Of a DNA stretch of 49,941 nucleotides, positions 1 through 49,941 are shown one piece after another. The position numbers were made by a program, and so were the translations under genes. How positions within the stretch are numbered: the stretch's first letter is position 1; every line of letters starts with the position of its first letter. Origin of the DNA: an uncultured Muribaculaceae bacterium (GTDB lineage: Bacteria; Bacillota_I; Bacilli_A; RF39; UBA660); contig CAZBQC010000002.1 of the NCBI GenBank assembly GCA_964494015.1, positions 1 to 49,941 of the forward strand, in the 5' to 3' direction. Under the pieces are notes generated by a model. It worked only from the letters and a program-made list of their open reading frames with translations. It ran no database searches and had not been told where the DNA came from.

Positions 1-53
1 ATGCCAGTATTTACAATTCACAATTTAGTAAAATAGAAGAAAATTAGTGTTTA

Positions 54-83
54 TTGAAATTACACTCCTAAGGATGATATAAT
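54..83 (+). promoter_or_regulatory. Putative sigma-A promoter (TTGAAA, 18-nt spacer, extended -10 TGATATAAT)
   Basis: TTGAAA at 54-59 and TGaTATAAT at 75-83, about 20 nt upstream of the AGGAG/ATG of the first ORF. Confidence 0.45.
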
Positions 84-102
84 ATTCTCAGGAGTTGATT
101 TT

Positions 103-1104
103 ATGGACCCTCTAATGGAAAGCTTTTTAAAGCTTCTTTCTGATCCGAAATTATATGTTTTAATATTTGCTTATAGTAATTTTGGTGATTTATTATCACT
201 TTGGGAAAATAAGGTTCATCTTCAAAAAGTTTCAAAATATAATCAATTTGTAATTAATAATTCAGAATTTTTAAATGAACTCCGTCAAAATCAACAAGTT
301 GCTGCCATCGATAAGGAAAAAGTCTCAATTTTAAGGCCTTATTTAGAAAAACTTAAGAATTATACTGATCCCGATAATTTAAAAACAATTTATAATAATT
401 TGCAAACGGCTAAGGTTGATAAAAAGTTCCCTTATATAATATTTCTAGGTATAAATATGAGTGCTTACTATGTGCCTCGAGATAATACTATTACTTATTT
501 TTCGCCTAAATCTTTAGGTCACGAATTTTTACATTTAGCTTCTTCTAGTTATGATGAGAAAAGAAAATTGATATTTTCGGGTTTTATGCAAAGAAGTAGC
601 GAGTTTTCTATTGGTAGAGGAATAAATGAGGGATATACAGAATTATTAGCTTCGAAAATTTACAATGAAGGAGAAGTGCGTGCTTATACAAGAAAGGTCA
701 AAATTGCTCGCCTATTAGAATTGTTCTTTGATGATCCCAAAGATATGGAAAAGTTATATTTCAATCATGATCTGCCAGAATTAATTCATTATTTGGAAGG
801 ATTTGCTAAAAGAGATGAGATAATTAAATTTTTAATAGAAGTTGATCATATGAGTAATCCAATTTCAACATCGCTTCATCCCATTTACCCTACTTACGCT
901 AGTATTAAAACTCAACTTAAACTACATAATTGGTTTATGGCTAAATCTCAGGATGCTGATAAAAAAGCAACTTTTGAAGGATTGATCAGAGAATCAAAAA
1001 TGGCTTCTATTATTTTAGATAGGCAGAATACGAAATTACATATGGAAGGTCCCTTTGCAGTAGATAGTTTCACAAATCAAGACGAGCATAAACCTAAAAT
1101 ATAA
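103..1104 (+). CDS. Hypothetical protein with a gluzincin-like zinc metalloprotease signature
   Basis: 333-aa ORF with AGGAG 8 nt upstream of the ATG. HEFLH is followed 32 aa later by GINEGYTE, a thermolysin-type HExxH...NExxxE arrangement. No other recognisable domain. Confidence 0.5.
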   Translation: MDPLMESFLKLLSDPKLYVLIFAYSNFGDLLSLWENKVHLQKVSKYNQFVINNSEFLNELRQNQQVAAIDKEKVSILRPYLEKLKNYTDPDNLKTIYNNLQTAKVDKKFPYIIFLGINMSAYYVPRDNTITYFSPKSLGHEFLHLASSSYDEKRKLIFSGFMQRSSEFSIGRGINEGYTELLASKIYNEGEVRAYTRKVKIARLLELFFDDPKDMEKLYFNHDLPELIHYLEGFAKRDEIIKFLIEVDHMSNPISTSLHPIYPTYASIKTQLKLHNWFMAKSQDADKKATFEGLIRESKMASIILDRQNTKLHMEGPFAVDSFTNQDEHKPKI

Positions 1105-1214
1105 ATTAATAAATTTACAGATCAGAGAATCAATCTAAAATTTGATGATGTACTTTACTAAAGATGAATAGTTCTATTACATCTTTTTTTTCTTATACTT
1201 TAATAGGTGAATTT

Positions 1215-1886
1215 ATGAAGAAATATTCGAAGTATATATTGTTAATAATGGCTCTTTTATTCTTATTAATAGCCTTCAATAAAGTCAATGCTGTCATGAT
1301 GGAATTACCACTTTCCGGTAAAGTTATTTTTGTTGACCCAGGACATGGTGGAAGAGATCCGGGTACCTATTATAGAAATATTTACGAAAAAAACTTAAAT
1401 TTGCAAATTGGGCTTATTCTTCGCGATGAACTTATGAATAAAGGGGCCATTGTCTATATGACTCGTGAAACAGATATAGATTTATCCAGTAAATGGGATG
1501 CTCGTAAAAAACGAGGGGACTTGTATCGTCGTATTAAAATGATGGAAAATGCTAAGGCTGAGCTTTATCTTTCTATCCATATAAATTGGTATCGAAGTTC
1601 TGGTTATCGAGGAGCTGAAGTACTCTATAATGGAATTAATCCCCAAAACAGGATTCTTGGTCAAGTAATTATGGATGGCTTTAAAAATGATTTGAAAAGT
1701 AAAAGAAAATTAGTTAAAACTAATTTATATATGTACCGAAGTACAAGAATACTAGGAGTATTAATCGAATGTGGATTCTTATCTAATCCTAATGAAAGAT
1801 ATTTACTTCAACAATCATCTTATCAAAAAAAGATTGCTACTAGTATCACCGATAGTGTTGTTAAATACTTTACGAGTGTTTCATAA
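1215..1886 (+). CDS. cwlD: N-acetylmuramoyl-L-alanine amidase (Amidase_3), CwlD-like, with an N-terminal membrane anchor
   Basis: Motifs VIFVDPGHGGRDPGT, LSIHINW and ECGFLSNPNE. I prefer the internal ATG at 1215 (AGGTGA 4 nt upstream) over the track start at 1164. A hydrophobic segment ILLIMALLFLLIAF follows the start. Confidence 0.7.
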   Translation: MKKYSKYILLIMALLFLLIAFNKVNAVMMELPLSGKVIFVDPGHGGRDPGTYYRNIYEKNLNLQIGLILRDELMNKGAIVYMTRETDIDLSSKWDARKKRGDLYRRIKMMENAKAELYLSIHINWYRSSGYRGAEVLYNGINPQNRILGQVIMDGFKNDLKSKRKLVKTNLYMYRSTRILGVLIECGFLSNPNERYLLQQSSYQKKIATSITDSVVKYFTSVS

Positions 1887-1961
1887 ACTTATTGCTTTAA
1901 TTTCACAAAAAGTTCATGGACAAAGTTGAAAAATATGATATAATTTATACTAGGTGGTTAG

Positions 1962-2915
1962 ATGAAAACAAAAGAATTTAAGACCTTAGACGAACAAATA
2001 GAAATTTTAAGGGAAAAAGGCTTGACGATTGAAAATCCTGAATATACTAAAGAAGTATTATTGAGAGAAAATTATTTCTTTTTAAATGGTTACCGACATT
2101 TATTTTTAAAATCTAGTATTGATAAGAAATTTATTGAAGGTACTACTTTTGAGGAATTATACAGTTTATTTTTATTTGATCGTGAATTTCGTTATATTAT
2201 GTTTAAATATTTGTCAGTAATTGAAAATAATATCAAGTCAATTATGGCTTATCAATTATCAAAAAAATATGGTTATCGAGAAAAAGATTATTTAAATAAG
2301 AGAACTTTTACCAATGAACGTTCTAAATCAAGACAAGTTAATGATTTGGTGAGAAAAATGCAAAGACAAATAAGAATCAATGCCAATCAGCATGCGGCGA
2401 CTCGTCACTACTTGATCAATTATGGTTATATTCCTTTTTGGGTATTAGTAAAAGTATTATCTTTTGGTATAGTTGGTGAGACTTATACCATATTAAAAAG
2501 AGAAGATCAGGAAGCAATCGCTGGTATTTATAGTATTGATGTTGATGAGTTTGCTTTATATCTATCACTTTTATCAAATTATCGAAATATTTGTGCTCAT
2601 GAGGATATTATTTTTGAAAATAAAACTCAGCGGATAATTGCCGATAATATTTATCATCAGGAATTAAATATACTTCGAAGAGATGGTGAATATATCTATG
2701 GAAAAAACGATTTGTTTGCTGTTGTCATGATGTTAAAGCAATTGCTTTCAACAAATGAATTAACGAATTTGGTTATCGAAATTAAAAGAGCTCTTGATAA
2801 CCTGGGTTACAATTTAAAAACGATCCCAATAAACAAAGTATTAGATCGAATGGGATTTCCTCCTAACTGGGAAGAAATTAGTAAAATAGGAAAGAAGGTG
2901 CTGAATAATGCGTGA
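1962..2915 (+). CDS. Abi-like protein (Abi_2 / AbiD-AbiF family)
   Basis: 317 aa. N-terminal EQIEILREKGL, then ENYFFLNGY, YIPFWVLVKVLSFG and YRNICAHED, which are typical of Abi_2 abortive-infection-type proteins. An extended -10 TGATATAAT lies at 1936-1944. Confidence 0.6.
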   Translation: MKTKEFKTLDEQIEILREKGLTIENPEYTKEVLLRENYFFLNGYRHLFLKSSIDKKFIEGTTFEELYSLFLFDREFRYIMFKYLSVIENNIKSIMAYQLSKKYGYREKDYLNKRTFTNERSKSRQVNDLVRKMQRQIRINANQHAATRHYLINYGYIPFWVLVKVLSFGIVGETYTILKREDQEAIAGIYSIDVDEFALYLSLLSNYRNICAHEDIIFENKTQRIIADNIYHQELNILRRDGEYIYGKNDLFAVVMMLKQLLSTNELTNLVIEIKRALDNLGYNLKTIPINKVLDRMGFPPNWEEISKIGKKVLNNA

Positions 2916-4014
2916 AAAATTATTAAATACCCTTTTGCTGGCAGTGGCTTTCATCTTAGGTGGTATCGGTTCATATTTTTTCATCGAATATAAGTTACCA
3001 GATGCTTATGCCGTTAGTGGTGGAGAAGTTGTTTGTAAAAGATCTTGTACTAATACCGTTGTTCAAACTGAGAATTCTATTAGTGGAGCTGTCGAAAAAG
3101 TTTATGATGCGGTCATGATGGTTCAAAATTATAAAAATAACAACATTCAATCGACGGGGACAGCTTTTGTCTATAAGACAGATGATAAATATGGTTATCT
3201 TTTAACTAATCAGCATGTCGTTGAAGGAAATACGAAAATCGTACTTATTACTTCTGAGGATAAAGAGATTCAAGCGACAGTTTTAGGAGGAGATGAATAT
3301 TTAGATTTAGCAGTCCTTCGCATCAACAAGAGTGAAGTTTTAGCAGTTATTGAAGTGGGGAGCAGTGAAAGTACTAAACTTGGCGATACAGTCTTTACGG
3401 TTGGATCACCATTAGGTTACGAATATCGTGGAACAATTACTAGGGGTACCTTATCGGGAAAAGATCGTCTTGTGACGGTTACTATCTCCAGCACTAAAGA
3501 AGAATATATGATGAAAGTACTACAGACCGATGCTGCTATAAATCCTGGTAATAGTGGAGGACCATTATTAAATGCAGAGGGTAAAGTAATTGGTGTCAAT
3601 TCCTTAAAATTAATCGAAAGTTCTGTCGAAGGAATGGGGTTTGCAATACCAATCGAATATGCAATGACACATGTGGCAATCTTGGAAAAAGGTCAGGAAA
3701 TTGAGCGACCAATGCTCGGTATAAATCTAGTTAATGTCAGTGAAACATTATACTTAAGTCGTAATGGTATTATTGTCGATAGTAGCATTAAAGAAGGTGT
3801 CGTCATCGTCAATGTTGTCTCAGGAAGTGGTGCTGAAAAGGCTGGACTTAAAAAAGGAGATGTCATTACCAAGTTAGGTGATGAAAAAATTACTGATGCA
3901 GCAATGTTAAAATATGTTTTATATAAATACAGTGTCGGTGATACGATTAAAATAACTTATATTCGTGAAAAGGAAACTAAGACAACTAATGCTAAATTAG
4001 CAAAAAGTACGTAA
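2908..4014 (+). CDS. htrA: HtrA/DegP-family serine protease (trypsin-like S1C domain plus PDZ), membrane anchored
   Basis: Catalytic triad context TNQHVV, DLAVLRI and GNSGGPL. C-terminal PDZ-like AEKAGLKKGDVITKLGD. The ATG overlaps the Abi gene stop by 8 nt. Confidence 0.85.
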   Translation: MREKLLNTLLLAVAFILGGIGSYFFIEYKLPDAYAVSGGEVVCKRSCTNTVVQTENSISGAVEKVYDAVMMVQNYKNNNIQSTGTAFVYKTDDKYGYLLTNQHVVEGNTKIVLITSEDKEIQATVLGGDEYLDLAVLRINKSEVLAVIEVGSSESTKLGDTVFTVGSPLGYEYRGTITRGTLSGKDRLVTVTISSTKEEYMMKVLQTDAAINPGNSGGPLLNAEGKVIGVNSLKLIESSVEGMGFAIPIEYAMTHVAILEKGQEIERPMLGINLVNVSETLYLSRNGIIVDSSIKEGVVIVNVVSGSGAEKAGLKKGDVITKLGDEKITDAAMLKYVLYKYSVGDTIKITYIREKETKTTNAKLAKST

Positions 4015-4016
4015 AT

Positions 4017-4046
4017 AAAAATGTGATTTTTAAAATCACATTTTTT
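4017..4046. terminator. Bidirectional intrinsic terminator between convergent genes
   Basis: Perfect hairpin ATGTGATTTTTAAAATCACAT flanked by an A-run and a T-run. Confidence 0.7.
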
Positions 4047-5472
4047 ACTTGGGTATAATTAAAACTTGACCTATTTTTAAGTTGTTATTAGTTAAATTAT
4101 TAATGCGTTTTATTTCATCGACTGTCGTATTGAATTTTTTGGCAAGGTCATATAAGTTATCCCCGCTTTTAACATAGTAGGTTTCATAATTTTCTGTCTT
4201 TGGAATCTGCAATCTTTGACCAATGAATAATAAGTTACTGGTTAGATTATTAAGGGCTTTAATTTGATCTACTGAAATTCCATATTTTTTGGCAATTGAA
4301 TATAAGCTATCTCCACTTTGAACGACATATTCGATATTACCGGTTGTTGGTTCCTCTTCAACTGGTTCTTCCTCAATTGGTTCTTCTTCGGTTGGAATAG
4401 TTAGAACATCACCAATTTGTAAAGTAGTACCCGTTAAATTATTAGCTTGAATTAGATCGTTGATACTAATTCCAAAATTATTGGCGATTTTCCATAGGCT
4501 ATCTCCTTTTTGGACGGTGTAAGTTTGTGTAACAGGAGGAGTTGTTGAAACAGTGCCAGTTGTTGGGATTAATAGTTGCTGTCCGACACTTAGCAAGGTA
4601 CTATCTAATTGATTAAAATTAACAATGTCATTCACGGTCGTATTATATTCTTTAGCAATTTTGTAAAGACTGTCTCCTTTTTGAACGGTATAAACAATGT
4701 ATTCTTCTGGAGTTGTTGGTGGAGGAGTGATAGAAGGAATTTTTAAAATTTGACCAATTTGAAGCATATTACTAGTTAGATTATTAAGAACCTTTAATTC
4801 ATCTACCGTCGTATCATATGCTTGGGAAATTTTCCATAGGCTATCTCCGGCTTTGACAATATAAGTGTTTTCACTACCAGTAGGAGGAGTATAAGCAAGA
4901 TTATAAGTTTTAGTAATTCCTCTTATTACGGCTTCAACATAATCTAATAAATTATTTTGCAATTTTTTTTGATCGCTGGTATTATCGATAAAACCATATT
5001 CAACTAGAATCGGGGTTGTCTTACCAGTATCTCTTAAAATATAATAATAATCTTTTGAGGTATCAGCTGGCAGCCTTCTTTGATAGAATTTTCTAGTTAT
5101 TTGACCTTCCTTGCCAATTTCTTCTAAAACGTTTTTTGCTAAAGTATCATTGTTGCGAAGAGCATAAATGACTTCGGCACCTTCTCCACCTCCGGCATTG
5201 ATATGATTAGATACCAAAACAACATCTTTCGTGTTACCAAAAGGAGTTAAAATTCGATTAATTCTTTCTTGACGTTCTAAAGTCTCATCAGTACTTCTAG
5301 TAATAGCTACAGGAATCCCTAATTGTTTTAATCGATTATACATATAATTAGCAGCTTCTAAATTAAAATTTTTTTCTTTAAGATTACCATAAACAGCTCC
5401 AGAGTCAACCCCGCCATGACCTGCGTCAACTACGACACTGATAGGATTTCGATAACTGTTATCGTTATTCAT
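4045..5472 (-). CDS. N-acetylmuramoyl-L-alanine amidase (Amidase_3) with five C-terminal LysM repeats
   Basis: VVDAGHGGVDSGA, SNHINAGGG and VEYGFIDN. Five repeats of the type Y.V..GDSL..IA......V..L...N.L.....L.IGQ.L.IP are separated by Pro/Thr/Glu linkers. Start set at MNNDNS (GGAGG 7 nt upstream) instead of the track start at 5529. Confidence 0.85.
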   Translation of the reverse strand: MNNDNSYRNPISVVVDAGHGGVDSGAVYGNLKEKNFNLEAANYMYNRLKQLGIPVAITRSTDETLERQERINRILTPFGNTKDVVLVSNHINAGGGEGAEVIYALRNNDTLAKNVLEEIGKEGQITRKFYQRRLPADTSKDYYYILRDTGKTTPILVEYGFIDNTSDQKKLQNNLLDYVEAVIRGITKTYNLAYTPPTGSENTYIVKAGDSLWKISQAYDTTVDELKVLNNLTSNMLQIGQILKIPSITPPPTTPEEYIVYTVQKGDSLYKIAKEYNTTVNDIVNFNQLDSTLLSVGQQLLIPTTGTVSTTPPVTQTYTVQKGDSLWKIANNFGISINDLIQANNLTGTTLQIGDVLTIPTEEEPIEEEPVEEEPTTGNIEYVVQSGDSLYSIAKKYGISVDQIKALNNLTSNLLFIGQRLQIPKTENYETYYVKSGDNLYDLAKKFNTTVDEIKRINNLTNNNLKIGQVLIIPK

Positions 5473-5603
5473 ATAAGACCTCCTAAAATAGTCTATGAAA
5501 TTATAAAGAAAATGATAATCTATTCTCAATAAAAGTAGTTACTATTTTTCATAGGCAATCTCATCAAGATATATTTACTATTTGACATAAACTATGATGA
5601 GGA

Positions 5604-5897
5604 ATGATGCTCATGGATAATCTTTTTGATTTTATCTTTGATTTACCACCTAAAACGCTTACTTTGATAGCAATACTCTTAGGTTTTATGATGATAGATG
5701 ATTTAACTTTTAATGAACAAAATGCTTTGGGGAACTTTCTAATGTTAATAGGACAAGTACTGGAAACTAGTGCGACTCAAGGACAATTATTAAATAGTAA
5801 ACAACAGAGAGCATCAGTTCCTAATCAGGATACGGAGAGGTTAAAGAAAGAAGTAGCCGAATTAAAAAATCAAGTCGATATATTAAACAACAAGTAA
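5604..5897 (+). CDS. Small hypothetical protein (one hydrophobic segment plus a C-terminal coiled-coil-like tail)
   Basis: 97-aa ORF containing LTLIAILLGFMMI and ERLKKEVAELKNQVDILN. The exact start among three close ATGs is unclear. Confidence 0.4.
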   Translation: MMLMDNLFDFIFDLPPKTLTLIAILLGFMMIDDLTFNEQNALGNFLMLIGQVLETSATQGQLLNSKQQRASVPNQDTERLKKEVAELKNQVDILNNK

Positions 5898-5934
5898 CTG
5901 ATAAGAATTTACTGGTAATGATAAAAGTAGTATA

Positions 5935-6804
5935 ATGTTAATGGGTGAGATGATGGGAATTTTATATATAGTTGGAACGCCAATTGGTAATATGAACGAT
6001 ATAACTTTTAGGGCTTTAGATGTTTTTAAAAGTGTCGATTTGATATTGGTTGAGGATACGAGACAAACAATTAAAATATTAAATAGATATGAGATCAAAA
6101 AACCAATGGTTTCGTATCATAAATTTAATGAAAAAGAACGAATTAAGAGTATTATAAAAAGATTGTTAAGTGGAGAGAATATTGCTTTAGTAAGTGATGC
6201 TGGAACTCCATGTGTATCTGATCCTGGTTATATTCTAGTTAAAGAGGCTCGAGATAATAAAATCGAGGTAATTGGTATTCCAGGAGCTTCAGCCTTAGTT
6301 ACAGGATTGTCTATTTCAGGACTCGATAGTAAAAGATTTTCCTTTATTGGATTTTTGCCAGTTAATAACAAAGAGCGAAAAGAAGTAATTGAAGAAGTTC
6401 ATCATAGTAAAATAAATACTTATATTTTTTATGAATCTCCTAAAAGAATTATTAAATTGATAAAATATTTTAAAGATGAGTTTAAGGATGCTAAAGTAGC
6501 AATCTGTTCTGACTTAACCAAGAAGTTTGAAAGAGTAATTTATGGTCAGATAGTTGATGTTTATAATCAAATTATTGATGACGATAAGATTGAAAAGGGA
6601 GAATATACAGTTATTTTAGAAAAGGATAGTATTAAAGAAAAGGAAGATGAAACTAGTCTATCATTAGAAGCCTTAATTATTGATTATATGGTTAAAGAAA
6701 AGGTGCAGGTAAAAGAAGCTATCAAAGGTATTTTAGAAAAGAATAAAAGCATTAAGAAAAATGCTTTGTATGAGGCCAGTTTAAATTTAAAGAAGTTAAT
6801 GTAA
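5935..6804 (+). CDS. rsmI: 16S rRNA (cytidine1402-2'-O)-methyltransferase RsmI
   Basis: GILYIVGTPIGN, DITFRAL, VEDTR, VSDAGTPCVSDPG and FYESPKR are tetrapyrrole-methylase-fold RsmI hallmarks. The start may be one of the internal Met codons a few residues in. Confidence 0.85.
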   Translation: MLMGEMMGILYIVGTPIGNMNDITFRALDVFKSVDLILVEDTRQTIKILNRYEIKKPMVSYHKFNEKERIKSIIKRLLSGENIALVSDAGTPCVSDPGYILVKEARDNKIEVIGIPGASALVTGLSISGLDSKRFSFIGFLPVNNKERKEVIEEVHHSKINTYIFYESPKRIIKLIKYFKDEFKDAKVAICSDLTKKFERVIYGQIVDVYNQIIDDDKIEKGEYTVILEKDSIKEKEDETSLSLEALIIDYMVKEKVQVKEAIKGILEKNKSIKKNALYEASLNLKKLM

Positions 6805-7245
6805 TTCTTTACATACTCCAGGATATGGTTTATAGAAACAATGATTTTTATATCTTCCTGCTAATTGTTGATCAAACCAAACGGTAACACAATTAGCATT
6901 TTTTGATGGAGCATAAAACCAAAGAGCATTAGTAGAAGGGTAATAAGCTTCGCCGTTAATAACTCTTTTAGCGAGGTCTCTTTCAGCGACAGTAGAGGCA
7001 CTGTAAAATAGAGGACTGAGGGTTCCAGAGAATCCGCCGGGAGATTGATAAATTGCGTCATAAATGTTGGTAATATTTTGAAAGGTCAAGCATTTAGCAA
7101 GAACACGATTAATTAAGACATTACCGACCATCAACATCCCTAGTTCTCCCTCGCCAACCGCTTCAGCACGCATAAGTCGCGCTAGTAGGTCAATTTCTTT
7201 ATCGCTAAACTTGACAACGCTACTGACACTACCATTTTCATCCAT
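6796..7245 (-). CDS. Spore cortex-lytic / cell wall hydrolase, CwlJ/SleB family (Hydrolase_2 domain only)
   Basis: 149 aa. LLARLMRAEAVGEGELGMLMVGNVLINRV, YQSPGGFS and WFY match the Hydrolase_2 core. Its size is closer to CwlJ than to SleB. Confidence 0.8.
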   Translation of the reverse strand: MDENGSVSSVVKFSDKEIDLLARLMRAEAVGEGELGMLMVGNVLINRVLAKCLTFQNITNIYDAIYQSPGGFSGTLSPLFYSASTVAERDLAKRVINGEAYYPSTNALWFYAPSKNANCVTVWFDQQLAGRYKNHCFYKPYPGVCKELH

Positions 7246-7300
7246 TTATACCACCTCATTTATCTCTATAATATGTTATGTCTTTTTACCCTTTAGGTTA

Positions 7301-7329
7301 TTGAAAATTAATGAAAATGATGATATACT
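7301..7329 (+). promoter_or_regulatory. Putative promoter of tRNA-Trp
   Basis: TTGAAA at 7301-7306, a 17-nt spacer, and TGaTATACT with the -10 hexamer at 7324-7329. The tRNA starts 19 nt downstream. Confidence 0.5.
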
Positions 7330-7347
7330 TAATAAGTCACAAGTAAT

Positions 7348-7421
7348 AGGGGCATAGTTAAATGGTATAATAGCGGTCTCCAAAACCGTGGTTGGGAGTT
7401 CAATCCTCTCTGCCCCTGCCA
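7348..7421 (+). tRNA. trnW: tRNA-Trp (anticodon CCA), CCA end encoded
   Basis: Acceptor AGGGGCA/TGCCCCT, anticodon arm GCGGT-CTCCAAA-ACCGT, T arm GGGAG-TTCAATC-CTCTC, discriminator G followed by CCA. Confidence 0.9.
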
Positions 7422-7424
7422 TGA
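7378..7424 (+). repeat. 47-bp direct repeat, copy 1 (3' part of tRNA-Trp plus 3 nt); candidate attL
   Basis: CTCCAAAACCGTGGTTGGGAGTTCAATCCTCTCTGCCCCTGCCATGA is identical to 9450-9496. Confidence 0.85.
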
Positions 7425-7432
7425 GAAATCCA

Positions 7433-7461
7433 AGTATAGTAAGCGATTACTGTACTTTTTT
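7433..7461 (+). terminator. Intrinsic terminator after tRNA-Trp
   Basis: AGTATAGTAA-GCGA-TTACTGTACT hairpin (one G-U pair) followed by TTTTT. Confidence 0.65.
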
Positions 7462-7787
7462 AATGATTAATTTATCAGCTAGGTAAAACTTAATCTAAGC
7501 TGATATAAAAGTACTATCATATATATTTTTTGAAATCAATAGTTTTTATAAAAAAATATCGTATTTTGTCAACTTTTTTCCAGAAAATGTTTGTAAATTC
7601 TTAAAAACAATGCTAGAATAGGCTTCAATTAATTGATTAAGGCGATGATTATGTGATAGCAGTATCAAGTTTGATCAATAGTTTAGTTAGTTTAGATTTT
7701 TATTTAATTATTTTTACATAAGTAATTCTAGTTTCAATGAAATTATGATATAATATGTAATATTAAAAACTAGAAAGGAGTCTTATC

Positions 7788-8276
7788 ATGGAAATAAGAG
7801 ACTTATATGATGAAAACAAAATAATAACAAATCAAACAATTGAAAAAGAAATCGCACTTACCAAAGGATTTTACTATTTAACTGTAGTGGTTTGGATACA
7901 AAACTCAAAAAACAAACTTTTATTACAAGTTAATAAAAAGTACAATATGTGGACTACTACAGGTGGACACCCAACATCTGGTCAAACTAGCTTAAAAGGA
8001 ATTGTTACTGAAATAAAAGAAGAATTAGGGATTGATGTAGAAGAAAGTAATTTAAAATTATTTAAAACTATAAAAACTGAAGATGATTTTGTTGATATAT
8101 ATTATTTAAAAATGGATGTTGAGTTAGAAAATATCAAAACTCAAGAAAAAGAGGTAGGAAACATTAAATGGGCAAGTATTGAAGAAATAAACACTATGAT
8201 TAAAAACGATATGTTTTTACCACCGCATATAGAATTTTTTCATTATCTTCTTGAATATTTAAACCATGAAGATTAA
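7788..8276 (+). CDS. NUDIX hydrolase
   Basis: Nudix-box-like GGHPTSGQTSLKGIVTEIKEELGI. AGGAG upstream. Extended -10 TGATATAAT at 7746-7754. Confidence 0.7.
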   Translation: MEIRDLYDENKIITNQTIEKEIALTKGFYYLTVVVWIQNSKNKLLLQVNKKYNMWTTTGGHPTSGQTSLKGIVTEIKEELGIDVEESNLKLFKTIKTEDDFVDIYYLKMDVELENIKTQEKEVGNIKWASIEEINTMIKNDMFLPPHIEFFHYLLEYLNHED

Positions 8277-8294
8277 ATCAAAATAAGAATTTTT

Positions 8295-8326
8295 AAAAAC
8301 AAGCATATTGATTATGCTTGTTTTTA
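8295..8326. terminator. Bidirectional intrinsic terminator
   Basis: AAAAACAAGCATA-TTGATT-ATGCTTGTTTTT lies between convergent genes. Confidence 0.7.
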
Positions 8327-8755
8327 AATTCTATTACATATTAAATCAATAGAGCATTTATATTTTCTTGCTAATTTATATAGATGAATCATTAGTATTA
8401 AAACTTCGCCACTTTCATAAGCTGATATCGTTGATTGTGTTGTATTTAGTAATTTTGATAATTTAATTTGAGTAATGTTATTTTGTTTCCTTATATATTT
8501 TATATTATTACCAACAATGTTTTTATCAATAATTTTTCTATTTTCAATATTGATTTTTTTCTTTGAAATTCCTTTCATGTAATCAATGTTTATATTATAG
8601 TAATTACATAAATCATTCATCTTCTTTAATGGAATTGCCTTACTTCCGTTTTCCCATTTACTGTAAAGAGAATGAGAAACTTTTAATTCATTTGCAATTA
8701 CTTTTTGAGTTTTTTTAAGTTTAAGGCGAATTTCCTTAATTCTTTTAAAATACAT
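8324..8755 (-). CDS. XRE-family transcriptional regulator with two tandem helix-turn-helix domains
   Basis: Two HTH_3-like units: LKKTQKVIANELKVSHSLYSKWENG and RKQNNITQIKLSKLLNTTQSTISAYESG. Confidence 0.7.
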   Translation of the reverse strand: MYFKRIKEIRLKLKKTQKVIANELKVSHSLYSKWENGSKAIPLKKMNDLCNYYNINIDYMKGISKKKINIENRKIIDKNIVGNNIKYIRKQNNITQIKLSKLLNTTQSTISAYESGEVLILMIHLYKLARKYKCSIDLICNRI

Positions 8756-8935
8756 TATGCATCACATTAATCTTTTTCAGGATCATCATATTTTCCCAAT
8801 AATTTATCAATAGAAAAACCATTAATTTCATAAACCAGATTTCTTTTAGAAACTTCTTGATACGAAACAGCTCTAACATTATTTGAAAATATAAAAAAAG
8901 AACAAACTACTACAAACAAAAAAACAACTTTATTA

Positions 8936-9331
8936 ATGGAAGAAACCTTTTATAAAGATTATAACAGTAATAAAAATTTGTTATATGATAATGAAAAGGC
9001 AAAAAAGGATTTTGAAGTTTTAATTAAAATATTAACCGATAATTATACAGACAATGATTTTGAAGATATTTGTAATCTTTTAGAATATATAACAAATGAA
9101 GATATTACTTATGATAATTTTGATAATGCTATGGATTTATGTAGAACATATTTGAAAGATGAATACAATTATTTTAAAAAAATAGAAATATTCTTATTTG
9201 ATCTACCTAGAGAAAAAATATTAAGCTTTATAGATTTTGTAATTCAAATTGATAGTAACATTATAAATATTGATCCTATAGTAGGTGTAGAAAAATATAT
9301 GGACAAGCTTGATTTGATCGCAAGAATTTAG
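8936..9331 (+). CDS. Hypothetical acidic protein
   Basis: 131-aa ORF with no convincing RBS and no recognisable motif. Confidence 0.3.
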   Translation: MEETFYKDYNSNKNLLYDNEKAKKDFEVLIKILTDNYTDNDFEDICNLLEYITNEDITYDNFDNAMDLCRTYLKDEYNYFKKIEIFLFDLPREKILSFIDFVIQIDSNIINIDPIVGVEKYMDKLDLIARI

Positions 9332-9449
9332 TATAATATAAAAAGTAAATTCAAAAAGTTTGTTTCTTCGTGACTATTGGCTAGTCAGGAAAAATCCTAG
9401 TCTACCGTTTTATAGGTTTTTATGGTGTTTGAGGTCGAACTAGTTTTGC

Positions 9450-9496
9450 CTCCAAAACCGTGGTTGGGAGTTCAATCCTCTCTGCCCCTGCCATGA
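9450..9496 (+). repeat. 47-bp direct repeat, copy 2 (orphan 3' half of tRNA-Trp); candidate attR
   Basis: Identical to 7378-7424. There is no matching 5' acceptor or D arm upstream, so it is not a functional tRNA. Confidence 0.85.
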
Positions 9497-9528
9497 TAGA
9501 AGTCACTCCAAACTTTTGGAGTTGATTT

Positions 9529-9548
9529 AAACTTGGTATGAAAATATC
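9529..9548 (+). repeat. Partial copy of the AACTTGGTATGAAAATATC terminator-type repeat
   Basis: 20 nt identical to 14912-14931. The downstream half has diverged. Confidence 0.6.
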
Positions 9549-9581
9549 GATTTTAGTTATATAGGTAGGTGGGGTGATAAA

Positions 9582-9896
9582 GTGCAAGATGTTAAAGTTA
9601 TAACAATTTGTGGTAGTATGAGATATTCAAAAGAAATGATGAAGATTTCAGAAGAATTAGAGTTAAAACAAGGCTATGCAGTTATTCAATGTGTTTATAA
9701 TGTTGATGGTTCAAAATATGAAGAACTTGGTGCCACCATGTTAGATAGAATTCATCGTAAGAAAATAGATATTAGTGACTCAATTTATGTAGTTAATATT
9801 GATGGATATATTGGCAATAGTACAAGGAACGAAATTGAATATGCTTTAGAAAACGGTAAAGAAGTTTTATACCACGAGCCACCAGAAAAATATTAA
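9582..9896 (+). CDS. Small protein, possibly nucleoside 2-deoxyribosyltransferase-like fold
   Basis: 104 aa with a GTG start after GGTGGGG. ITICGSMRY near the N-terminus and IYVVN...GYIGNSTRNEIEYALENGKEV resemble the Rossmann-like deoxyribosyltransferase/DUF4406 pattern. This is a weak call. Confidence 0.35.
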   Translation: MQDVKVITICGSMRYSKEMMKISEELELKQGYAVIQCVYNVDGSKYEELGATMLDRIHRKKIDISDSIYVVNIDGYIGNSTRNEIEYALENGKEVLYHEPPEKY

Positions 9897-9961
9897 ATAA
9901 ATAGGTAAAAATAAAAAATTTGAACCCCCTTTTAATTCCATGCCAAATATGTATTAGTTTA

Positions 9962-9988
9962 ACTTGATATAAAATTATCAAGTTTTTT
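9962..9988 (+). terminator. Intrinsic terminator
   Basis: ACTTGATA-TAAAAT-TATCAAGT followed by TTTTT. Confidence 0.65.
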
Positions 9989-10344
9989 CATGTAATTATA
10001 AAATGTTTAGACGGATGGTATTGATCAATAACCAAAACATAAGTATTTTCTAGTAGATAATCATCACTAGGATTAGAAACTCTAAAATCTGAAGTTACGT
10101 TAAATATTATATCACATGTATAAAATCAATATTGGAATAAAAAATTGATAAAGGTTTATATTTCTTAGAAATTAATATTGTAAAATATACTAGTAAATGT
10201 TATTATTTTATTATGATTTGTTAGATAGTAGCCGTTGATCTGAATGAATTTATTCGGGTTTTAAAAATTCTAAATTGAAATTTAAAATCCTTTACTTTCA
10301 TTTGTTTAAGCCAATGGAGTTATGTGAAAAAGCAAGGAGATTCT

Positions 10345-12102
10345 ATGAAAAGATTATTGATAATTATTTTGTTAATTGTAGCTTTTATGATTAGACCACT
10401 TGTAGTTAGAGCAGATTTAACGGAGACGCAAGCCAATAATATTGCTACTTTTGCTGAACGATTTATTACTGAAGGTAATAAAAGAAGAGATAGTAAAGGG
10501 TATCCTTTGCTTGCTTATAAAAGTAGTGATGCTCGTATTGAGGGTTATTATGAACGTCTTTACTATATAAAAAATGATTATCATCATTATTACAAATCTA
10601 ATGGTAAGAAGGTATACATCAATGGCAATCGCTGGGTATTTAACTGTGACTCTTTTGTTTCCTATGTTTATCGACATGTATATGGTCTTATTCTAACTAA
10701 GAGTAAAACATCAAAAACTGATGGTTATAGCGGTTTAAAAATAATGTCATCGACAGCTGCACCATGGACAATGAGTAATTATATTAACGATGCTGCTGCT
10801 AGTACCCATTTTTATTTTATTAAGAGAAATATTAAAATCGCTAGTTTAAATCTTAGTATTCTTAAAAAGGGAGACTTAATTATTAGGGATACCTCTCATA
10901 TTATGATCTATGTAGGAAATGGTAAGATTGCTCATGCTGCTACTAGTCATTTAGATGGTAGTGTTAAGAAAGATGATATGGGATTACAAGTTACAAACTT
11001 AAAGACTCGTTATCCTGGTACTACAATTAGTGTTGCTCGATTAAAAGATCATATTATTAGTCCAAGTGTCAGTGCCAATATGCAAGTTAGATGGATCGAT
11101 AATGGTCAAGTTATGAATTTGGCTTCAACAACAACAACAACAACAACTACTACACCATCACAGCCAACTAGCGATACAACTAAACCAGTTATCGGTTCGG
11201 TAACAGTTAACACGAATTCGTATAGGTATGCTTTAATATCATTTAGTGCCAGCGATAATACAGGAATAGTCGGCTGGAAAGTTACTAGTAGTCTATCAAC
11301 TCCAACACTTTGGAACAGCGTTGTTACTAATAAAAGTATTAGTATTGCAAACACTTCAGTTGCTTTCAACGGAACATATTATTTATGGGTAAAAGATGGA
11401 GCTAATAATACGGGGTATGAGACCTTTGTCGTTTCCCATATCGATTCCAATAAGCCAGTTATTAGCAGTTTTACATCTATTAAACAAGCTAATGATAAAT
11501 ATGTATTAAAAGTAATTGCTAACGATAATGAGTCCGGTCTTGCTACTAATGCCTATTCTTGGGATGGTAAGAAAACATGGCAAACAATCAACGTTTTGTC
11601 TGTCAGTGAGTTTAAGACATATACGGTATATGTAAGAGATGCTGCCGGTAATGAAACCAATGCTGTCTATACTCTCAAGAGCGAAACTATCGATGATAAG
11701 CAAGCACCAAAGATTACCTATCATAATATTTCAACAGTCGATGATAAACAGCAAGTCAGTATTTTAGCAAGCGATACTGGTGGTTCGGGAGTAGCAGGTT
11801 ACTATGTGTCAAAAAATACATCGAAACCGACAGTCTCATCTAATTGGGTGAGAGTTGGAACCACTAATTATTCATTTGAAGCCGAAGCTGGAAGTTATTA
11901 TCTTTGGGTTATTGACAAGAGTAATAATATATCAAATGAATATTATAAAATAGTCGTCGAAGCAAGTAACAACAGCAAAACAGGATCATCAGTTGGTAAA
12001 AATATCCTTATAATTATCATCTCTATTGTTGTCGGTATTCTTGGATTCTATGCTTATCGCTATTTAAAACGAAATAGTTTCTCTAAAGATAATTATATGT
12101 AA
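10345..12102 (+). CDS. Cell-surface protein: signal peptide, NlpC/P60-like cysteine peptidase domain, poly-Thr linker, three Ig-like repeats, C-terminal TM anchor
   Basis: MKRLLIIILLIVAF signal peptide. NCDSFVSYVY (Cys) and SHIMIYVGNGKIAHA (His) match the NlpC/P60 pattern. T9 linker. Three ~100-aa repeats each contain SD/NDN..G and YYLWV/YTVYV...NN. The tail has ILIIIISIVVGILGFYAYRYLKR. Start moved to the ATG at 10345 (AAGGAGA 4 nt upstream). Confidence 0.7.
   Translation: MKRLLIIILLIVAFMIRPLVVRADLTETQANNIATFAERFITEGNKRRDSKGYPLLAYKSSDARIEGYYERLYYIKNDYHHYYKSNGKKVYINGNRWVFNCDSFVSYVYRHVYGLILTKSKTSKTDGYSGLKIMSSTAAPWTMSNYINDAAASTHFYFIKRNIKIASLNLSILKKGDLIIRDTSHIMIYVGNGKIAHAATSHLDGSVKKDDMGLQVTNLKTRYPGTTISVARLKDHIISPSVSANMQVRWIDNGQVMNLASTTTTTTTTTPSQPTSDTTKPVIGSVTVNTNSYRYALISFSASDNTGIVGWKVTSSLSTPTLWNSVVTNKSISIANTSVAFNGTYYLWVKDGANNTGYETFVVSHIDSNKPVISSFTSIKQANDKYVLKVIANDNESGLATNAYSWDGKKTWQTINVLSVSEFKTYTVYVRDAAGNETNAVYTLKSETIDDKQAPKITYHNISTVDDKQQVSILASDTGGSGVAGYYVSKNTSKPTVSSNWVRVGTTNYSFEAEAGSYYLWVIDKSNNISNEYYKIVVEASNNSKTGSSVGKNILIIIISIVVGILGFYAYRYLKRNSFSKDNYM
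11126..11146 (+). repeat. (CAA)7 trinucleotide microsatellite encoding part of the poly-Thr linker
   Basis: Read directly. It is in frame (ACA codons), so length changes would alter the linker rather than the reading frame. Confidence 0.9.
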
Positions 12103-12150
12103 AAGCAGTCTCATTAAAGCCTAATCAGTAATTATATAAAATTCATCGTT

Positions 12151-12180
12151 AACTGTATTGAATTAAAATACAGTTTTTTA
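12151..12180 (+). terminator. Intrinsic terminator
   Basis: AACTGTATT-loop-AATACAGTT followed by TTTT. Confidence 0.65.
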
Positions 12181-12250
12181 ATTTTAGATTGTGGTATTAA
12201 GAAATGGATGTTAATCATATAATAATATGACTAAAAAGAAAGGAGAAAAA

Positions 12251-13141
12251 ATGCAAAGATATATTACTTTAGCTCTTGAATTACATTTGTTTTTTTCAAG
12301 AATCATGAAGGAACATGCTATTTTTTTAGAAGCAGGATTTCCTACTAAGGATAAAGGTTTTGTCGAGGAGGCAGAGCAGTATAAAAATGAATTTGAAAAA
12401 TTGCTTTTTGATGTTGTAAGCATTAGTAATGGATTAATTCGTCCTCAAATCTTGAATTCTGGCGAAATAGTTACAGAGTATACACTTAGTACCGAAACAA
12501 AGACAGAAAATCTTACTGGTATTCCGATAAATAAGAAGATTACTCTAATGGAGCAAGATTTAAAAATCAATAATACTTCACCGATGGCAATTAGTCCTGA
12601 TGTTATCAGAGGTATAAATAAACATGCTATAGATTTACTTGATAGATTAATAGCTTTCAAAGAGAAAATCCTAAATGAAATGCTATCTTGCAAGACTTTT
12701 ACTACAAACTATCCACTTTTAATAGATCATATTCTAAGAGAAGCTAGGTTATATCGTTCTTATGTTGCGGCTCTAGAAAATGGTCAGGATATTGAATTTG
12801 GTAATATTAAACAAGTCGAATTATTTTGGAATCAAATTATGATGGAACATGCCTTATTCATCCGAGGGTTACTAGATCCAACAGAAAATGATTTAATAAA
12901 TACTTCTAATGAGTTTGCCAATGAATATAAAAAGTTATTAGAAGAAACGATGAATATGACTAATGCCACTATCGAGAGTGTCAAAAATAAGACTTATCAG
13001 GAAACTTTAAAATATCGAGATTTTAAAGCTACAGGTACTAAAGGGTTGGATTCGTGTCAAATCAAATCCATAATTTTACCATTATTAGCAGATCATGTTT
13101 TAAGAGAAGCTAATCACTATCTAAGAATTTTAAAAAGTTAA
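12251..13141 (+). CDS. DUF2935-family protein (two helical repeats)
   Basis: Duplicated motif: LELHLFFSRIMKEHAIFLEAG and ELFWNQIMMEHALFIRGLLDP. Each half ends with DHILREA/DHVLREANHY. Start set at MQRYI (AAAGGAGA upstream). Confidence 0.6.
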   Translation: MQRYITLALELHLFFSRIMKEHAIFLEAGFPTKDKGFVEEAEQYKNEFEKLLFDVVSISNGLIRPQILNSGEIVTEYTLSTETKTENLTGIPINKKITLMEQDLKINNTSPMAISPDVIRGINKHAIDLLDRLIAFKEKILNEMLSCKTFTTNYPLLIDHILREARLYRSYVAALENGQDIEFGNIKQVELFWNQIMMEHALFIRGLLDPTENDLINTSNEFANEYKKLLEETMNMTNATIESVKNKTYQETLKYRDFKATGTKGLDSCQIKSIILPLLADHVLREANHYLRILKS

Positions 13142-13147
13142 AATCAA

Positions 13148-13181
13148 AACTTGGTATAAAGTATCAGGTTTTTTGATATAA
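13148..13181 (+). terminator. Repeat-family intrinsic terminator, copy 1 (AACTTGGTAT-AAA-GTATCAGGTT plus T-run plus GATATAA)
   Basis: 10-bp stem containing G-U pairs, so it folds only in + strand RNA, followed by TTTTTT. Nearly identical to 14912-14946. Confidence 0.6.
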
Positions 13182-13316
13182 AACTATAGTGTCTTTAAAA
13201 TTATTAAAACTTTTGTAAAATAAGGTTTTATTTTTAAATATCACATCTAAAAAACAATTAGTCGCTTGCTGTTGATAATAAAACTATAAAAAAATAATAA
13301 AATTTTACAAAAAATA

Positions 13317-13345
13317 TTGACAAAAAAAATCAATTATGTAATACT
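13317..13345 (+). promoter_or_regulatory. Putative promoter of the permease gene
   Basis: TTGACA at 13317-13322, a 17-nt spacer, then TAATAC. It is followed by a ~140-nt leader ending in a T9 run. Confidence 0.4.
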
Positions 13346-13489
13346 ACCTTATAGGATATCCGATAGACAATGAAAAGTTCAGTAAAGATTGTAATATTTT
13401 CATTATTAATCGATGACATTTTATTAAATATTTAATCTTACTGGAAACAGTATTTTTTTTTAAATTTTTTTGAATAGGAGGTAAAATTT

Positions 13490-14854
13490 ATGAAAGAAAA
13501 AGATACTTTAGGTTATTTACCAGATGAAAAACCGGCTTTTTTTGAACTGATTCTATTTGCCCTTCAACAAATAGTAGTAATGTTCCCAGCAACCGTTTTA
13601 GTAGCACTAATAACTGGATTTCATGTTTCAACAACCATCTTTGCCAGCGGACTAGCAACCCTGGTATTTATTTTGGTCACAGGCAAGAAAATTCCTTTAT
13701 ATTATGGATCGAGCTTCTCATACATAGCGGCAATTGCCTCTATAATGAGTGCTGAATCGTTTGCCAGTTACTCGCTTAATGAAAAAATATCAATTGCTCA
13801 ATTCGGTATTGTCATGTCCGGCTTCGTTTCCATTATTGCAGGTCTAATCGTAAAAAAGTGTGGCAAGAAGTTATTGAATAAGGTCTTGCCTGCCACCGTG
13901 ACTGGAAGTATAGCGATAATTATTGGTTTATCGTTAGCAACTAATGCTTTAGGTAATGCTTCTTCCGTACCCGGATCTGTTAAGGCAACTATGAACGCAG
14001 TAGCACAGAATTGGGCATGGATTACCGCCTTAATTACCTTAGTTTCAACGATTGTCTATTCAGTATATTTAAAAGGTAAATTAAGTCAGTTACCAATTTT
14101 ATTTGGCTTGATCACTGGTTATCTGTTTGCAGTTATTATTGATCTGTCAACAGGAATTGATTTTGTTAATTTTAACACTGTAACATCAAATAGTATTTTG
14201 AGTTTGCCAATATTCACCTTGCCTAAGCCAAGTTGGGCCGCTATTATTGCCATCATGCCAATAGCTATTGCTACGATACCAGAATCAACGGCTCATATTT
14301 ATCAGCTTGATATATATGTAAAAGAATTGGCTAGAAGAAAGAATTCTAAAAAGACTTATGACATTGAGAATAAATTAGGTGCAAATTTAGTTGGCGACGG
14401 AATTGGAGATATAGTGTCAGGAGTCATTGGTGGACCAGCTGGAACTAACTACGGTGAAAATATAAGTGCCATGGCGATATCGAAGAACTTTTCCGTCTCA
14501 GTTTTAATTGCAGCTGCCATCATAACTATGGTCATATCTTGTTTCACACCACTAATTAATATCGTATATTCGATACCAACATGTGTTATTGGTGGACTTT
14601 CAATATATCTATTCGGAGTCATTGCTGCTCAAGGAATAACAATCATGATGGATAAAAAAGTAGACATGTTTAGTTCAAAAAACTTAGCTGTTATTGCAGT
14701 TATCCTAATAGTAGGATTAGGTGGAACGTTTAATTATGATAGCGGAATGATTCCTATCTTTGGAACGAGTATTCCCGCTTTAGCAACGGCTTCCGTGGTT
14801 GGAATTATACTCAACCTGATTCTTTCAATAGGAGATAAGAAAACTAAAGAATAA
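13490..14854 (+). CDS. NCS2-family nucleobase (uracil/xanthine) permease
   Basis: 454 aa and polytopic. Strong RBS AGGAGG. Typical NCS2 segments include FALQQIVVMFPATVLV, IPLYYGSSFSYI, PESTAHIY, GDGIGDIVSGVIGGPAGTNYGENI and GGLSIYLFGVIAAQG. Confidence 0.85.
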   Translation: MKEKDTLGYLPDEKPAFFELILFALQQIVVMFPATVLVALITGFHVSTTIFASGLATLVFILVTGKKIPLYYGSSFSYIAAIASIMSAESFASYSLNEKISIAQFGIVMSGFVSIIAGLIVKKCGKKLLNKVLPATVTGSIAIIIGLSLATNALGNASSVPGSVKATMNAVAQNWAWITALITLVSTIVYSVYLKGKLSQLPILFGLITGYLFAVIIDLSTGIDFVNFNTVTSNSILSLPIFTLPKPSWAAIIAIMPIAIATIPESTAHIYQLDIYVKELARRKNSKKTYDIENKLGANLVGDGIGDIVSGVIGGPAGTNYGENISAMAISKNFSVSVLIAAAIITMVISCFTPLINIVYSIPTCVIGGLSIYLFGVIAAQGITIMMDKKVDMFSSKNLAVIAVILIVGLGGTFNYDSGMIPIFGTSIPALATASVVGIILNLILSIGDKKTKE

Positions 14855-14911
14855 GAAATAATAAAAATTATGATTGTTTTAGTCAACGATTACCCTCTAA
14901 GCAGTTCAGTG

Positions 14912-14946
14912 AACTTGGTATGAAAATATCAGGTTTTTTGATATAA
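14912..14946 (+). terminator. Repeat-family intrinsic terminator, copy 2; its tail forms the extended -10 (TGATATAAT) of the next gene
   Basis: AACTTGGTAT-GAAA-ATATCAGGTT followed by TTTTTTGATATAAT. Confidence 0.6.
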
Positions 14947-14966
14947 TAAAAATGTGGTGATTAAAG

Positions 14967-15674
14967 ATGAATTTAGTGAAAGAAAAATGGCGTGACAAAG
15001 ATGGACAAGAGTTCATCGAATATTTGGAAACACTAAAAAATCCTGAGAAGATTGACTGGTCAAGAAATATCCTGAATACTAAGATGCCAGTTTTAGCTAT
15101 TAAAACACAGGTCGTAAAAGATATTGCCAAAGAAATTAGCAAGGGTAATTCTCGATCTTTTCTAGATTTAGAATTAAATAATTATTATGAAAACTCTGCT
15201 ATTAATGGTTTCTTAATATCAGAGATAAAAGATTTTAGGATAATGAAAAAATATTTAGATAAATATATATTAAAAATAGATAACTGGGCCTCTTGTGATT
15301 TGCTTTCTTTTAATGTAAAAGATTGCGAGGGAGAATTTTATAATTTATCATTAGAATATACAAAAAGTAAGGAACCTTTTATTAGAAGAGTAGGTTTAAA
15401 TATTTTATTTAAAATGATTAATTGTGATGAGTACATTGATAAGATTTTTGCTGTTATGAATCGTTTTTATCATGAAGAACATTATTATGTCAATATGATG
15501 AATGCTTGGTTATTTTGTGAATGCTTTATAAAAAGAAGAGAGAAAACAATCGAATTTTTGAAAAACCATCGACTAAACAAGTTTACGATTAATAAGGGGA
15601 TAAGTAAATGTCGGAATAGTTATCGAGTTTCTAAAGAAGATAAAGAAATGTTACTAAAATACAAAGTAAAGTAG
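14967..15674 (+). CDS. DNA alkylation repair protein (AlkD-like HEAT-repeat family)
   Basis: 235 aa. The pattern DNWASCDLL and FIRRVGLNILFK with repeated helical units resembles the DNA_alkylation family. Confidence 0.5.
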   Translation: MNLVKEKWRDKDGQEFIEYLETLKNPEKIDWSRNILNTKMPVLAIKTQVVKDIAKEISKGNSRSFLDLELNNYYENSAINGFLISEIKDFRIMKKYLDKYILKIDNWASCDLLSFNVKDCEGEFYNLSLEYTKSKEPFIRRVGLNILFKMINCDEYIDKIFAVMNRFYHEEHYYVNMMNAWLFCECFIKRREKTIEFLKNHRLNKFTINKGISKCRNSYRVSKEDKEMLLKYKVK

Positions 15675-15701
15675 TAATGGTAGTAGGAGGAGATAAAGAA
15701 A

Positions 15702-16007
15702 GTGAATAAATTAATTCCTGTCTTTTATGGAGTCACAGAAGAAGAAAGTAATTATCACTATATAGAATATCCCTATAGTGAAAAATATGCTGGTAAAAAT
15801 ATAAATTTAGACTTAAAAGGCTTAAGAGAATTTGTTAAAGATTCAAATTTACAGAATGTAATAAAATATTATTTTATTACGGACTTAAGTAATTTTGAAG
15901 TAATGAACAATATTTATAAAGATCATAAATATAATATGATCACCGTAAAGATACCATTTAAGATTAAAATAGATAAGGTATATAAATTATTTGAGGAAAA
16001 AACTTAA
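15702..16007 (+). CDS. Hypothetical protein
   Basis: 101 aa with a GTG start 10 nt after AGGAGGAG. Confidence 0.4.
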   Translation: MNKLIPVFYGVTEEESNYHYIEYPYSEKYAGKNINLDLKGLREFVKDSNLQNVIKYYFITDLSNFEVMNNIYKDHKYNMITVKIPFKIKIDKVYKLFEEKT

Positions 16008-16054
16008 TAGTTTTTTTTATATATGATATAATTTAGTTATAGGGAAATAACTGA

Positions 16055-16657
16055 ATGGATAAAAGGAATAGTAACACTATTAATTATTACAATGAAAATG
16101 CTAAGTCATATTTTGATTTGACAGTTAATGTTGATATGAGTATACTATATGGTAAATTCTTGCTTCATCTTCCTAATCATGGATATATCTTGGATTTTGG
16201 ATGTGGCTCTGGAAGAGATAGTAAATACTTTATCGATCACGGCTATAAGGTTAGAGCTGTTGATGGCTCAATCAAATTATGTGAATTAGCATCTTCATAT
16301 CTTGGTCAAGAAGTTGAATGCATGAATTTTTCTGATTTTAATGATCAAAGTCTTTATGATGGAGTATGGGCGTGTTCATCAATAATTCATTTACCTCAAA
16401 ATGAATTAATTGATACTTTGAAAAGGATTAGTCGGTCGTTAAAAGATGATGGAGTTGTTTATGTTTCTTTTAAAAGTGGAATTGGTGACGAAATAATTAA
16501 CGGTCGATATTTCAACTACATGACTAAAGATGCTTTTATTCATTTGTTAACTTATTTTCCGGAGTTAAAGTTAGTTGATATATTTGAAAATTTATTGACT
16601 ATCAATTGTAATGAAGCAAGACACTGGAATAACTTTGTCTTACGAAAAGGAATTTGA
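16055..16657 (+). CDS. Class I SAM-dependent methyltransferase
   Basis: Motif I ILDFGCGSGRDS, then acidic VRAVDGS and GVWACSSIIHL. Extended -10 TGATATAAT at 16024-16032. Confidence 0.75.
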   Translation: MDKRNSNTINYYNENAKSYFDLTVNVDMSILYGKFLLHLPNHGYILDFGCGSGRDSKYFIDHGYKVRAVDGSIKLCELASSYLGQEVECMNFSDFNDQSLYDGVWACSSIIHLPQNELIDTLKRISRSLKDDGVVYVSFKSGIGDEIINGRYFNYMTKDAFIHLLTYFPELKLVDIFENLLTINCNEARHWNNFVLRKGI

Positions 16658-16719
16658 TATTTTTACTATTGAGGATAGTAATCATATTAAAAATTAATAA
16701 AAATTTTAAGGAGGTAAAG

Positions 16720-17166
16720 ATGGGAAAAGAAAAAATAACTTTTGAACAAATGTTGTCATCGATAATGGTATTATATTCTAACAATATTAATGATTATGAC
16801 TTGGATCAGATAATAAAGGATTTTCTTACTAAGTATAATGATAATAATGATAAATATGAATTAGTATTTGAACCTTTAAGATATTTGTCTCATTTTGTTG
16901 AGGAAAGAGGAGAATACTTTAGGTTCAAAGAGGGTTTTGAATTTAATACTGATATTAGTAAAACAATTCAATGGACTAGACCATGTACTTTAGAAGAATA
17001 TTTAGTTATAGTAGCTGGTAGAGAAGTATTTAATGACATGTATGAATTAATATTGGAAGCAAAGGAAGATGAAGTAATAGCTGAATCAGAGGAACAAAAA
17101 GTTTCAGCTGAACTTTTCGAAGATCCGTATTTTAAGAGATTAAGTAAGTTTTACGGTGGAAAATAA
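16720..17166 (+). CDS. Hypothetical protein
   Basis: Start set at MGKEKITFE (AAGGAGG 6 nt upstream) rather than the track start at 16654. Confidence 0.5.
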   Translation: MGKEKITFEQMLSSIMVLYSNNINDYDLDQIIKDFLTKYNDNNDKYELVFEPLRYLSHFVEERGEYFRFKEGFEFNTDISKTIQWTRPCTLEEYLVIVAGREVFNDMYELILEAKEDEVIAESEEQKVSAELFEDPYFKRLSKFYGGK

Positions 17167-17189
17167 TGCATTTCCACCGTAAAATTTTT
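17149..17189 (+). terminator. Intrinsic terminator; upstream boundary of operon 1
   Basis: 14-bp stem TTTTACGGTGGAAA / TTTCCACCGTAAAA followed by TTTTT. Confidence 0.8.
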
Positions 17190-17273
17190 GCAAATATTTT
17201 ATGAAACTATCTTCATTTTGGTAGGTTTTTAGATAAAAAACAGCACTTTCTTTAGTAAAATTATTAATAGAGG

Positions 17274-17301
17274 TTGACTTTTTAAATGAAAATCGTATAA
17301 T
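17274..17301 (+). promoter_or_regulatory. Putative promoter of operon 1
   Basis: TTGACT at 17274-17279, a 16-nt spacer, and a consensus TATAAT at 17296-17301. It lies ~120 nt upstream of the small precursor ORF. Confidence 0.55.
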
Positions 17302-17419
17302 AGTTTACAATTATATGGAGACATTATCCTCTTAGAATTAACTTTTTAACTAGTCTATGTAATTATTTGTGTTATAGAATTCGTAAGAATTTTATATAGA
17401 ATAAGAAAGGATGGTTTCA

Positions 17420-17518
17420 ATGAAAAATTTTGAAAAAAAAGTGAATCCAACAATTTCTGTTATCAAAAATAACGGCACAAAAGTTTGTATGGCTGTTGGA
17501 ACATGTCATTGTAACTAA
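17420..17518 (+). CDS. Unannotated 32-aa Cys-rich small ORF; candidate RiPP precursor peptide (MKNFEKKVNPTISVIKNNGTKVCMAVGTCHCN)
   Basis: ATG at 17420 preceded by AGAAAGGATGG. Lys/Asn-rich N-terminal half and a C-terminal CMAVGTCHCN with three Cys. TAA at 17516-17518. It sits immediately upstream of a radical-SAM/SPASM gene and is below the 60-aa cutoff of the ORF track. Confidence 0.65.
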   Translation: MKNFEKKVNPTISVIKNNGTKVCMAVGTCHCN

Positions 17519-17523
17519 TCACA

Positions 17524-17570
17524 CATAAAAGTGGTGTTGGCTATAACGCCGACACCACTTTTATGATTAT
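17524..17570 (+). terminator. Strong hairpin with a U-rich tail between precursor ORF and maturase genes (candidate leaky terminator/attenuator)
   Basis: 18-bp stem CATAAAAGTGGTGTTGGC / GCCGACACCACTTTTATG (one G-U pair), loop TATAAC, then ATTATT. GC-rich core GTGGTGTTGGC...GCCGACACCAC followed by TTTTATGATTATT. Confidence 0.65.
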
Positions 17571-18781
17571 TGAAAGGAGCATGTTGGTTGAACGCATATG
17601 TAAATAATGAAGTAGTAGTTGTAAACAACATCTTTGAAAATAAATTATTTATTTATAATAGAATTAAGCGAATAGATTATGATATAAACGAAGATACTTT
17701 TGATATTATCATGGATATAAAAAAGAACAATTATGAATTGGAACAATTAAAACAGAAATATGGAGAATATTTTATAAATCAATTGTTTGATTTGGAAATA
17801 TTGACACTAACACCTCAAAGTAATTCAATAAATGTTAAAAAAGTTGATAAACAGAATAATGTAAGAATTTTTGCTGAATTAACAGATAAATGTAATTTAA
17901 AATGCAAGCATTGTTATGGATCGTTTGGATATAAAAATAGTAATGAATTGGATTTAGAAGATTTAAAGTTATTAGTTGATAACGCAGCATTAAATGGTGT
18001 ATATCAATTTGATTTGACTGGCGGTGAGCCATTTATATATCCATGTATTGAAGAGTTACTTTGCCACTTATATAATGCTGGAATGTTAGTAAGAATTTTT
18101 ACTAACCTAACCATTTTCGGTAAAAAACAGTTAGATATGATTCTAAAATACGGAGTAAAAAATATTATTACAAGCATAGATTCTTCAAGAAAAAGAATTC
18201 ACGAGGAATTTAGAGGACAAATAGGGTGTTTTGATAAAACAGTCAATTCCATAAATATTTTAAAAGAAAATAATGTGGATGTAACTATTAATACAATGAT
18301 AGGAAATCATAATAAGGATCATGTTGACGAAATTGTAAAGTTCATTGAAGAAATGGAAGTTAAAAGTGTATTAGATGTTATTGTACCCGAAGGTAGGGCA
18401 ATCGCATTAAATGAAGATACATTTGAATCTGCTAATATAATAAAGAATATTTATAGAAATCATTATAGTATTATTGATCCTAATGCAATTTCAATTAATT
18501 GTGGAATAGGAGATCGCTTTGTTTATTTAAAATCTGATGGAAATATATATATTTGTCCAAGTTTAATTTCCAAGGAATACAAAATAGGCAGTATAAAGGA
18601 TTTTGACACTAATGAAATTTGGAGGAAATTATCAAATAAATTTGGGTATTTATGTTGTAAAAAATACAAAATAGAATGTGGTAAATGTAAAGGTGGATGT
18701 AGAGCAAGAGCCCTAAAATTAAATGGAAACATTAATCAAAAAGATGATATTTATTGCATTGTTAATGAGATTGAGAGTTAA
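17570..18781 (+). CDS. Radical SAM/SPASM peptide-modifying enzyme with an N-terminal PqqD/RRE-like extension
   Basis: CNLKCKHCYG (CxxxCxxC), LTGGEPF, and a C-terminal SPASM-type Cys cluster (CGIGDRFVYLKSDGNIYICPS ... CCKKYKIECGKCKGGCRARA ... DIYC). About 95 aa precede the rSAM motif. The likely true start is the in-frame TTG at 17588, 9 nt after AAAGGAG. Confidence 0.8.
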   Translation: MKGACWLNAYVNNEVVVVNNIFENKLFIYNRIKRIDYDINEDTFDIIMDIKKNNYELEQLKQKYGEYFINQLFDLEILTLTPQSNSINVKKVDKQNNVRIFAELTDKCNLKCKHCYGSFGYKNSNELDLEDLKLLVDNAALNGVYQFDLTGGEPFIYPCIEELLCHLYNAGMLVRIFTNLTIFGKKQLDMILKYGVKNIITSIDSSRKRIHEEFRGQIGCFDKTVNSINILKENNVDVTINTMIGNHNKDHVDEIVKFIEEMEVKSVLDVIVPEGRAIALNEDTFESANIIKNIYRNHYSIIDPNAISINCGIGDRFVYLKSDGNIYICPSLISKEYKIGSIKDFDTNEIWRKLSNKFGYLCCKKYKIECGKCKGGCRARALKLNGNINQKDDIYCIVNEIES

Positions 18782-18782
18782 T

Positions 18783-19601
18783 ATGAAGAAATATTTAGGA
18801 ACGGAAAATGCAACATTGGAGTTAAAATTTTTTAATATAAGTAAATATTCGCAATTTTTTAAAAAAAATATAGATTTTATAATATCACAAAATTTTCAGA
18901 GAATAATTTTATATATATCTGATAGTGAAATTGAAATGCTTATTTCAGAAATTAAAGACTTTTTCAATGATACAAATATATTAATAATAATTTATAGTTA
19001 TTTTAAAGAATATAAAGAATTTTCCCTACCAGACAATGTTATATTGGTTAATGAAAATGAAGAAGTTTATGTTGTCGCAAATAAAATATTTAATAGTATT
19101 AAGTTAAATAAAAAATCAGTAGATGCCATTATCCGGTATGTAAAAGATAATAATAATATTATTATTGATGTTACGCCAAATATAAATCACATATCTGAAT
19201 TTAATGAATTGATAACTACTTTAATGACGCACTTGGATGGGATAGCTATTAATTTTTCTGGTTTGATAATTCCTAGTTTCTTGATAAGAGAACATCCCTG
19301 TAATGCTTATTTATGCGATGGTTGGAAGTGTGGTCTACAAATAAGTTGCTTGCCAAAACATATATTAATAGACGATGATTTTAATGTATATCCACATGAT
19401 TTAGTTTATTCGAAATTAAAAATTGGTAATGTAACATCAAATAAATTACAAAATGTATTAGAATCATATCTTGTTTCTGAAGAGTATAAAAATTTTCAGA
19501 TATATAACAAAAATGTATTCATAAAAAAATTAGCAAATTATCCTTTTGATTATATGCCCTTACTGGAATATATAAGATCAGAGGCAGAAAATGATAAGTA
19601 G
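18783..19601 (+). CDS. Radical-SAM-like accessory protein lacking the CxxxCxxC motif but keeping a Cys-rich SPASM/twitch-like segment
   Basis: 272 aa from the ATG at 18783, 1 nt after the previous stop. No CxxxCxxC anywhere. The C-terminal third has HPCNAYLCDGWKCGLQISCLPKHILIDDDFNVYPHD...KIGNV, which resembles the auxiliary-cluster region of SPASM enzymes. Confidence 0.45.
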   Translation: MKKYLGTENATLELKFFNISKYSQFFKKNIDFIISQNFQRIILYISDSEIEMLISEIKDFFNDTNILIIIYSYFKEYKEFSLPDNVILVNENEEVYVVANKIFNSIKLNKKSVDAIIRYVKDNNNIIIDVTPNINHISEFNELITTLMTHLDGIAINFSGLIIPSFLIREHPCNAYLCDGWKCGLQISCLPKHILIDDDFNVYPHDLVYSKLKIGNVTSNKLQNVLESYLVSEEYKNFQIYNKNVFIKKLANYPFDYMPLLEYIRSEAENDK

Positions 19602-20499
19602 AGCAAATATTATTTTAACTCACAATTGTAATTTGAGATGTTTACATTGTTATATAGATGCTAAAACCAGTAGTGAAAATCAAGAAGAAATTTTAACTAG
19701 AACAAAAAAAATTATTTATCAATTATATAAAGATAATGTTAAAAGTATAATGTTTACTGGTGGGGAATGTATGTTATTTAGGCCACTACTAGAACTAATT
19801 AGGTATGCTAAAAATTATCAAATGTCAGTAACGATTTTTACAAATGGAATGATATTTAATAAAGAAATTTTTGATTTAGTTGATGCCGTAAACATTAGTT
19901 TAGACGGAACAAAAGAAATTCATAATTATATTAGACAAAATAATTATTCTTATGATAATGTAGTTAAAGTTTTGGATTATTTAAAAAAAATCGATAAATA
20001 TACTACTATTCAAATGACGATAAATAACTTGAATGTTAATGATTTGGATTTTTTATCTCCGTTATTAATGCAGCACTTAAATGTTAGAACAGTGAAATTA
20101 GTTTTTATATCATCAGATGGTAGAGCAATAGAAAATAATTTAGTACATGAACATACACATATTGATAAAATATATGATAAAATTGATACTCTTTATGAAG
20201 CCACGAAATATCATATTCAATTTGTTCCAAGTATTATTAATAAATATGATTTTGAAAATTATTATGTAAGTGGAGTATTGGATTTTGCTCTATGGATAGA
20301 TGTTCCGGAAAATACTTATTATTTTATAAGTAATAAATATATGCCTAGTCATACATTGGATGATTTTAATATACAAGAAGCAAATAGATGCAATAACAAA
20401 ATTAAACAAATTATCTCAGATAGCAAATCTTTAATAATTAAAGATGAGTATATTAATTTGGAAAAAACACTTTCTGAATTAATTAAGGGAGAATTATAA
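19591..20499 (+). CDS. Radical SAM enzyme (core domain only, no SPASM Cys cluster)
   Basis: THNCNLRCLHCY and FTGGECMLF. Only one further Cys occurs in the C-terminal 200 aa. It overlaps the previous gene by 11 nt. Confidence 0.75.
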   Translation: MISRANIILTHNCNLRCLHCYIDAKTSSENQEEILTRTKKIIYQLYKDNVKSIMFTGGECMLFRPLLELIRYAKNYQMSVTIFTNGMIFNKEIFDLVDAVNISLDGTKEIHNYIRQNNYSYDNVVKVLDYLKKIDKYTTIQMTINNLNVNDLDFLSPLLMQHLNVRTVKLVFISSDGRAIENNLVHEHTHIDKIYDKIDTLYEATKYHIQFVPSIINKYDFENYYVSGVLDFALWIDVPENTYYFISNKYMPSHTLDDFNIQEANRCNNKIKQIISDSKSLIIKDEYINLEKTLSELIKGEL

Positions 20500-22442
20500 T
20501 GAATGAAAAGCCAGTAATGACATTAGGAATATTCGCTCATGCGAATGCCGGAAAAACTACTATAACAGAGCAATTATTGTATCATACCAATGTAAAAAAG
20601 ACTCGTGGCAGAGTAGACAATGGTGACACTACAACAGATAATTTAAAAGTAGAGCGTGAAAGAGGTGTATCAGTCAGAGCTTCTTTAGTGACTTTATCTT
20701 TGAGTGATAGGAAAGTACAATTAATTGATACTCCAGGACATGTAGATTTTTCTGCTGAAGTAGAAAGAGCAATCAGTGTACTTGATGGTGCAATTTTAGT
20801 AGTATCGGGTGTTGAAGGTGTTGAATCACAAACACAAGTGATATGGAAAATATTAATGGAAAGGAATATTCCAACATTAATATTTATTAATAAAATGGAT
20901 AGAGTGGGTGCTGATTATGATAGAGTAATTGCTGAAATGAAAGCTAAATTAAGTACCAATATACTTCCTATAGTTAAAGTAAAAAAAGAACAGGATGGTA
21001 CGCTTTCATATAAAGATGTGAAAATTGAAAATATAATAGAAGATATAGCAAGTTATGATGATAATATTTTAGAAAGATATTTGAACGATGAAAAAATATC
21101 AAGAGAATGGTTAGAAGAGCAAGTCAAAAGAATGGCACAAACTGGATTATTATATTTAGTTTATGGTGGAAGTGCATTGCTAGATGAAGGTATGTATCAT
21201 TTAATTAATGGAATATCATCCTATTTACCTGTAGCATCAAAATCAAAATCGTCAGATTTTACTGGGTATATATATACAGTAAAAAGAGATGCTGGAGTTC
21301 GAGAGTTATATGTAAAAGTATTAGAAGGTGAATTAGAAAACAGATATGAGTTTATCACTGATCATGGTTTAAAACAAAAAGTTAGAACAATAACAAAACT
21401 AGAAGGAACGAAACGAACAAGAAGCGAAAGATTAGAAACCGGAGAGATAGGTATTATTACTGGACTTGATGCAAAATGTGGAGATCTTATTGGTAAACCA
21501 ATTCCTAATTTTAAACCTTTTTCATTTGTTAATCCATTATTTCATACTTCTATAACTACTAATAGCAATAGATTACATGAGTTGGTAACTGCTCTTGAAA
21601 TATTAAACGATGAAGATCCATCATTGAATTTACAATACAATAATAATACTGGACAAATTAGCATTGATTTAATGGGAAATTTGCAATCAGAGATAATTGC
21701 AAATATAATAAAGGATAGGTTTCAAATTGATGCAGTATTTTCTGATCCAATAATAATTCATCGTGAAACTCCAATATCTATTGGAAAAGGTGAATGTACT
21801 TTTGATAGGGTATCAGCAGTTGAATTTGAAATTCAGCCTTTACCAATTGGAAGTGGATTACATTACTCATCAAAAATTTCAACCGACTATTTGTTTGCAA
21901 AATACCAAAAACAAATTGAAAAGTTAATAAGAAGTTATTTAAAACAAGGTTTGTATGGTTGGGAAGTTACTGATGCAATGATAACATTAATAGGTGGTAA
22001 GAGCGACTCTGTTTGTTCAGATCCATCACACTTTAATGTGATTGTTCCTCTTGCTTTTATGAGAGCCTTAAAAAATGCTGAAATGCAATTAGAAGAACCA
22101 ATGATGAAATATGAAATAACTGTACCAAACGAAAATATTAGACAAGTATTATCTTCCGTTTCATCATTAGGAGTTAAATATGAAAAAATAATAACTTTAT
22201 CTGAAAACTCCATAATTCCAGGTAATGCACCATTGTCCAGTATAATTGATTTACCGACAATAATAACTAGATTAACCGGTGGTCATGGCAGTTTAATAAA
22301 GAAACCAAATGGTTATCAACCACGTCCAAATATAGATTTGATTGAAAAGAAAGTTATTGGTAGAGATCCAAGAAATGAAATATTATTTTTAATGGATATG
22401 GGGTGCAGTATGGAACATATTGATAGGTCGAAAAGGAAATAA
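20499..22442 (+). CDS. Translational GTPase of the Tet(M)/Tet(O) ribosomal-protection / EF-G-like family
   Basis: 647 aa, which is ribosomal-protection-protein length and shorter than EF-G. G1 AHANAGKTT, G2-region GRVDNGDTTTDNLKVERERGVS (compare Tet(M) [22 protein letters not shown], recalled from memory), G3 DTPGHVDF, G4 NKMDR. The start ATG overlaps the preceding stop (TAATG). Confidence 0.75.
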   Translation: MNEKPVMTLGIFAHANAGKTTITEQLLYHTNVKKTRGRVDNGDTTTDNLKVERERGVSVRASLVTLSLSDRKVQLIDTPGHVDFSAEVERAISVLDGAILVVSGVEGVESQTQVIWKILMERNIPTLIFINKMDRVGADYDRVIAEMKAKLSTNILPIVKVKKEQDGTLSYKDVKIENIIEDIASYDDNILERYLNDEKISREWLEEQVKRMAQTGLLYLVYGGSALLDEGMYHLINGISSYLPVASKSKSSDFTGYIYTVKRDAGVRELYVKVLEGELENRYEFITDHGLKQKVRTITKLEGTKRTRSERLETGEIGIITGLDAKCGDLIGKPIPNFKPFSFVNPLFHTSITTNSNRLHELVTALEILNDEDPSLNLQYNNNTGQISIDLMGNLQSEIIANIIKDRFQIDAVFSDPIIIHRETPISIGKGECTFDRVSAVEFEIQPLPIGSGLHYSSKISTDYLFAKYQKQIEKLIRSYLKQGLYGWEVTDAMITLIGGKSDSVCSDPSHFNVIVPLAFMRALKNAEMQLEEPMMKYEITVPNENIRQVLSSVSSLGVKYEKIITLSENSIIPGNAPLSSIIDLPTIITRLTGGHGSLIKKPNGYQPRPNIDLIEKKVIGRDPRNEILFLMDMGCSMEHIDRSKRK

Positions 22443-22451
22443 AGTGTTAAT

Positions 22452-23579
22452 ATGATAGATATAAGATTAAAAAAAATGGCCGAATCAATTATTAAATATT
22501 CACTTAATATAAGACCAGGGGAAAAAGTTTTAATTGATTCCAGTAAAAATTGTAGTGAAATGATTAAATATTTAATTGAATTAATTGCAAATAATGGTGC
22601 AATTCCATTAGTAATTATTAAAGAAAATGATATTCAAAGAAGCTTAATAATGAACGGTAGTCAAGAACAGTTTGAAATTATGAGGAAGCACGAACAAATG
22701 TTACTAGAGTGTGTTGATGTATATATTAATATGATGGATTCGGATAATTGTTATGATATGTCTGATATTCCAAGTGATAAACGGTCACTATATCAGCAAT
22801 ATTATTTCAAGCCAATTAATTTTGAAGTAATTATGCCAAAACTTAGATGGATAACTGTAGACTATCCATCCGTGTCATCAGCACAACAATTTGGCATGAG
22901 TACAGAAGCATATGAAAAATATTTCTTTGATGCTGTCAATACAGATTATAAAGAGTTACATACCGCAATGATACCTTTAAAAAACATACTTGATAAGGGA
23001 AGGCATGTTCAAATAACATCTCCAGATACAACAAATTTATCTTTTGATATAACCGAATTTAAAGCTGTGATTTGTAGTGGTAAAATAAATATTCCTGATG
23101 GAGAGGTGTTTATTGCTCCAGATTTAAAATCATTAAATGGAACAATTAAATTTAATGTTCCATCTCGTTACTCTGGAAAGCAATTCTCGAACATTTTTCT
23201 TACATTTGAGAATGGTAAAGTAATTAGTCATAATTCAGATACGAATAGTTCTTCACTAACCTCTTTATTGGATATTTCTGAAGGCAATAGATATGTTGGA
23301 GAATTTGCTATAGGAACAAACCCAAACATTGATACACCAAGGACAAACATTTTATTTGATGAAAAAATATTAGGCTCTATTCATTTAGCCTTAGGAAATA
23401 GTCATAGTTTAAGTGACAACGGAAATGTTGGATCAATTCATTGGGATATGGTTAAAATGTTAACTCCTGAATATGGCGGTGGAAGTGTTATTATTGATGA
23501 TCGATTGATTCAAGAAAATGGAATATTTATTCCAGAAGAATTAAAGTCCCTACATTCTAAAAAATTAGTTAGGAAATAA
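22452..23579 (+). CDS. M29-family aminopeptidase (AmpS/PepS-like)
   Basis: IKYSLNIRPGEKVLI, INIPDGEVFIAP, GEFAIGTN, IHLALGNS and IHWDMV follow the thermophilic-metalloprotease M29 motif order. Confidence 0.75.
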   Translation: MIDIRLKKMAESIIKYSLNIRPGEKVLIDSSKNCSEMIKYLIELIANNGAIPLVIIKENDIQRSLIMNGSQEQFEIMRKHEQMLLECVDVYINMMDSDNCYDMSDIPSDKRSLYQQYYFKPINFEVIMPKLRWITVDYPSVSSAQQFGMSTEAYEKYFFDAVNTDYKELHTAMIPLKNILDKGRHVQITSPDTTNLSFDITEFKAVICSGKINIPDGEVFIAPDLKSLNGTIKFNVPSRYSGKQFSNIFLTFENGKVISHNSDTNSSSLTSLLDISEGNRYVGEFAIGTNPNIDTPRTNILFDEKILGSIHLALGNSHSLSDNGNVGSIHWDMVKMLTPEYGGGSVIIDDRLIQENGIFIPEELKSLHSKKLVRK

Positions 23580-23629
23580 TGGTAAAAGAGTAGAATCAAA
23601 AAATTAAATTATAAAAGGAGGTAATTTGA

Positions 23630-24103
23630 ATGGAATTAGTTCAAATTAAACAAAAAGATTTAGAAATATTAGAAAGGTTATTGCAGTTATATTTACACGA
23701 CATTAGTAAATATTTTCCAATAGAATTTGAGGAAAATACAGGGTTATATCTGTATGATGGTTTAGACAAATATTTTGATGGTTCAAAAAATTATGCTTAT
23801 TTTATAAAATTAGAAAAAAAAATAGCCGGCTTTATTTTGGTTGATTCTAATGAAAATGAAAAAATTATTCAAGAAATGTTTGTTTTAAATCATCATAAAA
23901 ACAAAGGTATTGGTAAATTAGCTGTTTGCAAAGTGTTAGAGAATAGTAAAGGTAATTGGATTATAAAGTCCTTACCGAATTCTGAACCTGCTGAAAGATT
24001 TTGGGATAGAACAATAAAAGAATATACTAATAATAGTTATCATGTTGAACATGTTGGTAGATATAATAGAGCTGTTTTTACTTTTAATAATAGTGATAAA
24101 TAA
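23630..24103 (+). CDS. GNAT-family N-acetyltransferase
   Basis: 157 aa. Acetyl-CoA-binding region QEMFVLNHHKNKGIGKLAV and C-terminal AERFWDRTIKEY. Strong RBS AAGGAGG. Confidence 0.7.
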   Translation: MELVQIKQKDLEILERLLQLYLHDISKYFPIEFEENTGLYLYDGLDKYFDGSKNYAYFIKLEKKIAGFILVDSNENEKIIQEMFVLNHHKNKGIGKLAVCKVLENSKGNWIIKSLPNSEPAERFWDRTIKEYTNNSYHVEHVGRYNRAVFTFNNSDK

Positions 24104-24104
24104 T

Positions 24105-25295
24105 ATGGAAGTATATTTAAGAAGAAAGAGTGAGGAATTAGAGTTTTTGTCTGGTTTTATAGATAATGAATTTCAGCATGCTCGTTTGATTGCACCAGCC
24201 AATGTTATATCAGTAAAAGAGCAAATAACTAAAGAGATTAGAAATAAAAACAGTATAAAATACTATCATGAATTAACAAATAAAACTAAAATTGGATTCA
24301 ATGATATATTTGAATACAACTATACATATGAACGATTTAATGGTTTTATAAAAATTCCATATTTTGCGAATGATTTTTATCATATAGAAAAAAATGTTAT
24401 CACAGAAACTTATTTTTCTAATTGTGGTATGAGTTCCATAGTTTCGCTTTTATCATCAATAATTTCCGCAAATGATTGTAGTGTGGACTTAATGTATGAG
24501 GAAACTTACTTTGAAACAATAAAGTTTCTTAGTTCGATAATAAAAGTAAAAAATCAAGATTTTTTTCTTTATATTGATTCAATAGCAAGTAATTTTAGCT
24601 TTCTTGATGATTTTAATTCTGATAATTATCTTGGAGTAATTATTGATACAACTTGTTTTGTTGGTGAAGATTATAAAAAAATGATAAACTATATAATATC
24701 GACAGGAACACCATGTGTTTTAGTACGTAGTCATACTAAAATAGATTTACTTGCAACAGAATACTCACATATTGGATCCGTTTCATTTATTTATCCGAAA
24801 ATTGAAAATAATAAAACAAAGAGAGTAAAAAAAGTTGAAACTGATTGTAAACATTTAATAGGTGTTTTTGGAGCTTGTTTACCTCCAGAAAAGTTTCCAA
24901 CTTTTATATTAAATAATAAAATAAAAACATTAAATAATAACAGAATAAAAATTGTTAATGAAAACAATAGTTTATTCTTTTCTATTTTGAAAGATTATAA
25001 AATTAATGTGATTTTACCGAATCATAGGCAATTCTGCTTGATATATTTAAAAACCATTTCAGGTACATTAGAGGATTTAAAACAGAAAATATATAATTTT
25101 TGCAAAGAAAATGAGAAGGAATTTCTAACTTACTCAGCTGTAAGTTTTGGTTTTGATTATATTTCCATTGACTGTTATCAAAATTTTGTGGATTCAACAT
25201 TTAAAATTAGGGTATGTATAAATGATTTTCCAAAATTAGTTATAGAAAGCTTCGCTTACAAATTTATTGAATTTTTAAAAATAATTGATGACTAA
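24105..25295 (+). CDS. Hypothetical protein; possibly a divergent fold-type I PLP enzyme (Cys/Met-metabolism family-like)
   Basis: ATG 1 nt after the GNAT stop. The order of FSNCGMSSIVSLL, YEETY, VIIDTTCF and VLVRSHTKIDL parallels the SSGmaAi / Y.gT / vDnTfatP / hSaTKyl motifs of cystathionine synthase/lyase-type enzymes. Weak similarity judged by eye only. Confidence 0.35.
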   Translation: MEVYLRRKSEELEFLSGFIDNEFQHARLIAPANVISVKEQITKEIRNKNSIKYYHELTNKTKIGFNDIFEYNYTYERFNGFIKIPYFANDFYHIEKNVITETYFSNCGMSSIVSLLSSIISANDCSVDLMYEETYFETIKFLSSIIKVKNQDFFLYIDSIASNFSFLDDFNSDNYLGVIIDTTCFVGEDYKKMINYIISTGTPCVLVRSHTKIDLLATEYSHIGSVSFIYPKIENNKTKRVKKVETDCKHLIGVFGACLPPEKFPTFILNNKIKTLNNNRIKIVNENNSLFFSILKDYKINVILPNHRQFCLIYLKTISGTLEDLKQKIYNFCKENEKEFLTYSAVSFGFDYISIDCYQNFVDSTFKIRVCINDFPKLVIESFAYKFIEFLKIIDD

Positions 25296-25504
25296 TATTA
25301 GAATACAGTTAAAAGAGTATGAATTTGATTAATCTATATTGAAAAGAAATTATTATAAACAAAAGGCTTGTTCAAATATTTTAAATTTTCACTATAGTTA
25401 CGACTGAAAGTAATGAATATTTAAATAATATTTGAAAATTCGTAATAGTTAGTTTTAATGAAAATACATACTAAGGTGAGGTGGTATCACAATATTTTTA
25501 ACTA

Positions 25505-25513
25505 TGATATAAT
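25505..25513 (+). promoter_or_regulatory. Extended -10 element TGATATAAT upstream of the MoaA-like gene
   Basis: Same 9-mer as at 75-83, 1936-1944, 7746-7754, 14939-14947 and 16024-16032. It lies ~105 nt upstream of the ATG at 25618. Confidence 0.4.
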
Positions 25514-25617
25514 ATAAGCTACTAATAAAATTTCTTATTAGGGAACATTAGATAAATGTCTAAAAAATAAATTAATTGAAAGATTGTTGGAATATATATA
25601 ATTAAGGAGTTCTTAAA

Positions 25618-26487
25618 ATGATGAAAATAAAAAAGCTTCCAATGGATGAATTAAGGATATCGATTACTTCAAGTTGCAATATGAAGTGTTACTATTGTCA
25701 CAATGAAGGAAATAGATTAACAAGCAAACTAGATATTAATGATATAGATTCATTAATAAACGCTGCAATGAAATTTGGATTAAAAAGTATCAGATTGACT
25801 GGTGGAGAACCAATGATCTGTAATGATATTTTCAGTATTTGTAGCATGATAAAAGAAAAATATAATTTAAAAATAGGTATAAATACTAATGGCATCGAAA
25901 TAGATAAAATATTAGAATTGATTGATTCTAATTTAATTGATAGAGTGGTAGTAGGAATAGATTATTTCAATAATAAGATATCTAAGAATTCACCAGTTGG
26001 TATATGTTCTAAAGATATTTTAAGAAATATTGAATTAATCAAAAAAAGAGGTATTGGTGTTACTATTGCAACAGTTTTTGATAATGATTATAGTGATATA
26101 GAACAGTTATTTAATTGGGCTTTAACACATGACATTAGAATAAAAATTTTGGAAAAGATAGATGATGAACAAAGTGATGTTACATCTCCAGCTTATATAA
26201 AAATTAGAGATCAAATTATAGATAAATATAATTTAATACCTAAAATAGATCCTATTTTTAATGAGTTACATGGTTATCTTGGTGGAAAGAGAGTTGTTTC
26301 TTTTTTTCATTCTCATTGTCGAATAAGGGAGTGCAGATTATGTAAAAACATGCACTTGAGAGTCATGAGTAGTGGGAAGCTAAAGCCTTGTTTGCTAAAT
26401 ACGGAAACAGAAGTTGATTACAAGATAGGAAATGTTGAAAAAAATATTGTTACAGCTATTGATTTATTAGGGATACCACCTAAATAA
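25618..26487 (+). CDS. Radical SAM enzyme, MoaA-like (GTP 3',8-cyclase family architecture)
   Basis: LRISITSSCNMKCYYCHNEG, IRLTGGEPM, and a C-terminal second cluster region CRIRECRLCKNMHLRVMSSGKLKPCL. No other molybdopterin genes are in the window. Confidence 0.55.
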   Translation: MMKIKKLPMDELRISITSSCNMKCYYCHNEGNRLTSKLDINDIDSLINAAMKFGLKSIRLTGGEPMICNDIFSICSMIKEKYNLKIGINTNGIEIDKILELIDSNLIDRVVVGIDYFNNKISKNSPVGICSKDILRNIELIKKRGIGVTIATVFDNDYSDIEQLFNWALTHDIRIKILEKIDDEQSDVTSPAYIKIRDQIIDKYNLIPKIDPIFNELHGYLGGKRVVSFFHSHCRIRECRLCKNMHLRVMSSGKLKPCLLNTETEVDYKIGNVEKNIVTAIDLLGIPPK

Positions 26488-26496
26488 TAGTTAATG

Positions 26497-26540
26497 AAAA
26501 ATATGAATAAGCTTTAATAATAAAAACTTATTCATATTTT
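26497..26540. terminator. Bidirectional intrinsic terminator between convergent genes
   Basis: AAAATATGAATAAG / CTTATTCATATTTT stem with A/T flanks. Confidence 0.7.
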
Positions 26541-27314
26541 TGTGGATTTAATTTTTACTCTGTAATTATTTGAATCAAAACTAATATCTCTGGTTACATA
26601 ACTATATAATTTATTTAGTGCCTCCATATGTTCTTTCATACCTTTGGAATGGTTTAAAGAAGCCTGATCAAATAGATTAATGAACTCTTGTTCAGGAATA
26701 TTTTTAAAGGTTTTTTCTCGATATCCAGTATTGTCATGATATAATTTGTTAACTCTTGAAATAGACAACTCTGGAAATCCATACAATTGATGATAAAAAC
26801 TCCTGATTCTATCTACTAATATAGGATATAAATGAAAAAAGTAAGGATTTTTTTCTTCATACAGTATTATAAGATGTTTAATCTTATTATTCATAAATGA
26901 AATAAAATCTTTTGCCTCATCGTCTGTTAAGCCTGGGAGTGGCATACTATATAATTGAAGGACGTAGTCCTGTAATTTTTTTATATTACCGTTTCTATCA
27001 AATAAAATTTGACCATGTCCTATTGTTGATAGCAAAACATTACTTTGATTTTTAAAGTCATTCATCGCTCTAGCATATATTTCCTGAATGGGTTTTTCAT
27101 AATATTCTATGATAAAATCATCTGTTTTTTGATATCCTCTTATCAAATGATTTAAATCATCATTATTGAAAATAATTTGTAAGTCTAGATCTGAATCTTT
27201 TGTATTATAGCCTGTTAAATAACTTCCGTAAAAAACAATTCCTTCGACATTATCATTTTCAAGATATCCCATCATTTTTATAAATTTTCTTAAAGCTTCT
27301 TGATAGGAATTCAT
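26532..27314 (-). CDS. Nucleotidyltransferase-domain protein (pol-beta superfamily; possibly an antibiotic nucleotidyltransferase)
   Basis: N-terminal GIVFYGSYLTGYNTKDSDLDLQIIF (GS...D.D motif) and a helical C-terminal domain. The substrate cannot be inferred. Confidence 0.55.
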   Translation of the reverse strand: MNSYQEALRKFIKMMGYLENDNVEGIVFYGSYLTGYNTKDSDLDLQIIFNNDDLNHLIRGYQKTDDFIIEYYEKPIQEIYARAMNDFKNQSNVLLSTIGHGQILFDRNGNIKKLQDYVLQLYSMPLPGLTDDEAKDFISFMNNKIKHLIILYEEKNPYFFHLYPILVDRIRSFYHQLYGFPELSISRVNKLYHDNTGYREKTFKNIPEQEFINLFDQASLNHSKGMKEHMEALNKLYSYVTRDISFDSNNYRVKIKSTKI

Positions 27315-27539
27315 TCAGGCCTCACCATCCCGTCTACATAAAGTTTAACACAAAAGAAATGCACTTCCAATATTTTAAAAGAATTTTTTGATAAAAAAAT
27401 AACAATTTTTTCAGAATAAATTTGGAATTTCTTTTTTAGTATCTTATGATATGATTAATATTGTAGTGATATTTACGGGTATAAAACAATGATTTTCACT
27501 AAAAAGCGTTAAAAATCCCTATAAATTATCAAAAAAGTA

Positions 27540-27568
27540 TTGACATTTCCATCTTTTTCCAGTATTAT
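27540..27568 (+). promoter_or_regulatory. Putative promoter preceding a ~235-nt untranslated leader
   Basis: TTGACA at 27540-27545, a 17-nt spacer, and TATTAT at 27563-27568. Confidence 0.5.
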
Positions 27569-27803
27569 ACATACCCTTGGGCAAAAAGGGTGTAATATAA
27601 TTGGACTTCATTTTTACAAGTTCCTCTCTTGCTTTAAGGGGTTTGGATGGTTGGGAAATGAATTCTTTTTCATTAAGAACTTTAAAATTTAAAGAAAGGG
27701 AAACTGAATGTTCATCATCAGTTGCCAATGTTTTTATCGCTAAAAAGGGACAATTGCCGACAATTTTTCCTTTTTTTGTGAATAAAAATTTGTTGTATAT
27801 ATC

Positions 27804-28307
27804 ATGTACATAAGTGAATTATTACCTTCCTTTATTATGGATCAATATGATTATACTGAAACTAAAAGAGCTGTCAAAAATTATATTTCTCGGCTAAATT
27901 ATTTAAAATGGAATTATGCAGTTTTATCCGAACAAAAGCTGACTGCTAATTATAATTTTGATGCCTTCCCAGAACAAAAGAGTTTTTCGCGGTCGAGATG
28001 CGATAACTTTAGATTAGGTTTCTTGGAAGAAATTGCCGAAGAAAAGGATCAACTTGAGAGTACCTATAATAAAGTTATCAACGAATACATGTCTGAAGAA
28101 GAACGGTTAGTTATTGAGTACTTATACCATAAAGATTATAATGTTACAGAAATATTAGATGTTTTAAAACTTAATAACATTAATGGAGGTGATTTAAAAC
28201 AAGAATTATTGATCTGTAAAAGCGCAACCATAAAGTTAGCAGTATACTTAGGTATCGAGGTGAAAAAAGATGAAAATAAAGCCAAAAAAAACGAAGAATT
28301 AACCTAG
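27804..28307 (+). CDS. ArpU-family phage-type transcriptional regulator (sigma-like)
   Basis: 167 aa. N-terminal TKRAVKNYISRLNYLKW and QKLTANYNFD, and C-terminal EERLVIEYLY...NVTEILDVL, a region-4-like HTH, fit the ArpU family pattern. The start codon is uncertain because no clear RBS is present. Confidence 0.45.
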   Translation: MYISELLPSFIMDQYDYTETKRAVKNYISRLNYLKWNYAVLSEQKLTANYNFDAFPEQKSFSRSRCDNFRLGFLEEIAEEKDQLESTYNKVINEYMSEEERLVIEYLYHKDYNVTEILDVLKLNNINGGDLKQELLICKSATIKLAVYLGIEVKKDENKAKKNEELT

Positions 28308-28444
28308 TTGGCACTAAAAATTAATTATTCGTACAAACATTATAACATACTAAAAATAAAAAACAAGATATTTTTTCAATTATTTTTAAGTAATTAGGGA
28401 GTAAATCAATTTGTATTTACTCCTTTTATAAAGGGGGATTAGAA

Positions 28445-28729
28445 ATGAATAAAAGAAAACTATGGAGTAAAAAAGAAAAAATTAGAGTTGTTAGAAAAGT
28501 GTTAAGTACGAATAAATCCCTATCGACAATTGCTAAAGAAGAATCTCTCGATGTGAAAATTATTATTAGATGGGTAAGAAAGTATAATAATGAAGGAGAA
28601 AATGGTCTATCATCAAATAGGAATAAGACTTTAGCTAAGAGGACCACTCAAGAAAAAACACTAGGTTGGGAGCTGGAAAATATATTATCAAAAAAAGTTT
28701 ATTGGCTGAAAGAGGGTGTTCAAATTTAA
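28445..28729 (+). CDS. IS3-family transposase OrfA (HTH)
   Basis: WSKKEKIRVVRKVLSTNKSLSTIAKEESLDVKIIIRWVRKY is a typical IS3 OrfA helix-turn-helix. Confidence 0.8.
   Translation: MNKRKLWSKKEKIRVVRKVLSTNKSLSTIAKEESLDVKIIIRWVRKYNNEGENGLSSNRNKTLAKRTTQEKTLGWELENILSKKVYWLKEGVQI
28690..28697 (+). other. Programmed -1 ribosomal frameshift heptamer A AAA AAA (G)
   Basis: In the orfA frame the codons read TCA AAA AAA GTT. A -1 slip gives ...KKSLLAERGCSNLKV, which is the orfB frame. Confidence 0.7.
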
Positions 28730-29619
28730 AAGTTGCTTCCTCTCTTAAATTAAAGTATGCCATTATTCATCAACTTAGGAAGAATTATTCTATTAAATTT
28801 TTGTGTGATCGTTTAGATATCAATCGTAGCAGTTATTATAAGTGGTTAAAAAGCGATTGTGGTCACAGGCAAAGAAAAAAAAGAGAGAAATTAATTAAAC
28901 TTATCAACGTTATTCATGAAAACTATCCAACTTACGGATATCGAAGAATTGGATTTTTAGTTAGAAAAAGATTTAATGTTTCTGATCAATACATATATAA
29001 ATGTTGTTCATACTTAGGAATAAAGTCAAAAGTTAAAAGAAATAAGTCGAGAAATAAACCTTTAGGCATCAATAAGTATGATAATCTTGTCAATAATAAG
29101 TGGAATACTTTAAGGCCTTTAGAAATAGTAATATCTGATACCACTACTATTAATCATTGCACAGGCGAGTACAATTTAACTTTATATATTGATGCATTCA
29201 ATAATGAGATTATTAGCTATGATCTAACTGAGAAGGGACATGAAGAACTTTCTTCTCATCTTAAAGCTTTGACTAGATTTATTAAGATAAAAAAGAGTCG
29301 AGGTTACTTTAATATTAGAACGATTCTTCATACTGATCAAGGAGCAATATATGCTTCTGATGTTTTTAATGCTATTTGCAAGAACAATAATATTATTCAC
29401 AGTATGTCGAGGTTGGGTAAACCGACTGACAATGCCAAAATAGAGGCGATTAACGGTTGGATTAAACAAGAAATGGAAACAGACTTCCATTTTTTTTATG
29501 TACAAAATATTGCTCAGTTCATTAAAAAATATGTTAACTACTACAATACTGAGCGACCATCCTATAAGTTAGGTAATAAGACACCTCTTGGGTATAGGCT
29601 TGATTGTCATTTTAAATAA
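28696..29619 (+). CDS. IS3-family transposase OrfB part (DDE/rve integrase core), expressed as an OrfAB fusion
   Basis: YGYRRI, VISDTT (D), LHTDQGAIYAS (D) and GKPTDNAKIEAINGWIKQE (E). Confidence 0.8.
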   Translation, partial: SLLAERGCSNLKVASSLKLKYAIIHQLRKNYSIKFLCDRLDINRSSYYKWLKSDCGHRQRKKREKLIKLINVIHENYPTYGYRRIGFLVRKRFNVSDQYIYKCCSYLGIKSKVKRNKSRNKPLGINKYDNLVNNKWNTLRPLEIVISDTTTINHCTGEYNLTLYIDAFNNEIISYDLTEKGHEELSSHLKALTRFIKIKKSRGYFNIRTILHTDQGAIYASDVFNAICKNNNIIHSMSRLGKPTDNAKIEAINGWIKQEMETDFHFFYVQNIAQFIKKYVNYYNTERPSYKLGNKTPLGYRLDCHFK

Positions 29620-29703
29620 TATTTTAAGTTTATAAGTATATTCATAATGTTACTAAAAATTAAAAGAGAATAGAATAAGATGAAATTTAGAAGAGGTGAA
29701 CAT

Positions 29704-30660
29704 ATGAATATTGAACATTTAGAAGATAGTTGTCCAAATCACTGGACGGGAAGAAAAGGTTATAGTCCGGATATGATTTGCATGCACATTGTCGAAGGCA
29801 GTGTGGCATCAGCCGTTAACTGGTTTCAAAATCCGTCTTCTCAGGTCTCGTCTCACTTTATCATTGGAAAAGATGGTCGAATTGTTCAGATGGTAAAACT
29901 TAGCGATGGCGCATGGTGTAACGGTGACCGAAAGAATCCAACCGCTAAGCTAGTGATAAATCGTGAGGGTATTAATCCTAATTCTTATACGTATTCAATC
30001 GAACATGAAGGGTATTCATACAAAGATGGTTCTGGTGCCTTAACAGAAAAACAATATCAGGCGACCTTGCACGTCTGTAAGTTAATTATTGATGATATGA
30101 AAAATAGTTATGGTATTAATTTTATTATCGATCGAGATCATTTAATTGGTCACTATGAAATTAATTCTATCGATAAAATTAATTGTCCAGGATTAGATAA
30201 AGGAAAGAATTTTCCGTTTGATCGTTTGCTTGCGGATTTAAAAGTCTGGAAGGAACCGTATCCTTTTGAGATTAATGAAGAAGTTTATGCTTTGGAAGCT
30301 GTTATTTTGGAAGAAACGGCTGGCTATGACAGTAGCACAACTTATTTACTACCGAAAGGAAGCTTTGCTATTGTTAATAAGTATCATGAAATAAACGGGC
30401 GATACATGGCTTTAAAAAATGAACATAATGAATACTTTAAAGCAGCCTGGACGAAAGAATTTACAAAATTTTCTAAAGAAAAACCAACCGAACCAATTCC
30501 AGATAGTGAAGATGATAATAATCAAAATGATGAAGAAGATAACAACGACAATAATGGTGTTCCTTCAAATAATAATGTTCCTCATCAAAAAGTTTGTACT
30601 TTTACTACTATCTTCAAATTTATCGGATCGTTGTTTCAAAAAATATTTAAGAGAAAATAG
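29704..30660 (+). CDS. N-acetylmuramoyl-L-alanine amidase (Amidase_2/PGRP type), endolysin-like, with a low-complexity acidic linker and a basic amphipathic tail
   Basis: MICMHIVEGS, SSHFIIGKDGRIVQMV, YSIEHEG and LIGHYEI...CPG. A possible SH3-like middle region, then DDNNQNDEEDNNDNN. Start set at MNIEHLED (GAGGTGA upstream). Confidence 0.75.
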   Translation: MNIEHLEDSCPNHWTGRKGYSPDMICMHIVEGSVASAVNWFQNPSSQVSSHFIIGKDGRIVQMVKLSDGAWCNGDRKNPTAKLVINREGINPNSYTYSIEHEGYSYKDGSGALTEKQYQATLHVCKLIIDDMKNSYGINFIIDRDHLIGHYEINSIDKINCPGLDKGKNFPFDRLLADLKVWKEPYPFEINEEVYALEAVILEETAGYDSSTTYLLPKGSFAIVNKYHEINGRYMALKNEHNEYFKAAWTKEFTKFSKEKPTEPIPDSEDDNNQNDEEDNNDNNGVPSNNNVPHQKVCTFTTIFKFIGSLFQKIFKRK

Positions 30661-30721
30661 TTACGATAGATATTTAGTAATTAATTAAATTAATGATTCA
30701 TATAGTGATAGTGGTGAGATA

Positions 30722-31192
30722 GTGAAAATATGGAAAGATAAAGAGTTAATTCTTAATATCCTTGTACCTGTATTATTAGGTATCCTAGTCGGATTTTTGA
30801 TTATGCCTAGTATAAATGATTATCAAAAATTATTACAACCAAGTTTATCCCCTCCTAATTATCTTTTTTCTCTTGTTTGGATAATACTCTATATATTAAT
30901 GGGGATCTCATTTTATTTAATCAGCACAACCAACTCCTTTAAGAAGAAAAGAGCTTCAGATATTTATTTTACTCAATTATTTGTAAATTTATTATGGCCA
31001 ATAATTTTCTTTACTTTCAAACTTCGTTTTTTTGCTTTTATCTGGATTATTATTCTAATTATTTTAGTTACGATGATGATCTTTGAATTTTACAAGATTT
31101 ATAAAAAAGCTGCCTATCTACAGATACCTTATTTATTATGGATCTTGTTTGCAGCCTATTTAAATTTTTCTATCTATTGGCTTAATCGTTAA
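30722..31192 (+). CDS. tspO: TspO/MBR-family tryptophan-rich sensory protein
   Basis: Five TM segments. LQPSLSPPNYLFSLVWIILYILMGIS and QLFVNLLWPIIFF. Confidence 0.8.
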   Translation: MKIWKDKELILNILVPVLLGILVGFLIMPSINDYQKLLQPSLSPPNYLFSLVWIILYILMGISFYLISTTNSFKKKRASDIYFTQLFVNLLWPIIFFTFKLRFFAFIWIIILIILVTMMIFEFYKIYKKAAYLQIPYLLWILFAAYLNFSIYWLNR

Positions 31193-31269
31193 AACTAGAA
31201 AATTTGTTCGAAAAAAGTATTGATTACTTCGACGACTGATAATATAATTAGATTATGGAGGTGAGAAAA

Positions 31270-32463
31270 ATGCCTCACATAATCTTTCATGTCGATGTGA
31301 ACAATGCTTTTTTGTCGTGGACAGCGGTTGATCTCTTAAGTAAAGGCTTGGAGGAAGATATCAGGAAGATTCCAAGTGTCATCGGAGGAGATGAACGTCT
31401 TCGTCACGGAGTAGTTTTGGCTAAAAGTCCAGTTGCCAAGAAGTATGGAATTATTACCGGAGAGTCTTTGTATATGGCCAGGAAGAAATGCCCGAATTTA
31501 AAAGTTTTTTTAGGTGACTATGATTTATACCAAAAACAGTCGGATAATTTATTTGCATATCTAAGTCAGTACACTCCAGATCTTGAAAAATTTTCTATCG
31601 ATGAGTGTTATATGGATATGAGTAACACTAATTACCTATATAAGGATTTGATGGAAGTAGCATATAAGATAAAGGAAGAGATTAAGGTTCGTTTTGGTTT
31701 TACGGTCAATGTCGGAGTAGGTAATAATAAATTGTGTGCGAAAATGGCTAGTGATTTATTGAAACCTGATAAAGTGAATACAATATTTAAAAGTGAAATA
31801 GAAACGAAGATGTGGCCTTTACCAGTAAATGAATTATACATGGTTGGAAAAAGAAGTAGCGAACAGCTTATTAATTTAGGAATTAAAACGATTGGTGATT
31901 TAGCTAAGACGGATCTTAAATTCTTAAAGAAATATTTTCAAAGTTTTGCTACGACAATGTGGGAATATGCTAATGGAATTGATGAAAGTAAAGTGGAAAG
32001 TCATCAAAGTAAGAATAAATGTCTTAGTATTTCCACAACTTTGCCACAAGATATTAGTGATAAGGAGACTATAACTAAGATTCTGTTGAAAGAATGTCAT
32101 GAAATAGGATTAAAGTTACGTAAGCAGGGGTTATATACAAAAGTAATTGCCATAACCTTGCGTAACTCTAAATTTGAAAATTATTCTCATCAGGAAAAAC
32201 TAGTTAATCCGACTAATATTACAATGGAAATATACAAAACAGTTTTGAGTCTTTTAGACAATGGCTGGAAAGGGGAACCAATTCGAAATATTGGAGTAAG
32301 ATTAAGTGATTTTACTGATAAATTAAATATTCAATTATCTTTATTTGATCAAGTAAAAGATAATCCTAAAAACGAAAAAGTCCAAAAACTATTGGACGAA
32401 ATCAATGAAAAGTATCACGATATAAAAGTTGGGCCGGCTATCATGATCAATAAAGACGATTGA
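31270..32463 (+). CDS. dinB: DNA polymerase IV (Y-family)
   Basis: IFHVDVNNAFLSWTAV, SIDECYMDMS and VNVGVGNNKLCAKMASD. Start at MPHII (GGAGGTG upstream). Confidence 0.85.
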   Translation: MPHIIFHVDVNNAFLSWTAVDLLSKGLEEDIRKIPSVIGGDERLRHGVVLAKSPVAKKYGIITGESLYMARKKCPNLKVFLGDYDLYQKQSDNLFAYLSQYTPDLEKFSIDECYMDMSNTNYLYKDLMEVAYKIKEEIKVRFGFTVNVGVGNNKLCAKMASDLLKPDKVNTIFKSEIETKMWPLPVNELYMVGKRSSEQLINLGIKTIGDLAKTDLKFLKKYFQSFATTMWEYANGIDESKVESHQSKNKCLSISTTLPQDISDKETITKILLKECHEIGLKLRKQGLYTKVIAITLRNSKFENYSHQEKLVNPTNITMEIYKTVLSLLDNGWKGEPIRNIGVRLSDFTDKLNIQLSLFDQVKDNPKNEKVQKLLDEINEKYHDIKVGPAIMINKDD

Positions 32464-32484
32464 TAATCAACTCAACTTTTAATT

Positions 32485-32925
32485 TCACAATTTTTTAGTA
32501 CCCAACTTTTTTATATCATCAACGGCTGTTTTAAAAGCAATATATCTTTGAGAAAGCTCTAGAATTAGTTCTTTGGCTTTCTCAATACTGCAAACCACAC
32601 AGTCGCCATCATTTAAATCTATCGGCAGTTTGTATCCTGATTTTCTTTGAACAATACATATTTTTTTGCCTATATCATAATTAGGACCATAACAAGGGAC
32701 TTTTTCTCCTATGTATATATTAAATAAAAGTTTGTCTAAGTTAATCATTTTACCGTATTTATCTGGTGTCCGATATGTTTGAAGAACCATTATCGTTTTC
32801 ACATTTTCATCGAGATCAAAATTACTTTTGTTGATAGTTATTAGAGAAATAGGTTTATTTGAGGCAATAAAATCTTCATCTAGAGTATCAATTACCATAT
32901 CAAATATGTCAGTGTTATTAAACAT
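32485..32925 (-). CDS. Hypothetical protein
   Basis: ORF with AGGAGG 6 nt upstream of the internal ATG (MFNNTDIF). No recognisable motif. Confidence 0.45.
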   Translation of the reverse strand: MFNNTDIFDMVIDTLDEDFIASNKPISLITINKSNFDLDENVKTIMVLQTYRTPDKYGKMINLDKLLFNIYIGEKVPCYGPNYDIGKKICIVQRKSGYKLPIDLNDGDCVVCSIEKAKELILELSQRYIAFKTAVDDIKKLGTKKL

Positions 32926-33086
32926 AAACTTCCTCCTTCTTAACAATAATTATTATAATACTTGTTAATTAAAAAATTGTCAAGGATTTGAAGGTATCAA
33001 ACCATTACAATTTCTGGTAATTTAGATGATGTATCAGATTTTATTAATTCTAAAAATATGTTAAAATAAAATAGGAGGAATGAAAA

Positions 33087-33620
33087 ATGTATGAATTAAA
33101 AGATTTTGAATTAGAAGGAAAAATGAATGATGCGTATCATTATTTGACACTAAATTTATCCGAAACAGGGCACAATAGCAAACCTGTTTTAATGCATAGT
33201 ATTGCTGTTTCGATGACATTATATCATTTGGGATATAATGAAGAAATTGTAATTTCGTCTATATTACATGATGTAATTGAAGATACTGATGTTTGTTATG
33301 AGGATGTAAAATCAAAATTTGGAGAGAATATTGCTGATATTGTTAATGCAGTTAGCTTTAATCCGGATATAGAAGATAAAATATTACAAACCAAAGAAGT
33401 ATATAAAAGAATTGGTAACCAGGGATATCAGGCTTTAATTGTAAAGTGTTCTGATTTGTTTTGTAATTTACCATTCATAGAATGTGTTAAAAAAGAAGAG
33501 ACATTAAGGTATTTAAAAACGAAATATAAATTATTTATTGAAATGTTTGGTGAAGAATTAAGCAAGGAAAAAATATATAATTTGTTTGTTGAAAGGTATA
33601 AAAGTTTGATTAATGATTAA
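33087..33620 (+). CDS. HD-domain (p)ppGpp-hydrolase-like protein (RelA/SpoT hydrolase-domain family, stand-alone)
   Basis: HSIAVSMTLYHLG and ILHDVIEDTD are the signature of the RelA/SpoT-type HD hydrolase domain. 177 aa. Confidence 0.65.
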   Translation: MYELKDFELEGKMNDAYHYLTLNLSETGHNSKPVLMHSIAVSMTLYHLGYNEEIVISSILHDVIEDTDVCYEDVKSKFGENIADIVNAVSFNPDIEDKILQTKEVYKRIGNQGYQALIVKCSDLFCNLPFIECVKKEETLRYLKTKYKLFIEMFGEELSKEKIYNLFVERYKSLIND

Positions 33621-33681
33621 ATATTATGAACCATTAGTGTTAGTAAAAAAAGTGCAGAGGCAAAGATAGAAAATAGTTAAC

Positions 33682-33761
33682 GATAAAAAAGTTAGTTTTT
33701 TTTTCGCATCAATTGTAGCATTCCGTTTTTTATTTAATAAAGATTAAAAAATTGTTGACAA
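33682..33761 (+). repeat. Duplicated intergenic block, copy A (left flank of operon 2)
   Basis: GATAAAAAAGTTAGTT plus a T-run ... TATTTAATAAAGAT ... AAAAAATTGTTGACAA. The same ordered blocks occur at 41747-41857. Confidence 0.55.
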
Positions 33762-33783
33762 TTAATGAATTATTTGTTATTGT
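33755..33783 (+). promoter_or_regulatory. Putative promoter of operon 2
   Basis: TTGACA at 33755-33760, a 17-nt spacer, and extended -10 TGtTATTGT with the hexamer at 33778-33783. A ~160-nt leader follows. Confidence 0.5.
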
Positions 33784-33946
33784 AACCATTGTATTTGGGA
33801 ATGTATCCCCAAGGTTATTTTATTGTTGCGGTATTTAATTAATTTGGGGGACTGATTTTCGGATTCTCAATTTTTATTATAAAAAGCGGAGATTATGAAA
33901 TAAAAATTATAAGATAATTTATGTGTAGCAGTCCATGGAGGATTTT

Positions 33947-36043
33947 ATGGAAGAAGATAAGATAACTGTTGTTGTACCTATGTATAATAGTGAAAAATAT
34001 ATAGAACGTTGTCTAAAATCCATATGCAATCAATCGTATCAAAATCTAGAAATTATTGTAATAGATGATGGAAGTACAGATAATAGTAAATTTATTGTTG
34101 AAAAGCTACAAGAAAGTGATTCAAGAATCAATTACTTTTACCAAGAAAATAAAGGACCAGGTTTAGCTAGAAATGTTGGGATTGAAAACGGAATAGGCAA
34201 ATATATTTCTTTTATTGATAGTGATGATGAAATAAGAAAAACATTTATTGAAGTTCTTTACAAAACTATAAGAAAAGACGACAGTTTTTCCTTAACTGGT
34301 GGATATATGATTTATCAAGATGGATCAACCGAAAAATCATTTTTAACAACAAAAACAGAAACTAAGAACTTTAAAGTTCCTATCTGTTGTAATAAACTAT
34401 TTAATTTTGAATTAATTCGAAAAAATAACTTAAGATTTCAGGGACTATATTATGCAGAGGATATAGATTTTTGGGGAAGAATTTTAATGATTAATGATAA
34501 TTTTTCGATTGCAAATGACTATTTATATTTATGCTATTTTAGAGAAGATTCTTTGACTAGAAGTTACACAGATAAAAGTATAATTTATCAAATATTCTAT
34601 GTAGTAGATAACATAGAAAAACTTGCAAAAGAAAATGAAAAGTTCGATCAGTATAAAGATAGCTTAGAATTTTTAAATATAAAAGAAATTTTTATAAGGG
34701 CAATGAAACAAATTAGTCAAATGCCTAGTTTCAGTGACTATGACATAATTAAAATGCTTGAATATGTCGAGGCAAAATATCCTAATTGGTATTATAATAA
34801 ATATATCAGATCTTCCTTTGATAAATATAGAAAGAAAAGATTGGAATTGTTATTTAAAAAAGATTTTGCCGGTTTAATTAGTTATCTTAGACAATTAAAT
34901 TCAGGATATGTAGTTCAATCTGATGAAGAGATTTTAGCACAAAATATTATTAATCATTCCATTGCTGTTGAAAAAGGACAAGCAGTTCAAATTAGGTATA
35001 AAAGCACGAAGTGTAATCCGTTAGTTATACAATTAATTAGAGAAATTCAAGAAAAAGGAGCAATTGCTATTACTAGATTTCAGGATGCAGAATTAGAAAG
35101 GGTTACAAAAGAAACATATGACATTTATGCAATGACTAAGTTGGCCGGGATAATTACAAGAGAATCTGAATTTTATGATTCATTTATATCAATTGGATAT
35201 AGTGAAAATGATTATGATTCATCAAAAAGTAATGAAAACCCAGCTAGTAGAATACTTATTAGTAATCTTACGGATTATAATAAAATTGTTCGTAATAAAA
35301 AGGGGATAGTACTTTCTTATCCTTCTCCTTTAGATGCGCATAAGTCAAAAATGACTACAGAGGAATATAAGAGATATGCTTTTTCTATTTTAAATTATGA
35401 TTACAAGTCACTTAAGTCAAAAATGGTACCATTACAGAAATTAATAGAGAAAACGAAAAAAGTTTCTATATTAGGTAAAGATACAGAGTTAAGTTTTCTT
35501 ATTGAAAATATAGGTGGAATTATCATGGCGGGAGAAGTTAATATTCCGGATGGAGAAGTATATACTGCTCCAATTAGAAATAGTGTCAATGGAATAGTAA
35601 AGTTTAATGTCCATAGCAAATACATGGGAAATGTTTACGAAAATGTGATATTAGAATTTAAAAATGGAAAGATTATTGATTTTAATTGTAACAATCCAAA
35701 TGATTTTAAAGGTATCATAGATATTGACGAGGGTAGTAGGTATATTGGAGAATTTGCTTTAGGAGTTCATCCGTTAATACTTCATCCTATATTAAGTACT
35801 CTTCATGATGAAAAAATATATGGCAGTTTTCATTTGGCATTAGGGCAGTCTTATAGGAATGCTTATAATGGAAACGATTCCAATATACATTGGGATTTAA
35901 TTGATATTCAGAGAAATGATTATAATCCAGGTAAAATATATTTTGATGAAGAATTAGTAAGAGAAAATGGAGAATTTATTTTGGATGATTTAAAACCATT
36001 AAATGACAAAAGAGCTTATACATTAACTACAAGGAGAAGATAA
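33947..36043 (+). CDS. Bifunctional fusion: N-terminal family-2 glycosyltransferase plus C-terminal M29 aminopeptidase domain
   Basis: GT2: ITVVVPMYNSEKYIERCL, IIVIDDGSTDNS and FIDSDD. M29: VNIPDGEVYTAP, GEFALGVHP, FHLALGQS and IHWDLI. Start preferred at the ATG at 33947 (GGAGG 5 nt upstream); the track start is 33935. Confidence 0.75.
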   Translation: MEEDKITVVVPMYNSEKYIERCLKSICNQSYQNLEIIVIDDGSTDNSKFIVEKLQESDSRINYFYQENKGPGLARNVGIENGIGKYISFIDSDDEIRKTFIEVLYKTIRKDDSFSLTGGYMIYQDGSTEKSFLTTKTETKNFKVPICCNKLFNFELIRKNNLRFQGLYYAEDIDFWGRILMINDNFSIANDYLYLCYFREDSLTRSYTDKSIIYQIFYVVDNIEKLAKENEKFDQYKDSLEFLNIKEIFIRAMKQISQMPSFSDYDIIKMLEYVEAKYPNWYYNKYIRSSFDKYRKKRLELLFKKDFAGLISYLRQLNSGYVVQSDEEILAQNIINHSIAVEKGQAVQIRYKSTKCNPLVIQLIREIQEKGAIAITRFQDAELERVTKETYDIYAMTKLAGIITRESEFYDSFISIGYSENDYDSSKSNENPASRILISNLTDYNKIVRNKKGIVLSYPSPLDAHKSKMTTEEYKRYAFSILNYDYKSLKSKMVPLQKLIEKTKKVSILGKDTELSFLIENIGGIIMAGEVNIPDGEVYTAPIRNSVNGIVKFNVHSKYMGNVYENVILEFKNGKIIDFNCNNPNDFKGIIDIDEGSRYIGEFALGVHPLILHPILSTLHDEKIYGSFHLALGQSYRNAYNGNDSNIHWDLIDIQRNDYNPGKIYFDEELVRENGEFILDDLKPLNDKRAYTLTTRRR

Positions 36044-36044
36044 A

Positions 36045-37166
36045 ATGACAAAAGTGCCGTCGCTGATTGTTTTAAATCTTACATCTGATTGTAATTTACG
36101 ATGTAAATATTGTTATGCTTCTGCCGGTAATTGCAAAGATTATATGACTTCAAGGTGTGCTATTGAAATAGTTACACAAGTTTCAAAATATAATGATTCT
36201 ATTGAACTACTATTTCATGGTGGCGAACCACTAATGAACTTTGAAGTTATTAAGAATGTAATAAATTTTTGCAAAAATAAATTAAAAGAAAAAGAAATAA
36301 GTTATTATATTCAAACTAATTCATTGCTTCTTACAAAAGAAAAAGCAGAATATCTAATCAATGAAAATGTTGAAATATGTCTTAGTATGGATGGTAATAC
36401 TGAAATAAGTAATAGTGGCAGGGTCGACTCTAAAGGGAATTCGAGTTTAAATATTATTAAAAGCAGAATAGAGTTATTGAAATCATTAGACTATAATACT
36501 ACCATTTTGGCAGTTCTAAATAAGAAAAATGTAGGAAAAATTGAATCATTTATAGACTATCTTGTGGAAAATAAAATTTATAATTTTTCATTAAACTATT
36601 TTATTAAAGGTGGTCGTGGTAATAATAATAAGAATCTAGCGCTAAATCCGAAAGCACTATATAATGCAACAGTAAAAACTATTAATAAAGTTTTAGAATA
36701 TCGTCGGAAAAATGTTAAAATAATAGAGAGAAATGTTTTACATTTATTAAGAAATGTTATAACCAAAAGTAAAGGTTATATGTGTATGAATAGTCCATGC
36801 GGGGCTGGTAATCATCTTTTAGGGTTCACACCGAATGGGGATATTTATCCTTGCGATGATTTAAGTTCAGTAGAACAATTTAAAATCGGAAATATTTTTG
36901 ATGGTGATTTAATGAATACCCTAGAAAATAATAGTATTGTAAATTTCTTTAACTATTGTTCTTATGATAATATTCCAAAATGTTGTTGCTGTGATTTTAA
37001 AGATCGTTGTGGAGCTGGTTGTGCATCTAGAAAATTTTATGAAAAAGGCACAATATATGAAGTTGATCCAATTTGTGAATTTTATAAAATGATAATACCA
37101 TATATAGAAAATAGAATAAAAAATGAACCGTTAATAAAGGAATTGATTGATGAACATGAAAAATGA
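36045..37166 (+). CDS. Radical SAM/SPASM enzyme (anSME-like), no N-terminal extension
   Basis: SDCNLRCKYCY, FHGGEPL and YMCMNSPCGAGNHLLGFTPNGDIYPCDD, then CCCCDFKDRCGAGCASR and PICEF. Confidence 0.8.
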   Translation: MTKVPSLIVLNLTSDCNLRCKYCYASAGNCKDYMTSRCAIEIVTQVSKYNDSIELLFHGGEPLMNFEVIKNVINFCKNKLKEKEISYYIQTNSLLLTKEKAEYLINENVEICLSMDGNTEISNSGRVDSKGNSSLNIIKSRIELLKSLDYNTTILAVLNKKNVGKIESFIDYLVENKIYNFSLNYFIKGGRGNNNKNLALNPKALYNATVKTINKVLEYRRKNVKIIERNVLHLLRNVITKSKGYMCMNSPCGAGNHLLGFTPNGDIYPCDDLSSVEQFKIGNIFDGDLMNTLENNSIVNFFNYCSYDNIPKCCCCDFKDRCGAGCASRKFYEKGTIYEVDPICEFYKMIIPYIENRIKNEPLIKELIDEHEK

Positions 37167-37845
37167 TATTTTAGGGAAAAAAATAGACAGAAACCAATTA
37201 GATATTATAAATAAAATAATGAAAGTAAAAAATAAAATTCTTTTTTTAAAATCCATCCCTCAAACAGGGAAAACAGCAGTTCTAAAAAGATTATTTGACA
37301 TCAATAATGATAAAATAAAAATGTTTATTACTGGATGTAATCCAAAAAACATGAAGTTTATTGACGATAGTGTTTTATTTGAAATAAACTCATGTATTAA
37401 TAAAAATAGGAATGAAAATATATCAATTTTTTTTGATGAATACTATAATTGTAAAATTTTGGATTATTTTAAACATAATAAATTAGATAATGTAAGTGTA
37501 TATATTAGTACTAATAAAATAAGTAAAGAAATTAGTTATGATGTTGAAATAATAGATATATACGAAGATGTATTTAGAGGTTTAGATAAATTCATGTTTT
37601 CAAAATATTCGGTTGATATCTCTACAAAAGTTCGTAAAAGAAGTATTTCAATAATGGAACTTATGGAAATTGTCAAAATTCTTCAAAATAAAAAGTATTT
37701 AAATTATTCTGTTGATAAATTACTTTTATTCCTTCAAAATAAGCTAAAAAGTAAAAAAATTAAAAGATTTTTACCGACGACTACGGCAATACTTTATATA
37801 AATAAAGATTATCAAATGTTAAAAACATTTGAGTTCAAAGAATAG
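37147..37845 (+). CDS. Hypothetical protein with P-loop NTPase-like Walker A/B motifs
   Basis: SIPQTGKTAVLKRL (Walker-A-like) and ISIFFDEYY (Walker-B-like). Overlaps the previous gene by ~20 nt. Start at TTG 37147 or ATG 37150/37156. Confidence 0.35.
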   Translation: MMNMKNDILGKKIDRNQLDIINKIMKVKNKILFLKSIPQTGKTAVLKRLFDINNDKIKMFITGCNPKNMKFIDDSVLFEINSCINKNRNENISIFFDEYYNCKILDYFKHNKLDNVSVYISTNKISKEISYDVEIIDIYEDVFRGLDKFMFSKYSVDISTKVRKRSISIMELMEIVKILQNKKYLNYSVDKLLLFLQNKLKSKKIKRFLPTTTAILYINKDYQMLKTFEFKE

Positions 37846-37857
37846 TGGGGTAATTAA

Positions 37858-39165
37858 ATGAGCTTATCATTAGTAACTAAACCAAATTTGAATATTCTTA
37901 TAAATAAGAATAGTGGCAAATGGATAGCATTTAAAAATAATGAAGAAATAAAAAGTGAGATTATAGAAATAACCAATAAACAACAACTAATGCGAAAGTA
38001 TGGTGAAAAATTCGCAAATCTACTTTGGAATAAAAGAGTTGAGATGGCTAAGAAATCCAAAAATAAGTTATGTTATAATATGAATTGCCTAGTAATAAAT
38101 GTGACTAATAATTGTAACTTAAAATGTGAATATTGTTATGTAAATAAATATGATAACAGACATTTTATAGAGAGCGACACTATAATTAAATCAGTAAAAA
38201 TGTTTGCCTCAAATATTTATCCAAATAAATTGACAGTAATTTTTCATGGAGGTGAGCCATTATTAGCTTTTGATAAAATTAAAGAGGCTGTTATTAAATT
38301 AATTAATGTAAATAATGTTGTATATTCTCTCCAAACCAATGGAACATTACTTGATTCAGACAAATTAGATTTTTTTAAGAAGCATAAATTTTTAATTGGA
38401 TTAAGCATTGATGGTATAAATGACGAAAATAATTCGTTAAGAAATGTAGATGGTAAAATGAGAGATTATACCCTAAATAATTTGAAAATTTTAAGCCAAA
38501 ATAAAGATTTTGTAAAGCCTCTTCTTGTGATTCATAGGAAAAATATCAATAGTATAAAAGAAATAGTTGATTATTTTAAAAATAATGGATTTGATGGTTT
38601 AGTATGTAATTTATTATTTGAAAGTAATGATTTTAAAAATTGCGTATTAGATGATTCATTATTTGAAAATATGAAATACACTTTGGATGTTATGATGGAA
38701 AATTTTGACGGTGAAAACTTCTCCTTTTCCGAACGTGACATAAGGTTATTATTTAGAAAGGTGGTATTTGGTTTTTTAGATGAATACATGTGCATGAATA
38801 GCCCATGTGGAGCAGGCAAAGAAACAATTGCGATTGATTATAATGGGAATGTATGGGGATGTAATGTATTAATATCAAAAAACAAAGATCAAAATTATAT
38901 GGGGAATGTATTTAATAATTCTGTTGAAGAAATATTAAATAAAAAAATTTCAATTTCTAAACGTAATATTAAAAATATAGTTAAGTGTATGTCTTGTCCC
39001 TATAAAGTATTATGTGGTGGTGGAGGATGTTGCGGATTCATATCTCATCAAAACAATAAACTTCTGGATAATAGTATATATTGCAACTATCATTTTAAAC
39101 TAATTACTTATATAATAGAGAGTGTCATGAAATATAACAAAACTGATATTTTGGTTAATTTTTAA
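37858..39165 (+). CDS. Radical SAM/SPASM enzyme with a ~85-aa N-terminal (RRE-like) extension; paralog of 36045-37166
   Basis: NNCNLKCEYCY, FHGGEPL and YMCMNSPCGAGKETIAIDYNGNVWGCN, then CMSCPYKVLCGGGGCCGF and IYCNY. Confidence 0.8.
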   Translation: MSLSLVTKPNLNILINKNSGKWIAFKNNEEIKSEIIEITNKQQLMRKYGEKFANLLWNKRVEMAKKSKNKLCYNMNCLVINVTNNCNLKCEYCYVNKYDNRHFIESDTIIKSVKMFASNIYPNKLTVIFHGGEPLLAFDKIKEAVIKLINVNNVVYSLQTNGTLLDSDKLDFFKKHKFLIGLSIDGINDENNSLRNVDGKMRDYTLNNLKILSQNKDFVKPLLVIHRKNINSIKEIVDYFKNNGFDGLVCNLLFESNDFKNCVLDDSLFENMKYTLDVMMENFDGENFSFSERDIRLLFRKVVFGFLDEYMCMNSPCGAGKETIAIDYNGNVWGCNVLISKNKDQNYMGNVFNNSVEEILNKKISISKRNIKNIVKCMSCPYKVLCGGGGCCGFISHQNNKLLDNSIYCNYHFKLITYIIESVMKYNKTDILVNF

Positions 39166-39178
39166 AGGAGGTGATTAT

Positions 39179-39307
39179 ATGAAAAATAAGGATAAAAACT
39201 TTGATGCAATTATGAAAAAGCTATTAAACAATAAGAAAGTAAAAATTAAAGTTCCTACTTACAATAGTAAGGTAATGATGGCTCATTGGAGCAACGGATA
39301 TAATTAA
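39179..39307 (+). CDS. Unannotated 42-aa Cys-free small ORF; candidate RiPP precursor (MKNKDKNFDAIMKKLLNNKKVKIKVPTYNSKVMMAHWSNGYN)
   Basis: Strong RBS AAAGGAGGTG 5 nt upstream of the ATG at 39179, which lies 13 nt after the rSAM stop. TAA at 39305-39307, followed by a terminator. The C-terminus is rich in aromatic and polar residues (Y28, H36, W37, Y41) and has no Cys. Confidence 0.65.
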   Translation: MKNKDKNFDAIMKKLLNNKKVKIKVPTYNSKVMMAHWSNGYN

Positions 39308-39318
39308 AAGGAATTTGG

Positions 39319-39352
39319 AAATGACATATGATTTATTCATTTGTCATTTTTT
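39319..39352 (+). terminator. Intrinsic terminator ending operon 2
   Basis: AAATGACA(TATGA...TCAT)TGTCATTT followed by TTT. Confidence 0.65.
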
Positions 39353-39561
39353 AACTTAATAATAAGTGAAAACTTTTGATATTTTTCTGGATATTATTTT
39401 ATAATCATATTTACTTTTTGTTATCTATTTAGGATAATTATACAGAATTTTATATATTTAATTAGTAATATTGATTATCTTTTTTCCTTAGTATATTATA
39501 GTATTGTGTAAAGATTTAACTTTTGATTCTTAAGGTTTGTTATGAAAGAAAGTAGTGAAAT

Positions 39562-41178
39562 ATGAAAAATGTTTATTATTGTTCACACAATAAAGAAATT
39601 ATTAATAATAAGATATTAATTAAACCTAATGCTGGTTTGTATTATACATTAGACAATTATGTTTTATGTTTATTATATTCTGTAAGTTTTGATGTAGATT
39701 ATTACATACAAATAGTATTTGTTGGTAAAAAATTAATTATAGTGGAAAGATTTAAAAATGCTATTAAGCAAGCTTATAGTGATAAAAGTGTTTACATATA
39801 TACAGCTAAAGGCCCCTTTTTTCGACATAAAAAGAAAGAGAATTATTATATAAAAAGAAAATTAATGGTAAATAATGTAAGTTATATAAAAAATATTTAT
39901 GATGAAATAACTGATAAGGCCAAAAACAATGAATTAGATATAATAAAATATAAACAAAGTACAAAAAAAGATATAGATATCCTTAATAAAAAGTTTCTTG
40001 AGAAAATTTTAAATATGAATTCAAAAACAAAAATCAATGAATGTTCATTGTTTTTTCCTCATATTAAAAAGAATACTAATCATAAAATACTAAAAGGAGT
40101 GGAAAAATATAGAAATAATGATATAAATAATCCTCATTATTTGTTCCATGGATCTTGTAGTTTAGTAAAGGGTTATATAAACCCAAATCAAGCTTATTGT
40201 AGTACTCTTAGTGTAGAGAACAATGAATGTGCTGTATACTCAGTAGCAGATCCAAAATATACTATACCATATTTATTTAAATTAAAAAAAGGGAAATTTT
40301 ATAATTTTAAAAACAGGAAGCATGAGTATGCAAGCCATTTTAAAACAGATTTATATTTTGGATTAGAAAATACAATAATCAAACAAGGCAGTATAAGCAT
40401 GAATGCAGTTGGCTATATATATGTTTTCTTGTCGAACAACTTTTTTCGAAATTCATCTGTGCAATGGATTTCTAAAGAAAAATGTAAGCCAATTGATATT
40501 GTAAAAATAAGTTATAAAGATGTACAAGAAAACTTTATTTATGTAAAGGAATGTTTAATTGAGAACTTATATAAAAAAATTGAAAAAAAGAGAGGCTTTT
40601 TGGAAGCTGAATTTAATAAAATCAAAAAACAGTGGTTTGATAATTTAATTGATAACCATGATAGAAAACATATGGAAAGAGTATGTCTATTATCGGTATA
40701 CATTGCAACTTTGATGAATATAGATGATAACGATATTATTTTATTAATTAAGGTGGCTTTATATCATGATATAGGCCGAATTAATGAATTTAGGGAAGAA
40801 AAACACGGGATCAGAGGTGCTAAGCTCCTTCATAGTATCCTAACTAATTATTTACCTGAACCAGTAGGTAATATTAATATAAATGAAATTCAATTTTTAG
40901 TTTCAAGCCATTGTGTTAACGAAAATAAATATAGTTCTTTTTTTCGTAAATATAAATGTTCAAAAATTAGACACGATAGCTTATTGATTTTGTTAAAAAT
41001 TCTAAAAACTGCTGACATACTTGACATGTGCAGATATAAAAAATTTAACTCAATTTTTAAGATTTTAAATTTTAGTGAAATTGAAAGTGCTAGATTAATT
41101 TATATTGCAGAAGATTTATATAAATATTATAATAATTATATTAGTGATAGAAAGGAGTATTTTAAAAATCAAAAATGA
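39562..41178 (+). CDS. Large hypothetical protein with a C-terminal HD-domain phosphohydrolase module
   Basis: The HD module contains HMERV and VALYHDIGRINE...KHGIRGAKLL. The middle region has YLFHGS ... AVYSVADPKYTIPY, a possible ADP-ribosyltransferase-like H-Y pattern (see findings). Confidence 0.5.
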   Translation: MKNVYYCSHNKEIINNKILIKPNAGLYYTLDNYVLCLLYSVSFDVDYYIQIVFVGKKLIIVERFKNAIKQAYSDKSVYIYTAKGPFFRHKKKENYYIKRKLMVNNVSYIKNIYDEITDKAKNNELDIIKYKQSTKKDIDILNKKFLEKILNMNSKTKINECSLFFPHIKKNTNHKILKGVEKYRNNDINNPHYLFHGSCSLVKGYINPNQAYCSTLSVENNECAVYSVADPKYTIPYLFKLKKGKFYNFKNRKHEYASHFKTDLYFGLENTIIKQGSISMNAVGYIYVFLSNNFFRNSSVQWISKEKCKPIDIVKISYKDVQENFIYVKECLIENLYKKIEKKRGFLEAEFNKIKKQWFDNLIDNHDRKHMERVCLLSVYIATLMNIDDNDIILLIKVALYHDIGRINEFREEKHGIRGAKLLHSILTNYLPEPVGNININEIQFLVSSHCVNENKYSSFFRKYKCSKIRHDSLLILLKILKTADILDMCRYKKFNSIFKILNFSEIESARLIYIAEDLYKYYNNYISDRKEYFKNQK

Positions 41179-41732
41179 AACAAGAAAAATTATATAATAA
41201 AATTAAGTTCGAGACCGAAAGATTAATAATTAGGCGTATAAAAAAGTCTGATTGGAATGATTTTTTTCAATTAATGAGTGATGAAAAAACCATGAATTTT
41301 CTAGGTAGAGTTATAACAAAAGATGAAGCAAAAGGTTATGTTATAAATCAAAGTAATATTAGTTACGAAAATTATAGTGGTTGTTATGCTGTGGTATTAA
41401 AATCCGAAAATAAAGTAATTGGACAGTTTGGTCTAGACATAAATGAGAAACATTCTAAGGCTTCTATAAGTTATTTATTTAATAGTAACTATTGGAATAA
41501 AGGTTATGCTATTGAAACGGTTAAATTTATGGTGGATTTTGCTTTTAATGAAATAAAATTAAATAGAATCGAAGCCGATTGCGTGGAAGAAAATGATTCA
41601 TCATTAAAGATATTCAATAAATTAGGAATGAAGTACGAAGGAAAATTTAGGGAGGCTCGTTTTAATAAAAAATATAATAAATATTTTAATGTTGTTTATT
41701 ATGCAGTATTAAGAAAAGATTATAAATCATAA
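41175..41732 (+). CDS. GNAT N-acetyltransferase of the RimJ/RimL (Acetyltransf_3) type
   Basis: ERLIIRRIKKSDWNDFFQL, NKGYAIETVKFMVDFAFNEIKLNRIEADCVEENDSSLKIFNKLGMKYEG. The ATG overlaps the preceding TGA (ATGA). Confidence 0.7.
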   Translation: MKQEKLYNKIKFETERLIIRRIKKSDWNDFFQLMSDEKTMNFLGRVITKDEAKGYVINQSNISYENYSGCYAVVLKSENKVIGQFGLDINEKHSKASISYLFNSNYWNKGYAIETVKFMVDFAFNEIKLNRIEADCVEENDSSLKIFNKLGMKYEGKFREARFNKKYNKYFNVVYYAVLRKDYKS

Positions 41733-41746
41733 AAAGTAAAATTAAA

Positions 41747-41857
41747 GATAAAAAAGTTAGTTCTTTTTTTTGTGATTATTAATAAATTATATTGTCGAAT
41801 AAATATTTAAAAGATCTTTACATGTCGATATTAGTCAAAAAAAATTGTTCTTGACAA
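41747..41857 (+). repeat. Duplicated intergenic block, copy B (right flank of operon 2 region, upstream of rpsJ)
   Basis: GATAAAAAAGTTAGTT plus C plus a T-run ... ATATTTAAAAGAT ... AAAAAAAATTGTTCTTGACAA. See copy A. Confidence 0.55.
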
Positions 41858-41897
41858 ACTTTTCAATAAAAAAGTCAAAGAAGTGTCAAAAAAGTAC

Positions 41898-41926
41898 TTG
41901 CAATAGTGAATTTATTATGCTAATAT
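41898..41926 (+). promoter_or_regulatory. Putative promoter of the S10 ribosomal protein operon
   Basis: TTGCAA at 41898-41903, a 17-nt spacer, and TAATAT at 41921-41926. A ~120-nt leader precedes rpsJ. Confidence 0.55.
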
Positions 41927-42049
41927 TATAAGCGTGTAATTTGCTTAGATGTGCAAGGTTGCCGATACACCAGGTTAAGTTGCTTGGTTAAATCGGGTTA
42001 TTTGTACGGAGCAAGCCTATACTAGATATAGACGAAGGGAGGACAGAAA

Positions 42050-42361
42050 ATGTCAAACGGAAAGGTTCGCATCAGACTAAAGGCCTACGATCATAGAATA
42101 CTTGACAATGCAACTAGTCGTATCGTCGAAACTGTCAAAAGATCAGGTGGTGTCATAAGTGGTCCAATACCGCTACCAACTGAAATTGACAAGTACACAG
42201 TTTTAAGATCTCCTCACAAGTACAAAGATGCTCGTGAGCAGTTTGAAATGCGTACACATAAGAGATTAATTGATATTAAGAACCCAAGTAAGGAAATTAT
42301 AGATGCTTTAACACATTTAGACTTACCTAGTGGTGTAGATATCGAAGTAAAAACAAATTAA
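42050..42361 (+). CDS. rpsJ: 30S ribosomal protein S10
   Basis: [14 protein letters not shown]...ISGPIPLPT...[27 protein letters not shown]. Confidence 0.97.
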
Positions 42362-42386
42362 TTAATAATATTAGGAGGATTAAATT

Positions 42387-43211
42387 ATGAAAGGAATCTT
42401 AGGAAAAAAGATTGGAATGACTCAAGTATTTACTACTAAAGGTAAATTGATTCCGGTCACAGTCGTCGAAGTTGAACCAAATATCGTAACACAAGTTAAA
42501 ACTAACGAAAAAGATGGTTACGAAGCTATTCAACTTGGAGCAGTCACTGTCAAGGCTAAATCAAGCAATAAAGCTAAAATGGGTCATACTAACAAAGCAA
42601 ATACAGAACCTAAGCGCTTCTTAAAAGAAATTAGGGGATTAAAATCAAGCAACTATACTTTAGGGCAAATCATCGATGTAACTTTATTTGAACCAGGAGA
42701 AGTAGTTGATGTCACTGGAATCAGTAAAGGTAAAGGATTCCAAGGTGTTATTAAGAGATATAATCAAACTAGAGGTCCAATGGGACATGGTTCACAATAT
42801 CATCGTGGAGTTGGTTCACTTGGAACCAGATTACCAATGCATGTTATTAAAGGTAAGAAGATGCCCGGACACATGGGTAGCGAATTAACTACCATCCAAA
42901 ACTTGGAAGTAGTCAGTATCGATATCGAAAAGAATGTTATTTTAATTAAAGGTAATGTTCCTGGTCCAAAAAATTCTTTAGTTATAATTAAGAGTGCAGT
43001 TAAAGGTAATGGTAAGAAGAATAAATTAGAAGAACTTATTAGTTACGAGGAGATAGTTCCGGAAGAAGAGAATATTGTCGGTTCTGAAGAGACAGTCGTC
43101 GAAGAAGAAAACGTCGTCGATTCTGAAGAGGTGGCAGTAGAAGAAAATGCTACAACTGAGGAAATCGAGAGCGAAACTACTCAAACTGAAGAAGTAACTG
43201 AAGAAAAATAA
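42387..43211 (+). CDS. rplC: 50S ribosomal protein L3 with a ~60-aa acidic C-terminal extension
   Basis: [15 protein letters not shown]...[10 protein letters not shown]...[15 protein letters not shown], then a Glu-rich tail built from a 39-nt tandem repeat. Confidence 0.95.
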
Positions 43212-43253
43212 TCATCACAAACTATTAACTAGTGATGAGAGGAGGAAAAGTAG

Positions 43254-43877
43254 ATGAAAAAGATAAAACTTTTAAATAATAAAGGTGAAAAAATTAAAGA
43301 TATTAATTTAAATGAAGAAATATTTGCTATTGAACCAAATGATAAAGTTTTATATGATGCGATTATTTTAAGTCGTGCATCCTTAAGACAAGGAACTCAT
43401 AAAACTAAGACTCGTGCCGAAGTTTCTGGTGGTGGTAGAAAACCATGGAAACAAAAAGGGACAGGTCATGCTAGACAAGGTTCAATTAGAGCTGTTCAAT
43501 GGAAAGGTGGAGGCGTTTACGCAGGACCAGTTCCAAGGGACTACAGCAAAAAAATGAATCGTAAAGAACGTCGCTTAGCACTAAAGACAGCTTTAACATA
43601 TATTGCTAAGGAAGATATGGTAGCAGTAGAAAAGTTAGATTTTGCTACTCCAAAAACCAAAGAGTTAATCAGTTTTCTAGAAAACTTAAAAATAGCTGAT
43701 AAAAAGGTTTTAGTTGTGGCTCAAGAACTAAGCGAAAACTTGATTTTAGCATCTCGTAATTTACCAAATATTATGATTATGGAAGCTAATGAAATCAATA
43801 CTTTGGACTTAGTGACAGCCGATAAGTTGATTATCGAGGAAGCAGCTATTAAGACCTTAGAGGAGGTGCTAAAGTAA
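43254..43877 (+). CDS. rplD: 50S ribosomal protein L4
   Basis: RQGTHKTKTRAEVSGGGRKPWKQKGTGHARQGSIRAVQWKGGG. Confidence 0.95.
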   Translation: MKKIKLLNNKGEKIKDINLNEEIFAIEPNDKVLYDAIILSRASLRQGTHKTKTRAEVSGGGRKPWKQKGTGHARQGSIRAVQWKGGGVYAGPVPRDYSKKMNRKERRLALKTALTYIAKEDMVAVEKLDFATPKTKELISFLENLKIADKKVLVVAQELSENLILASRNLPNIMIMEANEINTLDLVTADKLIIEEAAIKTLEEVLK

Positions 43878-44158
43878 TGGATACTAAATATTTAGAAATT
43901 ATTAAGGGTCCAGTCGTTACTGAAAAAAGTGGCTTGGCAGCGAATCAAAATAAATATAGTTTTAAAGTTGATCCTAGAAGTACTAAGTTAGAGATCAAGA
44001 ATGCTATTGAAAAAATATTTAAGGTGAAAGTTGAGAGGATAAGTACTCTTATTGTGAAACCTAAGAAAAAGAAAGTTGGTCGTTATACTGGGCTATCTAA
44101 TCGCATCAAGAAAGCAATTGTTACTTTAAAAGATGGTCAAAAGATCGATCTAAACTAG
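43877..44158 (+). CDS. rplW: 50S ribosomal protein L23
   Basis: IIKGPVVTEKS...YSFKVDPRSTKLEIKNAIEKIFKVKV. Confidence 0.95.
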   Translation: MDTKYLEIIKGPVVTEKSGLAANQNKYSFKVDPRSTKLEIKNAIEKIFKVKVERISTLIVKPKKKKVGRYTGLSNRIKKAIVTLKDGQKIDLN

Positions 44159-44173
44159 GAAGGTGGTATAAAG

Positions 44174-45001
44174 ATGGCAATTATTAATTTTAAACCGACA
44201 ACTAATGCTAGACGTAAGATGAGTAAATTAGTTAATGAAGAACTAACTAAAAAAGCACCGGAAAAGAGCCTAGTTGTTCGTAAGGTTAAAAATGGTGGAC
44301 GTAATAATCAAGGTAAAATTACGGTTAGACATCAAGGTGGAGGCGCCAAAAGAAAATATCGTCTTGTCGATTTTAAACGTGATAAGGCTGATATTGAAGG
44401 AGTCGTTGCTGCTGTTGAGTACGATCCAAACCGTAGTGCTAATATTGCTTTAATCAATTATGTCGATGGTGAAAAAAGATATATTTTGGCACCAAAAGGT
44501 CTTAAAGTAAAAGACAAAATCATAAGTGGTGAAAAAGTTGACATTAAAGTAGGTAATGCTTTACCGATCATGAATATTCCAGTTGGTGCAGTCATTCATA
44601 ATATTGAACTTCGTCCTAAAAAGGGTGGGGAGCTAGCAAGAAGTGCTGGTGCCTCGGCTCAAATTTTAGGTCGAGAAGATACCTATGTTATGGTACGACT
44701 AAGTAGTGGAGAACAAAGAAAAATTCTAGGTACCTGTTATGCTACGATCGGTGAAGTTGGCAATGAAGACCATGAGTTAATAAAGCTTGGTAAAGCAGGA
44801 AGAACTCGTCACATGGGAATTCGTCCAACTGTTCGTGGTTCAGCTATGAACCCTAACGATCACCCACATGGTGGTGGTGAGGGTAAAGCACCAATCGGTC
44901 GTAAAGGACCAGTTACTCCTTGGGGTAAACCAGCCCTTGGATATAAGACAAGAAAGAATAAGGCTAGCAATAAATTTATTGTTCGCCATCGTTCAAAATA
45001 A
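44174..45001 (+). CDS. rplB: 50S ribosomal protein L2
   Basis: [16 protein letters not shown]...RSAGASAQI...[14 protein letters not shown]. Confidence 0.97.
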
Positions 45002-45019
45002 AGAAAGGATAGGTAGAAT

Positions 45020-45313
45020 ATGGCAAGAAGCTTAAAAAAAGGACCTTATGTCTTTGATAGACTATTAACTAAGGTCAAAAATTTAAACAAGTCTGGGAAA
45101 AAAGAAGTTATTAAAACTTGGTCTCGTCGTTCGACAATATATCCTGACTTTATTGGACACACGTTTGCAGTACATAACGGAAAAGAATTTATTCCGGTTT
45201 ATGTTACTGAGGATATGGTAGGACATAAATTAGGAGAATTCTCCTTAACCCGTAAATTTACTGGTCATGGTGAAGAAAAGAAAACAACGACAACAACACC
45301 TAAAGCTAACTAG
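45020..45313 (+). CDS. rpsS: 30S ribosomal protein S19
   Basis: [11 protein letters not shown]...[25 protein letters not shown]...GHKLGEF. Confidence 0.97.
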
Positions 45314-45327
45314 GAGGAAAAAGATAT

Positions 45328-45660
45328 ATGGAATCATATGCAATTGCTAAATCAGTAAGAGTATCACCCATTAAAAGTCGACTAGTAATTGACTTAATTC
45401 GTGGTAAGAATATTGATGAAGCGCTAAATATATTAAATAATTATCGTAATAAGCCTTCACGATTAATTAAAAAGGTTTTAGATTCAGCTATTGCTAATGC
45501 CGTTAACAATAATAAAGCTGATCGTAATAAACTATATGTCAGTGAAGCAAGAATCGATGCTGGTCCAGTCATGAAACGTGGCCTATTTGATTCAAGAGGT
45601 CATACGGGACATAACGACAAGAGAACTAGTCATATTGTCGTAAAAGTGGCTAGTAGGTAG
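45328..45660 (+). CDS. rplV: 50S ribosomal protein L22
   Basis: AIAKSVRVSPIKSRLVIDLIRGK...ALNIL...SAIANA. Confidence 0.95.
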   Translation: MESYAIAKSVRVSPIKSRLVIDLIRGKNIDEALNILNNYRNKPSRLIKKVLDSAIANAVNNNKADRNKLYVSEARIDAGPVMKRGLFDSRGHTGHNDKRTSHIVVKVASR

Positions 45661-45669
45661 GAGGATAAT

Positions 45670-46344
45670 ATGGGTCAAAAGGTTAGTCCAGTCGGATTTA
45701 GAATTGGTATTAATAAAGACTGGGAATCAAAATGGTATGCGCCTACTAAAGATTTTTCTAAATATTTAAACAATGATATTAAAATTCGTGCTTATTTAGA
45801 AAAGAATTTAGGGGATGCCGGTATTTCTAAAATTGAAATTGAAAGAAATAAAAGAAGAACAGAAGTAATTATCCACACTGTCAAGCCAGGAATTATTATT
45901 GGACGTGGTGGAGAAGAAATTGAAAAATTGAAGAAGATTTTATCAAAATTAGTTGATGAGAGCGTTCAAGTATCAGTTGTTGACCTTAAAAATGCTGATA
46001 TTAATGCTAAAATAGTGGCTGATTCGATTGCTAAGCAAATTGAGAATCGTGCATCTTTTAGAATGGCTCAAAAACGAGCTATTAGAAATGCCATGAAAGC
46101 TGGAGCTAAGGGAATTAAGACTCTAGTTTCAGGACGCTTAGGTGGCGTAGAAATGGCAAGACGTGAAGGTTATACTGAAGGAACTATTCCACTTCATACG
46201 ATTAGAGCTGATGTCGATTATGCAACAAGTGTTGCCAATACAACTTTTGGTAAGATCGGCGTTAAAATATGGATTTATAAAGGTGAAATACTTCCAGTGA
46301 AAAAAGGAGGTAAGGACAATGGCAATTATACCAGCAAGAGTTAA
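45670..46344 (+). CDS. rpsC: 30S ribosomal protein S3
   Basis: [24 protein letters not shown]...[12 protein letters not shown]. Confidence 0.97.
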
Positions 46345-46753
46345 ATTCCGTCGCGTACATCGCTTACCTTATGAAGGAAGAGCTAAAGGAAATAGAGAAT
46401 TATACTTTGGCGACTTTGGTTTAGTGGCTAAAGAAGGAGCTTGGATTTCAAGTAACCAAATCGAAGCAGCACGTGTTGCGATGACTAGGTACATGAAACG
46501 TGGTGGAAAAGTATGGATCAATATTTTCCCTCATATGCCAAGAACTAAGAAACCACTTGAAACTCGTCAAGGAAAAGGTAAAGGTAATGTCGAGGAATGG
46601 GTTGCAGTCGTTAAAGAAGGCAAAATCTTATTTGAAATTGCTGGAATTGATGAAGCAACAGCTAGAGAAGCTTTAAGACTAGCATCTCATAAGTTATCGA
46701 TTCAAACAAAATTTATAAAAAAAGAAAATGGTGGTGAACGAAATGAAGGTTAA
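46319..46753 (+). CDS. rplP: 50S ribosomal protein L16
   Basis: [34 protein letters not shown] upstream. Overlaps the rpsC 3' end. Confidence 0.93.
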
Positions 46754-46952
46754 TGAGATAAGAAAACTAACCACTGCCGAAATTACTAAAAAAGTTAAGG
46801 AAGGTAAAGAAGAATTATTCAATTTACGTTTCCAACAAGCAACAGGTAATTTAGAGAAACCTTCAAGAATGAGAGAGTTAAGACACGAAGTAGCAAGACT
46901 AAAGACAGTTCTAAAGGAACGTGAACTAGCTGAGGAGGTTAACAATGGATAA
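46743..46952 (+). CDS. rpmC: 50S ribosomal protein L29
   Basis: [14 protein letters not shown]...[15 protein letters not shown]. Start set at the internal ATG at 46743 rather than the track start at 46728. Confidence 0.9.
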
Positions 46953-47202
46953 AACTAAAAAAGAGTTAATTGGTAAAGTCGTAAGTGCTAAAAATAGTAA
47001 GACTATTACCGTTTTAGTTGAAACTTACAAGACTGATCGCCTATATGGTAAAAGAGTTAAATATTCTAAGAAATATGCTGTTCATGATGAAAGCAATAAA
47101 GCTAAAGTTGGGGACACCGTTAGAATTATCGAAACGAAACCAATCTCAAAGACTAAATATTTTTATTTAAAAGAAATAGTAAAGAAAGCAGTTATTTTAT
47201 AA
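46945..47202 (+). CDS. rpsQ: 30S ribosomal protein S17
   Basis: [19 protein letters not shown]...[16 protein letters not shown]...[16 protein letters not shown]. Confidence 0.95.
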
Positions 47203-47224
47203 CTCTAAAAAGGAGGAAAAAGAG

Positions 47225-47593
47225 ATGATAGGGCAAGAGACTGAATTAAAGGTTGCCGATAACTCTGGAGCACGTGAAGTATTAGTTATTCGTGTTAAGG
47301 GTGGTAGCAACAGAAAATTTGGTAATATTGGCGATACAGTCGTATGTACTGTTAAAAGTGCAATCCCAAATGGGACTGTTGCTAAAGGCAAAGTTGTCAA
47401 AGCTGTTATAGTAAGAAGTACTTTTGGAGTTAGAAGAAAAGACGGAAGTTACATTAAATTCGATGATAATGCATGTGTCATTATTAAAGATGATAAAAGT
47501 CCAGTGGGAACCAGAATTTTCGGACCAGTGGCACGTGAACTTCGCGGAAAAGATTTCATGAAAATTGTTTCTTTAGCTAAAGAAGTACTATAG
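47225..47593 (+). CDS. rplN: 50S ribosomal protein L14
   Basis: [24 protein letters not shown]...FDDNACVII...[12 protein letters not shown]. Confidence 0.97.
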
Positions 47594-47603
47594 GGAGGAA
47601 ATT

Positions 47604-47915
47604 ATGAACTTTAAAGTAGGAGATAAAGTAATCGTTATTGCTGGATCTAATAAAGGTAAAGAAGGAAAAATCAAGAAGACGTTAAGACAAGAAAATAAAG
47701 TTATTATCGAAGGCGTTAACCTTATTAAAAAGCATAAAAAAGCTTCCCAAAATGAAACTGGTGGAATTCTAGAATTAGAAGGACCAATTCATGCATCTAA
47801 TGTTATGAGATTAGACCCTAAGACTAAGAAGAGAGTAAGAAGTGGGAAAGCTGTAACAGAAGATCACACAAAGAAAGTTAAAATTTCAAAGAAATCAAAC
47901 GAAAAGTTTGATTAA
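47604..47915 (+). CDS. rplX: 50S ribosomal protein L24
   Basis: KVGDKVIVIAGSNKGKEGKIKK (KOW motif)...IHASNVM. Confidence 0.93.
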   Translation: MNFKVGDKVIVIAGSNKGKEGKIKKTLRQENKVIIEGVNLIKKHKKASQNETGGILELEGPIHASNVMRLDPKTKKRVRSGKAVTEDHTKKVKISKKSNEKFD

Positions 47916-47934
47916 TTGGAAGGAGGGTATGTAA

Positions 47935-48474
47935 ATGAACCGCCTAAAAGAAAAGTACTTAAAAGAAGTTGTTCCAAGCTTAATGAAAAAGCATGGATAT
48001 AAATCAGTGATGCAAGTTCCTTATTTAGAGAAAATTGTTGTCAATATTGGAGTGGGGGATGCCACGACCAATTCGAAGTTACTTGATGCCGCAGTTAACG
48101 ATTTAACTATTATAACTGGTCAAAAGCCAGTTGTCACTAAAGCTAAAAAGTCAATTGCTAATTTCAAGGTCAGAGAAGGACAATCAATTGGTTGCAAAGT
48201 TACTCTAAGAGGAGAAAATATGTATAATTTTATGGATAAATTAATTAATATTTCTCTTCCTCGTGTTCGTGATTTTCGAGGTGTTAGTCCTAAAGCTTTC
48301 GATGGTAGAGGAAACTATACTTTAGGAATTAAAGAACAATTAATCTTTGCCGAAGTCGAATATGACAGCATTGTCAAAATTCGTGGTATGGACATCATCT
48401 TCGTCACAACCGCTAAAACTAATAAAGAGGCATATGATTTACTAGAAGAACTTGGAATTCCTTTTAGAAAGTAA
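47935..48474 (+). CDS. rplE: 50S ribosomal protein L5
   Basis: [14 protein letters not shown]...[23 protein letters not shown]...RGMDI. Confidence 0.97.
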
Positions 48475-48486
48475 TGGGAGGATAAA

Positions 48487-48672
48487 ATGGCAAAAAAAAG
48501 TATAATTATTAAAGCTAATCGTAAACAAAAATTCAAAGTACGTGAATATACTCGTTGCAAGAGATGTGGAAGACCACATGCTGTCATGAGTAAATTTGGT
48601 ATTTGCCGAATCTGTTTTAGAGAATTAGCATATAAAGGACAAATACCAGGAATTAAAAAATCAAGCTGGTAG
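48487..48672 (+). CDS. rpsN: 30S ribosomal protein S14 type Z (zinc-binding)
   Basis: 61 aa. [10 protein letters not shown]...CRICFRELA (CxxC...CxxC). Confidence 0.95.
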
Positions 48673-48687
48673 AAGGAGGAATAAATA

Positions 48688-49086
48688 ATGGTAGTAACCG
48701 ATACAATCGCAGATATGCTAACTAGAATTCGTAATGCTAGTAGTATGAACTACTTAGAAGTGAAGGTACCTGCTTCAAAATTAAAAATTGAGCTAGCAAG
48801 AATCCTGAAAGAAGAAGGATTTATTGAAGATTATAAAATAGTTGAAGAAGGTGTTCAAGGAACAATTCTATTGACATTAAAATATGGTGAAAAGAAAGAA
48901 AGAGTAATTACGGGATTAAGACGTATTTCGAAACCGGGATTGAGAGTTTATGCTAAGAGTACAGAAATACCTAAGGTATTAAATGGATTAGGAATAGCTA
49001 TTATTTCTACTTCTCATGGTATTATGACTGATAAAGAGGCAAGGAAGCAAAATCTTGGTGGCGAAGTACTTGCTTACATCTGGTAA
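48688..49086 (+). CDS. rpsH: 30S ribosomal protein S8
   Basis: [14 protein letters not shown]...[16 protein letters not shown]...[10 protein letters not shown]. Confidence 0.97.
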
Positions 49087-49099
49087 GTAGGAGGCATAT

Positions 49100-49636
49100 A
49101 TGAGCCGTATAGGAAACAGAAAATTAATTATACCTGATGGAGTCACCGTTACTTTAGAAGGTAATCTTGTTACTGTTAAAGGACTAAAAGGTGAATTATC
49201 GACCACTTTAGATAAAGATATTACGATGAAGTTGGAAGATAAGACCATCAGTTTGACAAGAAATAATGAACTACTTGAAACTAGAGCTAAACATGGAACA
49301 ATGAATGCTAATATCAATAATATGATCAATGGTGTCAAGCATGGTTACAAGAAGGAATTAGAAATCGTCGGTGTAGGATATCGCTTTAATTTAAGAGGAG
49401 ATAAACTAGTAATTAGTGCTGGATACTCTCATCCAGTTGAAGTAATGATACCAAAAGACATCAAGATCGAAGTACCTAGTAATACGGAGTTAACCATCAG
49501 TGGAATTGACAAAGTATTAGTAGGTGAGTTTGCAGCACAAATTAGGGAAATTAGAAGACCAGAACCTTATAAAGGTAAAGGTATTCGTTATAAAGACGAA
49601 TATATTCGTCGTAAAGAAGGAAAGAAAGCTGCTTAA
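49100..49636 (+). CDS. rplF: 50S ribosomal protein L6
   Basis: MSRIGNRKLIIPDGVTV...VGVGYRF...PEPYKGKGIRY. Confidence 0.97.
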   Translation: MSRIGNRKLIIPDGVTVTLEGNLVTVKGLKGELSTTLDKDITMKLEDKTISLTRNNELLETRAKHGTMNANINNMINGVKHGYKKELEIVGVGYRFNLRGDKLVISAGYSHPVEVMIPKDIKIEVPSNTELTISGIDKVLVGEFAAQIREIRRPEPYKGKGIRYKDEYIRRKEGKKAA

Positions 49637-49660
49637 TAAGTAGAAGGGAGAAATTTACTT

Positions 49661-49941
49661 ATGATTAAAAAAATGACAAGAAACGACATGCGTAAAATTA
49701 GACATAGTCGTATTAGAAGTAAAATGTTTGGAACAAGCGAAGTACCAAGACTTAATGTTTATCGCTCAAACTTGGGAATTTATGCTCAAATTATCGATGA
49801 TGAAACTTCGACTACTTTAGCTAGTGCATCATCACTAGATAAGAGCTTGAAACTTAAGAATGGCAGTAATAAAGAAGCAGCATCAAAAGTTGGAGAAGCG
49901 ATTGCCAAAGCTGCTAAAAAAGCTAAAATTACCAAAGTTGT
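49661..49941 (+). CDS. rplR: 50S ribosomal protein L18 (3'-truncated by the window end)
   Basis: [52 protein letters not shown] upstream. The ORF runs off the window. Confidence 0.9.

Follow-up and report, generated by a model that had tools for sequence, protein, structure and literature searches.

A small gene that lies directly downstream of a radical SAM (rSAM)/SPASM enzyme gene, in the window analysed here (the whole stretch of 49,941 nucleotides), very probably encodes a genuine RiPP precursor that is modified by the adjacent rSAM enzymes. The peptide belongs to an apparently undescribed family of precursors whose host group is the low-GC Firmicutes. The chemistry that we infer as most likely would combine triceptide-like side-chain crosslinks in the H-W-S-N stretch (possibly also in Y-N-S), glycosylation and trimming by an aminopeptidase. 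The features of the locus are collected in Table 1.

Table 1. Features at and around the predicted precursor gene
Feature	Position	Strand	Size	Basis
GT2-M29 fusion (GT2 glycosyltransferase, residues ~1-340; M29 aminopeptidase, residues ~330-700)	33935-36043	+	702 aa	Pfam
rSAM-A, radical SAM/SPASM enzyme	36045-37166	+	373 aa	Pfam; NCBIfam (below cut-off); orthologues
Small P-loop NTPase, between the rSAM genes	37153-37845	+	~230 aa	Weak AAA_14 and nSTAND Pfam matches; orthologues
rSAM-B, radical SAM/SPASM maturase	37858-39165	+	435 aa	Pfam; homologues; AF2 model; Foldseek
Ribosome-binding region (AGGAGG, 7 nt upstream of the ATG), right after the rSAM-B stop	39165-39178	+		Sequence reading
Predicted precursor peptide gene	39179-39307	+	42 codons/aa	Translation; family homologues
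Intrinsic-terminator-like hairpin and U-run	39317-39351	+		Folding (dG -13.1 kcal/mol, z = -4.06)
Acetyltransf_3 (RimJ/RimL-type) GNAT	41175-41732	+	185 aa	Pfam; orthologues

The peptide gene

The gene for the Cys-free peptide of 42 residues described in the initial annotation is real. Its reading frame translates exactly to MKNKDKNFDAIMKKLLNNKKVKIKVPTYNSKVMMAHWSNGYN followed by the stop codon, the ATG is separated by 13 nt from the stop of the rSAM-B gene and preceded by a strong Shine-Dalgarno sequence, and homologues are found in other genomes. All the triplets that had been pointed out are present as well, namely Y-N-S (28-30), H-W-S (36-38), W-S-N (37-39) and G-Y-N (40-42). The terminator-like hairpin located 3' of the gene, which none of 200 shuffled sequences equalled in folding, marks the end of the operon. 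An Rfam search gave nothing near the peptide locus. When the gene is compared with its orthologue in locus L001, the last 18 codons, which encode the core, differ by five synonymous changes and one non-synonymous change, and the similarity at the DNA level ends at the stop codon. Identity to the peptide homologues in syntenic loci is 73-79%.

A conserved family with a sharp core motif

Around 33 distinct homologous peptides could be collected from public data. A profile search with full-length peptides gave 21 matches in a database of 5.8 billion proteins, and an exhaustive search of a 1.84-billion-protein database gave 20 representative clusters. In the synteny-driven search, loci in which rSAM-B was only 28-40% identical always had an adjacent small ORF bearing the core motif. 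A scan of metagenomic DNA with the motif only retrieved 15 matches, 13 of which were small ORFs of the family with rSAM-B, rSAM-A, the P-loop gene or a GT9 glycosyltransferase next to them; the remaining two were chance matches lacking such neighbours. The family table was gathered in part with profiles and patterns that reward conserved columns, and it is the synteny-derived members alone that are free of this bias. Scanning contigs with patterns back-translated from the rSAM-B alignment (generic rSAM motifs) returned distant rSAMs (21-30% identity) and no members of the family. The precursor falls outside all Pfam and NCBIfam models, and the motif strings were not found in the literature search.

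The peptide can be divided into a leader (approximately residues 1-24) with a helix motif, F8-D-A-I-M-K-K-L15, and a core, V25-P-T-Y-N-S-K-V-M-M-A-H-W-S-N39, that is followed by a G-Y-N tail. In the single-core members of the family the leader carries a shared helix motif (Phi-[DE]-x-[IL]-[VIM]-x-x-Phi), and the consensus of the core is Phi-P-x-[Y/F]-[D/N]-x-x-x-Phi-M-x-H-W-[S/T]-N, which appears in one to four tandem copies among the relatives. Across about 40 distinct core units P26, M34 and H36 are invariant, W37 is kept in 39 of the 40 and N39 in 36, while position 28 is always Y or F and position 38 always S or T. In this alignment of precursor cores, a check that had been suggested, the aromatic and polar positions Y28 (Y/F), H36, W37, S38 (S/T) and N39 are maintained.

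This conservation bears differently on the crosslink sites that had been put forward for the window peptide. The residues of W37-S38-N39 are invariant or nearly so, which leaves this site as a candidate for a crosslink. Of Y28-N29-S30, the aromatic donor holds throughout the family (Y/F), but the acceptor does not, since position 30 is mostly E or D (range E/D/S/N/M/I/Q). A streptide-type link between K31 and W37 was rejected and must be considered unlikely because position 31 varies among N, K, D, A, S, E, R and Q in the 40 core units. The terminal G-Y-N was also discarded as a modification site, G40, Y41 and N42 being kept solely within the sub-clade of the window peptide, and the same applies to an N-glycosylation sequon (N-x-S/T) at N39, since the window peptide reads N-G-Y there and position 39 is D or S in some members. 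On the other hand, there is no Cys in the window peptide and none is conserved across the family, so the exclusion of thioether chemistry by the initial annotation stands; sactipeptides and ranthipeptides carry Cys donors for such links in their cores. The resemblance claimed between the N terminus and the peptide of another operon of the window (operon 1) amounts to 6 identities in 24 ungapped positions, a chance-level value (P = 0.15 by shuffling) that removes the basis for a shared leader logic, and the N-N pair at positions 17-18 is not kept even in close orthologues.

The rSAM enzymes

Among the partners of the peptide, rSAM-B is the most widespread: it occurs in every one of the 20 motif-bearing loci in which the contig extends far enough on that side of the peptide gene. 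In its AF2 model (pLDDT 86.7), a beta-sheet plus a helix make up an RRE-like N-terminal domain (residues 1-63). The Foldseek matches of this model were CteB, anSME, TigE, ChlB and SuiB, and the alignment extended over the full length in the case of the RRE-bearing maturases CteB and SuiB. As modelled, the architecture (RRE-like domain, rSAM core and SPASM domain) is that of a RiPP maturase. In rSAM-modified RiPPs in general, a small precursor gene lies next to, and is conserved together with, the gene of an rSAM/SPASM enzyme that has a peptide-recognition domain, and this is the arrangement found here. The second enzyme, rSAM-A, does not have an N-terminal recognition domain and is 29% identical to rSAM-B. 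Where the gene occurs in Tyr-type loci, the orthologues show 45-77% identity, with 33-38% in loci L108, L115 and L118; in L105 it is missing, and the scheme with two rSAMs is not universal.

The initial annotation had invoked DarE-type and three-residue cyclophane-forming (3-CyFE) enzymes for the crosslinks of the two paralogues; membership in these groups is not sustained by the curated models. Against the 3-CyFE models compared (GrrM/OscB TIGR04261, FxsB TIGR04269, YhhB NF041707 and AmcB NF041718), rSAM-A reached 90.9 bits (cut-off 310), 82.4 (445) and 104.2 (425), and rSAM-B 96.2 (310), 77.0 (370), 108.6 (445) and 87.9 (425). The DarE model (NF038005) gave 75.4 bits versus a cut-off of 650 and the DynA model (NF041298), which ranks among the top four NCBIfam names of rSAM-A, 157.3 and 121.4 versus 450. 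For the two rSAMs, the PapB model scored 158 and 143 bits (cut-off 340) and the SCIFF maturase model 132 and 78 (cut-off 425). The top NCBIfam name for both was HxsB (TIGR03978), with 164.5 and 150.5 bits versus a cut-off of 370, tied with PapB, DynA and CbpB. Both rSAMs are far below the cut-off of every curated model for cyclophanes, daropeptides, ranthipeptides and HxsB, and the type of reaction therefore cannot be transferred by homology.

Accompanying genes

Synteny search and motif scan converge on the same neighbours for the family, namely rSAM-A (~370 aa), the small P-loop NTPase and rSAM-B (~435 aa). They are usually joined by a glycosyltransferase, by an Acetyltransf_3 GNAT and by a protease of the M29, M3 or transglutaminase-like type. 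The set and order of genes are conserved in L099-L101, L109 and L114. Several points are additional to the initial annotation: the presumed tailoring role of the glycosyltransferase and the peptidase, the existence of multi-core relatives, and the presence of the P-loop NTPase and of the GNAT.

The P-loop protein has Walker A (G-K-T) and Walker B (D-E) motifs and a conserved T-G-C-x-P, and G39, K40, G61, P64, D95 and E96 are invariant among the orthologues in these loci. The listed ORF begins with a TTG at 37147, and 37153 and 37156 are equally possible starts. NCBIfam contained no match for this protein, and its single-sequence structure model had a pLDDT of 40.8.

The glycosyltransferase is a GT2 in the window, and its PDB sequence matches are generic GT-A enzymes (GalT1, chondroitin synthase, TarS-like). 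Other loci have a GT9 together with ADP-heptose genes, and in relatives a GT9 and a separate M29 replace the GT2-M29 fusion. The latter has a 72% identical orthologue in L001, and its two halves are separate genes in L006; presumably it unites a glycosylation and a leader-trimming activity. All the Tyr-type loci with enough flanking sequence possess a GT2 or a GT9, and the loci with Phe at position 28 (L097/L098 and L105) have no glycosyltransferase, a correlation that rests on one clade and amounts to a single evolutionary event. The multi-core relatives, with two to four tandem cores, are almost leaderless. A transglutaminase-like protease accompanies them in seven of the seven multi-core loci, appears in none of the visible parts of single-core loci, and presumably cuts between the tandem cores. 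As for the GNAT, the window protein is 73% identical to that of L002 and shares 32% identity with its counterparts in L010 and L095, and in L099 and L101 the gene is found within the operon. It is an accessory gene conserved in the family, and could have a role in immunity or N-acetylation.

Comparison with known systems

A close parallel is offered by the triceptides, for which we compared XyeB, GrrM/OscB, FxsB, YhhB, AmcB, ChlB and MicB/minviopeptin (3-CyFE rSAM/SPASM enzymes). As in triceptides, the peptide has no Cys, the rSAM/SPASM maturases adjoin the precursor, motifs are repeated in the relatives and a Pro is located just upstream of the first aromatic residue. The defining aromatic-X2-X3 triplets are found in the core (Y28-N29-S30, H36-W37-S38 and W37-S38-N39), with the H, W, S/T and N kept family-wide. 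In triceptides each such motif gains a C(sp2)-C(sp3) bond between the aromatic ring and the C-beta of X3, with a mass change of -2 Da. In minviopeptin the rSAM enzyme makes His-x-Ser and Tyr-x-Lys cyclophanes, and the product is further tailored by ADP-ribosylation (PMC12912966), an additional group transfer that would have its counterpart here in the glycosyltransferase. However, the window rSAMs score 77-109 bits where the curated 3-CyFE models require 310-445, two different rSAMs and a P-loop NTPase occur where triceptides have a single enzyme, and the conserved unit is a motif of 15 residues that goes beyond the triplets. The tailoring set of glycosyltransferase or heptose genes, M29 and GNAT has not been reported for triceptides in the literature searched.

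Darobactin and dynobactin also have a short core containing Trp. In dynobactin A (WNSNVHSYRF) Trp1 is reportedly linked to Asn3, a Trp-x-Asn type of link that W-S-N resembles. The window core, VPTYNSKVMMAHWSN, differs in having a single Trp, no W-x-W(-x-K) and no H-x-Y for the second ring of a dynobactin-type core. The host is Gram-positive, there is no BamA-targeting context, two enzymes are present where one suffices for each of those compounds, and both rSAMs of the window fall below the equivalog cut-offs of DarE and DynA. With streptide (StrB/SuiB, Lys-Trp) the locus has in common an RRE-bearing rSAM/SPASM enzyme with SuiB as structural neighbour and a peptide that contains Lys and Trp, but that Lys is not conserved in the family and there is no StrB-family score. 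The operon-encoded GT2, and the Tyr, Ser and Thr available for O-glycosylation, are reminiscent of glycocins (SunS-type GT2) and of cacaoidin (Tyr O-glycoside). Unlike them, the peptide lacks both Cys and a disulfide hairpin, the GT2 forms one protein with an M29 domain and its matches are not SunS-type, and the relatives use a GT9 with the ADP-heptose pathway, a combination for which the literature search found no RiPP report.

The HXS antiphage system (HxsA/B/C/D; TIGR03976-03979) has to be considered too, given the score of HxsB, a His-Xaa-Ser in the invariant core and two rSAMs for one substrate. In that system the effector HxsA has multiple H-x-S repeats and a peptidoglycan-binding domain, and HxsC and HxsD are its partners (PMC13128918). 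The family substrate here is a peptide of 40-80 aa with a single H-x-S per core. Membership in this defence system was rejected, as the HxsB cut-off is not reached and the partner genes HxsC and HxsD are missing; PADLOC yielded only generic rSAM matches at the viperin level.

Still, the precursor may be genuine and the rSAM chemistry something other than triceptide-like cyclophanes, an alternative that we regard as rather improbable and yet the most serious of those weighed. The variants might include an anSME-type oxidation of Ser/Thr38, giving an aldehyde or ketone that condenses with His or Trp, an HxsB/HxsC-type reaction on His-Xaa-Ser, epimerisation, or a large ring closed by a long-range link of Tyr28 (Tyr-His or Tyr-Trp). 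Besides the HxsB scores and the single H-x-S/T of each core, this idea gains from the unexplained +8 Da that the HXS system leaves on S-H-R-S-S (PMC13128918), from anSME being the best PDB sequence match of rSAM-B and ranking high in Foldseek, and from the strict S/T at position 38, which suits an oxidisable hydroxyl; the cyclophane model, moreover, leaves the invariant M34 and P26 unexplained. Against it, the HxsB scores are tied with those of other families, neither an HxsC or HxsD gene nor a peptidoglycan-binding effector is present, the similarity to anSME is at the generic SPASM level, and three-residue cyclophane enzymes use precisely such aromatic-X-X triplets, in which the acceptors (S/T, N) are conserved.

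Far less probable is that the conserved small ORF is a regulatory, immunity or chaperone-like micropeptide and that the rSAMs act on a different peptide, or on a substrate that is not a peptide, for instance the sugar. The gene is located at the 3' and not the 5' end of the operon, sugar-nucleotide genes and a glycosyltransferase belong to the cluster, and rSAM/SPASM enzymes are also able to modify sugars and cofactors. But these loci contain no other precursor candidate with a conserved motif, two to four tandem copies of a unit of 18-21 residues typify multi-core RiPP precursors rather than regulators, the peptide accompanies rSAM-B across very different gene orders, and the N-terminal domain of rSAM-B is of the peptide-recognition type. 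Finally, although short Lys/Asn-rich ORFs are frequent at a G+C content such as that of the window (29%), the chance that this one arose at random in AT-rich DNA and has no product is negligible and, judging from the sequences, already refuted by conservation, given the strong Shine-Dalgarno sequence and terminator, the synonymous bias in the core, the homologues and the specificity of the motif scan.

Proposed pathway

Returning to a precursor with triceptide-like crosslinks, its maturation might proceed as follows. The operon and its conservation are observed facts and each chemical step is inferred; the specific crosslink sites and the order of the steps are tentative and somewhat doubtful. 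The operon (33935-39307) would be transcribed as a single messenger ending at the hairpin. The leader helix F8-L15, the N-terminal half of the core (Phi-P-x-Y-D/N...Phi-M) or both would dock on the RRE-like domain of rSAM-B. Each of the two rSAMs would then abstract a hydrogen atom and make one side-chain crosslink (-2 Da), the likeliest being of the three-residue cyclophane type within H36-W37-S38-N39, from His36 to the C-beta of Ser38 and/or from Trp37 to the C-beta of Asn39, with Y28-N29-S30 as an alternative site for the second. The P-loop NTPase may aid either a single rSAM or the handover from one to the other. The GT2 domain would glycosylate the peptide at Tyr28, Ser38 or Asn39; Tyr is weakly favoured because the sole clade bearing Phe has no glycosyltransferase. 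The fused M29 aminopeptidase would trim the leader from its N terminus and stall before the invariant Pro26, releasing a modified peptide of about 15-18 residues that begins with V25-P26. The GNAT could acetylate the new N terminus, or the product as self-protection. In the literature search, M29 gave no result.

A bolder version, which we consider unlikely, would make this a new RiPP class in which the two rSAM/SPASM enzymes and the P-loop NTPase form overlapping, bicyclic His-Ser and Trp-Asn links on H-W-S-N, followed by glycosylation (in most relatives with a heptose derived from ADP-heptose), with recognition residing inside each core and not in the leader. If true, recognition inside each repeated core would explain the near-leaderless precursors with two to four cores.

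Significance

Research on peptides crosslinked by rSAM enzymes, among them darobactin, dynobactin, streptide and the triceptides, has been productive for finding antibiotics and new enzyme chemistry. From the window locus emerges a family that is compact and conserved, has a sharp core motif and has apparently not been described before. Its two separate rSAMs offer a division of labour open to dissection, next to a P-loop NTPase partner that is unexplained, and the nearly leaderless multi-core relatives can inform on how RiPP enzymes recognise their substrates. From their gene content, most members appear to include a glycosylation step through the ADP-heptose pathway. The literature search found no report that combines rSAM, RiPP and heptosyltransferase, and none for heptose with RiPP; heptose attachment in most relatives, if true, would be the first case of a heptosylated RiPP. 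The single-core, five-gene version of the window would be a handy minimal system for heterologous reconstitution.

The precursor gene and its operon

The 42-aa candidate precursor translates exactly as the initial annotation had it, free of cysteine and with all the triplets claimed there (Y-N-S, H-W-S and W-S-N) plus the terminal G-Y-N. Its ATG is found 13 nt downstream of the stop codon of the gene for rSAM-B, one of the two radical SAM (rSAM)/SPASM enzymes of the operon, and is preceded 7 nt upstream by a Shine-Dalgarno sequence, AGGAGG. After the peptide stop codon comes a hairpin followed by a U-run (dG -13.1 kcal/mol, z = -4.06, a stability reached by 0 of 200 shuffles), overlooked in a simple terminator scan because its stem is AT-rich. 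The ribosome-binding site and the hairpin thus make this ORF the final cistron of a co-directional operon beginning at 33935. Further downstream, the HD-domain and GNAT genes overlap by 4 nt and are therefore translationally coupled; no counterpart of this HD-domain protein was found in the related loci. The S10 ribosomal-protein operon that follows places the locus on the chromosome; the G+C content of this genome region is 29%.

Features of the window, with gene products named by Pfam and NCBIfam
Feature	Position	Strand	Basis or remark
Abi_2 (abortive-infection-like) protein	1962-2915	+	
Lone tRNA gene	7348-7418	+	Sole Rfam match within the window
Operon 1	17411-25295	+	Second, distinct RiPP-like operon
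Small ORF of operon 1	17411-17518	+	Cys-containing, MVSMKNFEKKVNPTISVIKNNGTKVCMAVGTCHCN
MoaA-like radical SAM protein, stand-alone, 289 aa	25618-26487	+	Under MoaA cut-offs; directly 3' of operon 1
Transposase of IS type	28445-29619	+	HTH_21 + rve integrase core; separates the two RiPP-like operons
Second HD protein, small	33087-33620		HD_4; just 5' of the peptide operon
GT2 glycosyltransferase-M29 aminopeptidase fusion, 702 aa	33935-36043	+	Pfam/NCBIfam
rSAM-A, rSAM/SPASM, 373 aa, no N-terminal extension	36045-37166	+	Pfam/NCBIfam
P-loop protein, ~230 aa; Walker A (G-K-T), Walker B (D-E)	37147-37845	+	Weak AAA_14 similarity
rSAM-B, rSAM/SPASM, 435 aa, ~75-residue N-terminal extension	37858-39165	+	Pfam/NCBIfam
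Precursor peptide	39179-39307	+	Translation MKNKDKNFDAIMKKLLNNKKVKIKVPTYNSKVMMAHWSNGYN
Hairpin and U-run	39317-39351		
HD-domain protein, 538 aa	39562-41178	+	Pfam/NCBIfam
Acetyltransf_3 GNAT	41175-41732	+	Pfam/NCBIfam
S10 ribosomal-protein operon, start	42050		

A family of precursors with a common core

Searches with the peptide gave three 40-aa homologues (73-77% identity), one of them present in eight syntenic contigs, including the Bacilli MAG GCA_028699175.1, with the same gene order as here (GT2-M29, rSAM-A, P-loop, rSAM-B, peptide). One related locus, L001, differs from the window by 5 synonymous changes and 1 non-synonymous change in the last 18 codons; the leader varies far more, and DNA similarity stops at the peptide stop codon. 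To reach distant relatives, we have fetched the contigs of rSAM-B homologues of only 28-40% identity and read the adjacent small ORFs. Every such locus whose contig covers that side proved to have one with the core of the window peptide: two copies in L010 (MKKLPKYDENSIMMHWSDTSVATKLPKYDENSIMMHWSDTSC) and L095 (LPKYDERAIMMHWSNTS), three in L093 (LP[DE]YDDSVIMMHWSNT) and one after a long leader in L097/L098 (IPEFDDEALMVHWTNCS). A profile search of a 5.8-billion-protein database contributed 21 peptides, and 20 clusters came from searching 1.84 billion cluster representatives exhaustively with an HMM. No Pfam or NCBIfam model matched the peptide.

As an independent test, the motif alone was back-translated and the resulting pattern used to scan a metagenome collection. 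Of the 15 matches, 13 were small ORFs belonging to the family, among them two with four tandem cores. Each of the 13 had at least one cluster gene as a neighbour (rSAM-B, rSAM-A, P-loop, GT9 or another), and in 9 this included rSAM-B; the other two, obvious chance matches, had no cluster-gene neighbours. The peptide is real, on better evidence than could be known from the initial annotation, and is the precursor of a coherent rSAM-RiPP family that appears not to have been described.

About 40 distinct core units give the consensus Phi-P-x-[Y/F]-[D/N]-x-x-x-Phi-M-x-H-W-[S/T]-N. P26, M34 and H36 are invariant and W37 is kept in 39 of 40, figures to be read knowing that the units were excised with a pattern including P, Y/F, M and H and that profile searches also favour these columns; members derived from synteny, free of this bias, show equal conservation of the core. 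Position 28 is Y (33) or F (7), 29 is D (35), N (4) or K (1), 30 is E (26), D (6), S (4) or others (4), 38 is S (33) or T (7), and 39 is N (36), D (2), S (1) or F (1). Of the crosslink sites proposed initially, the H-W-S-N block and Y28 are thus conserved, while K31 is variable (N/K/D/A/S/E/R/Q) and G40, Y41 and N42 are kept only in the sub-clade of the window (...HWSNG[YF]N). The initial proposals are therefore right only in part, those for K31, Y41 and the terminal G-Y-N being wrong.

A helix motif in the leader, Phi-[DE]-x-[IL]-[VIM]-x-x-Phi (F8-D-A-I-M-K-K-L15 in the window), is common to the single-core members. Multi-core leaders have just 4-17 residues ahead of the first Pro (23 if P0125 is read as its longest ORF), and in these members recognition must reside at least partly within the repeated unit. 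Four tandem near-identical cores (LPEYDENSIMMHWSNTSN[KS]E) behind a leader of only ~4 residues are seen in L109 (7688-7909, minus strand) and L114 (3157-3378, minus strand).

The two radical SAM enzymes

rSAM-A and rSAM-B are 29% identical, and their closest solved structures by sequence are CteB and anSME. The top curated NCBIfam names for both (HxsB, PapB, DynA and CbpB) come with near-equal scores of 120-165 bits, far under the family cut-offs of 340-450. rSAM-A begins directly at the CxxxCxxC motif, without an N-terminal recognition domain. A confident AlphaFold2 model of rSAM-B (pLDDT 86.7, from 14 homologues) places four short strands and two helices in residues 1-63, before the rSAM barrel and the SPASM domain. 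In Foldseek the entire model aligned to CteB (E = 1.7e-19, 463 columns), followed by anSME, TigE, ChlB and SuiB; CteB, TigE and SuiB are RiPP maturases bearing N-terminal peptide-recognition domains. Along these lines, the model and its structural likeness support the earlier idea that the N-terminal extension of rSAM-B binds the peptide.

The known system whose working the locus most resembles is that of the triceptides (3-CyFE), although neither enzyme qualifies under the curated cyclophane-forming models (77-109 bits against cut-offs of 310-445). Membership of the darobactin/dynobactin group was rejected, with DarE and DynA scores well under cut-off and a peptide without W-x-W, as was that of the HXS antiphage systems, given HxsB scores below half of the cut-off and no HxsC, HxsD or peptidoglycan-binding effector. 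A streptide-type link is excluded because K31 is variable, and sacti- or ranthipeptides because there is no conserved Cys. In a full-text library covering few subscription-journal papers, neither the motif strings nor rSAM RiPPs paired with a heptosyltransferase, with heptose or with M29 gave anything relevant.

Gene content of the related loci

The peptide is constantly associated with rSAM-B (orthologues 30-68% identical to the window copy) and the P-loop protein (23-50%) and, except in the L105 type, with rSAM-A (45-77% in most loci, 33-38% in L108, L115 and L118); a glycosyltransferase, peptidases and GNAT are frequent companions. The fullest operons (L099-L101, L109, L114) run transglutaminase-like protease, rSAM-A, P-loop, rSAM-B, precursor, GT9, GNAT, M29, HldE-like, GmhA-like, GmhB-like. 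The transglutaminase-like protease is present in 7 of 7 multi-core loci and in none of the visible parts of single-core loci, a pattern that fits its predicted cutting between cores. The window GNAT shares 73% identity with its counterpart next to the L002 operon and 32% with the GNATs encoded within the L010 and L095 clusters, identities that make it part of the system.

Most relatives carry in the same operon, instead of GT2, a GT9 protein together with HldE-, GmhA- and GmhB-like genes (L010, L093, L095, L099-L102, L106, L109, L114, L117, L118). The closest models of GT9 are LPS heptosyltransferases, with scores under their cut-offs, and the gene set points to a heptosylated peptide in these relatives. 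GT2 and M29, a single fused gene in the window and L001, are two separate genes in L006 (2050-4146; 344 and 303 aa). The cause is either a fusion of recent date or a difference arising from assembly or a frameshift.

The Phe-for-Tyr clade (L097/L098 and L105, the latter at 10001-19230 of the GCA_053842995.1 chromosome; core xPxFDxxALMVHWTN) is the sole one of its kind and has no glycosyltransferase, and GT2 or GT9 accompanies every Tyr-type locus with enough flank. This correlation amounts to a single evolutionary event and so does no more than hint at Tyr28 as the glycosylation site. Phe-type loci also encode two ABC ATPases (~600 aa each), a non-SPASM rSAM of 310-320 aa and two uncharacterised proteins, one ~330 and the other ~440 aa long.

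Operon 1

The leader likeness to the operon 1 peptide, taken initially as a hint of shared recognition, did not hold: its 6 ungapped identities in 24 positions are reached by 15% of composition-preserving shuffles, and the NN at 17-18 is not kept even in close orthologues. The sole real link between the operons is an M29 peptidase encoded in each (35-37% identical); a GNAT lies near both, but of different Pfam types. Operon 1 encodes an rSAM/SPASM enzyme (403 aa), an rSAM (302 aa), a TetM/EF-G-like GTPase (647 aa), the M29 peptidase (375 aa), a GNAT (157 aa) and uncharacterised proteins of 292 and 417 aa. The presence of a GTPase of the ribosomal-protection type in a RiPP cluster is a hint of a product that acts on the ribosome, coupled with self-resistance.

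Proposed maturation of the peptide

Each rSAM would install one side-chain crosslink (-2 Da), the candidates being two overlapping aromatic-X-X triplets in H-W-S/T-N, His36-Ser38 and Trp37-Asn39. An rSAM-made His-x-Ser cyclophane is found in minviopeptin, with motifs YSK, HAS and FTK (PMC12912966). Y28-N29-S30 is a third candidate, with a variable acceptor position, and its Tyr may instead be a sugar acceptor. Leader trimming would fall to the M29 aminopeptidase domain, with a natural stop at the invariant Pro26 because X-Pro bonds withstand most aminopeptidases, leaving V25-P26 as the predicted N-terminus. GNAT may acetylate this new N-terminus or serve in self-protection. The peptide family, with its putative crosslinks, is of solid value for natural-product enzymology.
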